From contig CAYJIU010000001.1 of the NCBI GenBank assembly GCA_964370305.1, forward strand, positions 2,091-66,090: a DNA stretch of 64,000 bases, in the 5' to 3' direction. The stretch is from an uncultured Desulfovibrionaceae bacterium (lineage in GTDB: Bacteria; Desulfobacterota; Desulfovibrionia; Desulfovibrionales; Desulfovibrionaceae). Of this stretch, positions 1-64,000 are shown piece after piece. The translations under genes and the position numbers were made by a program. A model generated the notes under the pieces. It worked only from the letters and a program-made list of their open reading frames with translations. It ran no database searches and was not told the origin of the DNA. Position 1 is the stretch's first letter, and every line of letters starts with the position of its first letter.

Positions 1-900
1 AATATTATGCAAGGTTGTGATAATTTTTGCGCTTATTGCATTGTACCTTATACTCGCGGTAGGCAAAAATCACGCGCCACCAAGTCCATACTTGATGAGT
101 GCAAAGCATTGCTTGCAAACGGCACTAAGGAATTATGTTTACTTGGGCAAAATGTGAATTCCTTTGGGCAAGATGACGCTGGAGACGGCACAAGTTTTGC
201 GGATTTACTTTATAAAATTGCAGACTTAAATGGTCTTGAGCGTTTACGGTTCATGACTCCACATCCTAAGGATTTTGCTAAAGACACCATACAAGCCTTT
301 GCAAAGCTTGAGGTGCTCTGCCCACACATACATTTGCCCATGCAAGCTGGTTCAGACCACATACTTGCACAAATGAAGCGTCAGTATACGCGCCAAAAAT
401 TTTTGGATATAGTTAATGAATTAAAGGCAGAACGCAAAGATATTAGTTTTTCAACAGATATTATTGTGGGTTTTCCCGGTGAAAGTGAAGATGATTTTTT
501 GCAAACTTGCTCCTTACTTGAGCAGGTGGGCTTTAGGGCCAGTTTCTCCTTTTGCTATTCTGACCGACCAGGTACCAGTGCATCATTAATGCCGCTTAAA
601 ATACCGCAAGATGTACAGCTAGAACGTCTTGCTAAATTACAAGCCATACAAGAAAAAGTAGGGCAAGTATGGCTTGAAAAACGCGTGGGTGAAACCTGCA
701 CAATTTTATTGGAAAATTTAAGTAAAAAAGCTACAGATGCCCCACATGGTCATGTGTGGTGGCAAGGGCGTGACCCACATGGAGTTACGGTAAACGTTGC
801 CTTAGCACACAATGTAGGCCAAGATGGGCTTTTAATTTCTACCAACATCATTGACGCCAAAAAGCATACTCTACTTGGCGAATACGTAGGTAATATATGA
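1..900 (+). CDS. miaB: tRNA-2-methylthio-N6-dimethylallyladenosine synthase MiaB, C-terminal part (5' end outside window)
   Basis: The frame is open to the window edge. It carries the radical-SAM motif CDNFCAYCIVPYTRGR, a methylthiotransferase core and a TRAM-like C-terminus. Confidence 0.9.
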   Translation, partial: NIMQGCDNFCAYCIVPYTRGRQKSRATKSILDECKALLANGTKELCLLGQNVNSFGQDDAGDGTSFADLLYKIADLNGLERLRFMTPHPKDFAKDTIQAFAKLEVLCPHIHLPMQAGSDHILAQMKRQYTRQKFLDIVNELKAERKDISFSTDIIVGFPGESEDDFLQTCSLLEQVGFRASFSFCYSDRPGTSASLMPLKIPQDVQLERLAKLQAIQEKVGQVWLEKRVGETCTILLENLSKKATDAPHGHVWWQGRDPHGVTVNVALAHNVGQDGLLISTNIIDAKKHTLLGEYVGNI

Positions 901-1496
901 TTATTATGCAAGTTGCAGGTTTAAGTATTGATAGTTCTTCTAAGGCCACAATTGTTTTGCTAAAATCTATTGAATGTAAAAAAACATTATCCATATGGGT
1001 GGGGGCTATGGAGGCCATGAGCATTTCACTGGCTTTAAGCCAACAAAATATGCCCCGTCCACTCACCCACGATTTAACATTATCCATGTTAGATGCAGTG
1101 GGCGCAAGTGTTAAGGGATTAGAAATACATAAGTTTGAGAAGGGCACATTCTACGCTGACATCCTTGTTTATAGAGAAGGCAGCGTTTATAGAATTGATT
1201 GCCGCCCCTCAGACGGCATAGCTCTAGCCTTGCGTTCTGCCAGTCTCATTGCCGTACATCCACAAGTGATACAAGTTGCACAACATGTAGAGCAAGTACA
1301 AGATGGTACGTCCTTTCAGCTATTAAAGGAAGAAGCACCAAAAATGAAGCCAGCATCCAACCTCATACCCAAAGTGGTGCACAAAGTTCAACCTATGCCC
1401 AAGCCGCATGTGCAAACAGTAACCAGCACTAAGGATGAGGAGGAGCTTGCCAAGCTACTTAAATCCATGGAGCCACTGTCCACAAGGCGCATGTAG
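897..1496 (+). CDS. bifunctional nuclease (DUF151/BFN) family protein
   Basis: The 199-aa ORF starts in an ATGA overlap with the miaB stop. The N-terminal ~130 aa have the BFN-like layout (SIWVGAMEA..., RPLTHDL, ...DCRPSDGIALA). Confidence 0.65.
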   Translation: MIIMQVAGLSIDSSSKATIVLLKSIECKKTLSIWVGAMEAMSISLALSQQNMPRPLTHDLTLSMLDAVGASVKGLEIHKFEKGTFYADILVYREGSVYRIDCRPSDGIALALRSASLIAVHPQVIQVAQHVEQVQDGTSFQLLKEEAPKMKPASNLIPKVVHKVQPMPKPHVQTVTSTKDEEELAKLLKSMEPLSTRRM

Positions 1497-1501
1497 GGAA
1501 A

Positions 1502-2290
1502 TTAATAATTATTTTGCTGCAATAACTCTTGCATACGGGCATGAGCATGAGATGGCTCCATACCTTGTTTTTTAGCAATGCTATCAAGATTTTCCACCGC
1601 ATCACAAGGGCGGATGTAAAGTGGTTCAATATCATTACTATGATATTCTGCTTGCGTTGCCAGCTGCCATAAAGCTTTGGCTGAGGGATTTTGATGCTTA
1701 ATGGTGAATATATTCTGAGTTAATGCCGGAGTAATGGCATCCAGATTGCGCTCAAGGCCGCTACCAAGCACTAATGAATTGCTTGGCAAGGTCTGCAAGT
1801 CTTTGATTGCATCCTCAAGTGTGCATAATGTTGCAGCGTGAAGTGGTTTTGGTGTGGATTCTTGGCTAAAATGTTGACAATGCACCATATTACGGCGTGC
1901 ATGGGTTAAAACTAAAATTTGCCCTTTATTATCCTCAATTATACCCGATATATTTTGAGCCAGCATATATCCGTCAAGGGCTAAGGCTTGTAAAAAGTCA
2001 ATACTAGCATTTTGAGCGTGAGTTACGCGCCTTATGGCAGCCACCGTACCTAACACCAAACGAATACCCGTAAAGCTACCAGGCCCATGCACACAAGCCC
2101 AGCGTTGTACATCGCTGGGCTTATATTTTATTGTGGAAAACAGGGCTGACAGTGAAGGAGTTAATACTTCTGCACCTTTAATAGAGCCCTTAGCCGAGGT
2201 AGTCCAATGCTGAGCGCATATAATGCCCTCGGCTGAGCCTAATATAATATTCAGCTCTCCTTCAGCAGCATTTAAGACACAAGTAAGCAC
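1502..2290 (-). CDS. tsaB: tRNA threonylcarbamoyladenosine biosynthesis protein TsaB
   Basis: It carries a GPGSFTGIRLVLGT motif and is ~260 aa. Its GTG start overlaps the rseP stop by 1 nt. Confidence 0.75.
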   Translation of the reverse strand: MLTCVLNAAEGELNIILGSAEGIICAQHWTTSAKGSIKGAEVLTPSLSALFSTIKYKPSDVQRWACVHGPGSFTGIRLVLGTVAAIRRVTHAQNASIDFLQALALDGYMLAQNISGIIEDNKGQILVLTHARRNMVHCQHFSQESTPKPLHAATLCTLEDAIKDLQTLPSNSLVLGSGLERNLDAITPALTQNIFTIKHQNPSAKALWQLATQAEYHSNDIEPLYIRPCDAVENLDSIAKKQGMEPSHAHARMQELLQQNNY

Positions 2291-3363
2291 TAGCCACCCT
2301 TAAAAATACGTAAAATGTCATTATAAGTGGCAAAAATCATCAATCCAATGAGCAAGAAAAATCCCACCTGACTGCTCACAGCTCGTACCTGGGTAGGGAC
2401 GGGGCGGCGAAAAATCATTTCCAACAAAAAGAATACAATATGCCCACCATCCAAGGCTGGAATGGGCAAAAGGTTTAATATTCCCAAGTTAATGCTAATA
2501 AGTGCAGCGATGGCTAAAACACTACCAAGACCTTCTGCGGCCTGTTGCCCAACCACTTGCGCAATCATAATGGGGCCGCCCACTTGATCCATTGGCACAA
2601 CACGTTGAAATAATTTTACAAAGCCAGTCCAAGTGAGTTCAAGCATATCCCAAGTGCGTTGTGCTCCAACGCCGAAGGAGTCAAAAAAACCAATCTCTTT
2701 ATGGGCAGTTTCACCTGAAGCTCTAACCCCCATTACCCAAGTTTTTTTATCTTCACCAAAAATATTTTTTTGCATGGAAGATTTAGCACTTACAGTAATT
2801 TCTTTCACAACTCCTGCGCGATCTACACGCACGTTCATAGGGTTACCTTGGCTTGCATCAATGGCTTTTGCCATGTTGACCCAATCTTCAATGGGCTTGT
2901 CATCCACACTTAAAACGATATCGCCCGCCATGATGCCAGCGGCGGCGGCAGGGCTGTTTTCTTGTACGGCACCAATAGACGGCATAAGGTATGCTTGGCC
3001 ATAACCATAGGCAAGACCAACACATAAAACCCAAGCCAACACAATATTAAATATTGGCCCAGCTAAAACCACCAATAAACGCTGCCAAGCCGGACGAAGT
3101 GAGAAATATTCCTTACGCTCAAAGCCTTCTGGCGTGTCACTTTCGTCATCTTCACCCACCAAGGCGCAATAGCCCCCAAGGGGAATGGCAGAAAGGCAAT
3201 ACTCAGTCTTGCCTATGGTGCGCTTCCAAATTTTTGGGCCAAAGCCTAGTGAAAATGTGGTCACACCCATGCCAAAAGCACGGGCTACTAAAAAGTGACC
3301 AAGTTCATGAAAGAAAATAAGTCCACCAAGGACAAGAAGAACAGATATTATACTTATAATCAC
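2290..3363 (-). CDS. rseP: RIP site-2 zinc metalloprotease RseP
   Basis: It has the HELGHF zinc motif in TM1, a central PDZ-like region, and the NLLPIPALDGG motif. Confidence 0.9.
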   Translation of the reverse strand: MIISIISVLLVLGGLIFFHELGHFLVARAFGMGVTTFSLGFGPKIWKRTIGKTEYCLSAIPLGGYCALVGEDDESDTPEGFERKEYFSLRPAWQRLLVVLAGPIFNIVLAWVLCVGLAYGYGQAYLMPSIGAVQENSPAAAAGIMAGDIVLSVDDKPIEDWVNMAKAIDASQGNPMNVRVDRAGVVKEITVSAKSSMQKNIFGEDKKTWVMGVRASGETAHKEIGFFDSFGVGAQRTWDMLELTWTGFVKLFQRVVPMDQVGGPIMIAQVVGQQAAEGLGSVLAIAALISINLGILNLLPIPALDGGHIVFFLLEMIFRRPVPTQVRAVSSQVGFFLLIGLMIFATYNDILRIFKGG

Positions 3364-4661
3364 AAATTTTCCTCTACGCCAACTAAGGTATATACCTTGC
3401 TGCGAGCTACGGCATCCAATTCAAAAATCGCACTCACAGCAAGTGCCGTCTGCGTATGAAGACTATCATTTACCGACGCATGCGACAAACTGAAAGGACT
3501 GCCAATATTAGCCTTATGGCCATTCATTACTACTTCTATCAAAGGGGCAATATCTACAAAGGATATGCGCCCATCTAAAAACAAACTAACTGCCGCTTCA
3601 TTAGCTGCATTTAAGACAATACATTGCCCGCCACGCTCACGCATGGCCCGCATGGCTAAATCAAGGCATGGGAAAGAATGTATATCCGGTTTTAAAAAGG
3701 TCAAGTTCCCTTGAGCAATAAGGTCTAATTCCTTAACCCCCACATTAAATACTTGAGGCCATAAAAGGCAGTGCCCAATGGGCGTGCGCATATCAGCACA
3801 GCCAAGATGAGCTGTAAAAGAATTATCTACAAACTCAACCAAGGAATGTAAAATAGATTGGGGATGTACCACCACTTGCAAAAAATCATCATTCACACCA
3901 AAAAGGTGCATGGCTTCAATAAGCTCAAGGCCTTTATTCATAAGAGTTGCGGAGTCGATGGTTATTTTAGAACCCATGGCCCAAGTAGGGTGTTCAAGGG
4001 CTTGTTTGCTAGTTACACTTTGTAGGGCATCAAGACTATAACCAAGAAAAGCTCCACCTGAAGCTGTTAGAATAATACGCTTTACATGCTGTTCAGCACG
4101 TCCGGCAAGGAGCTGAAAAATGGCATTATGCTCTGAGTCCACAGGTAGGATACTAGCACCACTGTGCCGACAAATTTTGCGGATTAAATCTCCAGCAAGC
4201 ACTAATGATTCTTTGTTAGCAAGGCAAATGACTTTACCACTAAGGGCTGCGGCAATGGTTCCGCGCAAGCCAGCGGCACCTACTTGGGCCGAGAGCACGG
4301 TATTTGCTTCATCAAGCGATGCAAGATGAGTATAGCCTTCGGTGCCATAGGATATTTCTGGCTTATAGTCTCTGGGTAATAATTTATGCAAAACATCACG
4401 TGAAGCAACGTCGTATACAGCAAGATAGCGAGGCTTAAAGCGTGTGGCTTGCTCTGCAAGCAAGGTCACATTGCGTGCCCCTGCAAGTGCTACAACATCA
4501 AAATGGCCGGGATGAAGCCCGATAATACGTAAGGCATTACTCCCAATGGAGCCAGTGCTCCCAAGAATAACTATTTTACGTTTTTCGCGCACCCATTGTT
4601 CCGAGGGGGGAGCGGAGATATAGTTGATTTTTCCTAGCTGTGTAGGCCAATTACAGGTCAT
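3360..4661 (-). CDS. dxr: 1-deoxy-D-xylulose 5-phosphate reductoisomerase
   Basis: Motifs present are ILGSTGSIGSNAL, LANKESLV and PVDSEHNAIFQ. The ATG at 4661 gives a ~28-aa N-terminal extension, so the true start is uncertain. Confidence 0.93.
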   Translation of the reverse strand: MTCNWPTQLGKINYISAPPSEQWVREKRKIVILGSTGSIGSNALRIIGLHPGHFDVVALAGARNVTLLAEQATRFKPRYLAVYDVASRDVLHKLLPRDYKPEISYGTEGYTHLASLDEANTVLSAQVGAAGLRGTIAAALSGKVICLANKESLVLAGDLIRKICRHSGASILPVDSEHNAIFQLLAGRAEQHVKRIILTASGGAFLGYSLDALQSVTSKQALEHPTWAMGSKITIDSATLMNKGLELIEAMHLFGVNDDFLQVVVHPQSILHSLVEFVDNSFTAHLGCADMRTPIGHCLLWPQVFNVGVKELDLIAQGNLTFLKPDIHSFPCLDLAMRAMRERGGQCIVLNAANEAAVSLFLDGRISFVDIAPLIEVVMNGHKANIGSPFSLSHASVNDSLHTQTALAVSAIFELDAVARSKVYTLVGVEENL

Positions 4662-4675
4662 AAAATTACCAAATA

Positions 4676-5485
4676 CTAAAAGAATTTATACCATTGGTCC
4701 ACAACAGCAAAAACGGGCATAGTAAAAAGTACACTGTCAAGTCGATCAAGGCATCCCCCATGCCCGGGGAGAAGTTTACTAGAGTCTTTAACATCTACGG
4801 CGCGCTTTAAGGCAGATTCAAAAAGGTCTCCAAGCTGAGCAAAGGCGTTTAACAATACCCCAAGCAAAGCAAAGGCCCACCAAGGAGCAACACCTAGCAA
4901 AAGCCCTAAAATAACACAAGTAAGCACACATCCTATTAAGGAACCTAGTGAACCTTCAGAGCTTTTATTGGGGCTTACCCTAGGCCAAAGTTTATGGTGT
5001 CCATAACGTGAACCTACAAAGTAAGCACAAACGTCAGAGGCTATAACTGCACAAATTACAAATAAAAGTTTAGTAGAAGTTAAATATACTGTGGGCAATA
5101 ATAATAATGGCACATAGGCAAGGCCCACCATAAATATACTACCGGGTGCAAAGTCATCCTCTTCATCAACAACATCTATGCGAAATAAAAAACTTAAAGC
5201 CGTTAAAATAAAGCCGGCTCCTAAAAATACTAGGGCGTCGTGGGTGCGATCCATCCAAGTAAGGCAAAGCATACCCCAGCCAAGTAATACGCCGCAAATT
5301 CGAGTGCGTATACGTCCGGCCTTACCCCAAAAAAGAGAGTAAAACTCCCACAAGGATATAGCACTAACTACAAGTACGACCGCAAGTAAAAAGACTCCGC
5401 GAAACCACAGAGCAGCCCCAACAATGCTTGCAAAAACAATGCTAGTCATAATGCGTTTACCACAATCAGGGAAGGCAGTTGTCAC
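4676..5485 (-). CDS. cdsA: phosphatidate cytidylyltransferase
   Basis: It is a multi-TM protein with the C-terminal signature SALKRAVDVKDSSKLLPGHGGCLDRLDS. Confidence 0.9.
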   Translation of the reverse strand: MTTAFPDCGKRIMTSIVFASIVGAALWFRGVFLLAVVLVVSAISLWEFYSLFWGKAGRIRTRICGVLLGWGMLCLTWMDRTHDALVFLGAGFILTALSFLFRIDVVDEEDDFAPGSIFMVGLAYVPLLLLPTVYLTSTKLLFVICAVIASDVCAYFVGSRYGHHKLWPRVSPNKSSEGSLGSLIGCVLTCVILGLLLGVAPWWAFALLGVLLNAFAQLGDLFESALKRAVDVKDSSKLLPGHGGCLDRLDSVLFTMPVFAVVDQWYKFF

Positions 5486-6201
5486 TAAAGTTGCTCCTGT
5501 GTTTTGCCAAAACGACGGCTACGGCTAGCGTAACTTTGTAATGCCAAGTGTAGATGCTCAGGGCCAAAATCAGGCCATAATGCATCACAAAAATAAAATT
5601 CACTATACGCACTTTGAAAAAGTAAATAATTACTTATGCGTATCTCTCCACTAGTGCGTATAACAAGGTCTGGGTCTGGCATATCCTTGGTATATAAGTA
5701 TTTACGAAACTCATTCTCATCCACATTGTTGGCTGCTATGCCCTCAGCCATCATGAGCCGTACAGCACGTAAAATTTCATGCCGTCCGCCATAATTCAAA
5801 GCTAAATTCAGTTGCATTTGCGTAGGGTTATCATGACTTGGTGCCGTACGTTTTATGCCATGCATAAGAGCTGTGCGCGCAGCCAAAGGCAAGGCGTCAA
5901 TGTCACCTAACACGTTAAGACTAATGCCTTTTTCAATCATTAAAGGCACTTCTTTACCCAAAAATTCTACCAAAAGGGAAAATAATGTGCTTATTTCATC
6001 CTTAGGCCGTTGCCAATTTTCTTGTGAAAATGTGTACAGAGTGAGGTGTTCTATGCCAAGCTTGCGACATTCAGTCACAATCTTACGCACAGCATCAGCT
6101 CCAGCCCTATGACCATCGGTACGCAAAAGCCCGCGCTGTTGCGCCCAACGTCCATTACCATCCATGATAATGGCAATGTGCCTTGGTAGTTTTTCAGTCA
6201 T
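5485..6201 (-). CDS. uppS: undecaprenyl-diphosphate synthase (cis-prenyltransferase)
   Basis: Motifs present are HIAIIMDGNGRWA and RTSGEIRISNYLLFQSAYSEFYF. Confidence 0.95.
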   Translation of the reverse strand: MTEKLPRHIAIIMDGNGRWAQQRGLLRTDGHRAGADAVRKIVTECRKLGIEHLTLYTFSQENWQRPKDEISTLFSLLVEFLGKEVPLMIEKGISLNVLGDIDALPLAARTALMHGIKRTAPSHDNPTQMQLNLALNYGGRHEILRAVRLMMAEGIAANNVDENEFRKYLYTKDMPDPDLVIRTSGEIRISNYLLFQSAYSEFYFCDALWPDFGPEHLHLALQSYASRSRRFGKTQEQL

Positions 6202-6390
6202 ATATTATTTCAATAGTTAATATTAAAAAAATACTAATTCTTTGCACATAAATCTCAAAAACACAAAGTCAAGCAATGCGTTTAGAAGGCAATGCAAGAA
6301 AAATTAGCTTTTTAAGATAAATGAAATCTTCCCCCATAATCTGATCAAAAAACTGATTTGATACAATTAGATTATCTATGGGGAAAATTA

Positions 6391-6951
6391 CTATATATCC
6401 ATGATTTCCTTTTCTTTTTCCTGACATTTTTTGTCAGCTTCAGCTACGTACTTATCGGTAAGTTTTTGTACTTCATCCATAGATTTTTTCAAATCATCTT
6501 CGGAAATACTTTTATCTTTTTCCAATTTTTTCAAACTTTCATTGGCATCACGGCGTACATTGCGCACAGCAATTTTTGCATCTTCATTATATTTACGCGA
6601 AACTTTGACTAACTCCTTGCGGCGTTCTTCGGTCAAAGCTGGTATGGATATACGAATAATTTTTCCATCATTTATGGGGGTTAAGCCTAGGTCAGACTTT
6701 AAGATAGCTTTTTCTACTAGAGCAAAGGCACCCTTATCCCAAGGTTGAATGGTAATGCTACGACTATCGGGTATTGACACAGACGCCAATTGATTGATGG
6801 GCGTTGGTGTTCCATAATAATCTACTTTGATATCATCCACCAAAGAAGTACTGGCACGTCCAGTGCGCAACTTAGCAAAATCTTTATCCATATTGCTAAC
6901 AGCCTTCATCATACGGTCTTCGGTATCTAGCAAAATATCGTCTTTATCCAT
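6391..6951 (-). CDS. frr: ribosome recycling factor
   Basis: It is 186 aa with LRTGRAS..., [13 protein letters not shown], and it sits in the conserved pyrH-frr-uppS-cdsA order. Confidence 0.95.
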
Positions 6952-7013
6952 AACTCCTCCAAATTTGAGAAATATTTACTATATAAAAAATCATCAACTT
7001 TTTAACCCATGCT

Positions 7014-7733
7014 CTAAGGGTTATTACAAACAATCGTCCCCACCTCTTCTCCACAAACAATACGGCCAATATCTCCATTAAACATCTTGCAAACCAGTAT
7101 GGGGACATTATTTTCTTGTGCAAGGGCTATGGCAGTTGCATCCATTACCCCGAGATGTTTGGCTAAGGCCTCGTCAAAGCTAACTTTTTTGTATTTTACT
7201 GCGTCGCTATGTTTCATGGGGTCTTTGTCATAAACCCCGTCTACCTTGGTGGCTTTAATGATGGCATTGCATTGCAATTCCATACCGCGCAAGGCGGCGG
7301 CGGTATCGGTAGTAAAGTATGGATTACCGGTACCGGCGGCGCAGATGACTACGCGCCCATGGTCTAAATGCCTTAAAGCTCTACGTCTTATGAATGGTTC
7401 ACAAACTTCTTGCATGGTAATAGCAGAAAGTACGCGCGTGGGAAATCCTTGTTTTTCTAATACATCTTGTACTGCTAAGGCGTTTAAAACTGTTGCAAGC
7501 ATGCCCATATAGTCCGCGGAAGAACGCTCCATTCCCTTGGCAGAGGCGGAAAGACCACGGAAAATATTCCCTCCGCCAATAACCAGAGCTACCTCTAACC
7601 CAAGTTTAACTACGTCGCCAATTTCTTGGCAAATTTTGGAAACAGTTTCAGGATCTATGCCGCTTTTTTGTTCTCCAGCAAGAGCTTCGCCACTTAGTTT
7701 TAGCAACACGCGCTTATAGTGCAGATTTGACAT
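7014..7733 (-). CDS. pyrH: UMP kinase
   Basis: Motifs present are [12 protein letters not shown] and [10 protein letters not shown]. The start was moved to MSNLHYK (ATG 7733), which is preceded by GGAAG. Confidence 0.93.
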
Positions 7734-7936
7734 ACTTTCACTTCCTGTGAGGGTTAGAGGAATAATACGCAGGCATGCTATCAAAAAAACATATACTTGT
7801 CACTAAACATCTTTGACCATATTCGCAATCACGCACGCAATCACGTGGGCTTTAATTTTATATTGCCTATTCATTACTTGCAACCTTTCAAATATTTGTA
7901 TATTTTATGGAGATAATATCAATGGATGGAGATAGT

Positions 7937-8872
7937 ATGTCTAACCTTGCACTGCTTTTTCCCGGCCAAGGTTCACAAGAACTTGGTATGGGACGAGATA
8001 TTGCTGAAAGCTCCAGTGAAGCCATGCAATTGTGGAAAAAGGCCGAGCGCATTAGCAATCTACCGCTGCGCGAAATATACTGGGATGGTGATGATACCGC
8101 CATGGCTGACACTCGCGCTCTGCAACCGGCGCTCACTGTGGTTAATTTAAATTTATGGCAAACTTTGGCTGGGCGTTGTACCCCTATGGCTACAGCTGGG
8201 CATAGCCTTGGTGAATACGCTTGTTTGGCTGCTTCTGGGGCATTGAGCGTTGAATCTGTGCTTGAGCTTGTGAGCTTGCGCGGTCGACTCATGGCTGAGG
8301 CAGACCCAAGTGGTATTGGGGCTATGGCGGCCATTGTAAAGCTTGATTTAGAAACTGTGGATACCCTTGTAAATACTAGTCTAAAAGACAGTGGGGAATT
8401 TCTACGCATTGCCAACTATAACACGCCGGCTCAATTTGTGGTTAGCGGGCACCATGTTGCTGTTGATCATATGGTTGGTCTAGTTAAAGAACATAAAGGG
8501 CGCGGACTTATGTTAAAGGTTAGCGGTGCTTTTCATAGCCCGCTTATGCAAGAAGCTTCTGTTGAGCTTGCCCCAAGCTTAAAAAAGGCCCATTGGCAAA
8601 AACCGCGTTTTGCCGTGTATTGTAATGTTCACGGTAAAGCTGTTAATGATGCTGATAGTTTACGTCAATGCATGGTGGAACAAATGACTTCATCTGTGCA
8701 GTGGATAGCAAGTATGCAAAATCAATGGCAAGATGGTATACGCCACTTTTTGGAAGTGGGGCCAAAGGCTGTGCTTACAAAAATGGTTGCTCCTTGCCTT
8801 GCACCTTTAACCAATGAAGATATTAAAACTGAGACGCTGCAAAATCTTGAGCAAATCAAGGCATGGTCTTAA
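7937..8872 (+). CDS. fabD: malonyl CoA-ACP transacylase
   Basis: Motifs present are LFPGQGSQ and GHSLGEY. The start was set at the ATG at 7937 after GGAGA. Confidence 0.9.
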   Translation: MSNLALLFPGQGSQELGMGRDIAESSSEAMQLWKKAERISNLPLREIYWDGDDTAMADTRALQPALTVVNLNLWQTLAGRCTPMATAGHSLGEYACLAASGALSVESVLELVSLRGRLMAEADPSGIGAMAAIVKLDLETVDTLVNTSLKDSGEFLRIANYNTPAQFVVSGHHVAVDHMVGLVKEHKGRGLMLKVSGAFHSPLMQEASVELAPSLKKAHWQKPRFAVYCNVHGKAVNDADSLRQCMVEQMTSSVQWIASMQNQWQDGIRHFLEVGPKAVLTKMVAPCLAPLTNEDIKTETLQNLEQIKAWS

Positions 8873-8887
8873 ATATATTGGGTAGTT

Positions 8888-10540
8888 ATGAAAGCTGTAC
8901 AAATACGTCAAGCCTTACAAAATATTGTTGAGCAGATGGGTCTAGTGTGGACTGAAAAAGTGGTGGTTGAGCCGCCGCGTGACACAAAGCATGGTGGTGA
9001 CTTCGCGCTGAATGTGGCCATGGTCTTAGCTCGTGAGGCAAAAATGGCCCCTAGGGTCTTGGCTGAAAAGCTACTTGACCCCATAAAAGCATTGCCCTTT
9101 GTAGATGAGGTTAGTGTGGCTGGCCCTGGGTTTTTGAATCTCACTCTTAGCCGTGATGTTTGGCACAACTCTATTTTAGAAATGGAGGCCCAAGGCGTAA
9201 ATTATGGAAAAAGCAAACTTGGGCAAGGCAAGAGGGTTTTGCTGGAATTTGTTTCTGCCAACCCTACTGGCCCTTTGCATATTGGGCATGGGCGCGGTGC
9301 CGCCGTTGGCGATAGCCTTGCTAGGATTCTGCGTTTTTGTTCTTATGATGTGCAAACAGAATATTATATAAATGACGTGGGTTTACAGATGAATATCTTG
9401 GGCCTTTCTGTCTGGTTGCGTGCACGAGAGCTTAAAAATTTATCGGTGGAGTGGCCTGAGCAATACTATCGTGGTGACTATATCATTGATATTGCAAACG
9501 AAGTTCTTACAAAAGAAGAAAATTTACTTGAGCTACCAGATGCCAAAGCCAAGGATATTTGTTATCAATACGCCATGCAGAGTATTTTGGATGGCATTAA
9601 GCAAGATTTAGTTGATTTTCGAGTGGGGCATGATGTTTGGTTTTCTGAGAAATCCCTAGTGGCTGAAGGTGCCGTTGAAGAAAGTTTTGAAAAGTTAAAG
9701 GCGGCTGGGCTTAGTTATGAAAAGGATGGGGCCCTTTGGTTTGAAACCACCAAGTTTGGCGATGATAAAGACCGCGTACTTAAAAAGTCCACCGGCGCGC
9801 TGACGTATTTTGCTTCAGACATAGCGTACCATAATAATAAATTTGCCCGTGGTTTTGACTATGTCATTGACGTGTGGGGTGCAGATCATCATGGATATAT
9901 TCCAAGGATGCGCGCCGTTATTGCAGCCATGGGGCGGGAACAGAGTGACTTTGACGTAGTGCTTATTCAATTGGTAAATCTTTTGAAAAATGGGCAAAAT
10001 ATAAGCATGTCCACCAGAGCTGGCACCTTTGAAACCTTGGCCGATGTGGTTAAAGAGGTGGGCGTTGATGCGGCGCGCTTCATGTTTTTATCACGTAAGA
10101 GCGATAGCCCCCTTGATTTTGATCTTGAACTGGTGAAGCAGCGTAGTATGGATAACCCCGTATATTATGTGCAATACGCTCATGCGCGGATTTGTGCCAT
10201 CTTACGTAGAGCAGCAGAAAAGAATATTACTTTAGACAAATCTACTCATTTGGATGACTTAAAAGCGTTAACCCATGCCGATGACCTAGCTCTTGTGCGC
10301 ATGGCGGCGCGGTTTTCTGATGTGGTGGAGTTTGCGGCAAGTAATTTGTCTGCCCATCATATTGGAAGTTATCTATCAGAGGTGGCTGGACTTTTGCATA
10401 GTTACTATGCAAGGCAGCATGTGGTGCAAGAAGAAGATATGGCCTTAACTAAGGCAAGGCTCGTGCTTTTGCGTGCTGTGGGTCAAGTCTTGGCGGGGGG
10501 CTTGGGTTTACTTGGTGTATCTGCACCTGAAACTATGTAG
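8888..10540 (+). CDS. argS: arginine--tRNA ligase
   Basis: It has the class-I HIGH motif (ANPTGPLHIGHGRG), a SMSTRAG KMSKS-type loop, and is 550 aa. Confidence 0.95.
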   Translation: MKAVQIRQALQNIVEQMGLVWTEKVVVEPPRDTKHGGDFALNVAMVLAREAKMAPRVLAEKLLDPIKALPFVDEVSVAGPGFLNLTLSRDVWHNSILEMEAQGVNYGKSKLGQGKRVLLEFVSANPTGPLHIGHGRGAAVGDSLARILRFCSYDVQTEYYINDVGLQMNILGLSVWLRARELKNLSVEWPEQYYRGDYIIDIANEVLTKEENLLELPDAKAKDICYQYAMQSILDGIKQDLVDFRVGHDVWFSEKSLVAEGAVEESFEKLKAAGLSYEKDGALWFETTKFGDDKDRVLKKSTGALTYFASDIAYHNNKFARGFDYVIDVWGADHHGYIPRMRAVIAAMGREQSDFDVVLIQLVNLLKNGQNISMSTRAGTFETLADVVKEVGVDAARFMFLSRKSDSPLDFDLELVKQRSMDNPVYYVQYAHARICAILRRAAEKNITLDKSTHLDDLKALTHADDLALVRMAARFSDVVEFAASNLSAHHIGSYLSEVAGLLHSYYARQHVVQEEDMALTKARLVLLRAVGQVLAGGLGLLGVSAPETM

Positions 10541-10547
10541 GAAGTGT

Positions 10548-11288
10548 ATGGCACAAAATACTAAAAATAATCCCGCGCAGGCCAAGGGCGGCAAGGGCGA
10601 TGCTGAGGCTTCTAGCAAGAAATCATTGACCTTAACCTTAAGCTTTTCCACCGTAACAACTTTTTGTGTGGTTTTGCTTGGTTGTGTTTGTATGGCCTTT
10701 GTGATGGGGGTAATTGTGGGGCGAGGTGATAATCCAGAAGCTCATTTGCCGCAATTTGCAACCCTGATGTCTGATGGCGAAGAAAAAAAGTCAGCAGCTA
10801 GTGATGATGCAAATACCGCTGAAGCTGGCACACCCAAAGCTAGCCAGCCTGAAGATAAGGTCATGCCTAAAGAAGAGCTAGATTATGCAACATTACTTAA
10901 AGATAAAGGTGCGCAAGAGCAAGATGCCACTGTGCCGGCTTTAGTTTTGACTGTGCCAAGTGCAGCAGAGCAAGCTTTGCCTGAACAAAGTAAACAAAAC
11001 CCTGCTCCGGTGCCAGTATTTGAAGACGTACCTGCTCCTAAACCGGAACCGGTGGTCTTTGACTATGTATTCCAAGTAGCTACTTTTACAGACGATGCCT
11101 CTGTTGATCGCTTGCGTGAACGTTTGGAAGGCAGAGGCTTGCGTACAAAGATGGAAAAGGCCGGTAAATTTTATAAAGTCTTGGTGATGATGCGCGGAAG
11201 TGCTGAGCAAGCCCAAGATTTGCGCAAAACTATGGTTGATATGAAGCTTGGGGAACCATTACAACGCGGTAAAAAAGCGGTACAATAA
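10548..11288 (+). CDS. SPOR domain-containing membrane protein
   Basis: It has an N-terminal TM segment, a low-complexity P/A/E linker, and a C-terminal SPOR-like ~75 aa (FQVATFTDDASVDRLRERL...). The start is taken at ATG 10548. Confidence 0.65.
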   Translation: MAQNTKNNPAQAKGGKGDAEASSKKSLTLTLSFSTVTTFCVVLLGCVCMAFVMGVIVGRGDNPEAHLPQFATLMSDGEEKKSAASDDANTAEAGTPKASQPEDKVMPKEELDYATLLKDKGAQEQDATVPALVLTVPSAAEQALPEQSKQNPAPVPVFEDVPAPKPEPVVFDYVFQVATFTDDASVDRLRERLEGRGLRTKMEKAGKFYKVLVMMRGSAEQAQDLRKTMVDMKLGEPLQRGKKAVQ

Positions 11289-12086
11289 ATGCTGAATTTT
11301 TTGGTTAATGTATGTGCCAATGTGGGTAATAAGTCACTCAATATGCTAGCCAGCATGGGTAGCATGTTACTTTTCTTGCTTGCATCATTGCGACATATGT
11401 TTAACGTATCGCATTTATTTTATAAAACGCGCGAACAAATTCATATTATTGGGGCAAAGTCACTCTTTCTCATTCTTTTAATTGGGATATTTTGTGGTAT
11501 GGTTTTGGGCTTGCAGGGGTATTATACCTTAGTTAAGTTTGGTTCCACTGGTTTGTTGGGGGCTGCCGTTTCACTTACGCTTATTCGTGAGCTTGGCCCA
11601 GTGCTTACTGCCATAATGCTCACCGGTCGGGCTGGTTCGGCCATGACGGCAGAAATTGGTGTCATGCGTATTTCAGACCAAGTGGACGCCCTTGAAGTCA
11701 TGGATATAGAGCCCATTGGTTACTTGGTAAGCCCGCGTCTTTTGGCCTCCTTGATTTCATTTCCATTACTTACGGCAGTTTTTGATGTAATTGGTATTAT
11801 TGGTGGATATTTAACCGGTGTGCTTATGCTTGGCATTAATGCTGGCGCGTACTTTTATGGTATTGAAAGTAATGTGGTTATGGCGGATGTTGTGGGTGGT
11901 TTCTCAAAATCCTTAATTTTCGCCATATTAGTTAATACTGTATGTTGTCATCAAGGCTATTATACGCATTTGAGGCGCGATAGTGTGGGCCCTGCGGCGG
12001 TGGGTAATGCCACAACTTCGGCTGTGGTAATTGCATGTGTGCTTATTTTGGTGGCAGACTATGTGCTTACGTCTATATTATTATAG
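11289..12086 (+). CDS. mlaE: phospholipid ABC transporter permease MlaE
   Basis: It is a multi-TM protein with RELGPVLTAIMLTGRAGSAMTAEIG and lies in an mlaEFDCA-type operon. Confidence 0.85.
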   Translation: MLNFLVNVCANVGNKSLNMLASMGSMLLFLLASLRHMFNVSHLFYKTREQIHIIGAKSLFLILLIGIFCGMVLGLQGYYTLVKFGSTGLLGAAVSLTLIRELGPVLTAIMLTGRAGSAMTAEIGVMRISDQVDALEVMDIEPIGYLVSPRLLASLISFPLLTAVFDVIGIIGGYLTGVLMLGINAGAYFYGIESNVVMADVVGGFSKSLIFAILVNTVCCHQGYYTHLRRDSVGPAAVGNATTSAVVIACVLILVADYVLTSILL

Positions 12087-12130
12087 TCGATGCTGAAAAA
12101 CGCATTTCCACGCGCTTTTCAGAAAGGCGA
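12084..12130. repeat. left-end fragment of the TAGTCG...TGAAAAA MITE-like repeat family (hairpin element)
   Basis: The sequence is tagtcgatgctgaaaaacgcatttccacgcgcttttcagaaaggcga. It aligns with 30505-30550, sharing conserved flanks around a different stem core. Confidence 0.5.
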
Positions 12131-12157
12131 TATCAACTCTTATAGTAGGATAACATT

Positions 12158-12973
12158 ATGCAATCATACACTATTACATTAAAAGATTGTAGCGTGGGCT
12201 ATGATGGGCATAGTGTGTTGCAAAACCTTAATGCCACGCTGCCCGCTGGTAAAATTTCTGTTATTTTGGGCTGTTCTGGTAGCGGCAAATCCACACTTTT
12301 GCGGCATATTGTGGGGCTATCGCGCCCCATTAGTGGCAAAATTTTATTGGGTGAAACTGACTTTTTTGCATTATCTACAAGAGAGTTTCGGCGTATGCGC
12401 CGGCGCATGGGGATGCTGTTTCAAGATGGTGCGCTACTTGGGGCTTTGAGTTTATTGGATAATGTGGCCCTACCTATACGTGAGCATACAAAATTAGCTG
12501 ATGACGTGATAAACAGTGCCGTGCTTAGGGCTTTGCGTTTGGTGGGGCTTGAGGATTTTGCCAATTATTATCCGGGCCAGCTTTCTGGTGGGATGCGCAA
12601 AAGAGCAGGGCTTGCGCGAGCTATTATTGTTGAGCCACCCTTACTTTTTTGTGATGAGCCCACATCCGGTCTTGATCCTATCACGGCTGCACAAATGGAT
12701 GGGCTACTTTTAGCCATGAAGAAGAATTTTCCAGCCATGACCATGGTTGTGGTTAGTCATGACTTAAATAGCCTTGAGCGTATTGCCGATTATGTGCTGG
12801 TTTTACATGAAGGACAGGCAATTTTTTCCGGTTCTTTGGCGGAACTTAAAAACACAGAGGATAAATTTTTGCAGGCATTTCTTGAGCGAAAACCCATGCA
12901 AAGTGCAGATGCGGCCTTTGAGGCACAAGATGCACAGGTTAGTGCGGCTTTGGAAAAATGGATGCAAGAATAA
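12158..12973 (+). CDS. mlaF: phospholipid ABC transporter ATP-binding protein MlaF
   Basis: It has Walker A GCSGSGKST, the ABC signature LSGGMRKR and Walker B LLFCDEPTSGLD. Confidence 0.85.
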   Translation: MQSYTITLKDCSVGYDGHSVLQNLNATLPAGKISVILGCSGSGKSTLLRHIVGLSRPISGKILLGETDFFALSTREFRRMRRRMGMLFQDGALLGALSLLDNVALPIREHTKLADDVINSAVLRALRLVGLEDFANYYPGQLSGGMRKRAGLARAIIVEPPLLFCDEPTSGLDPITAAQMDGLLLAMKKNFPAMTMVVVSHDLNSLERIADYVLVLHEGQAIFSGSLAELKNTEDKFLQAFLERKPMQSADAAFEAQDAQVSAALEKWMQE

Positions 12974-12992
12974 TAAAGAATTAGGGTGTGTT

Positions 12993-13436
12993 ATGAATAT
13001 GAAAAAAGAAGTTATAGTAGGTGTCTTTGTTTTGGTGGGCCTTTTATGTACAGCCTATTTGACTGTGAAACTAGGGCGTATGGAAGTTTTTGGCTCCGAT
13101 GGCTATGAGCTGCAAGCAAGGTTTACATCCGCCTCTGGTTTGCGGGTGGGAGCTAGTGTTGAGGTAGCTGGTGTCCAAGTGGGCAGAGTGGCATTGATTG
13201 ACCTTGATGCTGAACATTCTCAGGCTATTATTACGCTATCACTTGATGATAGATTAAAGTTTACAGATGATACGATTGCGTCTATAAAGACAAGTGGACT
13301 TATTGGCGATAAGTATATTAGCTTGTCCCCCGGTGGTTCTGGTATTTTTCTTGCGCCCGGTGAGGAGATTACAGACACTGAATCGGCAGTAGATTTGGAG
13401 TCGCTTATCAGTAAATACGCTTTTGGAGGTGTATAA
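12993..13436 (+). CDS. mlaD: MCE-domain protein MlaD
   Basis: It has an N-terminal TM segment followed by an MCE domain (GLRVGASVEVAGVQVGRV). The start is taken at MNMKKE, because the upstream part of the ORF overlaps mlaF. Confidence 0.8.
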   Translation: MNMKKEVIVGVFVLVGLLCTAYLTVKLGRMEVFGSDGYELQARFTSASGLRVGASVEVAGVQVGRVALIDLDAEHSQAIITLSLDDRLKFTDDTIASIKTSGLIGDKYISLSPGGSGIFLAPGEEITDTESAVDLESLISKYAFGGV

Positions 13437-14083
13437 TGCGTGCTTTTTACTCTTACGCATGGGCATTATTGCTATGTATTTTTTTAGCAAGCCCAAGCTT
13501 TGCTGGTGAAGGTGAAGCTAAATCAAGTGCTCGTGATGCTTTGAAATTATCCGTAACACGCATAATGGATTATATAAAAAATCCAGGATATAAGGATACA
13601 CAAACAAGACAGTCATTAAATAAAGAGATTGAGCGCGAAGTATATATTATTTTTGATTTTGCAGAATTTTCTATGCGCACTGTTGGCCAGCGCTGGAAAA
13701 ACTTTACACCTGAGCAACAAAAAGCCTTTGAGCAAGCCTTTGCCGATTTGCTTTTTAGCACCTATCTTGATCGCGTTGATGGTTACAATGGGGAAAATGT
13801 TATCTATGCAGGTGAGATTAGTAATAAAAGTGGAAGTAGGGTCGAAGTACGCACTATGGTGGCCATGCAAAATAATCAAAAAATTCCCGTATCTTATCGG
13901 ATGCTTTTAAAAGCAGGTAAGTGGCGTGTGTATGATGTGTTAATTGAGGGTATTAGCTTGGTTAAAAACTATAGGACGCAATTTGGAGATATATTATCCA
14001 AAGCAAGCCCAGAAGAACTAACGGCACGTATTAGAGAGCGGGCAACTGCTTTGAGGAGTAAGATGCATGAAAAAGATTTATAG
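13436..14083 (+). CDS. mlaC: MlaC/Ttg2D-family periplasmic lipid-binding protein
   Basis: It has a signal peptide and a toluene-tolerance Ttg2D-like layout, and it sits between mlaD and the vacJ-like gene. Confidence 0.75.
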   Translation: MRAFYSYAWALLLCIFLASPSFAGEGEAKSSARDALKLSVTRIMDYIKNPGYKDTQTRQSLNKEIEREVYIIFDFAEFSMRTVGQRWKNFTPEQQKAFEQAFADLLFSTYLDRVDGYNGENVIYAGEISNKSGSRVEVRTMVAMQNNQKIPVSYRMLLKAGKWRVYDVLIEGISLVKNYRTQFGDILSKASPEELTARIRERATALRSKMHEKDL

Positions 14084-14894
14084 CTTCGTGATAATATGTT
14101 TTTTTGCTGGACTTATCCCTTTTGCCATGCAAGCGCATGCAGCAACTATTAACGTAGATGCGGCCATGAGTGGCTATGAGAGGGGTAGGTTACAAGAATC
14201 ACCAGTTATTCAGGAACTTGAGCAAAGTGCAAGCTTAAGTGAAGATGATAGTCTTGATGATTATGAAAATGCTCCGGTGCAGATGATTACTGATCCATTT
14301 GAACCATGGAATAGATTTTGGTTTGGTTTTAATGATATATTTTACATGTATATTGCGCGCCCCATGCATCAAGGCTATTCCTATGTTGTGCCTGAACCTG
14401 TGCGCTCTGGATTGAGCAACTTTTTTCATAATGTACTTTTTCCAGTACGCTTTGTAAGCTCCCTTTTACAAGGTAGGCCACTGGCCGCAGGGGCTGAGTT
14501 TGGTAAGTTTTTTATTAATACTACCGTTGGTTTAGGTGGTTTTATTGATGTGGCTAAGCATAAGAAAACTATTGTTCCCCTTGACCCATCTGGTGAAGAT
14601 ATGGATCAAACCTTTGGGGTGTGGGGTTTTGGTACTGGCCCATACCTTGTTTGGCCTATTATCGGGCCAAGCTCGGTGCGAGGAACTTTTGGTACCGTAG
14701 CTAACTTTGCCCTTGATCCCACATTTTATTTTGCAACTCCGCTAGAAGTATCTATGGTTGCTGGTGGTTTACGCTTTAATGACCTTGGGCCTGTGCTTGA
14801 TCTATATGCCGATACCAAGGAGGTTGCGGTAGATCCATATATAGCCATGCGCGAGGCTTATGCGGCCTATAAAAAACAGCAAATATTGCATTAA
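14067..14894 (+). CDS. mlaA: VacJ/MlaA family lipoprotein
   Basis: It has a signal sequence, DPFEPWNR and TTVGLGGFIDVA motifs. Confidence 0.8.
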   Translation: MKKIYSFVIICFFAGLIPFAMQAHAATINVDAAMSGYERGRLQESPVIQELEQSASLSEDDSLDDYENAPVQMITDPFEPWNRFWFGFNDIFYMYIARPMHQGYSYVVPEPVRSGLSNFFHNVLFPVRFVSSLLQGRPLAAGAEFGKFFINTTVGLGGFIDVAKHKKTIVPLDPSGEDMDQTFGVWGFGTGPYLVWPIIGPSSVRGTFGTVANFALDPTFYFATPLEVSMVAGGLRFNDLGPVLDLYADTKEVAVDPYIAMREAYAAYKKQQILH

Positions 14895-15010
14895 TTTTTT
14901 TGCTGCTTACGAATTACTGTTTAAAAACGTGTTTTTGCAATAGGCTTAAATCAGCAAGAAAGTTTAAAGTTTCAGGTCGTTTGCACTGCTTTGTGGATGG
15001 CTTTTAGATT

Positions 15011-16399
15011 TTATTGCCTTAGCACATCGCTTAAGGCTTCAATGCTTTGTAACACTTCATCCCATGCTTCACGCGAATAATTTTTATTTTGTAAAAATAA
15101 ATGTATATGACTAGTAAATGGACGTATGGGCTTAGGAAGCTTTTGCCAAAAATCTTGGCTAAGTTTACTTTCTTTACCCTTATATACATTTTTTAAATGC
15201 TTTTGAAGCTCGTGCCCAAGGTTTATGATTGCCGTGCGTAAGCCATGCACTATATGCGGATAAATATTTAATTTTTCAAAGCTTGTGTGTGGTACTGGGC
15301 CTTTATTGAATTTGTGCCAGAACCAATCTTGCCAAAAACAAGCCATTAAATGTCGTGGACTTTCAAAACTTTGATTTATGGGGATGAGCTTATATAGACC
15401 GCGCTGATCACGCCCCGTGCGATAGATACGCATATCGTTTATTTCAAGGTTTGCAAGACGTTTTTGGTCTTCTAAAATACATTGAGCAATGAGGGCCACG
15501 CGCCCAGCATGTAACTTTTGTTGGCAGGGGGTGCGTTGGCAAGCTTGCCAGCAACCTGTGCATGCTAAATTGGGCTGTATAATATGGTGGTTTGCAAATG
15601 TCGGCCCCGTTTCCCATGGGTTAACTGGCCCTACCGATATGTTTAATGTGGGCGTTTTAAGCCAAGTGGCTAAGTGCATGGGGCCTGTATCTGGGGTGAT
15701 AAATAAACTTAATTCGCGCAGGACGTGGGCAAACTGTGCTAGTGAAAGTTGACCGCAAAGTGAGGCATGCTTGATGCCGGATAACTGCTCAGCTTCATTG
15801 CCCAATTGCACATCATTGGGGCCTCCAAGAAATATGGGCTGATAATGCTTACGCACAAGTATTTTAGCAAGGTTTGCAAAAAATTGTGGAGTGGGACGTT
15901 TTTCTTGTTCACTAGCCCCCATAAAAATACCAATTTTAGCTTTATTGCCGGAGGTTTTTGTGCCGCTAGCCATAATGCTTAGGGGAGTGGTGCTATGGTC
16001 AAGTATTTGTAAATCACTCCAGTGAAAAAGGTTATACCTGTTGTTGTGTACAATACTTGCGCGATATAATGCCCAATCACCATCAATAGCACTATAATCT
16101 GCGGTGCTATGCGCGCCATAATAGTGCTCAGCGCGCAAAGATCCGGCAAGGCGCGCCGCATCCTCACGGTGGCTAAGGTTTATAACTGTTTGAAATTCAA
16201 CATGTTGTAGCTGTGGGGCGGCTTCAGGTGGGAAAAATGTTGTCTGTGGTGAAAATTGTAAAAGGTCAGTAAAAAAATGTGGTTCAGCCACCGTCCAAAT
16301 GGGATTGGCGGGATTCATTTTTTGCAATGCCCCAAGCAAGGGAAAGCTTAAAATAATGTCGCCCATGCGCTGCATTTGTAAGACTAATATGGGCTTCAT
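15011..16399 (-). CDS. glycosyltransferase family 9 (heptosyltransferase-like) protein with C-terminal extension
   Basis: The N-terminus ILVLQMQRMGDIILSFPLL and the motif ITPDTGPMHLA are GT9-like. A ~130-aa extra C-terminal region has no family I recognise. Confidence 0.7.
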   Translation of the reverse strand: MKPILVLQMQRMGDIILSFPLLGALQKMNPANPIWTVAEPHFFTDLLQFSPQTTFFPPEAAPQLQHVEFQTVINLSHREDAARLAGSLRAEHYYGAHSTADYSAIDGDWALYRASIVHNNRYNLFHWSDLQILDHSTTPLSIMASGTKTSGNKAKIGIFMGASEQEKRPTPQFFANLAKILVRKHYQPIFLGGPNDVQLGNEAEQLSGIKHASLCGQLSLAQFAHVLRELSLFITPDTGPMHLATWLKTPTLNISVGPVNPWETGPTFANHHIIQPNLACTGCWQACQRTPCQQKLHAGRVALIAQCILEDQKRLANLEINDMRIYRTGRDQRGLYKLIPINQSFESPRHLMACFWQDWFWHKFNKGPVPHTSFEKLNIYPHIVHGLRTAIINLGHELQKHLKNVYKGKESKLSQDFWQKLPKPIRPFTSHIHLFLQNKNYSREAWDEVLQSIEALSDVLRQ

Positions 16400-18075
16400 T
16401 TATCTTTTATTCCATATACTTGTTGCATATTTTCCAGCAAGGTTTTTAGGCGATGATCCCAAGTGTGTTCGGCTAAAACTCTTTTTCTTGCGGCAGTGGT
16501 TATACGTGTACGCTCAGTGGGGTGATCTAGATAAAATTTTATTAATTCGGGTATTTCTTCCAAGTCTTTGTAGGATATAATTTCAGTCTTGGGCTCAAAT
16601 AAATTATCCATTTGTTCGCGCCAATCAGTCAGCACAAAGGCATTGCAAGCTGGAACGTCAAATATACGCTGATTTACAGCCCCTTTCATCTGCTTGCTTG
16701 TGCAGTTGAAGTTTATATCTGATGTGGGATAAAATGCATGTAGTTCATTGTAATAATTAAGTTCTTTGTGTAGGGTATATTGCCCTTGCTTTTCTGAAAA
16801 AATAAAATCCCATCCATCATCCCCCACCAATAAGGGGTTAAATTCTAGGGTTTTTTCCACGCACCTTGCTCTATAGCGGCGCGTGGCTTCCCAAGTGACG
16901 GCAGTTTCAAAGGCAAGGCGTTGTTCATTATTATCAAGCTCCGTGTAGTAGGTATAGGCTTTTGGATAATGCTGCTCCATAAATTTAGCTACAGAGTGTT
17001 GAGGGCTTTGGTCAAAATTTTCAGCTATTTCGTAAAAGTGCTGCAATATATTTTGAGGTAGAGGTTCTTTTTCTAATCGTTTAATAACCTTATAATGCAT
17101 GGAGTTACCCACAAAAGAAACTTGGCTTTTCCATTTATTTTGGCCATAAGTATTGGGTTTAAAATGGGTTGGGTTTGTGCCAAGGGGTAAATAAAAAACA
17201 TTATTAAAACCCATGTCTTGCAATGAACTAATATTGTCAAAATCCCAAGTGAAGATGCTAACCCAAGGGCTTTTTAATTTGTTGTACAAGTGTAATACCA
17301 AATGGGGGTTATCCACAAACCATGAAGCCAGCGGTAGTTGTAATTTTTCCAGTAATGCAATGAGTACCCCCTCTCTATCTACCCCCAAATGATTGAGGGT
17401 AAGTAGGCAATCTGGTTGAAATTTTATCACCGCTGAGAGTAGGTTTTCCACAAATTCATTGGTGGCCATACATTCATCTGGTACGGTGAGTAATTCATGC
17501 TCAATGCCAAGTCTTTTGCAAGCATGGGCTACTTCGCCCATGAGGAAATATTTACTGGTAATAAGTAATACTCGCGGCATTTTATTGATAAAACGAGGCT
17601 TTCGTGCCTTGCTCCAAAAATCAAAACTTTGACTTGCTTCAACATTTTTACGCACTTCACCATACCATGCTCGGTCAAGGCGCATATAAAATGGATGAAT
17701 AACGGCTTGAAAGGGTAAAAAATCATGCTCACTTTGCCAGACGGTAAGTAAGCGTGATACTTCGCTAAGATCGTCTGTACTGATTAGGGTAATTCTTTTT
17801 TGCTGGTCTGGTTTGAGCTGAGCTATAATATTGGTTAATGTCTGAATTTCTAACTCTTTATCTATAATGGCAATGGGCCCACGGTGTTTGGTGAGAATAA
17901 AATTTAAGGCATGCCCAAGCCCTGTACCCAGCAGGACTGGTAAGGAGCCGTTAAAGTTTAAGTTATTTACACAGGCAAGCTCTCGCTCTGCACCGCTTGG
18001 GCCAAGCATAAAAAGTGGCCCATTTCTGCGCTCAACAACAATATCATTATCGGGGGTAAGGATAGGTTTATTCAT
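16396..18075 (-). CDS. CgeB-like glycosyltransferase family protein (DUF3880 / Glyco_trans_1_2-like C-terminus)
   Basis: The C-terminal region NQRIFDVPACNAFVLTDW...YLDHPTERTRITTAARKRVLAEHTWDHR matches the CgeB/GT1_2 pattern as I recall it. The gene is translationally coupled to both neighbours. Confidence 0.55.
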   Translation of the reverse strand: MNKPILTPDNDIVVERRNGPLFMLGPSGAERELACVNNLNFNGSLPVLLGTGLGHALNFILTKHRGPIAIIDKELEIQTLTNIIAQLKPDQQKRITLISTDDLSEVSRLLTVWQSEHDFLPFQAVIHPFYMRLDRAWYGEVRKNVEASQSFDFWSKARKPRFINKMPRVLLITSKYFLMGEVAHACKRLGIEHELLTVPDECMATNEFVENLLSAVIKFQPDCLLTLNHLGVDREGVLIALLEKLQLPLASWFVDNPHLVLHLYNKLKSPWVSIFTWDFDNISSLQDMGFNNVFYLPLGTNPTHFKPNTYGQNKWKSQVSFVGNSMHYKVIKRLEKEPLPQNILQHFYEIAENFDQSPQHSVAKFMEQHYPKAYTYYTELDNNEQRLAFETAVTWEATRRYRARCVEKTLEFNPLLVGDDGWDFIFSEKQGQYTLHKELNYYNELHAFYPTSDINFNCTSKQMKGAVNQRIFDVPACNAFVLTDWREQMDNLFEPKTEIISYKDLEEIPELIKFYLDHPTERTRITTAARKRVLAEHTWDHRLKTLLENMQQVYGIKDK

Positions 18076-18078
18076 ATA

Positions 18079-19221
18079 TTACTTGCTGTTTGGAATATGT
18101 GGCTTAACAATAATTTCATCATCTTGTAATGAAAACTCAACACAGCGCATGGGCTCATTTACTTGGAGAAATGAACGCCCGATGGCAATTTCTACTCCGG
18201 GGAAAACTTCACCGGCGGCAACTACTTTACAATGTTGAAGTATATCTTGCTGTTCGTGCAGAGTTGCCCAAACGCTATTACGTGACAATAAGTAGGCGTC
18301 TGTTTTTTTACGCATATTGGCAAGTTTTCTTGTAAGATCATTGGTGTCAGGTGGTAAATGCCCAGCCACTGCGTTAATATGGTGCATTTTTTCAGAAAGC
18401 TCACTTATACGTTGGTCAATTTTTTCAAGCTTACGGATTAATAGTGGATCATATCCAAGAAATATGCGCGTTGAAACATATGCTTTGTTTCCAAGGCGTT
18501 GTCCCACATAAACACCTTTGAGTGCGTGTAAATTGCCCCCTATGAGATGCTCTTGGATGATGGCGTTGGTGCCTGCATATATGTTTGAGTGCAGGGCATA
18601 TCTATTAACTAACACATTGCCCCTTGTTCTGACTTCAATTTTTTCTGCAAAGGATAAGCGTACGGTATTTTTAGCTTTTAATATGCAACGCTTGGCAACA
18701 CCTCCACGAGCTCCACCAGCGATGGCTAAGTCTTGATTGGCTTGCACATTTCCGCCTTCAACCATGCCATTTATTATGACATTTTCTCCATATACATTGA
18801 ATCCAGCACGAACATTACCAAATATATTTGTATCTCCAATAAAGGTAATATTGCCGGTGCGAAAGCTTATGTCTGAATGTAGGTTAAGCACAGCTTTTAC
18901 TAATATTTTTTCATCATTATACAGTACATAGCCTTGCTTTTCTGCCAGAAGGCGGTGGGGATTTTGGGGGTCAATATAAGTGTTTTGCCCCATAGGGAAG
19001 GAAGATTTTTCGTAAATATAACGGGCGTCTGGCTCCTGAATACTATCAAGGGGTACAAATTCGGCTAGAAGCTGGCCTTCTTGCACATTTTGCACATAGC
19101 CAAGATTGTAGAGATCGGTTTTTTTATCCCGTCCGGGCCGAGGCTGCAGATTCACCATATCTGGGTCGAAATAAAGCTTTAGATACAGGGACAAAGCAGC
19201 CTCCGATGAATTTTCTAGCAA
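18079..19221 (-). CDS. DUF342 (FapA-like) protein
   Basis: The central region is a repetitive beta-helix-like stretch (GNVRAGFNVYGENVIINGMVEGGNVQA...GNVLVNRY...) followed by a C-terminal coiled coil. The ORF begins with TTG; an ATG alternative lies at 19158. Confidence 0.7.
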   Translation of the reverse strand: MLENSSEAALSLYLKLYFDPDMVNLQPRPGRDKKTDLYNLGYVQNVQEGQLLAEFVPLDSIQEPDARYIYEKSSFPMGQNTYIDPQNPHRLLAEKQGYVLYNDEKILVKAVLNLHSDISFRTGNITFIGDTNIFGNVRAGFNVYGENVIINGMVEGGNVQANQDLAIAGGARGGVAKRCILKAKNTVRLSFAEKIEVRTRGNVLVNRYALHSNIYAGTNAIIQEHLIGGNLHALKGVYVGQRLGNKAYVSTRIFLGYDPLLIRKLEKIDQRISELSEKMHHINAVAGHLPPDTNDLTRKLANMRKKTDAYLLSRNSVWATLHEQQDILQHCKVVAAGEVFPGVEIAIGRSFLQVNEPMRCVEFSLQDDEIIVKPHIPNSK

Positions 19222-19286
19222 GTTACAAGGTTACACCTACGCAGTGTATCTTTACTTGTGCAGTGCGTCAATATTGAGTTGTACGA

Positions 19287-21026
19287 TTATTCTGTGTCCT
19301 CACCACCTTGGTGTGCATCTTGCTTTTTAGCATCGTCCTCAGCTCTGAGTACGCGACGTAAAACCTTGCCCACTATGGTTTTGGGAAGTTCCTCACGAAA
19401 CTCTACGCTGCGAGGAATTTTGTAGGATGCAAGTTTGCTTCTACACCAAGCCATAACTTCAGCGCGGGTCATTTTTTCGCCTGGTTGCAGTACAATAAAC
19501 GCTTTTATGCTTTCACCGCGAACACTATCGTCAACGCCTACCGCCACAGCCTCAAGTATGCTTGGATGTTCAAGTAAAACTTCATCCACTTCACGTGGGT
19601 AAACATTGTAGCCACCTACAATAACCATATCTTTTTTGCGATCGGTAATATAAAAAAATCCTTCTTCATCCATGGTACCAAGGTCGCCGGTATATAGCCA
19701 GCCATTGCGCAGGGCTGATGCAGTTTCATCTTCTTTATTCCAGTACCCGGCCATGATTTGCGGGCCTTTGATGATAAGCTCGCCTAATTTGCCAGGTGCT
19801 AGGGTGAGGGAACCACCTTCCATATCCACGATGCGCGCGCGTGTACTAGGCAGTGGCATGCCGATGGAGCCAACCTTTTGATTATGAGATATTAAGGGGT
19901 TAATATGAGTGATGGGTGAGGCCTCGGTTAGGCCATAACCCTCAATAATGGTTGCGCCGGTAAGATCTTGAAATTTACGGAAATGCTCTTGAGGTAGCGG
20001 AGCAGAGCCGGAAATACAAAGCTTAATGCACTTTAAATCATAATCTGATAGATTTTTTTGCTGCATAAGCGATATATAGACTGATGGTGCACCTGGGAAG
20101 ATGGTTGGTTTATGTTTTTTAATAAGCTTTAGAACATCTTGCGGTACGTAGCGCGGCATGGGCAAGGATGTACCCATAATGGCCGTAGGAATAATGAGCC
20201 CAACGCATAAACCATAAACATGGAAGAAGGGTAAAAGGGCCACAAGTTTATGATGCTCGTTGACAGCCTCACTAATAACACTGAGTATTTGTTGACAGTT
20301 TGTTCCAATATTAGCATGAGTTAGCATGACACCCTTGGGCAATCCTGTTGTGCCTCCGGTGTATTGTAGCATGGCCACAGTGTCGGCCGTGATACGTTGT
20401 TTTGCACAGTACCGATGGGTGGATGTGAACATATTTTTCCACTGCACTATATCTTCATGATTATAAGGCACTTCCACATGTGTATTGCTGCGTTTTGCCT
20501 TGAATTTGTACAGGTAATTTAGGGGAAAGGATAGGGCATCGCCAATGCAAGTGATGATGTAGTTTTCGATGGGCAGTCTATCGCGCAATGGATCAATCTT
20601 CGTCCAAAGTAAATCCAGCATGATTAGATGCTTAGCACCAGAATCTTGCATATGGTGAATGATTTCTGACTCCATATAAAGTGGGTTAGTCATAACGGCA
20701 ATGGCCCCCGCCTTCATTACACCCCAAAAAGCGATAATAGCTTGGGGTACATTGGGGAGCATAATGGCGACACGATCACCATGATTAACGCCCATGAGGC
20801 GTAATGATGATGCAAAAACTTCTGCCTTATCACGCAGTTGCGTATAATTAATCTTGGTATTTTGAAAGATAATTGCCGCACGGTTAGGGTGCTGTCTTGC
20901 CGCGGCATCAAGTAGGGCAAAGATAGGTTGATTAAAAGTATCAACCTCATGCACAACACCTTCATCATATTGTTGTAGCCATGGTTTTTCATCAAAATGC
21001 TGAGTTGGTATAGCTTGTTCTGTCAT
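19287..21026 (-). CDS. long-chain fatty acid--CoA ligase (AMP-binding enzyme)
   Basis: Motifs present are YTGGTTGLPKGV, GYGLTE, YTGDLG and PKTIVGKVLRR. Confidence 0.85.
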   Translation of the reverse strand: MTEQAIPTQHFDEKPWLQQYDEGVVHEVDTFNQPIFALLDAAARQHPNRAAIIFQNTKINYTQLRDKAEVFASSLRLMGVNHGDRVAIMLPNVPQAIIAFWGVMKAGAIAVMTNPLYMESEIIHHMQDSGAKHLIMLDLLWTKIDPLRDRLPIENYIITCIGDALSFPLNYLYKFKAKRSNTHVEVPYNHEDIVQWKNMFTSTHRYCAKQRITADTVAMLQYTGGTTGLPKGVMLTHANIGTNCQQILSVISEAVNEHHKLVALLPFFHVYGLCVGLIIPTAIMGTSLPMPRYVPQDVLKLIKKHKPTIFPGAPSVYISLMQQKNLSDYDLKCIKLCISGSAPLPQEHFRKFQDLTGATIIEGYGLTEASPITHINPLISHNQKVGSIGMPLPSTRARIVDMEGGSLTLAPGKLGELIIKGPQIMAGYWNKEDETASALRNGWLYTGDLGTMDEEGFFYITDRKKDMVIVGGYNVYPREVDEVLLEHPSILEAVAVGVDDSVRGESIKAFIVLQPGEKMTRAEVMAWCRSKLASYKIPRSVEFREELPKTIVGKVLRRVLRAEDDAKKQDAHQGGEDTE

Positions 21027-21049
21027 AATAGTAATAACTCTCAGTGTTT

Positions 21050-22243
21050 TTAGCTGTATGCAATGGCATTGACTAGGGCAATAGCTTTAATTCCTTCTCC
21101 ATTTCCTGTAAAGCCGAGCCCTTCCTCAGTTGTTGCTTTAACATTTATGTTTTGTACGGGGATATGGAGTAAATACGCGATATTTTTTGCAATGGCTGCT
21201 CGTTGCGGCCCGATTTTTGGTTTTTGGGTAATGATTGTTAAGTCAACACCTGTTATCTTAATGTGTTTTTGTGATAACATTTGTAAAACATTACTTAATA
21301 ATACAGCAGAGTCCGCATTATTAAAATGTGCATCAGTGTCTGGAAAGTGTTGCCCAATATCACCTAATGCAGCACAACCAAGCATGGCATCCATAAGTGC
21401 GTGCAAAAGCACATCACCATCAGAATGTGCTTCCACCTCAAGCTTGCCGTCCATAAGCACGCCGCCAAGTTTTAAAGGGCGACCTTTGCCAAAACGGTGC
21501 ACATCATAGCCAAAGCCGCTGCATAGCCTAGTTGTGGGTTGATTTTGCAATAAGTGCATATGTCTAGCCTCAGTGATTTTAATGTTTTGTTCATCACCCT
21601 TTATCATATATACAGGATGATTACAATATTCAAGTAGGGACGCATCGTCGGTGACATCGAGGTTTTTTGATTGGCTTATGATATGCGCTTTTTCTAAAGC
21701 ATGTCGCTCAAATCCTTGCGGGGTTTGCACAGTGAAAAGATTTGAGCGATCAATGGTTTGGATAATCATTTCATCTTGTACATTTTTGATGGTGTCGGTT
21801 ATGGCAAGCCCTGGCACAACACCCATATGTCCAGCATCTAAGGCTAAGCATATATCTTCCACCAATTGAGCACTCATAAATGGTCTTGCGCTATCGTGAA
21901 TAATTGCGTGGGTACAAGTGGGAGGCAGGGCTTTTAGCCCTTCATATACCGAATCTTGACGGCGTGGGCCCCCAGCAACACAATGCCATTTTAGGCCTAG
22001 AGTTTTGTTTTGCTCAAGTTCATTTAGACGTGCTTTTTCAGCCTCAAGGTGGTCGCTTGGAAATACAAATACAATGCCCTGCATGCGGGCATTGCGACTG
22101 AAGGTTTTTGCTGAGTGGTAGTATAAAGGTAGGTCTTGATACAATATAAATTGCTTGGGCTTACCACTGGTTTTAGTTGTAAGCCTTAAGCCTTGTCCGG
22201 CAGCAAGGATGATGGCCCAAGGGCAAACTGTTTTATTTATCAT
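21050..22243 (-). CDS. ispDF: bifunctional 2-C-methyl-D-erythritol 4-phosphate cytidylyltransferase / 2,4-cyclodiphosphate synthase
   Basis: The N-terminal IspD part has ILAAGQGLRL. The C-terminal IspF part has GYDVHRF and HSDGDVLLHAL. Confidence 0.95.
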   Translation of the reverse strand: MINKTVCPWAIILAAGQGLRLTTKTSGKPKQFILYQDLPLYYHSAKTFSRNARMQGIVFVFPSDHLEAEKARLNELEQNKTLGLKWHCVAGGPRRQDSVYEGLKALPPTCTHAIIHDSARPFMSAQLVEDICLALDAGHMGVVPGLAITDTIKNVQDEMIIQTIDRSNLFTVQTPQGFERHALEKAHIISQSKNLDVTDDASLLEYCNHPVYMIKGDEQNIKITEARHMHLLQNQPTTRLCSGFGYDVHRFGKGRPLKLGGVLMDGKLEVEAHSDGDVLLHALMDAMLGCAALGDIGQHFPDTDAHFNNADSAVLLSNVLQMLSQKHIKITGVDLTIITQKPKIGPQRAAIAKNIAYLLHIPVQNINVKATTEEGLGFTGNGEGIKAIALVNAIAYS

Positions 22244-22373
22244 CTATAAAGAATTCTGCACAATTATTTTATAGCGTTATTTTTGTGCTTTTGTAATAAA
22301 TTTTCACTTTTCTAAAAAAATTATGTGTGCAGGACTCTTGATTTTTGGCCGCATTGACTGCGTTGACGCTCTA

Positions 22374-22400
22374 TGAAAAACTGCATAATGAATTATGCAG
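22374..22400 (-). terminator. intrinsic terminator downstream of rnpB
   Basis: On the minus strand the hairpin ctgcataa-ttca-ttatgcag is followed by TTTTT. Confidence 0.6.
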
Positions 22401-22412
22401 ATATTTCTATAA

Positions 22413-22786
22413 TACAAGAGTCGGACTATAAGCCGGGTTCTGTCATATGCTATTGTTAAAAACAAGAGCAAGAGACCGCCATTCCTCTAGGGATATGATT
22501 ACTCATATCCTCAAGCAACCTACCCGAAAGGTTTGACCGGGCAAGTCACCTTTCCTATTTGGTTTTGCTCCCAATGGGGCTTGCCTAGCTTGCCATGTCG
22601 CCATGACAACTGGTAGGCTCTTACCCTACCGTTTCACCCTTACCCCATATTCATGGGGCGGTTTACTTTCTGTTGCGCTTGCCGAGGGTTGCCCCCCCTG
22701 GGTGTTACCCAGCATTGCGCCCTATGGAGCCCGGACTTTCCTCCCCGTAAAAAATTACGCAGCGGCGGCCCGTCCGACTCTTGTAA
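22413..22786 (-). ncRNA. rnpB: RNase P RNA, bacterial type A
   Basis: The minus strand carries GGGGAGGAAAGUCCGGGCUCC, GGUAAGGGUGAAACGGUAGGGUAAGAGCCUACC, GAGCAAAACCAAAUAGG, GGGUAGGUUGCUUGAG and GACAGAACCCGGCUUAU. P1 pairs CAAGAGUCGGAC (5') with GUCCGACUCUUG (3'). Confidence 0.95.
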
Positions 22787-22789
22787 ATT

Positions 22790-23578
22790 TTAGTCTTCGG
22801 TTACAACTTCTATCTTTTTTTCTGCTACTGCTTTTTCTGCCACTACATCATCAGGGTTGGTGAAATGTTCGCACCAATAAATAAGACGCTGACAATTGGG
22901 GCAGCTTAAAATTTGTTGACCGCGTTGCAACTCAATAAAGGTTTGCGGCGGGATAGCAATGTGGCAGCCACTGCAAATGCCTGCATTTACAGGAACAATG
23001 ACTGGGTGCTCCAAGCGTCTACGGATGAATTCATAACGCTGAAATACTGGTTGTGGTACTATGGAACCAGTGGAGGATCTAACAGTTTGCAGGTCGGTAA
23101 GTTTTTTTTCTGCATTTTGCATGCGCTCTTGTAGGCCTTCTCGCTTTACTTCAAGCTCAGCTTTCAGGGCTAAGTAGTCGCCATCAATTTCTTTTAAGGT
23201 TTCTTCTTGGTTTTCAAGCTCTTCAACTAAAACTATCTTTTCTTCTTCGCGGGTGCGATTTTGTTTTTCCATGCTATCCATTTCACGCATCATAGCATGA
23301 TATTCACGCTGATTGCTTACTTGCATGAGCTTGTTTTTACTCTTTTTAATGCGCACGGTATCATCATCAATTTCTACACCAATACGCTTTTGCTGCTCTT
23401 TAATGTGGGTGATTTTATCAACAACTCTATTGCGTTGTTCTTCGGCCACATTAAAACGCTCATCAAGACTTTCTAGCTCTTGTGGGGCAAGTTTTAGCTC
23501 AGTTTTAACGGCATGTATGGCATCATCAACCTTTTGTAAGGCAACAAGTTGTTCAATTTGTTTTAAATATAAGCTCAT
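22790..23578 (-). CDS. coiled-coil protein with C-terminal C4 zinc ribbon (COG1579/DUF164-like)
   Basis: It has a long coiled coil, then CSGCH...CPNC. It sits in the usual position after a Nif3-family gene. The start is taken at MSLYLK, preceded by AAGGAG. Confidence 0.75.
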   Translation of the reverse strand: MSLYLKQIEQLVALQKVDDAIHAVKTELKLAPQELESLDERFNVAEEQRNRVVDKITHIKEQQKRIGVEIDDDTVRIKKSKNKLMQVSNQREYHAMMREMDSMEKQNRTREEEKIVLVEELENQEETLKEIDGDYLALKAELEVKREGLQERMQNAEKKLTDLQTVRSSTGSIVPQPVFQRYEFIRRRLEHPVIVPVNAGICSGCHIAIPPQTFIELQRGQQILSCPNCQRLIYWCEHFTNPDDVVAEKAVAEKKIEVVTED

Positions 23579-23622
23579 GGCAATCTCCTTCAAATGCGTA
23601 TATTGTAAATAAGTTAATACCT

Positions 23623-24405
23623 TTACACGCTTGCAGTGCGCAAGGGTGATACAGAGGGTATAAATTTTATCTCAATGGGTAAAAGTTTTGTAAGGTCACG
23701 ACTAAATTCTTGCATCATATATTCCTCAAGGCTGTGATGACCAACATCAAGGGTACATACTGGGCTTTCCAGTGCGCTGTGATATTTTACATCGCCAGTA
23801 ATAAATATATCTGCGCCAAGTGTATGGGCTTTTTGCATAAACGAAGAACCAGAGCCAGTGCAATAAGCAACGCGCTTAATTTGCTGCGGCGATGGCCCAC
23901 AAAGCGTTGCAGTATCAAGCTGGATATGACTTTGTAGCTCTTGCAATAAAGCGTCATAACTTATGGATTTTGTTAAATCACCCACAAGGCCAAAACCTGC
24001 ACTTTTTCCGATTTCAATTTCACCAACAACTTCAATAACCTGCATGTTTGTGAGCTCAAGTGCGCGCCCAAGCCAACCCACTGGCCCAAAGGGGTTAATA
24101 TCCAGTGAGGTGTGTGCTGCATACAGAGCCACATCATTGTTGAAAAGTAAGCGTAATACATGGTGATAATGGTCAAGTTTATCCGGTAAACGCCCTTGCA
24201 TGAGCAGGGGATGGTGCGAAAGTATAAGCTCGGATTTTTGACTTATGGCAGCTGTAATGGAATCAGGGCTTGGGTCAAGGCAAACAGCCATGCATTGTAT
24301 ATCTTGTTTTAAGGATGCTACTTGAATACCGCAATTATCCCATGCGGCGGCTAAACTTGGCGGGGCTATTTTTTCAATAACTTCTATTATTTCAGATAGT
24401 TTCAT
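23623..24405 (-). CDS. Nif3-like dinuclear metal centre protein
   Basis: It is 260 aa with N-terminal ...APPSLAAAWDNCGIQV, SHHPLL, and C-terminal GHHSLE. Confidence 0.85.
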   Translation of the reverse strand: MKLSEIIEVIEKIAPPSLAAAWDNCGIQVASLKQDIQCMAVCLDPSPDSITAAISQKSELILSHHPLLMQGRLPDKLDHYHHVLRLLFNNDVALYAAHTSLDINPFGPVGWLGRALELTNMQVIEVVGEIEIGKSAGFGLVGDLTKSISYDALLQELQSHIQLDTATLCGPSPQQIKRVAYCTGSGSSFMQKAHTLGADIFITGDVKYHSALESPVCTLDVGHHSLEEYMMQEFSRDLTKLLPIEIKFIPSVSPLRTASV

Positions 24406-24419
24406 TCAAAAAACTCACA

Positions 24420-24456
24420 TAAAAAAAGTGCTTTCTTTGTTTAGGAGAAAGCACTT
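24420..24456 (-). terminator. intrinsic terminator between purQ-like gene and nif3-like gene
   Basis: On the minus strand an 11-bp stem aagtgctttct/agaaagcactt is followed by TTTTT. It ends ~15 nt before the nif3 start codon. Confidence 0.6.
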
Positions 24457-24606
24457 GGTAAAGATAATTTATAACATCCTTGCGGCATCTCCCATACATG
24501 TACTTTTTTAAGCTTGTTGTCAAGCTTTTTATGCTTTGAAAATGATGGCTACCCACGGTGTTTTTTACAAAAGCTATAATTGGTAAAAATTATTCGTATA
24601 CGTAGG

Positions 24607-25413
24607 CTATAGATTGCGTAAATACTTAATGGCATTAACAAAAAGTAATGTGCCAGGAGGGGATACTTCACCTCTTGTCCAGCCCGGATGGTTGGTTACG
24701 TGGTGAAATGCCTCAGGATGCGGCATAAGCCCAAGCATGCGTCCGCTTGGATCGCAAAGTCCGGCAATACCTAAGGGAGAACCATTGGGATTTGCAGGGT
24801 AATCTTGTGTAATATCAAGATTATCATCTACATATTGTAGGGCTATTAATTGTTCATTTTGCAAGCGATTAAGGCAAGCTTCATCGGTGGGAATTATTTT
24901 ACCTTCACCATGGCGCACGGGGCAAGTTACATACTCAAGACCCTTGGTAAAAACACAAGGGCTATCAGGGTTTACACGCATTGTTACCCAGCGGTCTTCG
25001 TATCTTGCAGAGTCATTATGCCCTAGCGAAACATGGCGCACAAAGCTTTGACCATCAAAGCTTGGCAAGAGTCCAAGTTTAACCATTAGCTGAAAACCAT
25101 TGCAAATCCCAAGGATAAGTTTGCCCTCAGCCATAAAATTTTTAAGATGCTCAAGTAGAGGTGTTCCGTTTGCATCTTCAAGATAACGCCAGCGCATGCT
25201 TGCAGCGTGGGCCGCACCTAAGTCATCACCATCTAAAAAACCACCCGGAAAAATGAGGAAATGATAGTCGGCAAGTTTTATTTTGGCATTAACAATATCT
25301 GAAAAATGCACCACATCTGCTTTGTCTGAACCAGCCAAACGTGCAGTGTGAGCAGTTTCAAGATGTGAATTTGTGCCGTATCCAGTGATGACTAGCGTGT
25401 TGACAGTGCCCAT
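24607..25413 (-). CDS. purQ: phosphoribosylformylglycinamidine synthase glutamine amidotransferase subunit (PurQ-like)
   Basis: It is a class-I GATase with LILGICNGFQL, HGEG and LGLMPHPE. It resembles the PurL glutaminase domain. Confidence 0.8.
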   Translation of the reverse strand: MGTVNTLVITGYGTNSHLETAHTARLAGSDKADVVHFSDIVNAKIKLADYHFLIFPGGFLDGDDLGAAHAASMRWRYLEDANGTPLLEHLKNFMAEGKLILGICNGFQLMVKLGLLPSFDGQSFVRHVSLGHNDSARYEDRWVTMRVNPDSPCVFTKGLEYVTCPVRHGEGKIIPTDEACLNRLQNEQLIALQYVDDNLDITQDYPANPNGSPLGIAGLCDPSGRMLGLMPHPEAFHHVTNHPGWTRGEVSPPGTLLFVNAIKYLRNL

Positions 25414-25835
25414 ATTTACTACCTCTTTGATATATCAATGCAAGCCCATAACCATCATTTTTGTGGCATGGCATTTTTATTTTGTTAAAAAAAATTATGC
25501 AGTGCCATTGGAGACCTTTGCGCAATTCATTGCGTAGAGTCTCATGGAGCATTGGCTACAGTCAATGCGACCAAAAATCAAGAGTAGGGCTAGCTTTGCT
25601 TGCCCGTTAAACGATTGATTTTTTTGTCATTTGCTCTGCAGACCTTTTTTTGTTGTTTGAGTAACTTTTCAAAATTTAACAGCAAAGTTGTATTTGAAAA
25701 TAATTATACAGAGCCCTCCATTAGGCGGATTGCAAATATAAATGCAATTGACATGAAGGTCAATGCTAGCTTTTTGTATTCAATATGTATATAATGCAAG
25801 AGGCGTGAGTGTATTTTTTAAAACAATATATATGA

Positions 25836-27491
<1,656 letters not shown>

Positions 27492-27564
27492 ATTTATTGA
27501 TATAACGATTTAGTCTGGCCATGATGCTTTACTCATGGGCTTGGTACTTTTATTGCATAAATTT

Positions 27565-27594
27565 AAGGACAGTGAAAAAACTGTCCTTTTTTTT
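27565..27594 (+). terminator. intrinsic terminator after pyrG
   Basis: The hairpin aaggacag-tgaaaaaa-ctgtcctt is followed by TTTTTT. Confidence 0.8.
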
Positions 27595-27623
27595 GACACA
27601 GCTGACTTTAATAGGAGTTCAAC

Positions 27624-27938
27624 ATGACCCAGCAAATTTCTAATCCTTTGCTTTCTTTTAACAATGATCGCATGGCTGCGCATACGGCATTTCGTACCCC
27701 AAGCCCTGTGGCTGCGCAAACTTCTGCATCTGCGCCTGTGGCCTTGCAAGATACCATGTCCATCGGGCAAGCTGCTCCGGCTTTATCAAGAATGGCAGCT
27801 CCAAAACCCACTCAATTAGATGATAATCAAGCAGATATGGCCCTTGAGCAAGTGCAACACAATGCTCAGGATGTACTAGCTGCACACAATGGCATTGATC
27901 CTGATCGTGTGGCTAGGCTTTTGAGCTTACTAGAATAG
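27624..27938 (+). CDS. hypothetical small protein (104 aa)
   Basis: An AGGAG lies 7 nt upstream of the ATG. The protein is A/P/Q-rich with a helical C-terminus. I recognise no family. Confidence 0.5.
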   Translation: MTQQISNPLLSFNNDRMAAHTAFRTPSPVAAQTSASAPVALQDTMSIGQAAPALSRMAAPKPTQLDDNQADMALEQVQHNAQDVLAAHNGIDPDRVARLLSLLE

Positions 27939-28022
27939 TGTTATAAATTTCATGACTTGACGATAGTTTTTTATTGTGCAAAGTTATACTTTCAGCATTA
28001 ATAAAACAATTGAGTTGGAAGT

Positions 28023-29207
28023 ATGAATTGGCAAGAAAAACGTCAACAAAATCTGAATGATGCACGATGCATTGTGGTAAAAGTCGGTAGTGCAGTTCTT
28101 ACCGGCACGCAAGGCATTGATGCAACTATTTTGAATAATATAGTCAGTCAATTGGCTTTTTTGCGTTCTTTACCCACATCTAAAGGGGGAAAACGCAAAG
28201 TTGTACTGGTTTCATCAGGTGCGGTTGCTGCCGGTAGGGCGGCCCTTAATAAACATGATGTTACTGAAATTTCAGGTCTTTCTGCCAAACAAGCCGCAGC
28301 TGCCATTGGTCAAAGTAGGCTTATGCAGCACTATGACCAAGCCTTTGCCAAGCACCATTTAATGACAGCCCAAGTATTGCTTACCCGCGATGATTTGCGC
28401 TCACGCCAACGCTTTTTGAATGCTCGCAATACATTTGCCGAGCTTTTGGCTTGGGGTGTTGTGCCTGTTGTTAATGAAAATGATACCGTATCTGTGCATG
28501 AATTAAAGTTTGGTGATAATGATTGCCTTTCAAGTCTGCTTGTGAATTTAATTGAGGCTGATTTATTTATAAATTTGACCTCGGCCAACGGCGTACTTAG
28601 CAAAAATCCTGACCAAGATCCCAACGCTCATATTATGCCATGCATTGAAGCTATTCATGATCTTGACCTCAATGCCCTGTGTGGCGGCAAAACTTCAGTG
28701 GGGTCAGGTGGCATGTATTCAAAGCTTTTAGCTGCTAGGCGGGTGGCTCAACTGGGCGTATCCACTGTTATATTGCCCGGTCGCGTAGCTGATATTATAC
28801 AAAATTTATTTAGCCTTGGCACTGCTGCCGATCAATGTGGAACATGGGTTTGTGCCAATAGCCATGCCATAGCTAGGCGTAAATTTTGGCTTGCTTATCA
28901 GTCAGATCCTTCTGGTAGCATTGTGATAGATAGTGGTGCTGCCAATGCCTTAGGGCAAAAAGGAAGTAGTCTTTTGCCCGGCGGAATTGTTGGTGTTGAG
29001 GGTAATTTTCAACAAGGGGCCTTGGTGCGTATTTTAATGCAAGGCAATGACCAACAAAGCCTAGGGGTTGGGCTTTCCAATTATTCCGCCACTGAGATTA
29101 AACGCATCATGGGTCTAAAAAGACATGAAGTATCGGCCATTCTTGGTAATGCCCACTATCCAGAAGTTATTCATCGCGATAACCTTTTATTGGATGCAGC
29201 TATTTAA
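28023..29207 (+). CDS. proB: glutamate 5-kinase
   Basis: It has VVKVGSAVLT, the amino-acid kinase fold and a C-terminal PUA-like domain. Confidence 0.95.
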   Translation: MNWQEKRQQNLNDARCIVVKVGSAVLTGTQGIDATILNNIVSQLAFLRSLPTSKGGKRKVVLVSSGAVAAGRAALNKHDVTEISGLSAKQAAAAIGQSRLMQHYDQAFAKHHLMTAQVLLTRDDLRSRQRFLNARNTFAELLAWGVVPVVNENDTVSVHELKFGDNDCLSSLLVNLIEADLFINLTSANGVLSKNPDQDPNAHIMPCIEAIHDLDLNALCGGKTSVGSGGMYSKLLAARRVAQLGVSTVILPGRVADIIQNLFSLGTAADQCGTWVCANSHAIARRKFWLAYQSDPSGSIVIDSGAANALGQKGSSLLPGGIVGVEGNFQQGALVRILMQGNDQQSLGVGLSNYSATEIKRIMGLKRHEVSAILGNAHYPEVIHRDNLLLDAAI

Positions 29208-29232
29208 CCATTTATAATTAAGAGTGATTTTT

Positions 29233-30498
29233 ATGGATACGACATTTGAGCAAAACATAATACGCATAGGTCAACAAGCCAAAAAAGCCGCCCGCACCCT
29301 CATGGGGGCAAGCCCTGCACAAAAAAATAAAGCTCTAAGCATTTTAGCTAATTTATTAGATAGCAAACGCAATGATATATTTGCGGCCAATGCTAAGGAT
29401 ATGGAAAATGCTAAGGCCAAGGGCATGGATAGAGATAGGCTTGATCGCTTATATCTAGCTGATAATATTATTGATGAAATGGTTAGTGCTTGTCACCATG
29501 TGGCTGAATTGCCAGACCCTGTGGGGGCCATGACTACGCAATGGCAAAGACCAAATGGACTATTGGTTGGGCGCATGCGTATTCCGCTTGGGGTTATTGC
29601 TATGATTTATGAATCACGCCCCAATGTGACCATTGATGCGGCTATTCTTTGTTTTAAAGCGGGTAATGCTGTAATCTTACGTGGTGGTTCTGAGGCTTTG
29701 CACTCAAACCTTGCCTTAGCAAAGCTTTTACATCAAGCTTTAGAGCAAGCCGGGCTACCAGTTAATGTGGCGCAAATAATTGAAACAACAGATAGAAATG
29801 TTATTCCAATACTGTGCTCCATGGAAGATTATATTGATGTGATTATCCCGCGAGGTGGTGAAGATTTAGTGCGCTCAGTAACCAAACAAGCCACCATGCC
29901 TGTGCTTAAGCATTATATTGGAGTGTGTCACGCATTTATTGATGAAAGTGCTAATATGGATGAGGCCTTAAACATTGCTTATAATGGCAAAGTGCAGCGT
30001 CCGGGTGTGTGTAATGCTTTAGAATGTATACTTATTCATAAAAATATTGCTGATGAATTTTTACCCATGCTTGGGGCAAAGCTTGGCAAGGATGGGGTGG
30101 AGTTTAGGGCTTGTGCGAAATCCTTAGCACTACTTGGGCCTAGTGCGAAAGCTCAAAAACCTGATGATTTAGGTAAAGAATTTCATTCGCTTATCCTTGC
30201 AGTCTGTGTTGTTGATGATTTAGATGCCGCTATGGAACACATTGCCAAGTATGGCTCACAGCATACAGAAATCATATGCACCAATGATTATGTCAATGCC
30301 ACGCGCTTTATGCGTGAGGTTGATGCCTCCATGACTGCGGTCAATGCCTCCACTCGTTTTAATGATGGCGGGCAATTGGGCCTTGGGGCAGAAATTGGCA
30401 TTTCTACTTCTAAGTTACATTCTTATGGGCCCATGGGTGTACTTGAGCTTACAACCACAAAATTTGTAGTCTTTGGTCAAGGTCAAGTGCGAGAATAG
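29233..30498 (+). CDS. proA: gamma-glutamyl phosphate reductase
   Basis: It belongs to the aldehyde dehydrogenase family, with the catalytic region RPGVCNALECILIH. The tracked ORF begins at GTG 29224; the ATG at 29233 is preferred. Confidence 0.95.
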   Translation: MDTTFEQNIIRIGQQAKKAARTLMGASPAQKNKALSILANLLDSKRNDIFAANAKDMENAKAKGMDRDRLDRLYLADNIIDEMVSACHHVAELPDPVGAMTTQWQRPNGLLVGRMRIPLGVIAMIYESRPNVTIDAAILCFKAGNAVILRGGSEALHSNLALAKLLHQALEQAGLPVNVAQIIETTDRNVIPILCSMEDYIDVIIPRGGEDLVRSVTKQATMPVLKHYIGVCHAFIDESANMDEALNIAYNGKVQRPGVCNALECILIHKNIADEFLPMLGAKLGKDGVEFRACAKSLALLGPSAKAQKPDDLGKEFHSLILAVCVVDDLDAAMEHIAKYGSQHTEIICTNDYVNATRFMREVDASMTAVNASTRFNDGGQLGLGAEIGISTSKLHSYGPMGVLELTTTKFVVFGQGQVRE

Positions 30499-30506
30499 CT
30501 ATCTTA

Positions 30507-30783
30507 GTCGAAGCTGAAAAAGTCATTTTTCAATGACTTTTTGAAAGGCACACTGGCTCCAAATACCCCTTTGGGGTCGCCAGAAGTTAATTCTGGCTTA
30601 TTTTACGCCGTGCGCAATTTTTCTTACAGAAAAATTGCGTTAGTCGTCACGTGAAAAACGTATTTTGGCACCATAAAAATGCCAGAAAAGTGCATTTCAT
30701 GCCCTTATTTCTGGCATTTTATTTGTCAATTTTTGCTAAAAAATAATTTATTTTCAATGTTTTGTATAGTTTTTCAGTGTCGA
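30507..30783. mobile_element. MITE-like non-autonomous element (terminal inverted repeats, flanking direct repeat, no ORF)
   Basis: The left end is GTCGAAGCTGAAAAAGT and the right end (reverse complement) is GTCGACACTGAAAAACT. It is flanked by CTATCTTA at 30499-30506 and 30784-30791 and holds at least 4 internal hairpins. Confidence 0.6.
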
Positions 30784-30806
30784 CTATCTTATTGTTTAAA
30801 CATCAA

Positions 30807-32609
30807 CTACTTGCCTTGCGGCTGTGCATAGCTTTTAGCTGGGCCATTTTTATAATTGGTAACATCTAACCATTCTTGTGGGTAACCAACAGCTTGCGCC
30901 ATATTATCAGGTGTACTCACGCGTCCTTGGGCATACTTTGCCACAAGCTCTTCAAACAGTGTGCGCCAATCTGCCATGGTTGCAACGGCATTATCATTAA
31001 ACTTTTCACTACGAATTTTTGAGGCCTGTGCAGGGTCAGTCTTGGCTATTTCCATAAGGTCTTTTTCTAAGCTTATTTGCAAGGCCCTTGCTTTTTCTTC
31101 ATGCGCATGAGCCCTAGCTTCAATGTCTTTAACCATATAGGAATATTTTAATTGTGCATAATTGCCCACAAGATTGTATACCCACCAAGCCTCATCCCAA
31201 GAAAATTTTCTGGTATCGTTATATTCATAACTTTTTGGAAGTGGGCCCACTGCCAATGGCACAAAGGTAGAATCTGCTGGACGGTCTAAGGATACCCACA
31301 ACGTAACACCAAGAGCTAGTGGTAAATCTGGTTTTACCTGATTTATGAAAACATAGCCTGTGTAACTCATGCCTATGGGACGCTCCCATGCTCCATATAA
31401 CTTTGCATCGGGATGACCCACATCACCACTAGGGTCATAGGGGCCCAAATAACGTTCTGGTGAGCCAAATGGGCCAGCTGCAACACCCTTGGTCAAGTCA
31501 AACTCTGTCCCTTCATAATGATCGCCATAAATTTCTTGCAATTGCATTAAGCTTATTTTTTTGTCAGGTTTTATGGAAAAAGGGTATGCCCGTGTAAGCC
31601 CGTTTTCAACCCAAGGGGATAGTTTTAACGAAGGTGCTACTAAATCATAGGCACGCCACACTCTACGTAAGGCATAGTAAGGATGACTATATTCACCAAC
31701 GCTTACGGATGATAGCCAGTCAATGGGCTTGGATTTATCCTTGGGGGAGCGCCAATTAGCTTTGTCAAGAATAGACTCAAGATTTTTACTCCACATCTGG
31801 TCTGGATTGTTAGGCATAAGATCCCTTATGCTGAATTTATTGGCCGCAACCCAAAACTCACCGTCAGGTACACGTTGGGCTACCCAAAGCCCGCCAGTTC
31901 CTGTGGGCGAAGGTGCTACCTCAAAAACCCAAGCTTCCTTGGCATCGGCTACGGGCAGAGTTTCCCCTGTGCCATAATAACCATACTCTTCAACCAGCTT
32001 ACCCATTAAAATAACAGCCTCACGCGCAGTCTTGCAACGTTCAAGCGCGACACGGGAAAGTTCTGCCGTGTAGAACATGCGCTTACCAGCCTTGGGGCCA
32101 TTACTTATAAATGAACCATTGGTACACTCACCAAACATAAGGCCATGCTCATTGATAATGCCATAATTAGCGTCAATATAAGCATAAGTATGTGCTACTT
32201 GCGGAATGTAACCTATGGGGATACTTTTTTTAGCTTTATCCAGTTGCATGTAGGCAGGGCTTCGGTCACTACCCACAATACGGGGGACAAATACAGCATT
32301 AAATTCTGGTAACTCACCAATAGCGTTAGCAGAAACATAAACTGCGCGTTTGCTCCCTTTAGGCCAGTCCCTTGCAGCTACAAAAACAATACTTTGATCC
32401 TGTAAGTGGTCATCGTCTGAATGTGCCACCAACATACTGCCATCGGCGCTGGCACCAGGGGTTACGATGGCAGTGGTACATGCAGAACCACCTTCAGGCA
32501 TGGGAGGCAATTTGACCTCTTTATTATGTGAATTTTGTGCCCAAATGGTGTTTACTCCCATCAAGGTCAAAAAAATAATCAAAAAAAATAATTGCATGTT
32601 CTTATGCAT
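30807..32609 (-). CDS. secreted C69-family dipeptidase
   Basis: It has a signal peptide, then the ACTTAIVTPGASADGSMLVAHSDD N-terminal Cys nucleophile region. It is ~600 aa. Confidence 0.8.
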   Translation of the reverse strand: MHKNMQLFFLIIFLTLMGVNTIWAQNSHNKEVKLPPMPEGGSACTTAIVTPGASADGSMLVAHSDDDHLQDQSIVFVAARDWPKGSKRAVYVSANAIGELPEFNAVFVPRIVGSDRSPAYMQLDKAKKSIPIGYIPQVAHTYAYIDANYGIINEHGLMFGECTNGSFISNGPKAGKRMFYTAELSRVALERCKTAREAVILMGKLVEEYGYYGTGETLPVADAKEAWVFEVAPSPTGTGGLWVAQRVPDGEFWVAANKFSIRDLMPNNPDQMWSKNLESILDKANWRSPKDKSKPIDWLSSVSVGEYSHPYYALRRVWRAYDLVAPSLKLSPWVENGLTRAYPFSIKPDKKISLMQLQEIYGDHYEGTEFDLTKGVAAGPFGSPERYLGPYDPSGDVGHPDAKLYGAWERPIGMSYTGYVFINQVKPDLPLALGVTLWVSLDRPADSTFVPLAVGPLPKSYEYNDTRKFSWDEAWWVYNLVGNYAQLKYSYMVKDIEARAHAHEEKARALQISLEKDLMEIAKTDPAQASKIRSEKFNDNAVATMADWRTLFEELVAKYAQGRVSTPDNMAQAVGYPQEWLDVTNYKNGPAKSYAQPQGK

Positions 32610-32696
32610 ATGATCTCCTCAACAGTAAAGGTTTTATTTACTGTATGTTGTGGAAAATAATTGCTTTAATATTTTTGCGGTAAAAGGTAGTATTGC

Positions 32697-32984
32697 TTAG
32701 TCCTTGGGGCGATTAGCCACAAAGAGGACATTTTTTTTAATTTGATTCAAAATTTCAGCGCGGCGCACATTGGGGAAAAGCACTATGGTTCCTCTATGTA
32801 CATAGTGAGGAGGAAATTCATTAAGGGTTAGGGCGTATACATCTTGAATATCCTTGGGACTTAAATTTACTTTAGCTTCTTCAATATACTTTTTTAGTTC
32901 GGTGCGGACTATATATTCATTACGGTTGTATACGGCATCAAAGTCCGTGCCCTCAATGCAGTATCGTTGTTTTTCGTGGTGCAT
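32697..32984 (-). CDS. ComFB-like small protein (95 aa)
   Basis: The start is taken at MHHEKQ, preceded by AGGAG. The layout NEYIV...DIQDVYALTLNEFPPHYV...VANRP resembles the late-competence ComFB family but lacks the Cys pair. Confidence 0.5.
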   Translation of the reverse strand: MHHEKQRYCIEGTDFDAVYNRNEYIVRTELKKYIEEAKVNLSPKDIQDVYALTLNEFPPHYVHRGTIVLFPNVRRAEILNQIKKNVLFVANRPKD

Positions 32985-33213
32985 GGTAGCTCCTAGGAAT
33001 AGGTTATTATTCATAAAAAATAAATTGGTTTTGTATGTAGAAGTATATACGGAAAAAAAACAAAATGGAATAGGTGTTTTTATACAAAATGCATATAAAT
33101 TTATCAAAGTCTAAGACCTTTTGCACAATTGTGTAGGGGCTTCTTGTATTTTGACTTGTAAAAAACTAGATTATGCTTGACAACACCTTAAAATGATAGT
33201 ACTTTGCCAACCC

Positions 33214-33846
33214 ATGAAAGCACCAATGAAGTTTATGAATAATAGATTTGTTTTGTGTTGTCTGATACTTATGTGCCCTTTTATTTTTTTGGGCTGTGCC
33301 ACAAAAGCTCCCGTAGAAGACTCTATTTCCAAACAAGAAAGATACGCTCAATATTTTCAAGAACACCACAAGGCTATACTTGTACCCACTGCCGAGAGTG
33401 CTTTGGGAACAAAGTATAAGTTTGGTGGTACCAGTGAACAAGGTTTTGATTGTTCGGGCTTTGTAAAGTGGGTTTATAGCCATGCTGGTGTTAATTTGCC
33501 GCGTACAGCGCGTGAGCAATCAAGACTTGGTGAACTTGTAAAAAAAGAATCGGATATGCAAGTGGGTGATATTGTAGCTTTTTATCATCCAAGGCGTGGT
33601 TATCATACCGGTATATATTTGGGTGAAGGTAAGTTTGTGCATAGCCCACGTAGACGAAAATCTGTGCGTGTGAGTGAACTATCTACTTCTTATTTTAGCA
33701 AAAACTTTTTAGGTGCGCGGCGAGTGGTCGAAAATATAAAAGAAGCAGAAATGGGTGCCGCGCAAGAACTTCTTGAAAAATATGAATTAAAATCCAAAGC
33801 TCAGGCCAAAGCTAAAAGCAAATCCAAGAAAAGTAAAAAAAGTTGA
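33214..33846 (+). CDS. NlpC/P60 (C40) peptidoglycan endopeptidase lipoprotein
   Basis: It has a lipobox FLGC, the catalytic FDCSGFVKWVY, HTGIYLG and a K/S-rich tail. The start among several in-frame ATGs is uncertain. Confidence 0.85.
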   Translation: MKAPMKFMNNRFVLCCLILMCPFIFLGCATKAPVEDSISKQERYAQYFQEHHKAILVPTAESALGTKYKFGGTSEQGFDCSGFVKWVYSHAGVNLPRTAREQSRLGELVKKESDMQVGDIVAFYHPRRGYHTGIYLGEGKFVHSPRRRKSVRVSELSTSYFSKNFLGARRVVENIKEAEMGAAQELLEKYELKSKAQAKAKSKSKKSKKS

Positions 33847-33909
33847 AACCTTTGCACTTAAAATTTGATAATACGACTTTCTGGCTTGACCAAGAAAGTC
33901 GTATTGATG

Positions 33910-33958
33910 TCTAGGCAACACTGAAAAAACATGACAAACATCTGAAACAATTTATTTT
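33910..33958. repeat. diverged copy of the MITE-like right-end sequence
   Basis: The sequence ctaggcaacactgaaaaaacatgacaaacatctgaaacaatttatttt aligns with tagtcgacactgaaaaaccatacaaaacattgaaaataaattatttt. Confidence 0.3.
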
Positions 33959-33983
33959 ACTCCGTGCAAGTTTTTTGTTTAGT

Positions 33984-34027
33984 AAATAAAGCGGCCTCCT
34001 CAAATACTTGGGGAGGCCGCTACTTTT
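33984..34027. terminator. bidirectional intrinsic terminator between nlpC-like gene and ppaC
   Basis: A 9-bp GC-rich stem gcggcctcc/ggaggccgc is flanked by an A-rich run upstream and a T-rich run downstream. Confidence 0.7.
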
Positions 34028-34099
34028 AGGTAAGAGTCTTAATTTATAAACTATTTAATTTTTTGTCTCATGCGATTATGCATAAGGCTTAGTTCTAAC

Positions 34100-35017
34100 T
34101 TATTTGAAGGCACCTTCAAAGTTAGGTACAACTTGCTTTTTACGGCTCATAACGCCGTCAAGCCATACAGATTTACCTTCTGCTTTTACGCCAAAGGCTT
34201 TATCAATTACTGAAGGGTCATCAGAAACGAATAGCATTTCGGAACCTTCCTTCATGATGTCTGTAAGTAGTAAGAATACACTATGGCGGCCTTCGGCTTT
34301 AACTTTGCCAATTTCTTCAAATAGACCGTCTTTAACCTTATCTAAAAGGCTAAGATCCACAACTTCTAGCTGGCCGATTCCAACTTTTTTACCGCCCATG
34401 TCAAAGTCTTTATAGTCGCGGAATACAAGGTCTTTCATGGAAGCACCGTCCACAGCGGATTTTACTTTAAACATTTCCATACCTAGTGCCATTACATCGC
34501 CAACGCCTGCAAGCTTAGCAAGAGCTTCTACAGCTTGCTTGTCAGCATCAGTACAGGTGGGAGATTTAAACATAACAGTGTCAGAAAGAATAGCACACAA
34601 AAGGCCACCGGCAATGCCCTTAGGGAGTTCAATGCCGTAGAAATCGTACATGGCTTTGATAACGGTGCCAGTGCAGCCTACAGGCCAAGTCCAGATTTCA
34701 AGTGGGTTAGGGGTGGTTACATCACCTAGTTTGTGGTGGTCAACGATGCCCAAAATTTCTGCATCGCCAATGCCTTTAGGGGCTTGGGCAAGGTCAGAAA
34801 AGTCAACAAGAACAAGCTTTTGTCCGGCAACATCCTCAACAACTGCTGGTGCGCTCAAACCAAATTTTGAAAGCACAAACTCAGTTTCGGGAGTGGGTGC
34901 GCCCTGTGCTACAGCTTTTGCTTCCATACCACGTTTGCTATAAACGTCAGCAACAGCAATGGCAGAAATGATACTATCGGTATCTGGATTCATGTGACCT
35001 ATAACAAGTGCAGCCAT
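34100..35017 (-). CDS. ppaC: manganese-dependent inorganic pyrophosphatase (family II, DHH)
   Basis: Motifs present are GHMNPDTDSIISAIA, VDHHKLG and the DHHA2 C-terminal domain. It is 305 aa. Confidence 0.9.
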   Translation of the reverse strand: MAALVIGHMNPDTDSIISAIAVADVYSKRGMEAKAVAQGAPTPETEFVLSKFGLSAPAVVEDVAGQKLVLVDFSDLAQAPKGIGDAEILGIVDHHKLGDVTTPNPLEIWTWPVGCTGTVIKAMYDFYGIELPKGIAGGLLCAILSDTVMFKSPTCTDADKQAVEALAKLAGVGDVMALGMEMFKVKSAVDGASMKDLVFRDYKDFDMGGKKVGIGQLEVVDLSLLDKVKDGLFEEIGKVKAEGRHSVFLLLTDIMKEGSEMLFVSDDPSVIDKAFGVKAEGKSVWLDGVMSRKKQVVPNFEGAFK

Positions 35018-35172
35018 AATAAACTCCTTAAATAAGTTGTAAAATTTTTCATATCACTTTCGTGACTTCATACCTTGTTATCTTTAGCACAAAGTCTGAT
35101 AAATGCCAAGCATACATGCGCATAAATATTACTTTTTGCACAATTATATTTTTACTTTGCTATTTTAGTGTG

Positions 35173-36372
35173 TTAGGTGCATTTATCCATGTTGAGCCCG
35201 GCTAAATGGCCACTGGCAAAAGCAAAGTGAAGATTATACCCGCCAAGTTGCCCAGTAATGTCTAATAATTCACCTATAATATAGAGATTTTTTTGCAAAG
35301 CACTTTCCATGCTCCACGGGTTAACCTCCTTGGTATTTATACCGCCAAGGCAAGCTTCAGCGCGTTGTATAGGGCCTTTGCTTTCTGGTGTTACCGCGTA
35401 ATTATGGATACAATTTGTTATATCATTGCGCACCTTGCGTGAAAGCTCTGCGATTTTTCGTCTAGCATGCGCTGGGGGTAAAATTTTATCCGCAAGCCTT
35501 TGGGGCATGTGTCGGCTAAGCAAGGTGCGGGGGATAAGCTTGCCACACTCTTTAGCATCAAGCAATTCTACAAAAGGAGTATATGGCAAAAAGTCAATAT
35601 ATACAGGCGTATTCTGTTGCCAATGGCAAGATGCTTGCAAAGCAGCAGGCCCACTTAGTCCATTGTGGGTAAAAAGCAAATCATCGGTGCAATGATATGC
35701 ATTTGTGTTAATGCGTACCCTAAGGCTTATGCCAGAAAGCTCGGCCAGCGGCCAATCTTTGGGCATATGTAGTGAGGTTAAGGCCGGCATGAATGATTGA
35801 TGGGTGTGCCCCCATTTAGCTGCTAAATTAAGCCCAGCACTACTTGCACCAATGTTAGCCCAAGCTGGTGAGCCAAGGGCTAAGACAAGGTTTTTAGCTT
35901 GGAGTATTTTAGGGGTTTCATTTTGGCAATATACTGTAAATAAAGAATTGTTTTTAGTGATATCTTCAATGCTATGAGCAAGAAAAAATTGGCATTTATA
36001 ATGTATACATTCTTGAACCAAGGCTTTGACAAATAATTTCGCGCTTTGGCAGCCAAAGAGTTGGCCGTGTTCACGCTCTTCCCAAAGTAAGCCATGCTTC
36101 ATAAAAAAACTTTGCATGGTCTTAGGCTGGAAGGCATCTAGGGCTGGTTGAGTAAAATCTTTTGCTCCAACGTAGTAGGCACTGCCCATGTTTAGGTTGG
36201 TAAAATTACACTTGCCCCCACCGCTAATGCATATTTTTTTGCCGGCGTGGGTATTGTGGTCGATGAGGGCTGTGCGCAAACCCCTTTTGGCAGCAGTTAA
36301 GGCACACATGAGCCCAGAGGCACCAGCCCCTAAGATGATGGCGTCGAAGGTATTGTTTTTATGTTCTTGCAT
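35173..36372 (-). CDS. HI0933/BaiN-family NAD(P)/FAD-dependent oxidoreductase
   Basis: Motifs present are IILGAGASGLMCA and SGGGKCNFTN. The C-terminus is GELLDITGQLGGYNL. Confidence 0.8.
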   Translation of the reverse strand: MQEHKNNTFDAIILGAGASGLMCALTAAKRGLRTALIDHNTHAGKKICISGGGKCNFTNLNMGSAYYVGAKDFTQPALDAFQPKTMQSFFMKHGLLWEEREHGQLFGCQSAKLFVKALVQECIHYKCQFFLAHSIEDITKNNSLFTVYCQNETPKILQAKNLVLALGSPAWANIGASSAGLNLAAKWGHTHQSFMPALTSLHMPKDWPLAELSGISLRVRINTNAYHCTDDLLFTHNGLSGPAALQASCHWQQNTPVYIDFLPYTPFVELLDAKECGKLIPRTLLSRHMPQRLADKILPPAHARRKIAELSRKVRNDITNCIHNYAVTPESKGPIQRAEACLGGINTKEVNPWSMESALQKNLYIIGELLDITGQLGGYNLHFAFASGHLAGLNMDKCT

Positions 36373-36597
36373 AGTTCACTTATACAAAAGAGCAAAGAGC
36401 CTGCCAAGGTATTTTTATTACATTCTGTCGTTGTATTTGTTTGTTTTTTCAGTATAATTTTATCTCGTTAAAAAGTTTTTGAGGCTTGACAAAATAAAAT
36501 AATATGGACATTATGAAGGGACGTCTTGGGTATGTCATTAGCCTGAAGCGTCTACATATTTTTTATAAATTTGAAACTTAATTTTTCGGAGGCAAAT

Positions 36598-37521
36598 ATG
36601 TCCCAGTATAGATTAGTTACGCGCAGTGACTTTGACGGACTTGTATGCGCTGTATTATTCAAAAAAATGGATATGGTAGGGGATATTCTTTTTGTGCACC
36701 CTAAGGATGTGCAAGATGGGCGGGTAGAGTTAACTAGTAATGATATTACAACAAATCTGCCATATAGCCCTTATGTACACCTATGTTTTGACCACCATTT
36801 ATCTGAAACTTTACGTTCTCCTTCTAGTGTAAATAACCATGTTATTAATGCTAGCGCTCCATCAGCTGCGCGTGTTGTGTATGAACACTTTGGTGGTAAG
36901 GGACGTTTTGCGGATGTATCAGATGATATGATGGAAGCTGTGGATAAATCAGACATGGCTGACTTTACTATGGAAGAAATTCTTGAACCTACTAATTGGG
37001 TTTTATTGAACTATTTAATGGATCCTCGCACTGGGCTTGGACGTTTTCGCAATTTCCGCATTAGTAATTATGAGCTAATGATGAAAATGATTGATTTTTG
37101 CGGTAGCGGCATGAGCGTTGAAGAAATTATTGAAGATGCAGATGTTCAAGAAAGAGTGAACTTATATTTTGAACATAAAGATAAAGCCAGAGAACAGCTT
37201 AAAGAATGTTCAGCTATACATGGTAATTTAATTGAGCTTGATTTGCGTGATGTTGATCCAATCTGGGCAACAAATCGTTTTACCCTTTATGCCTTGTATC
37301 CTGAGTGCAATATGTCTATGCATATTATCTGGGGTTTACAGAAGAAAAATGTAGTTTTTGCTGTGGGTAAATCCATCGTAAATCGCTCTTCAGATGTGAA
37401 TATTGGCGAAATTATGCTAAAATATGGTGGTGGCGGGCATTTAAATGCTGGTACTTGCCAAGTGCCTATTGAGGATGCTGACGCTACTCAAGCCGAATTG
37501 CGCAAGCTACTACAAGGTTAG
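36598..37521 (+). CDS. stand-alone DHH/DHHA1-type phosphoesterase (NrnA/NrnB-like)
   Basis: The start is taken at MSQYRL after GGAGG. Motifs present are DFDG, FDHH and GGGGH (DHHA1 GGGH). Confidence 0.65.
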   Translation: MSQYRLVTRSDFDGLVCAVLFKKMDMVGDILFVHPKDVQDGRVELTSNDITTNLPYSPYVHLCFDHHLSETLRSPSSVNNHVINASAPSAARVVYEHFGGKGRFADVSDDMMEAVDKSDMADFTMEEILEPTNWVLLNYLMDPRTGLGRFRNFRISNYELMMKMIDFCGSGMSVEEIIEDADVQERVNLYFEHKDKAREQLKECSAIHGNLIELDLRDVDPIWATNRFTLYALYPECNMSMHIIWGLQKKNVVFAVGKSIVNRSSDVNIGEIMLKYGGGGHLNAGTCQVPIEDADATQAELRKLLQG

Positions 37522-37562
37522 TTATAATTAAGTAATACGTCTTTGTTTTTATATACACTTTC

Positions 37563-37597
37563 AAAACTGCCCTAACCGTATGGAAAGGGCAGTTTTT
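37563..37597. terminator. bidirectional intrinsic terminator
   Basis: The hairpin ctgccct-N12-agggcag is flanked by AAAA and TTTTT. It lies between convergent genes. Confidence 0.75.
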
Positions 37598-37606
37598 AGT
37601 GATAAA

Positions 37607-38350
37607 CTATCCACCCATATTTTCACGGGCAGCCATGGCTTCTTGTTCAAGTGTGGATTTTTCAGCTTCGTTTAAACCTAGGGCTTGAGCTAAGCCATCA
37701 AGATAACTGCGTTCCATAAAAGAATCAATATCAATAGCTGCGCAAGAAAGGCGATATAGGTCGTAAGCCTCTTCCTTATTTTGTACTTTGGCAGCTAGAG
37801 CATTGGGGTCAATGGGCTTTTGCAGGAGTTCATCAAGAAAATGTACCACACCTTGTCCGGGAAATAGTGCTTCAGCGGCATTGTGGATATTTTGTCTTTC
37901 GTCATCATCAATGTGTCCATCGGCACGGGCGGCAAATACCATGGCTTCAAGTAGGATAATAGCTGTACTTTCGGCAGCTGGTAGAGCCTGAGCCGGTTGG
38001 TTTTGAGTTTGTGGAGCTTGATATTGCGCAGGCTGAGCTTGAGCCTGTGAGGCTTGTTGGGGGGCACTCTTACTTTGTGACCATTTTTGGTAAAAATTCC
38101 AAGCCAGAGCACCGGCTGCGGCTGTACCGCCAACTACCATAGCTTTTTTAGCGATTTTTTTAGTTTTTTTACCACTAAATAATGCTCCCATCAACCCACC
38201 AATGGCCGCAGACCCTAAAAGTCCGCCAACACCACCCATGCTACTTGCTGCACCTTTGATAGCACTAGTACCACCACCTAGGGCGGAGTTAAGGTTTGCA
38301 CCTATGTCACCCATATTACCGCTTTTTACTGCATCAAAAATATTTTTCAT
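37607..38350 (-). CDS. DUF533 / TerB-like domain protein (YebE-like)
   Basis: It has a Gly-rich N-terminus with a TM segment, a Q/A-rich linker and a C-terminal TerB-like region (AMVFAARADGHIDDDERQNI). Confidence 0.6.
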   Translation of the reverse strand: MKNIFDAVKSGNMGDIGANLNSALGGGTSAIKGAASSMGGVGGLLGSAAIGGLMGALFSGKKTKKIAKKAMVVGGTAAAGALAWNFYQKWSQSKSAPQQASQAQAQPAQYQAPQTQNQPAQALPAAESTAIILLEAMVFAARADGHIDDDERQNIHNAAEALFPGQGVVHFLDELLQKPIDPNALAAKVQNKEEAYDLYRLSCAAIDIDSFMERSYLDGLAQALGLNEAEKSTLEQEAMAARENMGG

Positions 38351-38601
38351 ATATACCTCATTAGTATTTTTTATAAGATTGAATATAATACCGTATGTGA
38401 TTATGTATAGTTATTTTTAATAACTAATCTGTTTATATTGGAAAATATTAATAAAAATAAATCACTAAGGGGTGATTAATTGCATAAATGGAGAGTGGAG
38501 AGGAGCAGGAAAATCTTTTCTTTCAAAAAAAAGGTTTTCCGCCAAAGTATTTTGTCAGCATTTTATGCTAATTTTCACACATGCACTAAGGCCGCAATAA
38601 G

Positions 38602-40704
38602 CTATGTGTATTCGCCTTGTTCTTCTTGCAACGCAGGGTCATCTTTGTACTTTTCTTGAATGGCAAGCATGGTGTCTAATATTTCTAAAAAGTCCTCAAC
38701 CATTTGCGGGTCAAAGGCAGTGCCTGAGTCTTTTTTGATAATTTCAAGGCTTTTTTCAAGCGGTATGGGAGCTTTATAGCAACGCGGTGCTAATAACGCG
38801 TCAAAAACATCCACAATGGAAGTAATGCGAGCTTCAAAAGGTATGTCCTCACCGGAGAGTATGGGGCCTTCGGGGGCACCGCAATAGCCTTTGCCATCCC
38901 AGCGTTGATGGTGGTGCATGGCAATGCTTGAAGCCAGCTTATCCAGAGTAGTGCTTGCATCTTTGAAGATTGCTGCACCAATGGCGCAATGCTTTTGCAT
39001 GATTTGTCGCTCTTCAAAGGTAAAAGGCCCTGGCTTTTTGAGTATTTGGTCAGAAATACCCACCTTACCCACATCATGGAGCATGGAGGCAAGGCGCAAA
39101 TGCGACTTAGTGTCAGATATTTCTAAAATATCAACTCCGCGTTTTTCTGCCCAGTGATGATACAATTCTGCAGCCATGGCGCCCACACGAAATACGTGGG
39201 GGCCTGTTTCTGTGGGGTCGCGCATACGCGTTGTTTCTAGCAAGCGCAAAAGCATTTCCCGCGTATTGATGGCTTGCTCAATACCTTGGGCACCAGCTTG
39301 ACAAAGCTTGCGTAATGTAGACTCAACAGAAATAGTAAAAGGTACTGGCGTATCATCGCGCATAGCGTTGATAACTTGCATAACACCAAGAAGTTTGCCA
39401 CGTTGTGAAAAAATGGGTAGTCCGCAAATGGATACGGTGCGATAGCCCGTGGCATCGTCAAAGGCTTGATTAAATGAGTATGGCGCATCCTTGGGAAGAT
39501 TGCGTACATCGTTGATATTTAATATTTTATGAGTATATGCAATATAGCCAGCTATGGAGTCAGGCGCAATGGGTAAACGCGCATTTAGATACTGCTGGCG
39601 GGCTGATTGCACACTGGTAAAGAGGGTATCGTTATGCGAATATGAAAAAACTAATTCATCCTCTTCAAGCAAATATATGGTGCCAGCATCGGCTTTGGAT
39701 ATATTTCTAGCCCGCAGTAGCAAACGGTCTAAAACCGTACTCATATCTGGAATATCCATGAGTTCTGATGAAAATTGGCAATCATTGCAGTCTTCTATAT
39801 CTGGAGCAACGTGCAGGCTATCACTGCTGCTAAGGTCTTCATCGCAATCTACGGTTAGGCCCTCATAGGCCATAATTAATGTATCCTTAGTGCGTGGATC
39901 CTCTTGGATAAGTTTCATGCTGATGTCGTCAATGAGGTCATCATCATAGCTTGGGTCGTAGTGAGTGGGCATAAATACCCTAACCCCAAGCTCGTGTACT
40001 ATGGGGGGCCATTGTTCAATGGATGAGTGCCCCCAGCCTTGATGCTTAGCGTAATTATCAAGTGTATATTGTGAATCTAAGATAGCTATATCAGCACCGC
40101 GCAAACCCTTAAAGAAGGAGCTTTGCCGATCAAGGCTGTCAGGGTCTGGCCCTAGTTCATGGTCACCGCTGTAAAATATGCTTTTGTTATTGCGCTCAAC
40201 CCTATAGGCGCATGCGTAAAGACCATTTACGTCTTCTCCACCATGGTTGGTAGCGTGTGCTGAAACGCGAACCCCGCCCTCAAGATTAATAACTTGCCCA
40301 TCACTTAAGGGAACAATTTTTCTTTTACTGGCTAGTTGATCCCAAGTGACTGGGAAAAATGTGGAAGAAAATAAAGAATTAATGAAGTCTACAGGTGTAA
40401 GACCGCCAATGGATTCGGGGGCGTAAATGGTTACTGACCATTGGGGGCTGTATAAGGGGATAAAAAATGGCATGCCTGAAACGTGATCCCAATGGCTGTG
40501 TGTTAAAAATATAGCACACTCTTTAATCCTAGCACCATCTTTTAGGCAGGCACCAAGTTTGCGTAAACCAGTGCCCGCATCCAATATGATATATGGTGCA
40601 GGATCTGTGTTTATAGCATAGCAAGAGGTGTTACATCCATAGCGAGCAGAAGTCACACAACTGCCAGAAGTAGAACCACGTACACCCCAAAGTTGTAATT
40701 GCAT
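38602..40704 (-). CDS. multidomain signalling protein: N-terminal MBL-fold hydrolase + GAF + HD-GYP-type phosphohydrolase
   Basis: The MBL part has LWGVRGS and THSHWDH. The GAF-like core has DAGTIYLLEEDELVF...GYRTVSICGLPI...GVMQVINA. The HD-GYP-like part has HDVGKVGI and HHHQRWDGKGYCG. Confidence 0.75.
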   Translation of the reverse strand: MQLQLWGVRGSTSGSCVTSARYGCNTSCYAINTDPAPYIILDAGTGLRKLGACLKDGARIKECAIFLTHSHWDHVSGMPFFIPLYSPQWSVTIYAPESIGGLTPVDFINSLFSSTFFPVTWDQLASKRKIVPLSDGQVINLEGGVRVSAHATNHGGEDVNGLYACAYRVERNNKSIFYSGDHELGPDPDSLDRQSSFFKGLRGADIAILDSQYTLDNYAKHQGWGHSSIEQWPPIVHELGVRVFMPTHYDPSYDDDLIDDISMKLIQEDPRTKDTLIMAYEGLTVDCDEDLSSSDSLHVAPDIEDCNDCQFSSELMDIPDMSTVLDRLLLRARNISKADAGTIYLLEEDELVFSYSHNDTLFTSVQSARQQYLNARLPIAPDSIAGYIAYTHKILNINDVRNLPKDAPYSFNQAFDDATGYRTVSICGLPIFSQRGKLLGVMQVINAMRDDTPVPFTISVESTLRKLCQAGAQGIEQAINTREMLLRLLETTRMRDPTETGPHVFRVGAMAAELYHHWAEKRGVDILEISDTKSHLRLASMLHDVGKVGISDQILKKPGPFTFEERQIMQKHCAIGAAIFKDASTTLDKLASSIAMHHHQRWDGKGYCGAPEGPILSGEDIPFEARITSIVDVFDALLAPRCYKAPIPLEKSLEIIKKDSGTAFDPQMVEDFLEILDTMLAIQEKYKDDPALQEEQGEYT

Positions 40705-41095
40705 TTCAAGCCTCAGCTTATATAATGTTCAGTCAAAAGTATTCTAAGCCAGTAAATTACCGTATTCAATATGGAAATATTTTAGTAATCGCGGAACAAA
40801 ATTTGCAAAATATACTAGCAAGGGTATTGTAAGCAGGCGTGTTTGAATTGTCAATATGAAAAACGGAATACTTGAACAAAATTACGTGTGGGCAAGATGT
40901 TACTTGGGCAATTGTATGCGTTTTAAGTGAAAAGTTTTTTATAACAGTATGTTATATTGTAATTGTTTTTATGTTGCATGCACGTTATAGTTATGAAACA
41001 GCACGGAATGTTGTTTAATGTTTTATATCAGAAATATCTGGTAAAGCATGGCAATTTTCAATGGTGCATATTTAATTTTCATGGTGAGTATAGTA

Positions 41096-42529
41096 ATGAA
41101 AAAAACATTTACAGCGGTAATGCCAGATAAGGTCGGGGTATTTTTATTAGCAGAAGAGGTATTTGCATCATTAAATTTAAATATTACACGCATTAGCTAC
41201 AATAAAGCTGTGGATTCTCGTATGCTTTTTATTGAGGTTGAGGGTGAAGAACAATCTATAATATCGGCCACAGAACAATTGCACGCCTTAGGTTACCTCT
41301 CAGAAAACAAAAAATCTGGCAATGTTATTTTATTTGAATTTCGCCTGGAAAATAGAAGTGGCTCTCTTATGCCTGTACTTGAGCTTATTAACCAATATAG
41401 CTTTAATATTTCTTATATGAGCTCTCAAGAAAGTGATACAGATTATCAATTTTTAAGAATGGGATTGTTTATAGAAAATGATGACGATATTTCCTCATTC
41501 ATCAAAAGCGTAGTTAAAATTTGTGATGTTAAAATAATTAATTATAATCAAACAGGATTAAGTTTAGATAATACTGTTTTTTATATGACTTTTGCTAATA
41601 AAATTGCTGAGCAAAATAATTTGAATGACGTTGCAAAGCAAAATTTATTGGTTGATACTAATATCATAATGGAAACACTGGCAAAAAAAGACTGCCAACC
41701 CCATGCTGTCTTTGAATCCATAGGTAAATTTGCTGAAAATCTAATTAAGTTTAAGGGGGATAAATTTAATGCCAGAGTTAGTGCACATGATTTAAATAGT
41801 GGTATAAAAATTAGGCTTATTGAGCCACCATGTGGTAGTAACACTTGTATAATTGAAACTAAATCCGAAATTATAGCCATAGATGGTGGATTTACTTGCT
41901 ACCAAAGAGAAACATTAAATATCATAAAAGATATGTTCCCAAATTTTGATGACATGCACCAGCACTTGCTTTTAACTCATGCAGATATTGATCATGTGGG
42001 ACTTACGGGAGTTTTTAATAATATTTACGTGAGTCAAAAAAGTTATGATAATTTTATTTGTGAGCTGCAAGGCAGATCAAATATTCGTGAAAAAAGTGCC
42101 CACCATGCTCCATATGTACGTATAAGCAAAATTTTATCACATTATAAAACCCCACCTATGGAAAAGCTCTGCATAATTGGGGGTAGTAGTCAAACAATCA
42201 ATACTGATTTAACGGAAAAAATCGGTATTTTACAATTTGATGGTTTGTGCCTGGAAGTTTATGAAGTCATTGGCGGGCATTTGCCAGGCGAAATTGTATT
42301 TATTGAGCGTGAGCATCGTTTATGTTTTAGTGGTGATATTATCGTTAATATTAAGGGTTTTACCGATGACCAAGCAGAGTTTAATAGGCTTGCACCGCAT
42401 TTAGTAACCTCTGTGGATAGTGATCAACAGCTGGCCGCTGAAGAAAGAAAAGCTGTGCTAAGCTTGCTTGACGCAGGGCAATGGTTGATTATAGGTGGGC
42501 ATGGCTTAGCTATGGAGGTTAGCGTTTAA
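41096..42529 (+). CDS. ACT-ACT-MBL-fold protein (putative ligand-regulated metallo-hydrolase)
   Basis: It has two ~70-aa ACT-like modules and then an MBL fold with THADIDH, GGH, SGD and GGHG. The start is set at MKKTFT (ATG 41096). Confidence 0.6.
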   Translation: MKKTFTAVMPDKVGVFLLAEEVFASLNLNITRISYNKAVDSRMLFIEVEGEEQSIISATEQLHALGYLSENKKSGNVILFEFRLENRSGSLMPVLELINQYSFNISYMSSQESDTDYQFLRMGLFIENDDDISSFIKSVVKICDVKIINYNQTGLSLDNTVFYMTFANKIAEQNNLNDVAKQNLLVDTNIIMETLAKKDCQPHAVFESIGKFAENLIKFKGDKFNARVSAHDLNSGIKIRLIEPPCGSNTCIIETKSEIIAIDGGFTCYQRETLNIIKDMFPNFDDMHQHLLLTHADIDHVGLTGVFNNIYVSQKSYDNFICELQGRSNIREKSAHHAPYVRISKILSHYKTPPMEKLCIIGGSSQTINTDLTEKIGILQFDGLCLEVYEVIGGHLPGEIVFIEREHRLCFSGDIIVNIKGFTDDQAEFNRLAPHLVTSVDSDQQLAAEERKAVLSLLDAGQWLIIGGHGLAMEVSV

Positions 42530-42543
42530 GACTACATTATCCG

Positions 42544-42575
42544 ACTTTCTAATTTGCAATAGAAAGTATTTTTTA
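42544..42575 (+). terminator. intrinsic terminator after ACT-MBL gene
   Basis: The hairpin actttcta-atttgcaa-tagaaagt is followed by ATTTTTT. Confidence 0.65.
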
Positions 42576-42627
42576 ATATACTATGCGATTATTTTGCTTT
42601 AACTGGTTGTCATGTTTTTAGTATAAC

Positions 42628-45015
42628 TTATCCTAGATATTTGCGTAATTTTGCAAATACCTCATTGAAGTCCAAGGGTTTGCCTAGGTGCCCATTCATG
42701 CCCACATTTTTGCACTTTTCCACATCTTCTTTGAAGGCATTGGCGGTCATAGCAATAATAGGAATGTTTTTTGCTTTTTCTGAATCCATATTGCGGATGT
42801 GCATGGTTGCTGTATAGCCATCCATTTCCGGCATGCTAATATCCATAAAAATTAAATCATAAATATCGGGATTTTTTTGCATTATCTTAACAGCTTGTAA
42901 GCCATTTTCAGCAATGTGTACGCTTACATTAGTACTTTCAAGTAAAGCTATTACAATTTCACGATTGATTTCAATATCTTCTACTAATAAAATTGTTTTA
43001 GCTGAAAAATCTGATGCTGTATGCTCCGCTGGATGCTGTATTTCCACATGTTTGGATATGTCGTCTGAATCTGGAAGGGTGCATTGAATATTAAAGGTAA
43101 TAGTGGTTCCCTTGCCTTGCTCAGATTCAAGTATGATGTCCCCATTGAGTAGCTTTATAATTTGTTTGCAAATGGCTAAACCAAGGCCCGTGCCTCCAAA
43201 CTTCTTAGATATTTGTGAATCTGCCTGTTGGAAGGGTTTGAATAATAGTTCTTTTTGCTCTTCATTTACCCCAATTCCAGTATCGCGCACAGTAAATTCT
43301 AAATTGCAATGCTTTCCATCATTTTCTACAACGCGTACTCCAAAGAAGATATGCCCATTGGGTGGGGTGAATTTTTCGGCATTGGATAATACATTTGTTA
43401 GGACTTGAGCTAAGCGTTGTTCGTCAGAGATTATGTATTTTGGTATGTTGTGATCAATGCTAGCATCAAAAAGTTGTCCTTTTTCGCGCATTTTAAATAC
43501 AATTACACTTTCAATTCGATTTAATAATTGCATGAAATTAAAGCAGTCTAAATGTATATCAATTTTTCCAGCTTCGATTTTAGACATGTCTAGCACATCA
43601 TTAATAACGCCAAGTAAGTGTACAGATGCCGTTTCAATTTTTACGATGCAATTTCTTATCTTGTCTATATCATTAGTATCTTGAGATATTTTTGCCATGC
43701 CAATTATAGCATTCATGGGGGTGCGCATTTCATGGCTCATATTGGCTAAAAAATTTGATTTAGATTCATTGGCGGCGTTGGCTTGCTCCATAGCTTGCGC
43801 CATTTCTTTATTATATGCATCTAGTTTATCACGCAATTCTCCAATGGTTCGAGATAGCTTGCCAAATTCGTCTTGTCGTTCTTGGCCATAAATAAGCCCG
43901 CTACCCTGCAAGTTTGTTTGCTCAAGGCTTTGCATCATTAGGTTTAGAGGAGTAAAAATTAGTTTTTTAGTTATAAGTTTTAGGCTAATTATATATATAA
44001 CAAGTATAATAACTATACTCCAAAGTAATACCTGAAAGTTTTTAAAATTAAATAATGAATCAGCATTGAAAAACGTTATAACAGACCAATCAGTCATCGC
44101 GATGGGGGTAATAGATGCAAAGCTATACTCAGCATTGCCCATTAATTCTATCACCACTGGTTTGTCGTTTAAGTCAAAATATCTATTAATACTATCTAGA
44201 TAGTTATTTAAGCGTTGGGTAAAAATAGGCCAAGGGAATACTTCTTGAACTTTTAGTGTGCTATCATCAAAAAACTTTGTTTTTTCGTATACGCTATCGG
44301 TTTGAATAAGGCCTTTGCTGTCAACAACCACACCTCTGATGTTTGCTTGTTCATAGTCGTCAAAAGCGCGTTTTAGTATTTTATCAAATGGAAATCCGGT
44401 CGAAATGACACCAAGTACTTTATTATCTTTAGATAAAACCTTATGATTAACCCAAACCATCTCACGTTTTTTTATTTTATCAATATCTACGTTTAAAACG
44501 TAATTGTGAGGTGAACTGGCACTTTCAAAAAACCAACCGTCATCAACTCCATCTTTGTTAAGAGTGGCGCTGTGTTTGAAATCTTCGCGAGGGGTATCAA
44601 TTTCAAAGCTAAATTCATGGCCAGATTTTGCTATGCCAAAGTATAACAATTTACTATCAAGCACTTCTAAGAAATCTTTCATTTTTGCATAGGCCAAGTC
44701 TTTTTTTATGGGGTCTTGCTCGTCGTTAAACCAGTCTATGATGAGTTTGGAGTTGGCAATGCTGGATATAAGCGTAATCTCTCTATGTAGGTATGCGTTG
44801 ATACTTCCAGTTGTTTTTATGGAGTATAGCTCCGCATAATCCCTTGAAATATCAATGGTGGTAGTACGAATTATACCAATGGCCAACCATAAAAGTATGA
44901 CGCAAAAAATTGTGAAAATGAGCAAGTTCAACGAGCCAAATACAAATTCAATCCTTTGTTTGCTGTCGTTTGTTCTCAAAAAGGAACGGCTAGTTTTTGA
45001 CATGTTTTTACTCAT
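42628..45015 (-). CDS. hybrid sensor histidine kinase/response regulator with extracytoplasmic Cache-like domain
   Basis: Two TM segments flank a ~290-aa periplasmic domain. It also has the H-box [14 protein letters not shown], an HATPase ([15 protein letters not shown]) and a REC domain ([14 protein letters not shown]). Confidence 0.85.
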
Positions 45016-45457
45016 TATCCATCTCGTTATAAAATATTAATAATTTTTCTCGCTCATATGAATGTTATAATATCATATTTGTAATATTTTGTAAAGATAA
45101 CTAACATGATATAGTAGATGGCTCTACGACACTTTACCGATAAATCAAGAGCTAGGCGCAATTTACTTGCGCCGTTGAGCAATTGATTTTCGTGCCTTTC
45201 CGCTTGGCAGCTTCGCTGGCAATAGCGGCGCAAAACCCACGAAGTGGGGTTTGTCATCAAACTGAAGCCCCCTGCACAATGAATTGTATGGAGTCTTTAG
45301 GATATAATTATCTGCTAATTACGATTTAGGGCAGGAAAAAATAGAAGAAAGGTTGATGCAAAAGATGCAAGAAATTGTAATCTAATACTTTACTTATAGA
45401 TTGCCTTATGTTACATACTTTAAAGTATATGCGAACAAAACTTATAAAAAGGTAATT

Positions 45458-47746
45458 ATGAATTTTAAAAGCATTTCAGCCCGCATAATCTTTTCAGTCT
45501 TGCCCATGGCGGTGCTATCAACATTAATATATATGCTAATGGTTTACTATATTGTAAGTCAGCAGACAAGTGCGCAGTTTGATGCTCGTATGTTGGAAAA
45601 TTTAAATGCCGCGCATTTACAAATTTTCTCGGAATTGCGTGAAAATACTAACGTCGCTAGCAGTTTAGCAATATATGCTAGTACGACTAGTAGGGATTTT
45701 AAGCTTGAGCAGTTACAAGCTATATTAACGCAGGAAATTGCTCATAATGCAAATACAGTGGGTGGTGGTATTTGGTTTGAACCTCATGTTATTTATGAGC
45801 ATAAAAAAATCTTTGGCCCTTATGTATATAAAGATAATGATAAACTATTTTGGGTGCCTGACTATGCAGACAAGGTAAATTATCACGAAGAAGAATGGTA
45901 CAAACTAGGTGCAGCATCTAAGGGGGCAGTGGTTTGGTCTGATGTATATTATGATCCAGTAGCTAAGGTGACTATGGTTACGGCCTCAGTCCCTTTTTTT
46001 GATGAGCAAGGGGAGCTTATGGGAGTGACCACTGCTGATATGTCCTTAAATACCATTAGGGAGATAACATCATCCATTGCTATTGGTAATACGGGCATGG
46101 CCTTCTTGGTGGGAAAGAAGGGGAAGTTTATTTCTTTTTTTGATGAAAGTAGAGGCATTAATCACAATATTAGCACCGATGATAATCTAGAATTATTAAA
46201 ACTAGGTAAAGCCATCCTTAACGAAGATGATGGCTTAACCTCCATGCAATGGAATAACAAACAATACCGTGTTTTTTTTAGCAGTATTGCAGATGTTGAC
46301 TGGAAGCTTGTAGTCATGATTGACACTGATGAAGTGGGGCAAGTGGCAACGGGTTTAATCTTTCCCATGCTTGTACTGTTTGTTTTAGGACTTTTTCTTA
46401 TTTCTTATGCCATTATTTCCACCGCCAGACATTTTACTAGAGCAACAAAAAAAGTTAATCATTTTGCGGATAAAGCTGCATCAGGTGATTTGAGTGAGCG
46501 TATTGTCATTACGGGGATGGATGAATTTTCCATCATGGAAGATAGGCTAAATGTAATGATGGACAACCTTGCAAAAATGACTGAACAATCAGAAAATATG
46601 TTGCAAACAGCTCAAAAAGCCAATGCAGCCAAAAGCCAATTTCTATCCAATATGAGCCATGAAATGCGCACCCCCATGAACGCTATCATGGGTATGGTTC
46701 AACTGGCAGAACAAACAAATGATATTAATAAATTACAGGGGTATATAAGTACAATTGGCTATTCCTCACAAAACCTTTTATCGCTCATTAATAATATACT
46801 TGATATGGTTATGGTGGAATCTGATAGCCTTAGTGTAAGGGTTTCGCGGGTTTCACTTAATGAGGTGAGTGATAAAATTTATAAAATGTTTTTAGCCGAA
46901 GCGCAGGAGAAAAATATTAATTTTTCCATCATCATTGATGAAAATATTCCAACTGTTTTTTATACAGATGAACTGCGTTATATGCAAATTATAACAAATC
47001 TTGTGAGCAATGCCGTAAAATTTACTCCGCAAGGTAAAATTCATGTGGCTTGGTCGCTTGTGGATAAAACTGGCACATCTATTGTGATTGAAGCAAGAGT
47101 CAGTGATTCTGGTATTGGTATTCCTGCTGAAGCAATTGACGGTTTATTCCTTGCTTTTACTCAAGTGGACAGCAGTAGCTCGCGTAAATATGGTGGAAGT
47201 GGGCTTGGTCTTGCGCTTTGCAAAGAGCTTGTGGAGCTGCTTGGTGGAAAGATTTGGTACGAGCAAGGGGCAGATGGAGGTAGCATCTTTGTCTTTACGG
47301 TTAAAGCCGAAATCCAAGAAGAACAAGAACAAAAATGCCTTGATGCTAATACTTGTTATGATTTTAAGGATAAAACCGTGCTAATAGTTGATGATGTTTT
47401 AATTAATCGTGAAATTATTATCGCCATGTTAGAAGAAACTGGTATAGGCATTGAGCAAGCAGAAAATGGCATGATTGCTTGTGAACTGTTTGCTAAAAAC
47501 CCTGAAAAATATGATATAATTTTTATGGATATTCAAATGCCAGAAATGGACGGCCTCAGTGCTACAAGGCAGATTAGGAGCATGGAAGAAGGTGCCCATG
47601 TACCCATTATTGCCATAAGTGCCAATGCCTTTGAAGACGATATTAAAGCCAGTGCCACTGCCGGTATAAATTTACATTTAGCTAAACCGGTGAATCAACA
47701 AGACATGCTAAAAGCCATGGATCGCATTTTTAAAAATACCTGTTAA
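45458..47746 (+). CDS. hybrid sensor histidine kinase/response regulator with dCache-like domain and HAMP
   Basis: The start is taken at MNFKSIS. It has a periplasmic Cache-like domain, HAMP, the H-box [14 protein letters not shown], an HATPase (DSGIGI, GGSGLGLAL) and a REC domain (DIIFMDIQMPEMDG). Confidence 0.85.
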   Translation: MNFKSISARIIFSVLPMAVLSTLIYMLMVYYIVSQQTSAQFDARMLENLNAAHLQIFSELRENTNVASSLAIYASTTSRDFKLEQLQAILTQEIAHNANTVGGGIWFEPHVIYEHKKIFGPYVYKDNDKLFWVPDYADKVNYHEEEWYKLGAASKGAVVWSDVYYDPVAKVTMVTASVPFFDEQGELMGVTTADMSLNTIREITSSIAIGNTGMAFLVGKKGKFISFFDESRGINHNISTDDNLELLKLGKAILNEDDGLTSMQWNNKQYRVFFSSIADVDWKLVVMIDTDEVGQVATGLIFPMLVLFVLGLFLISYAIISTARHFTRATKKVNHFADKAASGDLSERIVITGMDEFSIMEDRLNVMMDNLAKMTEQSENMLQTAQKANAAKSQFLSNMSHEMRTPMNAIMGMVQLAEQTNDINKLQGYISTIGYSSQNLLSLINNILDMVMVESDSLSVRVSRVSLNEVSDKIYKMFLAEAQEKNINFSIIIDENIPTVFYTDELRYMQIITNLVSNAVKFTPQGKIHVAWSLVDKTGTSIVIEARVSDSGIGIPAEAIDGLFLAFTQVDSSSSRKYGGSGLGLALCKELVELLGGKIWYEQGADGGSIFVFTVKAEIQEEQEQKCLDANTCYDFKDKTVLIVDDVLINREIIIAMLEETGIGIEQAENGMIACELFAKNPEKYDIIFMDIQMPEMDGLSATRQIRSMEEGAHVPIIAISANAFEDDIKASATAGINLHLAKPVNQQDMLKAMDRIFKNTC

Positions 47747-47751
47747 ATTCG

Positions 47752-48624
47752 CTACAGCAATCGGGATTGTAGCTCAGTAAATAGGGCTTTACGTAGTGGC
47801 GTTGGGCCACTTTCCTTACGCTCAATGCAATAGAACATACGGTCAAAGCGCATATTGGATATTGTAACCACTGCCAACGAACCATCTTGTATTTCATGTT
47901 CAACTACTAAGGGTGATAGGCAAGATAATGTTCTTGGATTATGGAGCAAGTGCTTAATGGCATCGGTGTGAGCTAGCTCCAATGATTGTTCGGGGCGTAA
48001 ACCTAAGGGGGTTATATGGCGCAAGAAAGTTTCCCTTGTGCCTGAACCTGCTTCACGAAGTAGCCAAAAATATTGCATAAGCTCTTCTATGCTCCTTGGC
48101 TTACTAGCTAACTTTTGATCAGTGGTCACAACAACTAACTCCTCTCTGCCAAGGGGAGTGATTACAAGGTCAACAGCATCTACATCTCCTTCTACAAATC
48201 CCATATCAAGCTGCCCACTTTCTACTTGTTGAACAATTTCGCTAGTATTGGCAGATAGACAATCCAACTCTACATGGGGGTAGCGAATCTTCATATCATA
48301 TAAAACCTGCGGGATAACCCAATTGGCCAAGGTAACTGATGCTCCCACAAAAAGTTTTCCTAAAAGCTCATCGCTAGAAAGCAGTGCTAGGACGTTATCC
48401 AATTGATGATATAGGGGGGCAAGACGTTTTGCAAGTAGGCGACCTTTTTCATTTAATTTTATATTGCGTCCCACGCGATCAAAAACTTCAACACCTATAT
48501 TTGATTCAAATTCTCTTAAGGCACTGGAGATGGCTGCTTGTGATACAAACATCTTATGCGCCACATCCCGCATATTTGGGGTTTGGGCTAGGGCTAGAAA
48601 AACTTCCATGTACCTTAAAGTCAT
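47752..48624 (-). CDS. LysR-family transcriptional regulator
   Basis: It has an N-terminal wHTH (MRDVAHKMFVSQAAISSALREFE) and a LysR substrate-binding domain. Confidence 0.9.
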   Translation of the reverse strand: MTLRYMEVFLALAQTPNMRDVAHKMFVSQAAISSALREFESNIGVEVFDRVGRNIKLNEKGRLLAKRLAPLYHQLDNVLALLSSDELLGKLFVGASVTLANWVIPQVLYDMKIRYPHVELDCLSANTSEIVQQVESGQLDMGFVEGDVDAVDLVITPLGREELVVVTTDQKLASKPRSIEELMQYFWLLREAGSGTRETFLRHITPLGLRPEQSLELAHTDAIKHLLHNPRTLSCLSPLVVEHEIQDGSLAVVTISNMRFDRMFYCIERKESGPTPLRKALFTELQSRLL

Positions 48625-48736
48625 ATTGTTGTTCCTTTTTGATCAATGCAATTATTACGTAGTTTGTGCTGTCTTTAGGCGGAGCAAACATCACAAAGTG
48701 ATTTTGTATACTATTGTTTAAGGAAACACGATTTAA

Positions 48737-49624
48737 TTAGTGTTTCTTTAAGAAGTCAAGTAAGTCCTTTTTTTCTTGCGACAGCACATCATAAGGAGTA
48801 AATACCGCTGTATCCAAGCAATTGTGGGCAATGGAACTAGGTTTTTTTCTAGCTATTTCTGCAATGCTTAGGGCAATAATCTTTTGGGCATTGTTGGCGC
48901 ATGCCTTTAAGTTATCAATGAGCATTTCGACATTTACTATATCATCAGGGCCATGCCAACAGTCAAAATCTGTAACCATGGCCAGAGGGGCGTAAGCTAT
49001 TTGAGCTTCACGGGCAAGTTTTGCTTCTGGCATATTGGTCATGCCAATTACATCCACGCCCATGGCTCTGTATTGTAATGACTCAGCTAAGCTTGAAAAT
49101 TGTGGCCCTTCCATGCATATATATGTACCGCCAAAGTGAGCCTTTTGTTCACTGCCTTCAAGCACAGAGCAGGCACAATTATATAGAATTGCTCCAAGTT
49201 TTTCACAAGTTGGTTTGGCCATGCTGGCGTGGGCAACTAAGCCTTCACCAAAAAAAGTTGTGGCCCTATGCTTGGTGTAGTCTATGTATTGATTAACTAC
49301 CACCATATCTCTAGGGGGCATGTATTCGCGCAAGGAGCCCACAGCGGATACAGACAATAAGTGGCTTACCCCAAGCTTTTTCATGGCGTAAATATTGGCC
49401 CTGTAGGGTACTTCTGAGGGTAAAAAATTATGGTTTTTGCCATGTCTTGCTAAAAAAGCAACTTTTGCACCATGTATTTCACCAAGCATAATGGCATCAG
49501 AAGGTGGCCCATAGGGGGTATCAATATTAATTTCTTGTTTATTTACAATGCCTTCTATATCATAAAGTCCACTTCCGCCTATAATGCCAATGACTATTTG
49601 GTTTGAGTATTGTTTTTCATCCAT
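48737..49624 (-). CDS. mtnP: S-methyl-5'-thioadenosine phosphorylase
   Basis: Motifs present are IGIIGGSGLY, FLARHG..H and GMTNMPEAKLAREA (PNP/MTAP family). Confidence 0.85.
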   Translation of the reverse strand: MDEKQYSNQIVIGIIGGSGLYDIEGIVNKQEINIDTPYGPPSDAIMLGEIHGAKVAFLARHGKNHNFLPSEVPYRANIYAMKKLGVSHLLSVSAVGSLREYMPPRDMVVVNQYIDYTKHRATTFFGEGLVAHASMAKPTCEKLGAILYNCACSVLEGSEQKAHFGGTYICMEGPQFSSLAESLQYRAMGVDVIGMTNMPEAKLAREAQIAYAPLAMVTDFDCWHGPDDIVNVEMLIDNLKACANNAQKIIALSIAEIARKKPSSIAHNCLDTAVFTPYDVLSQEKKDLLDFLKKH

Positions 49625-49778
49625 ATGTTGTTTGCCTCATTAAAAAATTAATGGGTTAAAGACTTGTTTGCATAACTCATAGCATAGCTGCTTTGAGAGC
49701 ATTAATCTTATTTAAGATCCCTGCACAATTTACAATGATAATTTTTTTTAAATTTTTTTACAAGATGAATTGTGTAAT

Positions 49779-49818
49779 GAAAAACCCACCATCGGCAAAA
49801 TTTATGCTAATGGTGGGT
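49779..49818 (-). terminator. intrinsic terminator after the repeat-protein gene
   Basis: On the minus strand the hairpin acccaccat-N17-atggtgggt is followed by TTTTT. Confidence 0.7.
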
Positions 49819-49850
49819 TGTTTTGTGTAGGTATTTTACAATTGCATCAA

Positions 49851-51893
49851 CTAGCTTGAAGTATTAGCAAGTTGAATTTGTGCAACTAAGATGGTCATGG
49901 CATCACCATCATCGTTTGTATTGGTAAAAGCAGTATAACCATCTGGTATGTTACCGGTATGTTGCTGCGTCCAAGAACTATCAACAGTGATATCACCATT
50001 TTCGTCTTGCTCAACACCATCAAGCTTGCTAAAGAGGTCTTGAGTGCTAGTGGTGGTAAGGTTATTTAGAGTGTCACTAAAAACTATCAATTCTGCATTG
50101 GCAATATGGCCATCTTGCACCATATCCATAACTTTACCAAGCTCACTAGCATCGGCCAAAAGCACGTCTAATCCATCACCAGTATCAACAGAAACAACAT
50201 CATCAACATTACCGTAAAGTTTGACTAAATCATTACCTCCGCCAGAAGCAAGGCCTTCAAAATTGTTAATATCGGTTTGGTCTTCACCTCTAATGAATAT
50301 TTCATTACCACGCATGACTATGGTGTCGTCAGTATTGCTATTATAATTGAAAATGTCATCACCAAGGCCACCGTCAATGTTTACTCTATCACCGCTATTA
50401 GTTTCAATATCATCAACAGTTACGGTATCATTACCGGAGTCACCATCAATCACAATAGATTGATTTCCGGAGGCACTAAGGTCAATTTTATCAATATTAA
50501 TTTGATCATCGCCGCCAACTGCTGCGTTGGAAACAACCTTACCTTCACCATAGATTTCGCCACCCTTCATGGTGCCTACGTTAATAACGTCATCTCCACC
50601 CTTGGTGCCAGCATTTAGAGTCCAACCATCACCAAGTATGCTACCATATTCCATATTTTCAACATTAACGGTATCATCGCCACCTTCTACGCCATTAAAT
50701 AAATTGCCATCAGCGCGAATTTTGGTGCCGTTAAGTGTATCAATATTGATAATGTCATTGCCCACATCTTCTTGCTTGTGCAGGTTTAGGGCATCGCCAT
50801 AGATGAAGGTGTCATCTTCAAAGTCTGCTTTATTGAGGTCGTTTTGTGTGCCGGTAGCTGTCTTTACAGTTAGGGTATCATCACCATCGCCAAGGAGCAT
50901 GCCATTTACATGGTGATTGCCAGCATTGGCATCATTAGCATAACTACTAAACTCTTGGGTGTAGCTGGTATTGGTGTTTACGTCTGTAACTATGGCAGAA
51001 TCTGCCTGAAGGTTTTCAACAAAAAGGTTTTCATCAACGTCATTACCAACGGTTACACTAATATCATATGTGACGCCATCTGGATCTGTGGCTGTGTATA
51101 TAAATTCAAAATTATCCGCGCCAATATTGTCAATATTAGTGGTTAAAGTGTAAGTACCATCAGGGTTTACACTAAAATATGTACCATTTTCATGGATGAA
51201 TATAGTACCACCCGTGGTGGTGGGGGCAAAACGCCAACCAGTGGGGTCAATCAAGGTAATTTGAGTAATAATAGTGCCTTCCGGTACTTCGTCATTGGCT
51301 AGCAAGTTACCGGTGAGCCTAGAGCCAGCATCAGCGGCTAATAAATCGTCCTTGGTGGTGTACACAGGGGGAGCCGGCGTAGTGGGTAGCGTGGTGATAG
51401 GTGGCGTTGCAGAACCAGTAGTAGGGGGAGGTGTCGTTTCGGTTGGAGTAAAGGGAAGGTCATTATTAGGCTGAACAACACTAGCAGTGGCTATATCCAC
51501 AACTAATTCATTTTCAATGTTAAGGCCGTCAGTGGCATCAATACCACTAAGTAAGGTGCCAGCTTTAAATCCTACATTGGTGCCACTACCGCTAGGCGCG
51601 CTGGTGTTACCAAGGGCAGGCATGAGCTCTTCACCGAGGCTTGTAAAAAAAGCTTCGCCAGACACTGTGCTACCTTCAATTACAAATTCGGGCATATTTT
51701 CAGCACCGTAGGCAGTGTAGAAGTTGGTTAACTCAATACTTGCACCATCCTCAAAGGTAAAGGTTAAGCTATCACCTTCACGGGTTATGGTTGCAGAGTC
51801 GGCAGTAAACTCAAGGTTTATGCGGTCATCGGTTTGAGGGGCAACGTTAATAGCTTGCCCAGGCAGAGGTCTGCTTAGAATAATATCGGCCAT
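49851..51893 (-). CDS. large secreted acidic repeat protein, RTX/adhesin-like (probable type I secretion substrate)
   Basis: It has no N-terminal signal peptide and AAGGAG upstream. It contains a P/T-rich linker, a cadherin/VCBS-like module (LLANDEVPEG...YTATDPDG) and ~25-aa GGDD/GNDxINV repeats. It is extremely D/N/G/T rich. Confidence 0.6.
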   Translation of the reverse strand: MADIILSRPLPGQAINVAPQTDDRINLEFTADSATITREGDSLTFTFEDGASIELTNFYTAYGAENMPEFVIEGSTVSGEAFFTSLGEELMPALGNTSAPSGSGTNVGFKAGTLLSGIDATDGLNIENELVVDIATASVVQPNNDLPFTPTETTPPPTTGSATPPITTLPTTPAPPVYTTKDDLLAADAGSRLTGNLLANDEVPEGTIITQITLIDPTGWRFAPTTTGGTIFIHENGTYFSVNPDGTYTLTTNIDNIGADNFEFIYTATDPDGVTYDISVTVGNDVDENLFVENLQADSAIVTDVNTNTSYTQEFSSYANDANAGNHHVNGMLLGDGDDTLTVKTATGTQNDLNKADFEDDTFIYGDALNLHKQEDVGNDIINIDTLNGTKIRADGNLFNGVEGGDDTVNVENMEYGSILGDGWTLNAGTKGGDDVINVGTMKGGEIYGEGKVVSNAAVGGDDQINIDKIDLSASGNQSIVIDGDSGNDTVTVDDIETNSGDRVNIDGGLGDDIFNYNSNTDDTIVMRGNEIFIRGEDQTDINNFEGLASGGGNDLVKLYGNVDDVVSVDTGDGLDVLLADASELGKVMDMVQDGHIANAELIVFSDTLNNLTTTSTQDLFSKLDGVEQDENGDITVDSSWTQQHTGNIPDGYTAFTNTNDDGDAMTILVAQIQLANTSS

Positions 51894-52149
51894 GAAAATC
51901 TCCTTAAAGTGCGCAACTATAAGACGCGCAAAAAAAAACGTACAAAATTTTACTGGAAATTATAGGCCCCTTAGACAGATAGGGGGACAGGGAGACACTC
52001 CCCAAGTATACTATATTGGCAAGACGGAAGCTTAGTATACTCAAAAATAAATTGAGAGGCACGAAGGCCTAATACGAGGCAATCCCTCGTTGAGATGCAG
52101 ATATGTCTTTATATATTACTTGTCAAGTAAAACATCAAAAATATTATTT

Positions 52150-52219
52150 TAGTCGACACTGAAAAACCATACAAAACATTGAAAATAAATTATTTTTTAG
52201 CAAAAATTGACAAATAAAA
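52150..52219. repeat. one-ended copy of the MITE-like element (right-end type)
   Basis: This ~70 nt stretch is identical, apart from 1 mismatch, to the reverse complement of 30717-30786. Confidence 0.75.
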
Positions 52220-52356
52220 ATACGTGATAATGCTCATAATAATCATTTTTTAAATTAGAATTAACAACATGTTCTTAAACAAGGCACCCATAAAGTATAC
52301 TTGGCAGTTATAATAAAATGAGCTATAATGATTTATTACATTGTTGAGTATTAAGC

Positions 52357-53424
52357 ATGGAACGTAGAAAAACTAAAAAAATACATCTTGGCTCCCTTGC
52401 TTTTGGCGGTACTGCGCCAGTGCGTGTGCAGAGCATGACCAATACCGATACAAGGGATGTGCAAAAAACACTTGCTCAGATTACGGCCCTTGTGGACGTT
52501 GGTTGTGAAGCGGTACGCCTAGCTGTGCTTGATATGCAAGCAGCTAAAGCCATTAAGCAAATTAGATCAGAGGTGAGTGTGCCGCTCATTGCGGATATAC
52601 ATTTTGAGCATGGCCTTGCTCTTGCTGCTTTAGAAGCAGGGGTGGAAGGTTTACGCATTAATCCCGGTAATATTGGAGCAAAAAAGCATGTGGATGCTGT
52701 GGTTGATTGCGCCAAAGCTCATAATGCAGTTATTAGAATTGGGGTTAATGGTGGTTCCTTGGAGAAGCATCTACTACAAAAATACGGCGGCCCCACACCA
52801 CAAGCTATGGTAGAAAGTGCCCTTGGGCACATAGATATTTTGGAAAAGCGTGGATTTTATCAAACAAAAATTTCCTTAAAATCTTCAGGTGTTTTAGAAA
52901 GTATTGCCGCCTATAAGTTGCTTGCCACCCAGTGTGATTATCCCCTACATATTGGCATCACAGAGGCCGGTGGCCTTTTGCGTGGTGGGGTTAAGTCTGC
53001 GGTTGGTTTAGGCATTTTGCTTTGGGAGGGTATTGGTGATACCTTGCGCGTATCGCTTACGGCAGACCCAGTGCAAGAAGTCATTGCCGCATATGAAATT
53101 TTGCGCGCGCTTGGTTTACGCCATCGTGGGCCTGAGATTATTTCTTGCCCTACTTGTGGACGCACGGAGATTGATTTGATTGCCCTTGCTGGCGAGGTGG
53201 AGAAGCGTCTTATGCATGAAACTGTACCTTTGAAGGTGGCGGTCATGGGTTGCGTGGTCAATGGGCCAGGCGAAGCTAGAGAAGCGGATATTGGCCTTGC
53301 TGGCGGGCGTGATAAGGGTAGTATTTTTTGTAAGGGTAAGATTATTCGAACCGTGCGCGGTCAAGATAATTTGCTTACTGCTTTTATGGAAGAACTTGAT
53401 AAGGTTATAGAAAATAAAAAATAA
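52357..53424 (+). CDS. ispG: 4-hydroxy-3-methylbut-2-en-1-yl diphosphate synthase
   Basis: Motifs present are [18 protein letters not shown] and [10 protein letters not shown]. Confidence 0.95.
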
Positions 53425-53435
53425 GAGGTAGTGAT

Positions 53436-55181
53436 ATGCGTTGGAGTTTGAGTTATATCCCCACATTAAAGGAAGCTCCGGCTGATGCTGAGGTTATTAG
53501 CCATAAATTATTGGTGCGCTCTGGTATGGTGCGTAAGGTAACATCTGGTATTTATATGTATTTGCCGCTTGGTTTGCGTGTGTTGGAAAAGGCTAAGCAA
53601 ATTGTACGTGAAGAGATGAATTCCGCCGGCGCGCAAGAGCTATTATTACCTGCGGCATGTCCGGCTGATTTGTGGCAAGAGACGGGCCGCTGGGAGTTTT
53701 ATGGCAAGGAGCTTTTGCGCTTTCAAGATAGACACGGACGCGACTATTGCATTGGGCCCACCCATGAGGAAGTTATAACTGACCTTGTGCGCGGTGAGGT
53801 GCGCTCATATAGGCAATTACCGTTTAATCTTTATCAAATTCAAACAAAATTTAGGGATGAAATTCGCCCGCGTTTTGGGCTTTTGCGCGGCCGTGAATTT
53901 GTTATGAAGGACGCATATTCCTTTGATGCCGATGATGCCGGTGCTGATATTAGCTATAAAAAAATGTATGATGCCTATAGCAAGACTTTTGCGCGCATGG
54001 CTTTAAAATTTAGGGCTGTGGAGGCGGATACAGGATCCATCGGTGGTAGTTTTTCTCATGAATTTATGGTGCTTGCAGATACAGGTGAGGATACACTGGC
54101 CACTTGTGTGGCTTGTGATTATGCATCAAATGTGGAGCGGGCTGCGGTTATTTTTAAAGGGCAAAAACATAATCAAACTTGCGAAAATTTTGAAGAAGTT
54201 TCAACACCCAATGCGCATACGGTGGAAGATGTTTGCCGTTTCATGGACATAGCGCCCATAAAGTTAATTAAAACTCTGCTCTTTAATGTGGATGGTGCCG
54301 CTGTAGCCGTGCTTGTGCGCGGAGACCGCAACGTCAATGATATTAAATTAAAAAATATGTTAGGAGCAAGCGTGGTGGAGCTTGCCACCCCTGAAGAAGT
54401 GCAGGAATGGTCAAAGGCTGCCGTGGGCTTTGCGGGGCCGGTGGGCTTGGCAGAGCATGTAAAAGTTTATGCTGACCTTGAGTTACAAGCCTATAATGAT
54501 TGGGTTTGTGGGGCTAATAAAACTGACACACATCTTCGCCACGTAGACCTTACCCGTGATTGCAGCGTAATTGCCTATGCCGATTTGCGTATGATTACTA
54601 AGGCTGACCCTTGCCCCACATGTGGAGGTAGACTTGAGCTACCAAAGGGTATTGAAGTGGGCCACGTGTTTAAGCTTGGTACCAAGTATAGTGAATCCAT
54701 GAAAGCCACATTTCTTGACCAAGATGGTAAGGAAAATTTAATCGTTATGGGGTGTTATGGTATTGGTGTTTCACGCGTAGTGGCGGCTTGTATTGAGCAA
54801 AATCACGATGAATATGGTATTGTATTTCCGCCTCCGCTGGCTCCTTTTGACGCGCTTTTGCTTAATTTAGATCCAAAAAATGACGCCATTTGTGCAAAAC
54901 TTAATGAGATAAAAACTGCCCTTGAAGCCGATGGTTTAGAGGTGTTATTAGATGACCGTGAAGAACGCCCGGGGGTTAAGTTCAAGGATGCTGATTTAAT
55001 AGGTATTCCCATGCAAATTTGCTTGGGGGGTAAGAGCTTTGAGCGCGGAGTGTTAGAAGCAAAAGACCGCCGTAGTGGCGAAAAAACAGAGCTTAGTTTA
55101 GATAATTTCCTTCAAGATTTTAAGACTTGGCACAAGCAAGTTTTAAGCGGTTGGGGTATTAATCACGTTATTGTTAATTGA
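53436..55181 (+). CDS. proS: proline--tRNA ligase (bacterial type with INS editing domain)
   Basis: It is 581 aa, with class-II motifs [17 protein letters not shown] and GCYGIGVSR. Confidence 0.95.
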
Positions 55182-55284
55182 AAATAAGTTAAGCTTTTGT
55201 ATTTTGCACGGCCTTGCGGCCCTACGTGTTACTTTTGTGTGATTTTTTAAAATTTATCTTTTTCCCGCTGCCTGCGTCAGATGA

Positions 55285-55331
55285 AATATTTTGAACGCGT
55301 GTACTTAAGTACACTCTGCCTTCAAAATATT
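55285..55331. repeat. nested perfect palindromes (cruciform/hairpin-capable)
   Basis: A 16-bp perfect palindrome GTGTACTTAAGTACAC (55299-55314) sits inside 11-bp inverted arms AATATTTTGAA/TTCAAAATATT. Confidence 0.7.
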
Positions 55332-55584
55332 ACATTTTCCTTGGTAGCGAAAAAAATTTAATAATTTCAAAATATTCCACAAAAACGTGGCATGCTCATT
55401 TTTACTTCGTGCTCCGCACTTATAAAAATGGTATCCTCCGAAGGGTGCTTTAAGTCGTCATTGCTAAAATGTGCGTACTGTAAAAGTAGTTTTATCATGT
55501 ATACAAAGTTTGCAAATAACATGTGATAATGTAAATATAATTTATAGGAATCAGTCATACAATTAGAATGGTGTGGGGTATTAA

Positions 55585-56913
55585 TTGAGCATCATATATA
55601 CAGTTCGCGAGCTAACTGATGGTATAAAACGCACCCTTGATGCGCAATTCCCCTTTGTGTGGGTTAAGGGGGAGGTGAGTAATCTTTCGCGCCCAAGCTC
55701 CGGACATATTTATTTTTCGCTAAAAGATAATGATGCCTTGCTTAACTGCGTTTGGTTTAAGGGTAATCAACGCGAAAATGACGGGTTTGACCCCCTTACC
55801 GGTGAAGTGTTTGAAAACGGGCCAAGGCCGTCCATGGCCGCAAGTCTTACCCAAGGACAACAAATCCTATGTGCGGGGAATCTTTCAGTTTATGCACAAC
55901 GCGGTGTTTATCAATTAACTGTGTCCTTGGTGCAAGATGATGGGCTTGGTGCGCTGTATGCGGCATTTGATAAATTAAAAAGCAAGCTTATGGATAAGGG
56001 CTATTTTGCCCCAGAGCGTAAGCGAAGTTTGATTTATAATCCGCAAAGAGTGGCTGTAGTTACAGCGGCAAGCGGTGCTGCCATTCATGATTTTTTGCGC
56101 ATTGCCAGTAATCGCGGCACAGGTGGGCATATTCGTATCTATCCTACCTTGGTGCAGGGAGAAGGTGCTGCCAAAGCCATGAGTGAAGTATTGCAAAGCA
56201 TTGCCGCGCAAGCTTGGGCTGAGGTCATTGTACTCATTCGTGGTGGTGGATCTTTTGAAGACTTATGGGCTTTTAATGAAGAATGTCTTGCTGATGCAAT
56301 CTTTAATTCGCCCATACCGGTGCTTGCTGGCATTGGGCACGAGCCGGATGTATGCCTTGCAGATATGACTGCCGATGTGCGGGCCGCAACCCCAAGTCAT
56401 GCGGCACAGTTATTGTGGCCAGAACGCGAAGAGCTTATGCAATATATTGATGGATTTGAGCTAGCCTTAAACGATATCATTGACAATAAAATGTATAATT
56501 ATAGTCAATTACTCAATATGCGTGAGCAGGCATTACATTGGCTCTCACCAGTAAATATCTGGCAACGTCAAGATGAGCGTTTAAGTAACTTTCATGCCCG
56601 TCTTATGCAATGCGCTAAGGGGTTTATGGAAAGAAATCAAATTAAGTTAGATAATTTTAGCTCAGCTTTACCCATGTCATACTCGCGCTATCAGGAAAAA
56701 TTATCTGCCCAGATGCAAGGTTATTACTTGCGCCTGTTGGCCCACAATCCACTGGCTCCGCTTGAGCGCGGATACGCGCTTTTACAAACGGAAGATGGAC
56801 ATGTATTAACATCGGTTGAGCAAGTAAAAATCGGGCAAAATGTACATATGTCCTTACTTGATGGTGAAATAGCTGCAAAAGTGCAAAAAAAACGTCATAA
56901 AAATGAAAAATGA
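55585..56913 (+). CDS. xseA: exodeoxyribonuclease VII large subunit
   Basis: It has a TTG start, the N-terminal OB fold (FPFVWVKGEVSN) and is 442 aa. xseB follows. Confidence 0.9.
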   Translation: MSIIYTVRELTDGIKRTLDAQFPFVWVKGEVSNLSRPSSGHIYFSLKDNDALLNCVWFKGNQRENDGFDPLTGEVFENGPRPSMAASLTQGQQILCAGNLSVYAQRGVYQLTVSLVQDDGLGALYAAFDKLKSKLMDKGYFAPERKRSLIYNPQRVAVVTAASGAAIHDFLRIASNRGTGGHIRIYPTLVQGEGAAKAMSEVLQSIAAQAWAEVIVLIRGGGSFEDLWAFNEECLADAIFNSPIPVLAGIGHEPDVCLADMTADVRAATPSHAAQLLWPEREELMQYIDGFELALNDIIDNKMYNYSQLLNMREQALHWLSPVNIWQRQDERLSNFHARLMQCAKGFMERNQIKLDNFSSALPMSYSRYQEKLSAQMQGYYLRLLAHNPLAPLERGYALLQTEDGHVLTSVEQVKIGQNVHMSLLDGEIAAKVQKKRHKNEK

Positions 56914-56935
56914 TTATTGTATATGAGGATTAAGC

Positions 56936-57181
56936 ATGGCCAAGGATAGCCCAAAAACATTTGAAGATCGTGTGGAGCGTTTACAAGTTATTATCACCGC
57001 TTTAGAAAAAGGCGATGTGCAGCTTGAACAAAGCGTGGCTTTATATAAGGAAGGTATGCAGCTTGCAAAATCCTGCCGTAAGCAGCTGGATAAAGCGCGG
57101 CATGAAATTACTCTTTTTGCTGATAATTCAGATAGTCCCTTTGTAGCAAACGCAGAATCAGACGAGGAAAATAATGCCTAA
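56936..57181 (+). CDS. xseB: exodeoxyribonuclease VII small subunit
   Basis: It is an 81-aa helical protein with [32 protein letters not shown]. Confidence 0.85.
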
Positions 57182-58076
57182 AGAACTTTCAACTTCTGCC
57201 ATGAAAGAACAGCTAAAATTACGCGGGCTTGCCGTGGAAAATTGGCTAAAAACATGCTTGCAAGACATTGATTTGCCAAACTCTTTACAAGAGGCCATGG
57301 AGTATAGCTTGCTTGCTGGTGGTAAACGTATTCGCCCTGTGCTTTGTTTAACTTGCGCCAAGCTTTGCAATGGGCATGAGCAAGAGATAATGCCCTTTGC
57401 CGCCGCCATTGAAATGGTGCATAGTTATTCTTTAATTCATGATGATTTACCAGCCATGGATGATGATGACTTGCGTCGTGGTAAACCTTCAAGTCATATT
57501 AAATTCGGTGAAGCCATGGCTATTTTAGCTGGCGATGCCCTGTTGACTGACGCCTTTACCTTTATGGCTACGCTTAAGGGTGAGCCACAAAATATATTGT
57601 CAGCCTTGGCTTATTTTGCCTCTGCCGCAGGTTCTGCTGGCATGGTGGGGGGGCAGGTGCTTGATATGGAATATACTGGCAGAGGTGGTGTTGACTTAAC
57701 AAAACTGCGTAAGATGCACAGTAAAAAAACCGGTGCCATAATTAAGGCTTCTTGCGTATGTGGAGCTATGCTTGCAGGCGCAGATAAGACCCTTATCCAC
57801 GCATTAGAGCATTATGGCACTGCTCTTGGCACTGCCTTTCAAATTGCCGATGATATTTTAGATATAACCGCAGATACCGCCACCCTTGGTAAACCGTCGG
57901 GTAGCGATGCTGAACAGGGTAAAAATACCTATCCTTCCTTAGTGGGGTTGGAGCAAAGTAGAGTTTTAGCTCAAGAGCAAAAGGACTTAGCTATTAAAAG
58001 CTTAGATGGTATTGATGGAGAAGAGGCCGCATTTTTGCGTAGCTTGGCCAGCTATGTAGTGGAACGTACCTTTTAA
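57174..58076 (+). CDS. ispA: farnesyl diphosphate synthase (polyprenyl synthetase)
   Basis: It has the FARM motif [17 protein letters not shown] and the SARM motif FQIADDILD. It overlaps xseB by 8 nt. Confidence 0.9.
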
Positions 58077-58096
58077 TATTCAAAATTGGAAACTCT

Positions 58097-60010
58097 ATGT
58101 CTGATTTAAAAACAAATAGTAATTCTAATATAATAGAATCATTACAACATCCTGCTCAATTGCGTGAGCTAAGCTTAACTGAACTTGAACAACTAGCTAA
58201 GGAAGTACGAGAGCTTATTATTGATGTTGTTTCTAAAAATGGCGGGCACTTAGCTCCATCCTTGGGCGTTGTGGAATTGACTATAGCATTATTGCATTGT
58301 TTGGATATTGAGAGTGATAAGTTTATTTGGGATGTGGGGCATCAAAGCTATGCGTGGAAGATTTTAACTGGCAGGGCTAATAATTTTAATACTTTGCGAA
58401 AACTTGGTGGTATTTCTGGCTTTCCAAGACCAGAGGAAAACCCCTATGATCATTTTGGCGTGGGTCACTCTTCCACATCCATTTCAGCAGCTGCCGGTAT
58501 GGCTAAGGCGCGTGACCTTGCTGGAGAGGATCATCGTATAGTTTCTATTATTGGTGATGGTTCGCTTACCGCTGGTCAAGCCTTGGAAGGTCTTAATTTA
58601 TCAGGTCATAAGGCACGTAAATTTATTGTAATTTTGAACGATAACGAAATGTCAATTTCATCCAATGTAGGTGCTTTATCGCGGTTTTTAAGTCGCACAC
58701 TTTCTAGACGTTGGGTGCGCCAAACTAAGAAGGATGTACTAAAGCTTTTGCGCTCTATCCCTCGTATTGGTGAAGATTTAGCCACATATGCCATGCGCGG
58801 TGAGGGTAGTTTTAAGTCATTCTTTACCCCCGGTATGCTTTTTGAGGCTTTCCGCTTTAACTACATTGGCCCGGTGGATGGGCATGACCTTGTAGCATTG
58901 AAGCGACATTTAGAGATGGCTGCTGCTGTGGAAGATGGGCCTGTGCTTTTGCACGTGCTAACTAGCAAAGGCAAGGGCTACGCGCCAGCTGAAAAAGATC
59001 CAGAAAAGTTTCACGGTGTGGGCCCGTTTGACGTGCAAAGTGGTAGCTTTCCGCAGCAAAATGGCAATATTTCCTTCACAGAGGCTTTTGGGCGTTGTCT
59101 TATCCACTTAGCAGAAAAAGATAAAAGAATAGTGACTATTACTGCCGCCATGCCTCATGGTACTGGCACTCATACCTTTGGTAAGCTTTTTCCCGAGCGT
59201 TTTGTGGATGTGGGTATTTGTGAGCAGCATGCGGTGACTTACGCGGCAGGTTTGGCCATACAAGGTTTTAGGCCGGTGGTGGCCATATATTCCACCTTTT
59301 TGCAAAGGGCTTATGATCAATTGGTGCATGATGTTTGTTTACAAAATTTACCCGTTACATTTTGCCTAGATAGAGCAGGGTTGGTGGGTGAAGATGGTGC
59401 CACACATCACGGTGTTTTTGATATAGCCTATTTGCGCCATGTGCCCAATATACGCCTTTTAGCTCCGCGCGATGAGGCTCTCTTGGCAAAATGCTTATAT
59501 ACCGCCATTAAGGGGGATAGTCCCACGGCTTTACGCTATCCGCGTGGCGCAGGTTTTGGTATTGCTATGCCCACAGCCAATACCTTACTGCCAGAAGGAA
59601 AGGGCGAACTTGTACAAGATGGCGATAATATTCTTATTATTGCCGTGGGCCCTTGTGTGCATTTTGCCTTGGCTGCAACTAAAATGCTTAAAGAAAATCG
59701 CGGCTTAAACGTAGCCATATTTGACCCAATCTGGTTAAAACCATTGCCAAAAGAACAACTCATTGCATTGGCAAATAAATATAAATATATACTGCTGGTG
59801 GAAGAGGGCAGCCTAGCCGGCGGTTTTGCATCAGCCGTGTTGGAATTACTTATGGATGCAAATGCCATAACTAACCAAAAAATAAGAAGATTGGGTATTG
59901 AGGATACTTTTATTGAGCATGGTGCGCAAAAAGAGTTGCGGGCCAAGGTTGGGCTTACCGCTGAGGGGATAGTAGCAGAAGTTGAAGCCTTACTTGCCAA
60001 TGAGGTTTAA
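58097..60010 (+). CDS. dxs: 1-deoxy-D-xylulose-5-phosphate synthase
   Basis: Motifs present are GHSSTSISAAAGMA and IGDGSLTAGQALEGLN. It is 637 aa. Confidence 0.97.
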   Translation: MSDLKTNSNSNIIESLQHPAQLRELSLTELEQLAKEVRELIIDVVSKNGGHLAPSLGVVELTIALLHCLDIESDKFIWDVGHQSYAWKILTGRANNFNTLRKLGGISGFPRPEENPYDHFGVGHSSTSISAAAGMAKARDLAGEDHRIVSIIGDGSLTAGQALEGLNLSGHKARKFIVILNDNEMSISSNVGALSRFLSRTLSRRWVRQTKKDVLKLLRSIPRIGEDLATYAMRGEGSFKSFFTPGMLFEAFRFNYIGPVDGHDLVALKRHLEMAAAVEDGPVLLHVLTSKGKGYAPAEKDPEKFHGVGPFDVQSGSFPQQNGNISFTEAFGRCLIHLAEKDKRIVTITAAMPHGTGTHTFGKLFPERFVDVGICEQHAVTYAAGLAIQGFRPVVAIYSTFLQRAYDQLVHDVCLQNLPVTFCLDRAGLVGEDGATHHGVFDIAYLRHVPNIRLLAPRDEALLAKCLYTAIKGDSPTALRYPRGAGFGIAMPTANTLLPEGKGELVQDGDNILIIAVGPCVHFALAATKMLKENRGLNVAIFDPIWLKPLPKEQLIALANKYKYILLVEEGSLAGGFASAVLELLMDANAITNQKIRRLGIEDTFIEHGAQKELRAKVGLTAEGIVAEVEALLANEV

Positions 60011-60088
60011 GTTAGCCGGCATTGAAAAATATGATAACTGGTTAAAGCAAAAATATTTTGTCGCCACCTAAATGATTTTGTCAGCAGT

Positions 60089-60112
60089 CTGGCATCAAGT
60101 CATTGATGCCAG
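60089..60112. terminator. perfect 10-bp hairpin between convergent dxs and tilS (no U-tract)
   Basis: The hairpin ctggcatcaa-gtca-ttgatgccag abuts the tilS stop codon. It lacks a T-run on either strand, so terminator function is uncertain. Confidence 0.35.
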
Positions 60113-61156
60113 CTAAACTATTACTTGAAAGGTAATAGCTCCTTTTTTAAGCCTTGCTTCAACATTGCCCGGCAATTGAAATGTAGTGTTACCTCGCCCT
60201 TGTACCCATGCGTTATCCAATTCTATCAAAGTATTAGCTCTAGCTTGGCCTTTGGCAAGTGTGCTTATGCTATGCATATATAGGCGTAGGCGGGTGGCTT
60301 TATCAAGACCATTGAGCATGGCAGCAGGTAATGTGATAGCGTTTTCATCAACCTTCACCTGAGCAAATAATTTAAGCACGATATCTTGCCAATGCTCTTG
60401 GTCATAGCTGGCAAATTGCCAAAGTTCTGCGGCTTTTTGTTGAAATGATGGATTTTCAGCATGGATAAGGGGTAGTATATTATGGCGTACTCTGTTGCGT
60501 AAGTACTTAGTATCACAATTGCTTTTATCATCAGCATGGCCAATGCCAGCGGCTTTGACTAAGTTGGTAAGTTGATTTTGTTCTTGCAAGAGTAATGGGC
60601 GTAAAATATTGCGTTTTTTATCTAATGCTTGCATACCTCCAAGGGCTGGCCAGCCACTGCCGCGCATAAGGCGCATGAGTATATCTTCTTGTAAATCTCC
60701 AAGGTGATGACCAAGGCATATCCAATGAGCTTGGCATTTTTTGCGATAATTTTCAAGGTGTATGTAGCGTTCTATACGGGCCATTTCTTCAAGGCCTTTT
60801 TTTTGTTCATGGGCAAGCTTGGGAATATTTGTTTGATGCACAAAATATTCAATACCCCATGCGGCACAAAGGTTAGCAATGGTTTTGGCTTCAAGGGGGC
60901 TTTCTTCGCGAAGCATGTGGTCAATATGGCAAACTGAAAGGGTGTGCCCATAGATAGGGCGTAACCAAAGCCAAAGGCAGAGCAGGGCAAGGGAATCTAC
61001 ACCACCAGAAACAGCCAATAAAAAATGCTGCCCTCTTATGTCAATTTTTAGCTCTTTATCCATAAAATTTCGTACGTTACGAGAGAGAACACGACTGCTT
61101 GTGGGCTGGTCTGTAAAGTTTGGTAAGATTGAAGGAAAATGAAAGGCTAAGGGCAT
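60113..61156 (-). CDS. tilS: tRNA(Ile)-lysidine synthetase
   Basis: It has the PP-loop LLAVSGGVDSLAL. The likely true start is MDKELK at 61063; the tracked ORF extends to 61156. Confidence 0.85.
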   Translation of the reverse strand: MPLAFHFPSILPNFTDQPTSSRVLSRNVRNFMDKELKIDIRGQHFLLAVSGGVDSLALLCLWLWLRPIYGHTLSVCHIDHMLREESPLEAKTIANLCAAWGIEYFVHQTNIPKLAHEQKKGLEEMARIERYIHLENYRKKCQAHWICLGHHLGDLQEDILMRLMRGSGWPALGGMQALDKKRNILRPLLLQEQNQLTNLVKAAGIGHADDKSNCDTKYLRNRVRHNILPLIHAENPSFQQKAAELWQFASYDQEHWQDIVLKLFAQVKVDENAITLPAAMLNGLDKATRLRLYMHSISTLAKGQARANTLIELDNAWVQGRGNTTFQLPGNVEARLKKGAITFQVIV

Positions 61157-61162
61157 AAATAC

Positions 61163-61486
61163 CTAATCTTGGCTTAGCAGGCTATCCACATAGCGCATCA
61201 TATGCTGCTCAAGTTCAGACTGTGCATAGTTTACACAATTACAATGCAGAATATTTTTTGCTCGTACCAATAATTCAAGGCAGATGCAGTCTTCGTCTAC
61301 CTCCAAGGCCATGACGTAGGGGCCGCATTTGGAGGCATGCTCTTGCTGGATATCTGTGTGAAATTTTTCGGGAATGGGTAGCCAATAGACTCCTTCCACT
61401 CCACTTTGTAGATTCATGGAGTTAAGACGCTTGGTAATGTTGTTGGTTTGGTCGATAGTTAGTTCATCAATTACGTAAGAGTGCAT
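61163..61486 (-). CDS. hypothetical protein (107 aa) coupled to hemA
   Basis: The ATG lies 1 nt after the hemA stop, and the upstream part of the ORF overlaps hemA. It contains a CICLE...HCNC Cys/His cluster. I recognise no family. Confidence 0.5.
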   Translation of the reverse strand: MHSYVIDELTIDQTNNITKRLNSMNLQSGVEGVYWLPIPEKFHTDIQQEHASKCGPYVMALEVDEDCICLELLVRAKNILHCNCVNYAQSELEQHMMRYVDSLLSQD

Positions 61487-61487
61487 G

Positions 61488-62810
61488 TTATTTCTTTGTG
61501 TTACGGTTTTGTGTGTCATTATCTAAATCAAAAATACGCCGCACAATATTAATGCGCGGGGCTGTACCTTCCTCAGACATGGTGCCACGTTTTAAAAATG
61601 CAATGGGTGCGTGATTGAGCTTACGTGTTAGGGCTGTGGTCATGGTTTCTAGGGCTTGGCGTGTCTTTTCATCCACGGGCCCAAGGCGTCTTAAAGTGCG
61701 CTGCAATTCATCGGCGGCTAGCATATCGGCCCTTTGGATTATATCAACAATGGTGGGTTGTACATCTAGATGCCTTAACCAATAGCAAAATAAATCCACC
61801 TCTTCGTCAACAATTTGCGTAGCTTTAACTGCTTCCTCTCGGCGTCCGGCCAAGTTTTCTTCCACCACTTCCTTTAGGTCATCAATGTCATATAAATAGA
61901 CGTTATCAAGGCCGTTGACGTCTGGATCAATATCGCGTGGCACGGCAATATCAATAAAAAACATCGGTTTATATTTACGTTTTTGTAAAATGGATTTTAA
62001 ATCCTTAGCTCTAATTATGGGGTCTGGTGAGCCAGTGGATGTAATAATAATGTCCACATCGATAAGCTGATTCACAAGGTCATCAAAAGCAATGGCAGTA
62101 CCATTAAACTGTTTTGCAAGCTCCTTGCCACGCTCCAAGGTGCGGTTGGCCACATAAATATGTTGGATGCCAGCCTGCAAAAGGTGGGTTGCGGCAAGCT
62201 CTGCCATTTCACCTGCGCCAATGAGCATGGCTCTATTTTCTTGCATATTTCCAAAAATGCGCTTGGCAAGTTCCACTGCGGCATAGCTTATAGATACGGC
62301 ACTGGAAGAAACTCCTGTCTCGGTGCGAACACGCTTTGCGACGGAAAAAGCTTTGTGTAATAAACGATTTATGATGGTGCCAGTGGATTTGCTCTTTACA
62401 GCATCGCGATAGGCATCTTTAAGTTGACCTAGAATTTGTGGTTCGCCAACCACCATGGAATCAAGACTTGAGGCCACAGTGAAAAGATGGCGTACTGCAT
62501 GTTTATTTTTGTGTACATAGACATGAGGGCGTAAATCAGTATGAGAAAAACCACATGCTTTGGCCCAAAGGTCTAATAAATCTGTAATGATAGGGGCTTC
62601 GGCATGCGTATCTGCGGAAATGTAGTTTTTAGCGCAAGCCAATATCTCTACTCTATTGCAAGTGGAAAGTATCAGAGCTTCGCCAATATTTCGCCCATGG
62701 GGAATGGCCCAAGACTCAGGTGTACAGTGCGCACTTAGGGCAAAGCGTTCGCGAATTTCCACAGCGGCACTTTTGTGGTTAAGGCCCATTAAATATATAT
62801 CACTATGCAT
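61488..62810 (-). CDS. hemA: glutamyl-tRNA reductase
   Basis: Motifs present are LILSTCNRVEI and LIGAGEMAELA. It is 440 aa. Confidence 0.95.
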   Translation of the reverse strand: MHSDIYLMGLNHKSAAVEIRERFALSAHCTPESWAIPHGRNIGEALILSTCNRVEILACAKNYISADTHAEAPIITDLLDLWAKACGFSHTDLRPHVYVHKNKHAVRHLFTVASSLDSMVVGEPQILGQLKDAYRDAVKSKSTGTIINRLLHKAFSVAKRVRTETGVSSSAVSISYAAVELAKRIFGNMQENRAMLIGAGEMAELAATHLLQAGIQHIYVANRTLERGKELAKQFNGTAIAFDDLVNQLIDVDIIITSTGSPDPIIRAKDLKSILQKRKYKPMFFIDIAVPRDIDPDVNGLDNVYLYDIDDLKEVVEENLAGRREEAVKATQIVDEEVDLFCYWLRHLDVQPTIVDIIQRADMLAADELQRTLRRLGPVDEKTRQALETMTTALTRKLNHAPIAFLKRGTMSEEGTAPRINIVRRIFDLDNDTQNRNTKK

Positions 62811-62811
62811 G

Positions 62812-63642
62812 TTATTGTCTTTTAGTAAAAGCGTGATGCGTATCCATAAAGGAGTTGACTATGAGCATGGAGAAGACACTTAGGCCAAAGAGCCATATGG
62901 CCATGATTGCTGGTTTGCGCCCGCGTCTACCTTGTACGACGCGCATATGGAAAAGCCATGCAAATATAGCCCATATGGCGAGGGAAATAATTTCCTTGGG
63001 GTCACCGCTTAGGGTTTTACCCCACGTGCTGCCAGCCCATAGAAAACCGGATAATATTCCAAGGGTAAAGAGCGGAAAACCAAGCATAACGGAGATGGTA
63101 TTGATTTTATCCAAAATATCAAGGGCCGGAAAATCCTGACGAAAACCCGAAAGAGCTGCTTTAGACTTTAACAATTTTTCCACATAAATAAATATGATGG
63201 CTGCGGCAAAGGCGAGGGCCATCAAAGCAAGACTTAGATATAAACTTCCAATATGTAAAGCATAAAATGGCCCACCCAAGGATGCAGGTAGGGTTACTTG
63301 CACATTTAAAAAACTCCACGACATAAGAAATAACATTAGAGCCAGTGGAGTGATAAATATTAATGGTGTTGTGCTGCGCAATTTCCATTGCCCACCCATA
63401 CCACAAAGAACCATAAACCAAGCTAATATTTGTAAATAAGTTCCACCGCTTAGCCCACCAGGAGTTAAGGAGTGACTGCCGCGCATCATATCAAATGTTT
63501 GCAGGGCAAAGCCACACATGGCAAGAAAGCTTGCTAAGATACGCAAGGGCTGCTTGCGTAACATTAGACCAACGATGCCAATAACTGTGCTACTGGCGTA
63601 TAAAATCATGATAATAGTCATACTTTTTTCAAACGATATCAT
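62812..63642 (-). CDS. CcsA/HemX-like cytochrome c assembly family membrane protein
   Basis: It has about 8 TM segments and a W-rich motif WAGSTWGKTLSGDPKE. It sits directly upstream of hemA, as hemX does in hemAX operons. Confidence 0.7.
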   Translation of the reverse strand: MISFEKSMTIIMILYASSTVIGIVGLMLRKQPLRILASFLAMCGFALQTFDMMRGSHSLTPGGLSGGTYLQILAWFMVLCGMGGQWKLRSTTPLIFITPLALMLFLMSWSFLNVQVTLPASLGGPFYALHIGSLYLSLALMALAFAAAIIFIYVEKLLKSKAALSGFRQDFPALDILDKINTISVMLGFPLFTLGILSGFLWAGSTWGKTLSGDPKEIISLAIWAIFAWLFHMRVVQGRRGRKPAIMAIWLFGLSVFSMLIVNSFMDTHHAFTKRQ

Positions 63643-64000
63643 GTAGTAACTCCGCTATGTTAGCATGTAGGGGCTTAGGCAACATCTCGTATAAAAGCTC
63701 CGCACAGCGTTCTTTATCACCATGCACAAGGGATGTGCGTAGTGGTGAATTGACTAATGCTCGAAATATTTGTCTATTATGCTCTGAATTGTTTCCTAAT
63801 GCAAGCACCAAAGGGCGTAGTCGGCCCAGCAAAATAGTCATGGGTGCATGTGGGCTTAGCCAGTCTTCAAGCTCCTTGCGCAAAACTCTTGACCAAGCTG
63901 GGCTTGCGCCCTCAGTAGAAATGGCGGCCATGAGGGTGTTGTCGGCATATCCGCGGGCTTTAGCAATGGCCGGTACAATAAAGCTGCCTGCAAGTGGTGC
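63629..64000 (-). CDS. precorrin-2 dehydrogenase / sirohydrochlorin ferrochelatase (SirC/CysG N-domain type), C-terminal part
   Basis: The frame stays open to the window edge (APLAGSFIVPAIAKARGYADNTLMAAISTEGASPAWSRVLRKELE). The N-terminus lies outside the window. Confidence 0.7.
   Translation of the reverse strand, partial: APLAGSFIVPAIAKARGYADNTLMAAISTEGASPAWSRVLRKELEDWLSPHAPMTILLGRLRPLVLALGNNSEHNRQIFRALVNSPLRTSLVHGDKERCAELLYEMLPKPLHANIAELLHDIV

Follow-up and report, generated by a model that had tools for sequence, protein, structure and literature searches.

This locus raises the question of whether an AT-rich stretch of DNA, positions 40705-45457, is one laterally acquired module, in which a hydrolase gated by a small molecule is paired with a Cache-type sensor kinase as the sequence-only reading had proposed, or whether its genes are neighbours of different origin. 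The window, by which we mean the whole 64,000-nt stretch that was analysed, encodes PyrG, ProBA, IspG, ProS, XseA, Dxs and the RNase P RNA and is therefore core chromosome. ProS is 66-70% identical to its counterparts in Desulfovibrio, Nitratidesulfovibrio and Halodesulfovibrio in a sequence search and 75-87% identical to those of at least 25 further relatives; by these comparisons, the host is a sulfate-reducer-type bacterium of the Desulfovibrionales. The best overall explanation, to which we give a probability of about 0.65, is that a single gene encoding an ACT-ACT-MBL protein was acquired horizontally, that this protein would be an ACT-gated metallohydrolase, and that the kinases beside it are unlinked. 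The locus comprises the following features.

40705..41095, no strand, AT-rich intergenic region of 391 bp (GC 0.309), the presumed promoter region of the ACT-MBL gene.
41096..42529, plus strand, gene for the ACT-ACT-linker-MBL protein, 477 aa (ORF, Pfam, AlphaFold, Foldseek and family alignment).
42544..42575, plus strand, weak terminator-like hairpin 15 nt past the ACT-MBL stop, with an 8-bp stem and an 8-nt loop, then UAUUUUUU.
42628..45015, minus strand, hybrid histidine kinase HK1, with a TM segment at residues 31-49, a divergent dCache-like sensor, a second TM segment at about 322-340, HisKA, HATPase_c and REC.
45458..47746, plus strand, hybrid kinase HK2, with an MCP-like PDC1/dCache sensor, HAMP, HisKA, HATPase_c and REC.
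47752..48624, minus strand, LysR-type regulator, 89% identical to the LysR of a relative (locus L082).

The longest form of the ORF ending at 42529 on the plus strand opens at 41048, while the start at 41096 (MKKTFT...) agrees with the N-termini of 29 homologues; a Shine-Dalgarno-like motif, GGTGAG, lies 7 nt upstream of this ATG. The product is cytoplasmic, with neither a TM segment nor a signal peptide in a TM scan. Upstream, the intergenic region separates the gene from a divergent MBL-GAF-HD-GYP gene; it gave no Rfam match at E<=1, and promoter-like matches in front of the ACT-MBL gene were no more frequent than in shuffled sequence. Downstream, the hairpin folds on the plus strand with -10.1 kcal/mol (z = -2.0) and the opposite strand yields no significant structure; a simple terminator scan missed it because the stem is poor in G-C pairs. 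The hairpin suggests that the ACT-MBL gene is a monocistronic unit. With its own upstream region, Shine-Dalgarno-like motif and weak terminator-like hairpin, it would be a single self-contained gene.

Pfam, AlphaFold and Foldseek agree on the architecture that had been read from the letters, two ACT modules followed by a linker and an MBL fold, except that the linker, put earlier at about 100 aa, spans about 77 aa and consists of three helices.

41096..41299, plus strand, ACT domain 1, residues 1-68 (AlphaFold secondary structure, Pfam, invariant columns).
41321..41542, plus strand, ACT domain 2, residues 76-149 (Pfam ACT_AHAS_ss, secondary structure, PDB profile matches).
41543..41773, plus strand, three-helix linker, residues 150-226 (AlphaFold helices, invariant columns, ACT-less relatives).
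41774..42526, plus strand, MBL-fold domain, residues 227-477 (AlphaFold, Foldseek, invariant columns).

In the AlphaFold model the ACT pair forms two beta-alpha-beta-beta-alpha-beta units (residues 2-68 and 76-149) ahead of the MBL fold. The profile searches recovered the domains in part: ACT2 scores above the Pfam cutoff (ACT_AHAS_ss, 31 bits vs 27) and Lactamase_B marginally so (22.9 bits vs 22.7), whereas ACT1 of the window protein stays below it (18 bits vs 27). Across the family, Pfam ACT is matched in 28 of 30 members and Lactamase_B in all 30. Invariant in the family alignment are the NITRxSYNK strand of ACT1 and G14 of its beta1-alpha1 loop, as well as G89 of ACT2 in a D-x-P-G-like loop; PDB profile matches of ACT2 are to AHAS small subunits, the Rel ACT domain, PheH and prephenate dehydratase. 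The linker helices (residues 159-173, 178-197 and 202-218) carry LDNTVFY, N189 and F206 as invariants. ACT-less relatives of about 300-350 aa start at query residues ~140-205 and keep the three helices, so that the linker belongs to the catalytic module. The MBL domain is modelled with pLDDT >90 across residues 220-477 and matches MBL structures in Foldseek with probability 1.0 and a TM score of about 0.6; its further invariants include EPPCGSN (243-249), R331, H337 and N418.

The ACT-like strings (residues 5 and 78) and the metal motifs THADIDH (294-300), GGH (393), SGD (412) and GGHG (467) sit where they had been placed, every one on invariant family columns. The putative metal ligands are H295, D297, D299 and H300 (nt 41978-41995), H395, D414 and H469. 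Motif 1, H-x-D-x-D-H, is kept in 32/36 full-length and 20/25 ACT-less representatives and is retained down to 23-29% identity; from these alignments it is a signature of the ACT-MBL clade. At E<=1e-3 we found at least 2963 homologues among 8000 candidates scored, and the 120 listed are 45-69% identical to the window protein and bear generic names only. The family occurs in at least 563 species genomes, chiefly of gut Clostridia, with further hosts in Atopobiaceae, Methanocorpusculum, Treponema and Lentisphaeria. Only 507 representative clusters reach E<=1e-3 among 1.84 billion proteins, which marks the clade as isolated. It is thus a large, conserved and uncharacterised family, and the earlier statement that no characterised ACT-ACT-MBL enzyme was known has held: searches of the full-text literature gave none, PDB sequence, profile and fold searches returned no specific relative, and NCBIfam holds no curated model for the family and no curated equivalog that applies. 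Solved structures and curated families alike are too distant for function transfer.

Comparison with known systems places the protein more broadly. Generic MBL hydrolases (PF00753; glyoxalase II/YcbL-type 2xf4, B1 BcII) have the same alpha-beta/beta-alpha sandwich and conserve the metal-ligand positions of motifs 1-4, and the PF00753 match is marginal to clear across the family. Identity to them is only 11-18% (E 0.03-1e-6, over partial stretches), their H-x-H-x-D-H is H-x-D-x-D-H in the ACT-MBL clade, and the three-helix N-terminal extension and tandem ACT pair are additions; the protein is cytoplasmic, and there is no sign of beta-lactamase activity. Enzymes regulated by ACT domains (the AHAS small subunit IlvH/IlvN, the C-terminal domain of threonine deaminase, the regulatory domains of phenylalanine hydroxylase and prephenate dehydratase, Rel/SpoT) share the two ACT units and the loop glycines, and members of the family match Pfam ACT, ACT_AHAS_ss, ACT_4 and Thr_dehydrat_C, besides the profile matches to PDB chains of such enzymes. 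The resemblance points to an amino-acid-like ligand as allosteric effector, here with the ACT pair fused to an MBL catalytic domain that also exists in ACT-less versions.

The same metal site could be read differently. Flavodiiron sites follow the pattern H-x-E-x-D-H, so that the MBL domain might be no hydrolase at all and instead a carboxylate-rich di-iron centre of the flavodiiron/ODP type that senses O2 or NO or reacts with them, coupled to metabolite sensing by the ACT pair in strict anaerobes. The sequence of ligands (H-x-D-x-D-H, H, D, H) parallels that pattern, with a carboxylate where motif 1 would have its second His, the family is restricted to strict anaerobes, a few members have weak PF19583 ODP matches, and rubrerythrin, Mn-catalase and FMN reductase are occasional neighbours. 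Yet the carboxylate is Asp rather than Glu, with hardly an exception the ODP matches are short and stay under the gathering score, the distant P0511 reaches 28.0 bits vs 27.2 over 79 residues only, and ODP is not matched at all in the window protein. Moreover, Lactamase_B covers the whole domain in several members, a flavodoxin or rubredoxin partner is neither fused nor conserved, a chemotaxis partner is lacking as well, and FDP/ODP structures are absent from the sequence and profile PDB matches and from the top 50 Foldseek matches. Membership in flavodiiron/ODP is not supported, and we regard a di-iron centre as improbable compared with the metallohydrolase that we favour.

Base composition had been the first sign of a foreign origin. 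All eight earlier G+C hand counts of 60-nt lines were exact, and no other 4753-nt window of the 64 kb is as low as block 40705-45457, at GC 0.345 (0.425 +/- 0.011 for windows not overlapping it). The block is thus more AT-rich than its flanks, although not within the limits first drawn: 1-kb windows from 41001 to 47000 have GC 0.315-0.369, a trough of about 6 kb that reaches ~47000 and takes in HK2, so that line 46201, formerly counted as outside, lies within it. The ACT-MBL gene has GC 0.341 and GC3 0.264, against 0.433 +/- 0.021 and 0.365 +/- 0.033 for the other genes of the window, its GC3 being the lowest, about 3 SD under the mean. Codon usage gave no such signal: synonymous usage is not deviant in either kinase and no worse in the ACT-MBL gene than in native genes. 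In the proteins of the block I, N, F and K are over-represented, at the expense of A, G, R and P. The GC deficit of HK1 and HK2 sits in codon positions 1 and 2, with GC3 only about 1 SD low, and the AT-richness of the kinases stems from an Ile/Asn/Phe/Lys-rich amino-acid composition and recurs in the HK1 orthologue of a relative.

Are the kinases part of the same acquisition? HK1 is convergent with the ACT-MBL gene, as had been noted, across a 98-bp spacer. Its description as a Cache-type kinase stood for the HisKA, HATPase_c and REC domains and for a sensor of about 270 aa bracketed by two TM segments; paralogues at 48% identity bear precomputed PF02743 matches, but dCache_1 itself is sub-threshold in HK1 (21.7 bits vs 45). 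HK2, whose ORF opens at TTG 45401 with ATG 45458 as the likely start, is 36.6% identical to HK1, limited to the transmitter and receiver. The adjacency of two convergent genes and the low GC of all three speak for a single laterally acquired block in which an extracytoplasmic Cache sensor kinase forms a functional pair with the ACT-gated hydrolase. In L082, whose XseA, ProS and IspG are 86, 87 and 88% identical to those of the window, LysR is directly followed by an HK1 orthologue (68%) and then YchF; neither the ACT-MBL gene beside the orthologue nor HK2 at the corresponding position is present, and the orthologue is likewise GC-poor (0.384 vs 0.427 for its locus). Orthologues of HK1 occur in related MAGs at 68, 65 and 58% identity, and 0 of the 3 examined have an ACT-MBL neighbour. 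Conversely, linkage to a kinase is not conserved, which on the terms set with the earlier reading counts against the pairing: a histidine kinase of any type lies within 10 kb in only 1 of 65 ACT-MBL loci of other genomes, 7-8 genes off. Convergent genes cannot be co-transcribed, HK1 has no Hpt domain, and there is neither a linking Hpt protein nor a response regulator with an output domain. Shared acquisition of kinase and hydrolase, already largely refuted by the comparative data, is thus very improbable. From synteny, at least HK1 is native to the lineage, and the kinases do not form a module with the ACT-MBL gene; both dCache-type kinases would be fast-evolving signalling genes, and the convergent arrangement is probably fortuitous.

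What survives of the proposed lateral transfer concerns the ACT-MBL gene alone, for which comparative sequence data make it plausible. In 59 other genomes the gene lies on average 1.3 GC points under its neighbours, and none matches the deficit of 9.2 points in the window; a low GC against the host genome is thus not inherent to this gene. An NJ tree pairs the window copy with a 69% identical homologue, P0002, as its sister, and the pair is nested within Bacillota sequences. This homologue is the only other sequence more than 60% identical to the window protein among the matches listed (5.8 billion searched), and with two copies known vs at least 25 related genomes contributing ProS orthologues the gene is apparently rare in the host lineage. 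P0002 lies in a different context (PhoH, 7TM-HD and YbeY; locus L001), and the tetranucleotide correlation of L001, 0.52, falls inside the range of confirmed relatives, so its genome may be related to the host. P0002 has diverged about as far as the HK1 orthologue has (68%), so the acquisition may go back a long way, or the gene may even be ancestral and have been lost many times since. The latter would mean that nothing here is foreign: an old, vertically inherited and often lost gene, in a block that is AT-rich through weakly expressed genes and AT-biased amino acids. Unremarkable synonymous codon usage, the I/N/F/K-rich composition common to the block proteins and the lack of mobile-element marks (tRNA, integrase, transposase and flanking direct repeats were looked for, and all are absent) fit this account; the outlying GC3, the family control, the Bacillota-dominated tree and the scarcity of copies count against it, and we consider it unlikely.

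Under single-gene acquisition, the Desulfovibrionales lineage most likely gained the ACT-MBL gene horizontally from low-GC anaerobic Bacillota, probably gut Clostridia, and the gene now stands at a break in synteny with a close relative. The break beside HK1 is a rearrangement rather than a clean insertion, with L082 as the one informative relative at the junction. The locus resembles a classical genomic island in its contiguous ~6-kb GC trough with one gene of apparent foreign origin, and differs from one in lacking a tRNA, integrase, repeats and mobility genes and in its mixed origin, HK1 being syntenic and native.

As to function, the tandem ACT pair, with loop glycines G14 and G89 kept, is probably a binding site for a small metabolite, an amino acid or one of its derivatives being likely, and the three-helix segment of the catalytic module would signal to the MBL active site whether the ligand is bound. 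There the ligand set is complete: H295, D297 and H395 would form site 1 and D299, H300 and H469 site 2, bridged by D414. The invariant Asp that stands where H-x-H-x-D-H has its second His makes the site more carboxylate-rich, so that Fe or Mn should be preferred to Zn. Operon partners in the family are mixed (argJ-argB, FMN reductase, GNAT, LarA, PfkB). The sole recurrent neighbour is a fusion of XRE-HTH, cupin and AMP-forming acyl-CoA synthetase, directly upstream on the same strand in ~9/65 loci; from this neighbour, a thioester or acyl-adenylate, or else a phosphoester, is our best guess for the substrate class, although the acyl-CoA ligase link holds in only ~15% of loci. Altogether, the AT-rich stretch would be a composite rather than a module, and its ACT-MBL protein is most likely a stand-alone, metabolite-gated binuclear metallohydrolase, with gating by a ligand of the ACT pair as its predicted mode of control.

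The stretch 40705-45457 has a GC content of 0.345, the lowest for any window of that size in the 64 kb, compared with 0.425 ± 0.011 elsewhere. This agrees with the sequence-only reading that the block is more AT-rich than its flanks, and all eight of the 60-nt hand counts made there proved exact. The trough runs on to about 47 kb, past the end claimed for the block, and takes in the hybrid kinase HK2, whose ORF opens with a TTG at 45401 and has its likely start at the ATG at 45458.

Features of the window discussed in the text, with GC and GC3 for the genes compared
22413-22781, - strand: bacterial RNase P RNA, class A; full-length match, 326 bits
38602-40704, - strand: 700-aa protein whose N-terminal MBL domain is RNase-Z-like (Lactamase_B_2), plus GAF and HD-GYP-type HD domains; divergent from the ACT-MBL gene
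41096-42529, + strand: ACT-MBL gene (two ACT domains, three-helix linker, MBL-fold domain); GC 0.341; GC3 0.264, lowest in the window
42628-45015, - strand: hybrid kinase HK1, convergent with the ACT-MBL gene; GC 0.358; GC3 0.330
45458-47746, + strand: hybrid kinase HK2; GC 0.376; GC3 0.327
47752-48624, - strand: LysR-type regulator gene (LysR)
49851-51893, - strand: 680-aa protein; no NCBIfam match at E<=1e-10
Other 46 window ORFs: GC 0.433 ± 0.021; GC3 0.365 ± 0.033

The ACT-MBL gene is 4.5 SD low in GC and 3.1 SD low in GC3. For HK1 and HK2 only total GC is low; the deficit lies in codon positions 1 and 2, and the two proteins favour I, N, F and K at the expense of A, G, R and P. The expected deviation in GC and codon statistics thus holds for the GC and GC3 of the ACT-MBL gene, while synonymous codon usage is deviant in none of the three genes. 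Other low-GC 1-kb windows, at 33001-34000 (0.361) and 6001-7000 (0.369), are isolated and form no run; the former overlaps the ORF 33193-33846, with a GC3 of 0.289.

HK1 had been read as a Cache-type hybrid kinase convergent with the ACT-MBL gene. The hybrid kinase on the - strand stands, with Pfam matches to HisKA, HATPase_c and REC at 63, 99 and 87 bits and two TM segments bracketing a sensor of ~270 aa, while the Cache assignment stays sub-threshold (dCache_1, 21.7 bits vs a cutoff of 45, in an alignment spanning 9-238 of the 240 profile positions). HK1 paralogues at 48% identity carry PF02743, and HK2 displays a clear MCP-like PDC1/dCache sensor plus HAMP.

The relative GCA_964371345.1 keeps the window order at its locus (L082), with XseA at 86% identity, ProS at 87%, IspG at 88%, the PNP_UDP gene at 77% and LysR at 89%. 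There LysR directly adjoins the HK1 orthologue (68%), followed by YchF, a sulfatase and a radical-SAM gene, and neither HK2, which in the window sits between LysR and HK1, nor the ACT-MBL gene is present at the locus. No HK2 orthologue was found among the 120 listed HK1 homologues. The HK1 orthologue of L082 is itself GC-poor (0.384 vs 0.427 for the locus); this, together with the LysR-HK1 synteny, shows that HK1 is native and that its AT-richness is inherited. Synteny with L082 breaks exactly between HK1 and the ACT-MBL gene, as a break and not as a clean empty site. Other HK1 orthologues, 65% and 58% identical, lie in the contexts DnaB-HK-RlmN and DnaE-PTPS-HK, and in none of the three loci examined does an ACT-MBL gene stand beside the HK1 orthologue. 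Three further relatives keep IspG-ProS-XseAB-IspA-Dxs, their contigs ending or diverging on the signalling side; in one of these loci (L089, GCA_964371835.1) three tandem 33-aa ORFs (95-469) occupy the contig end, just past the PNP_UDP gene, up to which synteny with the window extends. Four relatives have Pfam-less proteins similar in size to the 49851-51893 product at the corresponding place beside IspG/ProS: one of 907 aa at L082, two of 680 and 668 aa at L088, one of 662 aa at L089 and one of 694 aa at L090. The window protein, compared with the L082 counterpart only, is 53% identical to it, and it looks lineage-specific.

Seen from the hydrolase side, a histidine kinase occurs within 10 kb of the family gene in 1 of 65 loci, and there 7-8 genes off. 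Given this count, the L082 synteny and the lack of ACT-MBL genes beside HK1 orthologues, the pairing of the ACT-MBL gene with HK1 is coincidental. The idea of a hydrolase paired with a sensor kinase is therefore not borne out; the cross-genome comparison reveals no conserved adjacency with a Cache kinase (1/65 family loci, 0/3 HK1 orthologue loci), and we rejected the kinase-hydrolase module.

The block had also been read as possibly laterally acquired. We found no tRNA in the window as an island mark, no integrase, transposase or other mobility gene among the window ORFs, and no meaningful flanking repeats, the long inverted repeats being paralogous kinase genes. Given this lack of mobility hallmarks and a native HK1 whose low GC is inherited and confined to codon positions 1 and 2, acquisition of the whole block as an island was rejected; what survives of the proposal is the deviating composition and probable foreign origin of the ACT-MBL gene. 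Altogether, the AT-rich "island" is of mixed origin, and the ACT-MBL gene and the kinase do not form a real pair.

The host sequence around it is core chromosome, with PyrG, ProB, ProA, IspG, ProS, XseA, Dxs and RNase P RNA. The window ProS is 66-70% identical to those of the Desulfovibrionaceae genera Desulfovibrio, Nitratidesulfovibrio, Oleidesulfovibrio and Halodesulfovibrio and 75-87% identical to those of at least 25 further relatives. Five window proteins are present in the collection, and each stands alone in its 90%-identity cluster. An intrinsically low GC of ACT-MBL genes would be one account of the dip. In 59 other genomes the gene lies on average 1.3 GC points (sd 2.7) under its neighbours, with a slightly higher GC3, vs a deficit of 9.2 points in the window, which none of the 59 control loci approaches; the dip is therefore not a family trait, and this explanation was rejected. 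The GC of the window copy (34%) agrees with that of copies in low-GC Clostridia.

Neighbour joining places the window copy and P0002, a 69% identical homologue, as sisters nested among Bacillota sequences. Besides the window's own protein, only one of 5.8 billion sequences is more than 60% identical, and that scarcity stands although many related genomes contribute ProS orthologues. At its locus (L001) P0002 is accompanied by PhoH, 7TM-HD and YbeY, unlike the window copy. The tetranucleotide correlation of L001 is 0.52, where confirmed relatives give 0.50-0.65 and unrelated loci 0.17-0.41; the L001 genome may be a relative of the window host. P0002 is likewise GC-poor at its own locus (0.417 vs 0.475). 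The simplest reading is a single acquisition, not very recent, in a Desulfovibrionales lineage.

The ACT-MBL ORF ends at 42529 and can be extended upstream as far as 41048; 29 aligned homologues, however, share the start at 41096 (MKKTFT...), which has a Shine-Dalgarno-like GGTGAG motif 7 nt 5' of the ATG. Upstream lies a 391-bp AT-rich region, and an 8-bp hairpin followed by UAUUUUUU begins 15 nt past the stop codon (-10.1 kcal/mol, z = -2.0). With its own upstream region, Shine-Dalgarno-like motif and 3' hairpin, the gene looks self-contained. No riboswitch or leader was detected upstream of it in the window at E<=1, nor a riboswitch upstream of the family gene in 18 other loci, where T-boxes lie downstream of the gene or are distant.

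At the fold level, the product is a genuine member of both the ACT and the MBL superfamilies. The two ACT-like modules read from the sequence are upheld by the AlphaFold2 (AF2) fold; in HMM searches the second passes its Pfam cutoff (ACT_AHAS_ss, 31 bits vs 27) and the first falls below it (ACT, 18.1 bits vs 27). Pfam ACT is matched in 28 of 30 aligned relatives, at best with 3e-12, and over two stretches in several members. The AF2 model is alignment-based, with a mean pLDDT of 82.6. DSSP applied to it gives E2-8, H15-25, E29-35, E43-49 and H52-64 for the first unit and E76-85, H92-100, E104-110, E117-126, H130-139 and E144-149 for the second, so that residues 2-68 and 76-149, where pLDDT is only 50-85, form two beta-alpha-beta-beta-alpha-beta units, the fold that defines ACT domains (PF01842/PF22629). 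The loop glycines G14 and G89 are invariant, and it is on their conservation that we base a putative small-molecule (typically amino-acid) binding by the ACT pair. A linker follows with three helices in the model within 159-218 and an invariant LDNTVFY.

The C-terminal metallo-beta-lactamase fold was recovered by Pfam, AF2 and Foldseek alike. Lactamase_B (PF00753) passes marginally in the window protein (22.9 bits vs a cutoff of 22.7) and is matched in 30 of 30 aligned relatives at E<=0.01 (best 2.7e-9). The MBL core (220-477) is modelled with pLDDT above 90, and Foldseek aligns the protein with many MBL structures at probability 1.0 and target TM scores of 0.54-0.66, with identities of only 11-18%; the domain is a four-layer alpha-beta/beta-alpha sandwich, as membership of the fold demands. 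The motifs sit where they had been placed (THADIDH at 294-300, GGH at 393, SGD at 412, GGHG at 467, ACT-like strings at 5 and 78). In place of the canonical first motif H-x-H-x-D-H, the protein has H-A-D-I-D-H, and the H-x-D-x-D-H form noticed in the window copy is the signature of the clade: all 30 aligned members have Asp as the second ligand, and 32 of 36 full-length representatives keep the motif, even where identity drops to 23%. It is a variant motif of a kind met in some other branches of the MBL superfamily. The downstream ligands H395 (GGH), D414 (S/TGD) and H469 (GGHG) are invariant, as are H295, D297, D299, H300, EPPCGSN, R331 and H337, against a mean column identity of 61%.

A word-indexed search returned at least 2963 relatives. 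The 120 listed are ~470-480 aa long and 45-69% identical, and their source names read only "MBL fold metallo-hydrolase" or "Zn-dependent hydrolase". With one genome scanned per species, at least 563 species proved to have the family; the great majority are gut or anaerobic Clostridia, and others belong to Atopobiaceae, Methanocorpusculum, Treponema and Lentisphaeria. When 1.84 billion cluster representatives were searched exhaustively with HMMER, only 507 matched at E<=1e-3 and 100 at E<=1e-30, and thus the ACT-MBL clade stands sharply apart from the rest of the MBL superfamily. ACT-less relatives of ~300-350 aa (among P0381-P0480), some of which may be truncated gene calls, start at the helical linker and have H-x-D-x-D-H in 20 of 25 cases. 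The motif being kept in these linker-MBL proteins, the helical segment and the MBL domain form the catalytic unit and the ACT pair a regulatory add-on.

Searches of the PDB (phmmer, profile and Foldseek) gave generic MBL and ACT matches only, the latter to the AHAS small subunit, Rel, PheH and prephenate dehydratase, and function transfer from solved structures was dropped on that account. Transfer from curated families was dropped as well, since no NCBIfam model applies to this protein or extends to its distant or ACT-less relatives. A full-text literature search retrieved no paper on an ACT-MBL fusion, and the HxDxDH motif led only to an unrelated paper on quorum quenching. The statement that no characterised ACT-ACT-MBL enzyme was known thus stands after searching literature, PDB and NCBIfam. 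The protein resembles ACT-regulated enzymes and MBL-fold hydrolases in fold and probably in working, and differs by the missing H-x-H-x-D-H. It is best filed outside every characterised subfamily, as a new variant architecture within known superfamilies.

The protein has no TM segment and would be a cytoplasmic enzyme in which the tandem ACT pair binds a small metabolite and the conserved helical segment gates a binuclear MBL site. Under the usual MBL scheme, H295, D297 and H395 would form site 1 and D299, H300 and H469 site 2, with D414 as the bridge. The change of the second His to Asp would make site 1 richer in carboxylates. Carboxylate-rich sites of the flavodiiron type should favour Fe or Mn over Zn, and the Asp therefore predicts Fe or Mn in this family. 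Membership of the ODP/flavodiiron family itself (PF19583) was rejected, its matches being short and essentially sub-threshold: there is none in the window protein, 2 of 30 aligned members match over ~50 residues with at most 26.5 bits vs a cutoff of 27.2, and one distant member, P0511, reaches 28.0 bits over 79 residues. No flavodoxin, rubredoxin or chemotaxis partner is fused to the ACT-MBL protein or recurs among its neighbours. A role in anti-phage defence was rejected too, PADLOC giving a negligible LmuA-like motif (E = 2.8e-4, 18 bits). The MBL gene at 38602-40704, which stands back to back with the ACT-MBL gene, is not its paralogue, the similarity being at motif level only; its combination of MBL with a c-di-GMP-phosphodiesterase-type output is itself an unusual architecture.

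Across the 65 loci, one neighbour alone recurs, a fusion of XRE-HTH, cupin and AMP-forming acyl-CoA synthetase, whose gene immediately precedes the ACT-MBL gene in the same orientation in ~9 of them. These HTH-cupin-AMP-ligases, 755-800 aa long, were seen in the Clostridia loci L031, L059, L061, L066, L069, L072, L073 and L078. The only AMP-binding gene of the window (19287-21026) was judged unrelated to them, being 25-28% identical, devoid of the HTH-cupin part and 20 kb off. Operon partners are otherwise heterogeneous; the other tight ones are argJ-argB in Methanocorpusculaceae and an FMN reductase in Treponema, with GNAT, LarA and PfkB elsewhere. In three Methanocorpusculaceae MAGs (L024, L026 and L029, ~7946-11407) argJ and argB (amino-acid kinase family) stand ahead of the ACT-MBL gene, the genes overlapping or lying 7-8 bp apart, in what looks like an arginine-biosynthesis operon. 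Our best guess, held with low confidence, is a hydrolase of thioesters or acyl-adenylates under the control of amino-acid status.

A bolder reading, to which we give roughly one chance in four, is that the ACT-ACT-MBL clade, present in at least 563 species, represents an enzyme class of strict anaerobes with a new function: a metabolite-gated binuclear Fe/Mn enzyme acting on a substrate new to the MBL fold. On this view the clade has passed among Bacillota, Actinomycetota, Spirochaetota, Desulfovibrionales and methanogenic Archaea, and the window copy would be a recent cross-phylum import. Such an enzyme might, for example, proofread or recycle acyl-adenylates or acyl-CoA made by the co-located HTH-cupin-acyl-CoA synthetase, its activity being coupled to amino-acid status through the tandem ACT pair.

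The locus serves as a cautionary example: a contiguous AT-rich trough can mix one imported gene with native genes that are low in GC by amino-acid composition, and adjacency inside it is no evidence of a functional module. The value of the finding rests in the family, which is large, conserved, cross-domain and unannotated, and not in the architecture of the locus. The family is well delimited and highly conserved, with 45-69% identity across phyla and the divide between Bacteria and Archaea, and it is widespread in gut and other anaerobic microbiomes; its sole database label is "MBL fold metallo-hydrolase". Once its ligand, metal and substrate are worked out, thousands of genes would be annotated, and a superfamily of medical and metabolic weight would gain a new regulatory architecture in the union of tandem ACT domains with an MBL fold.
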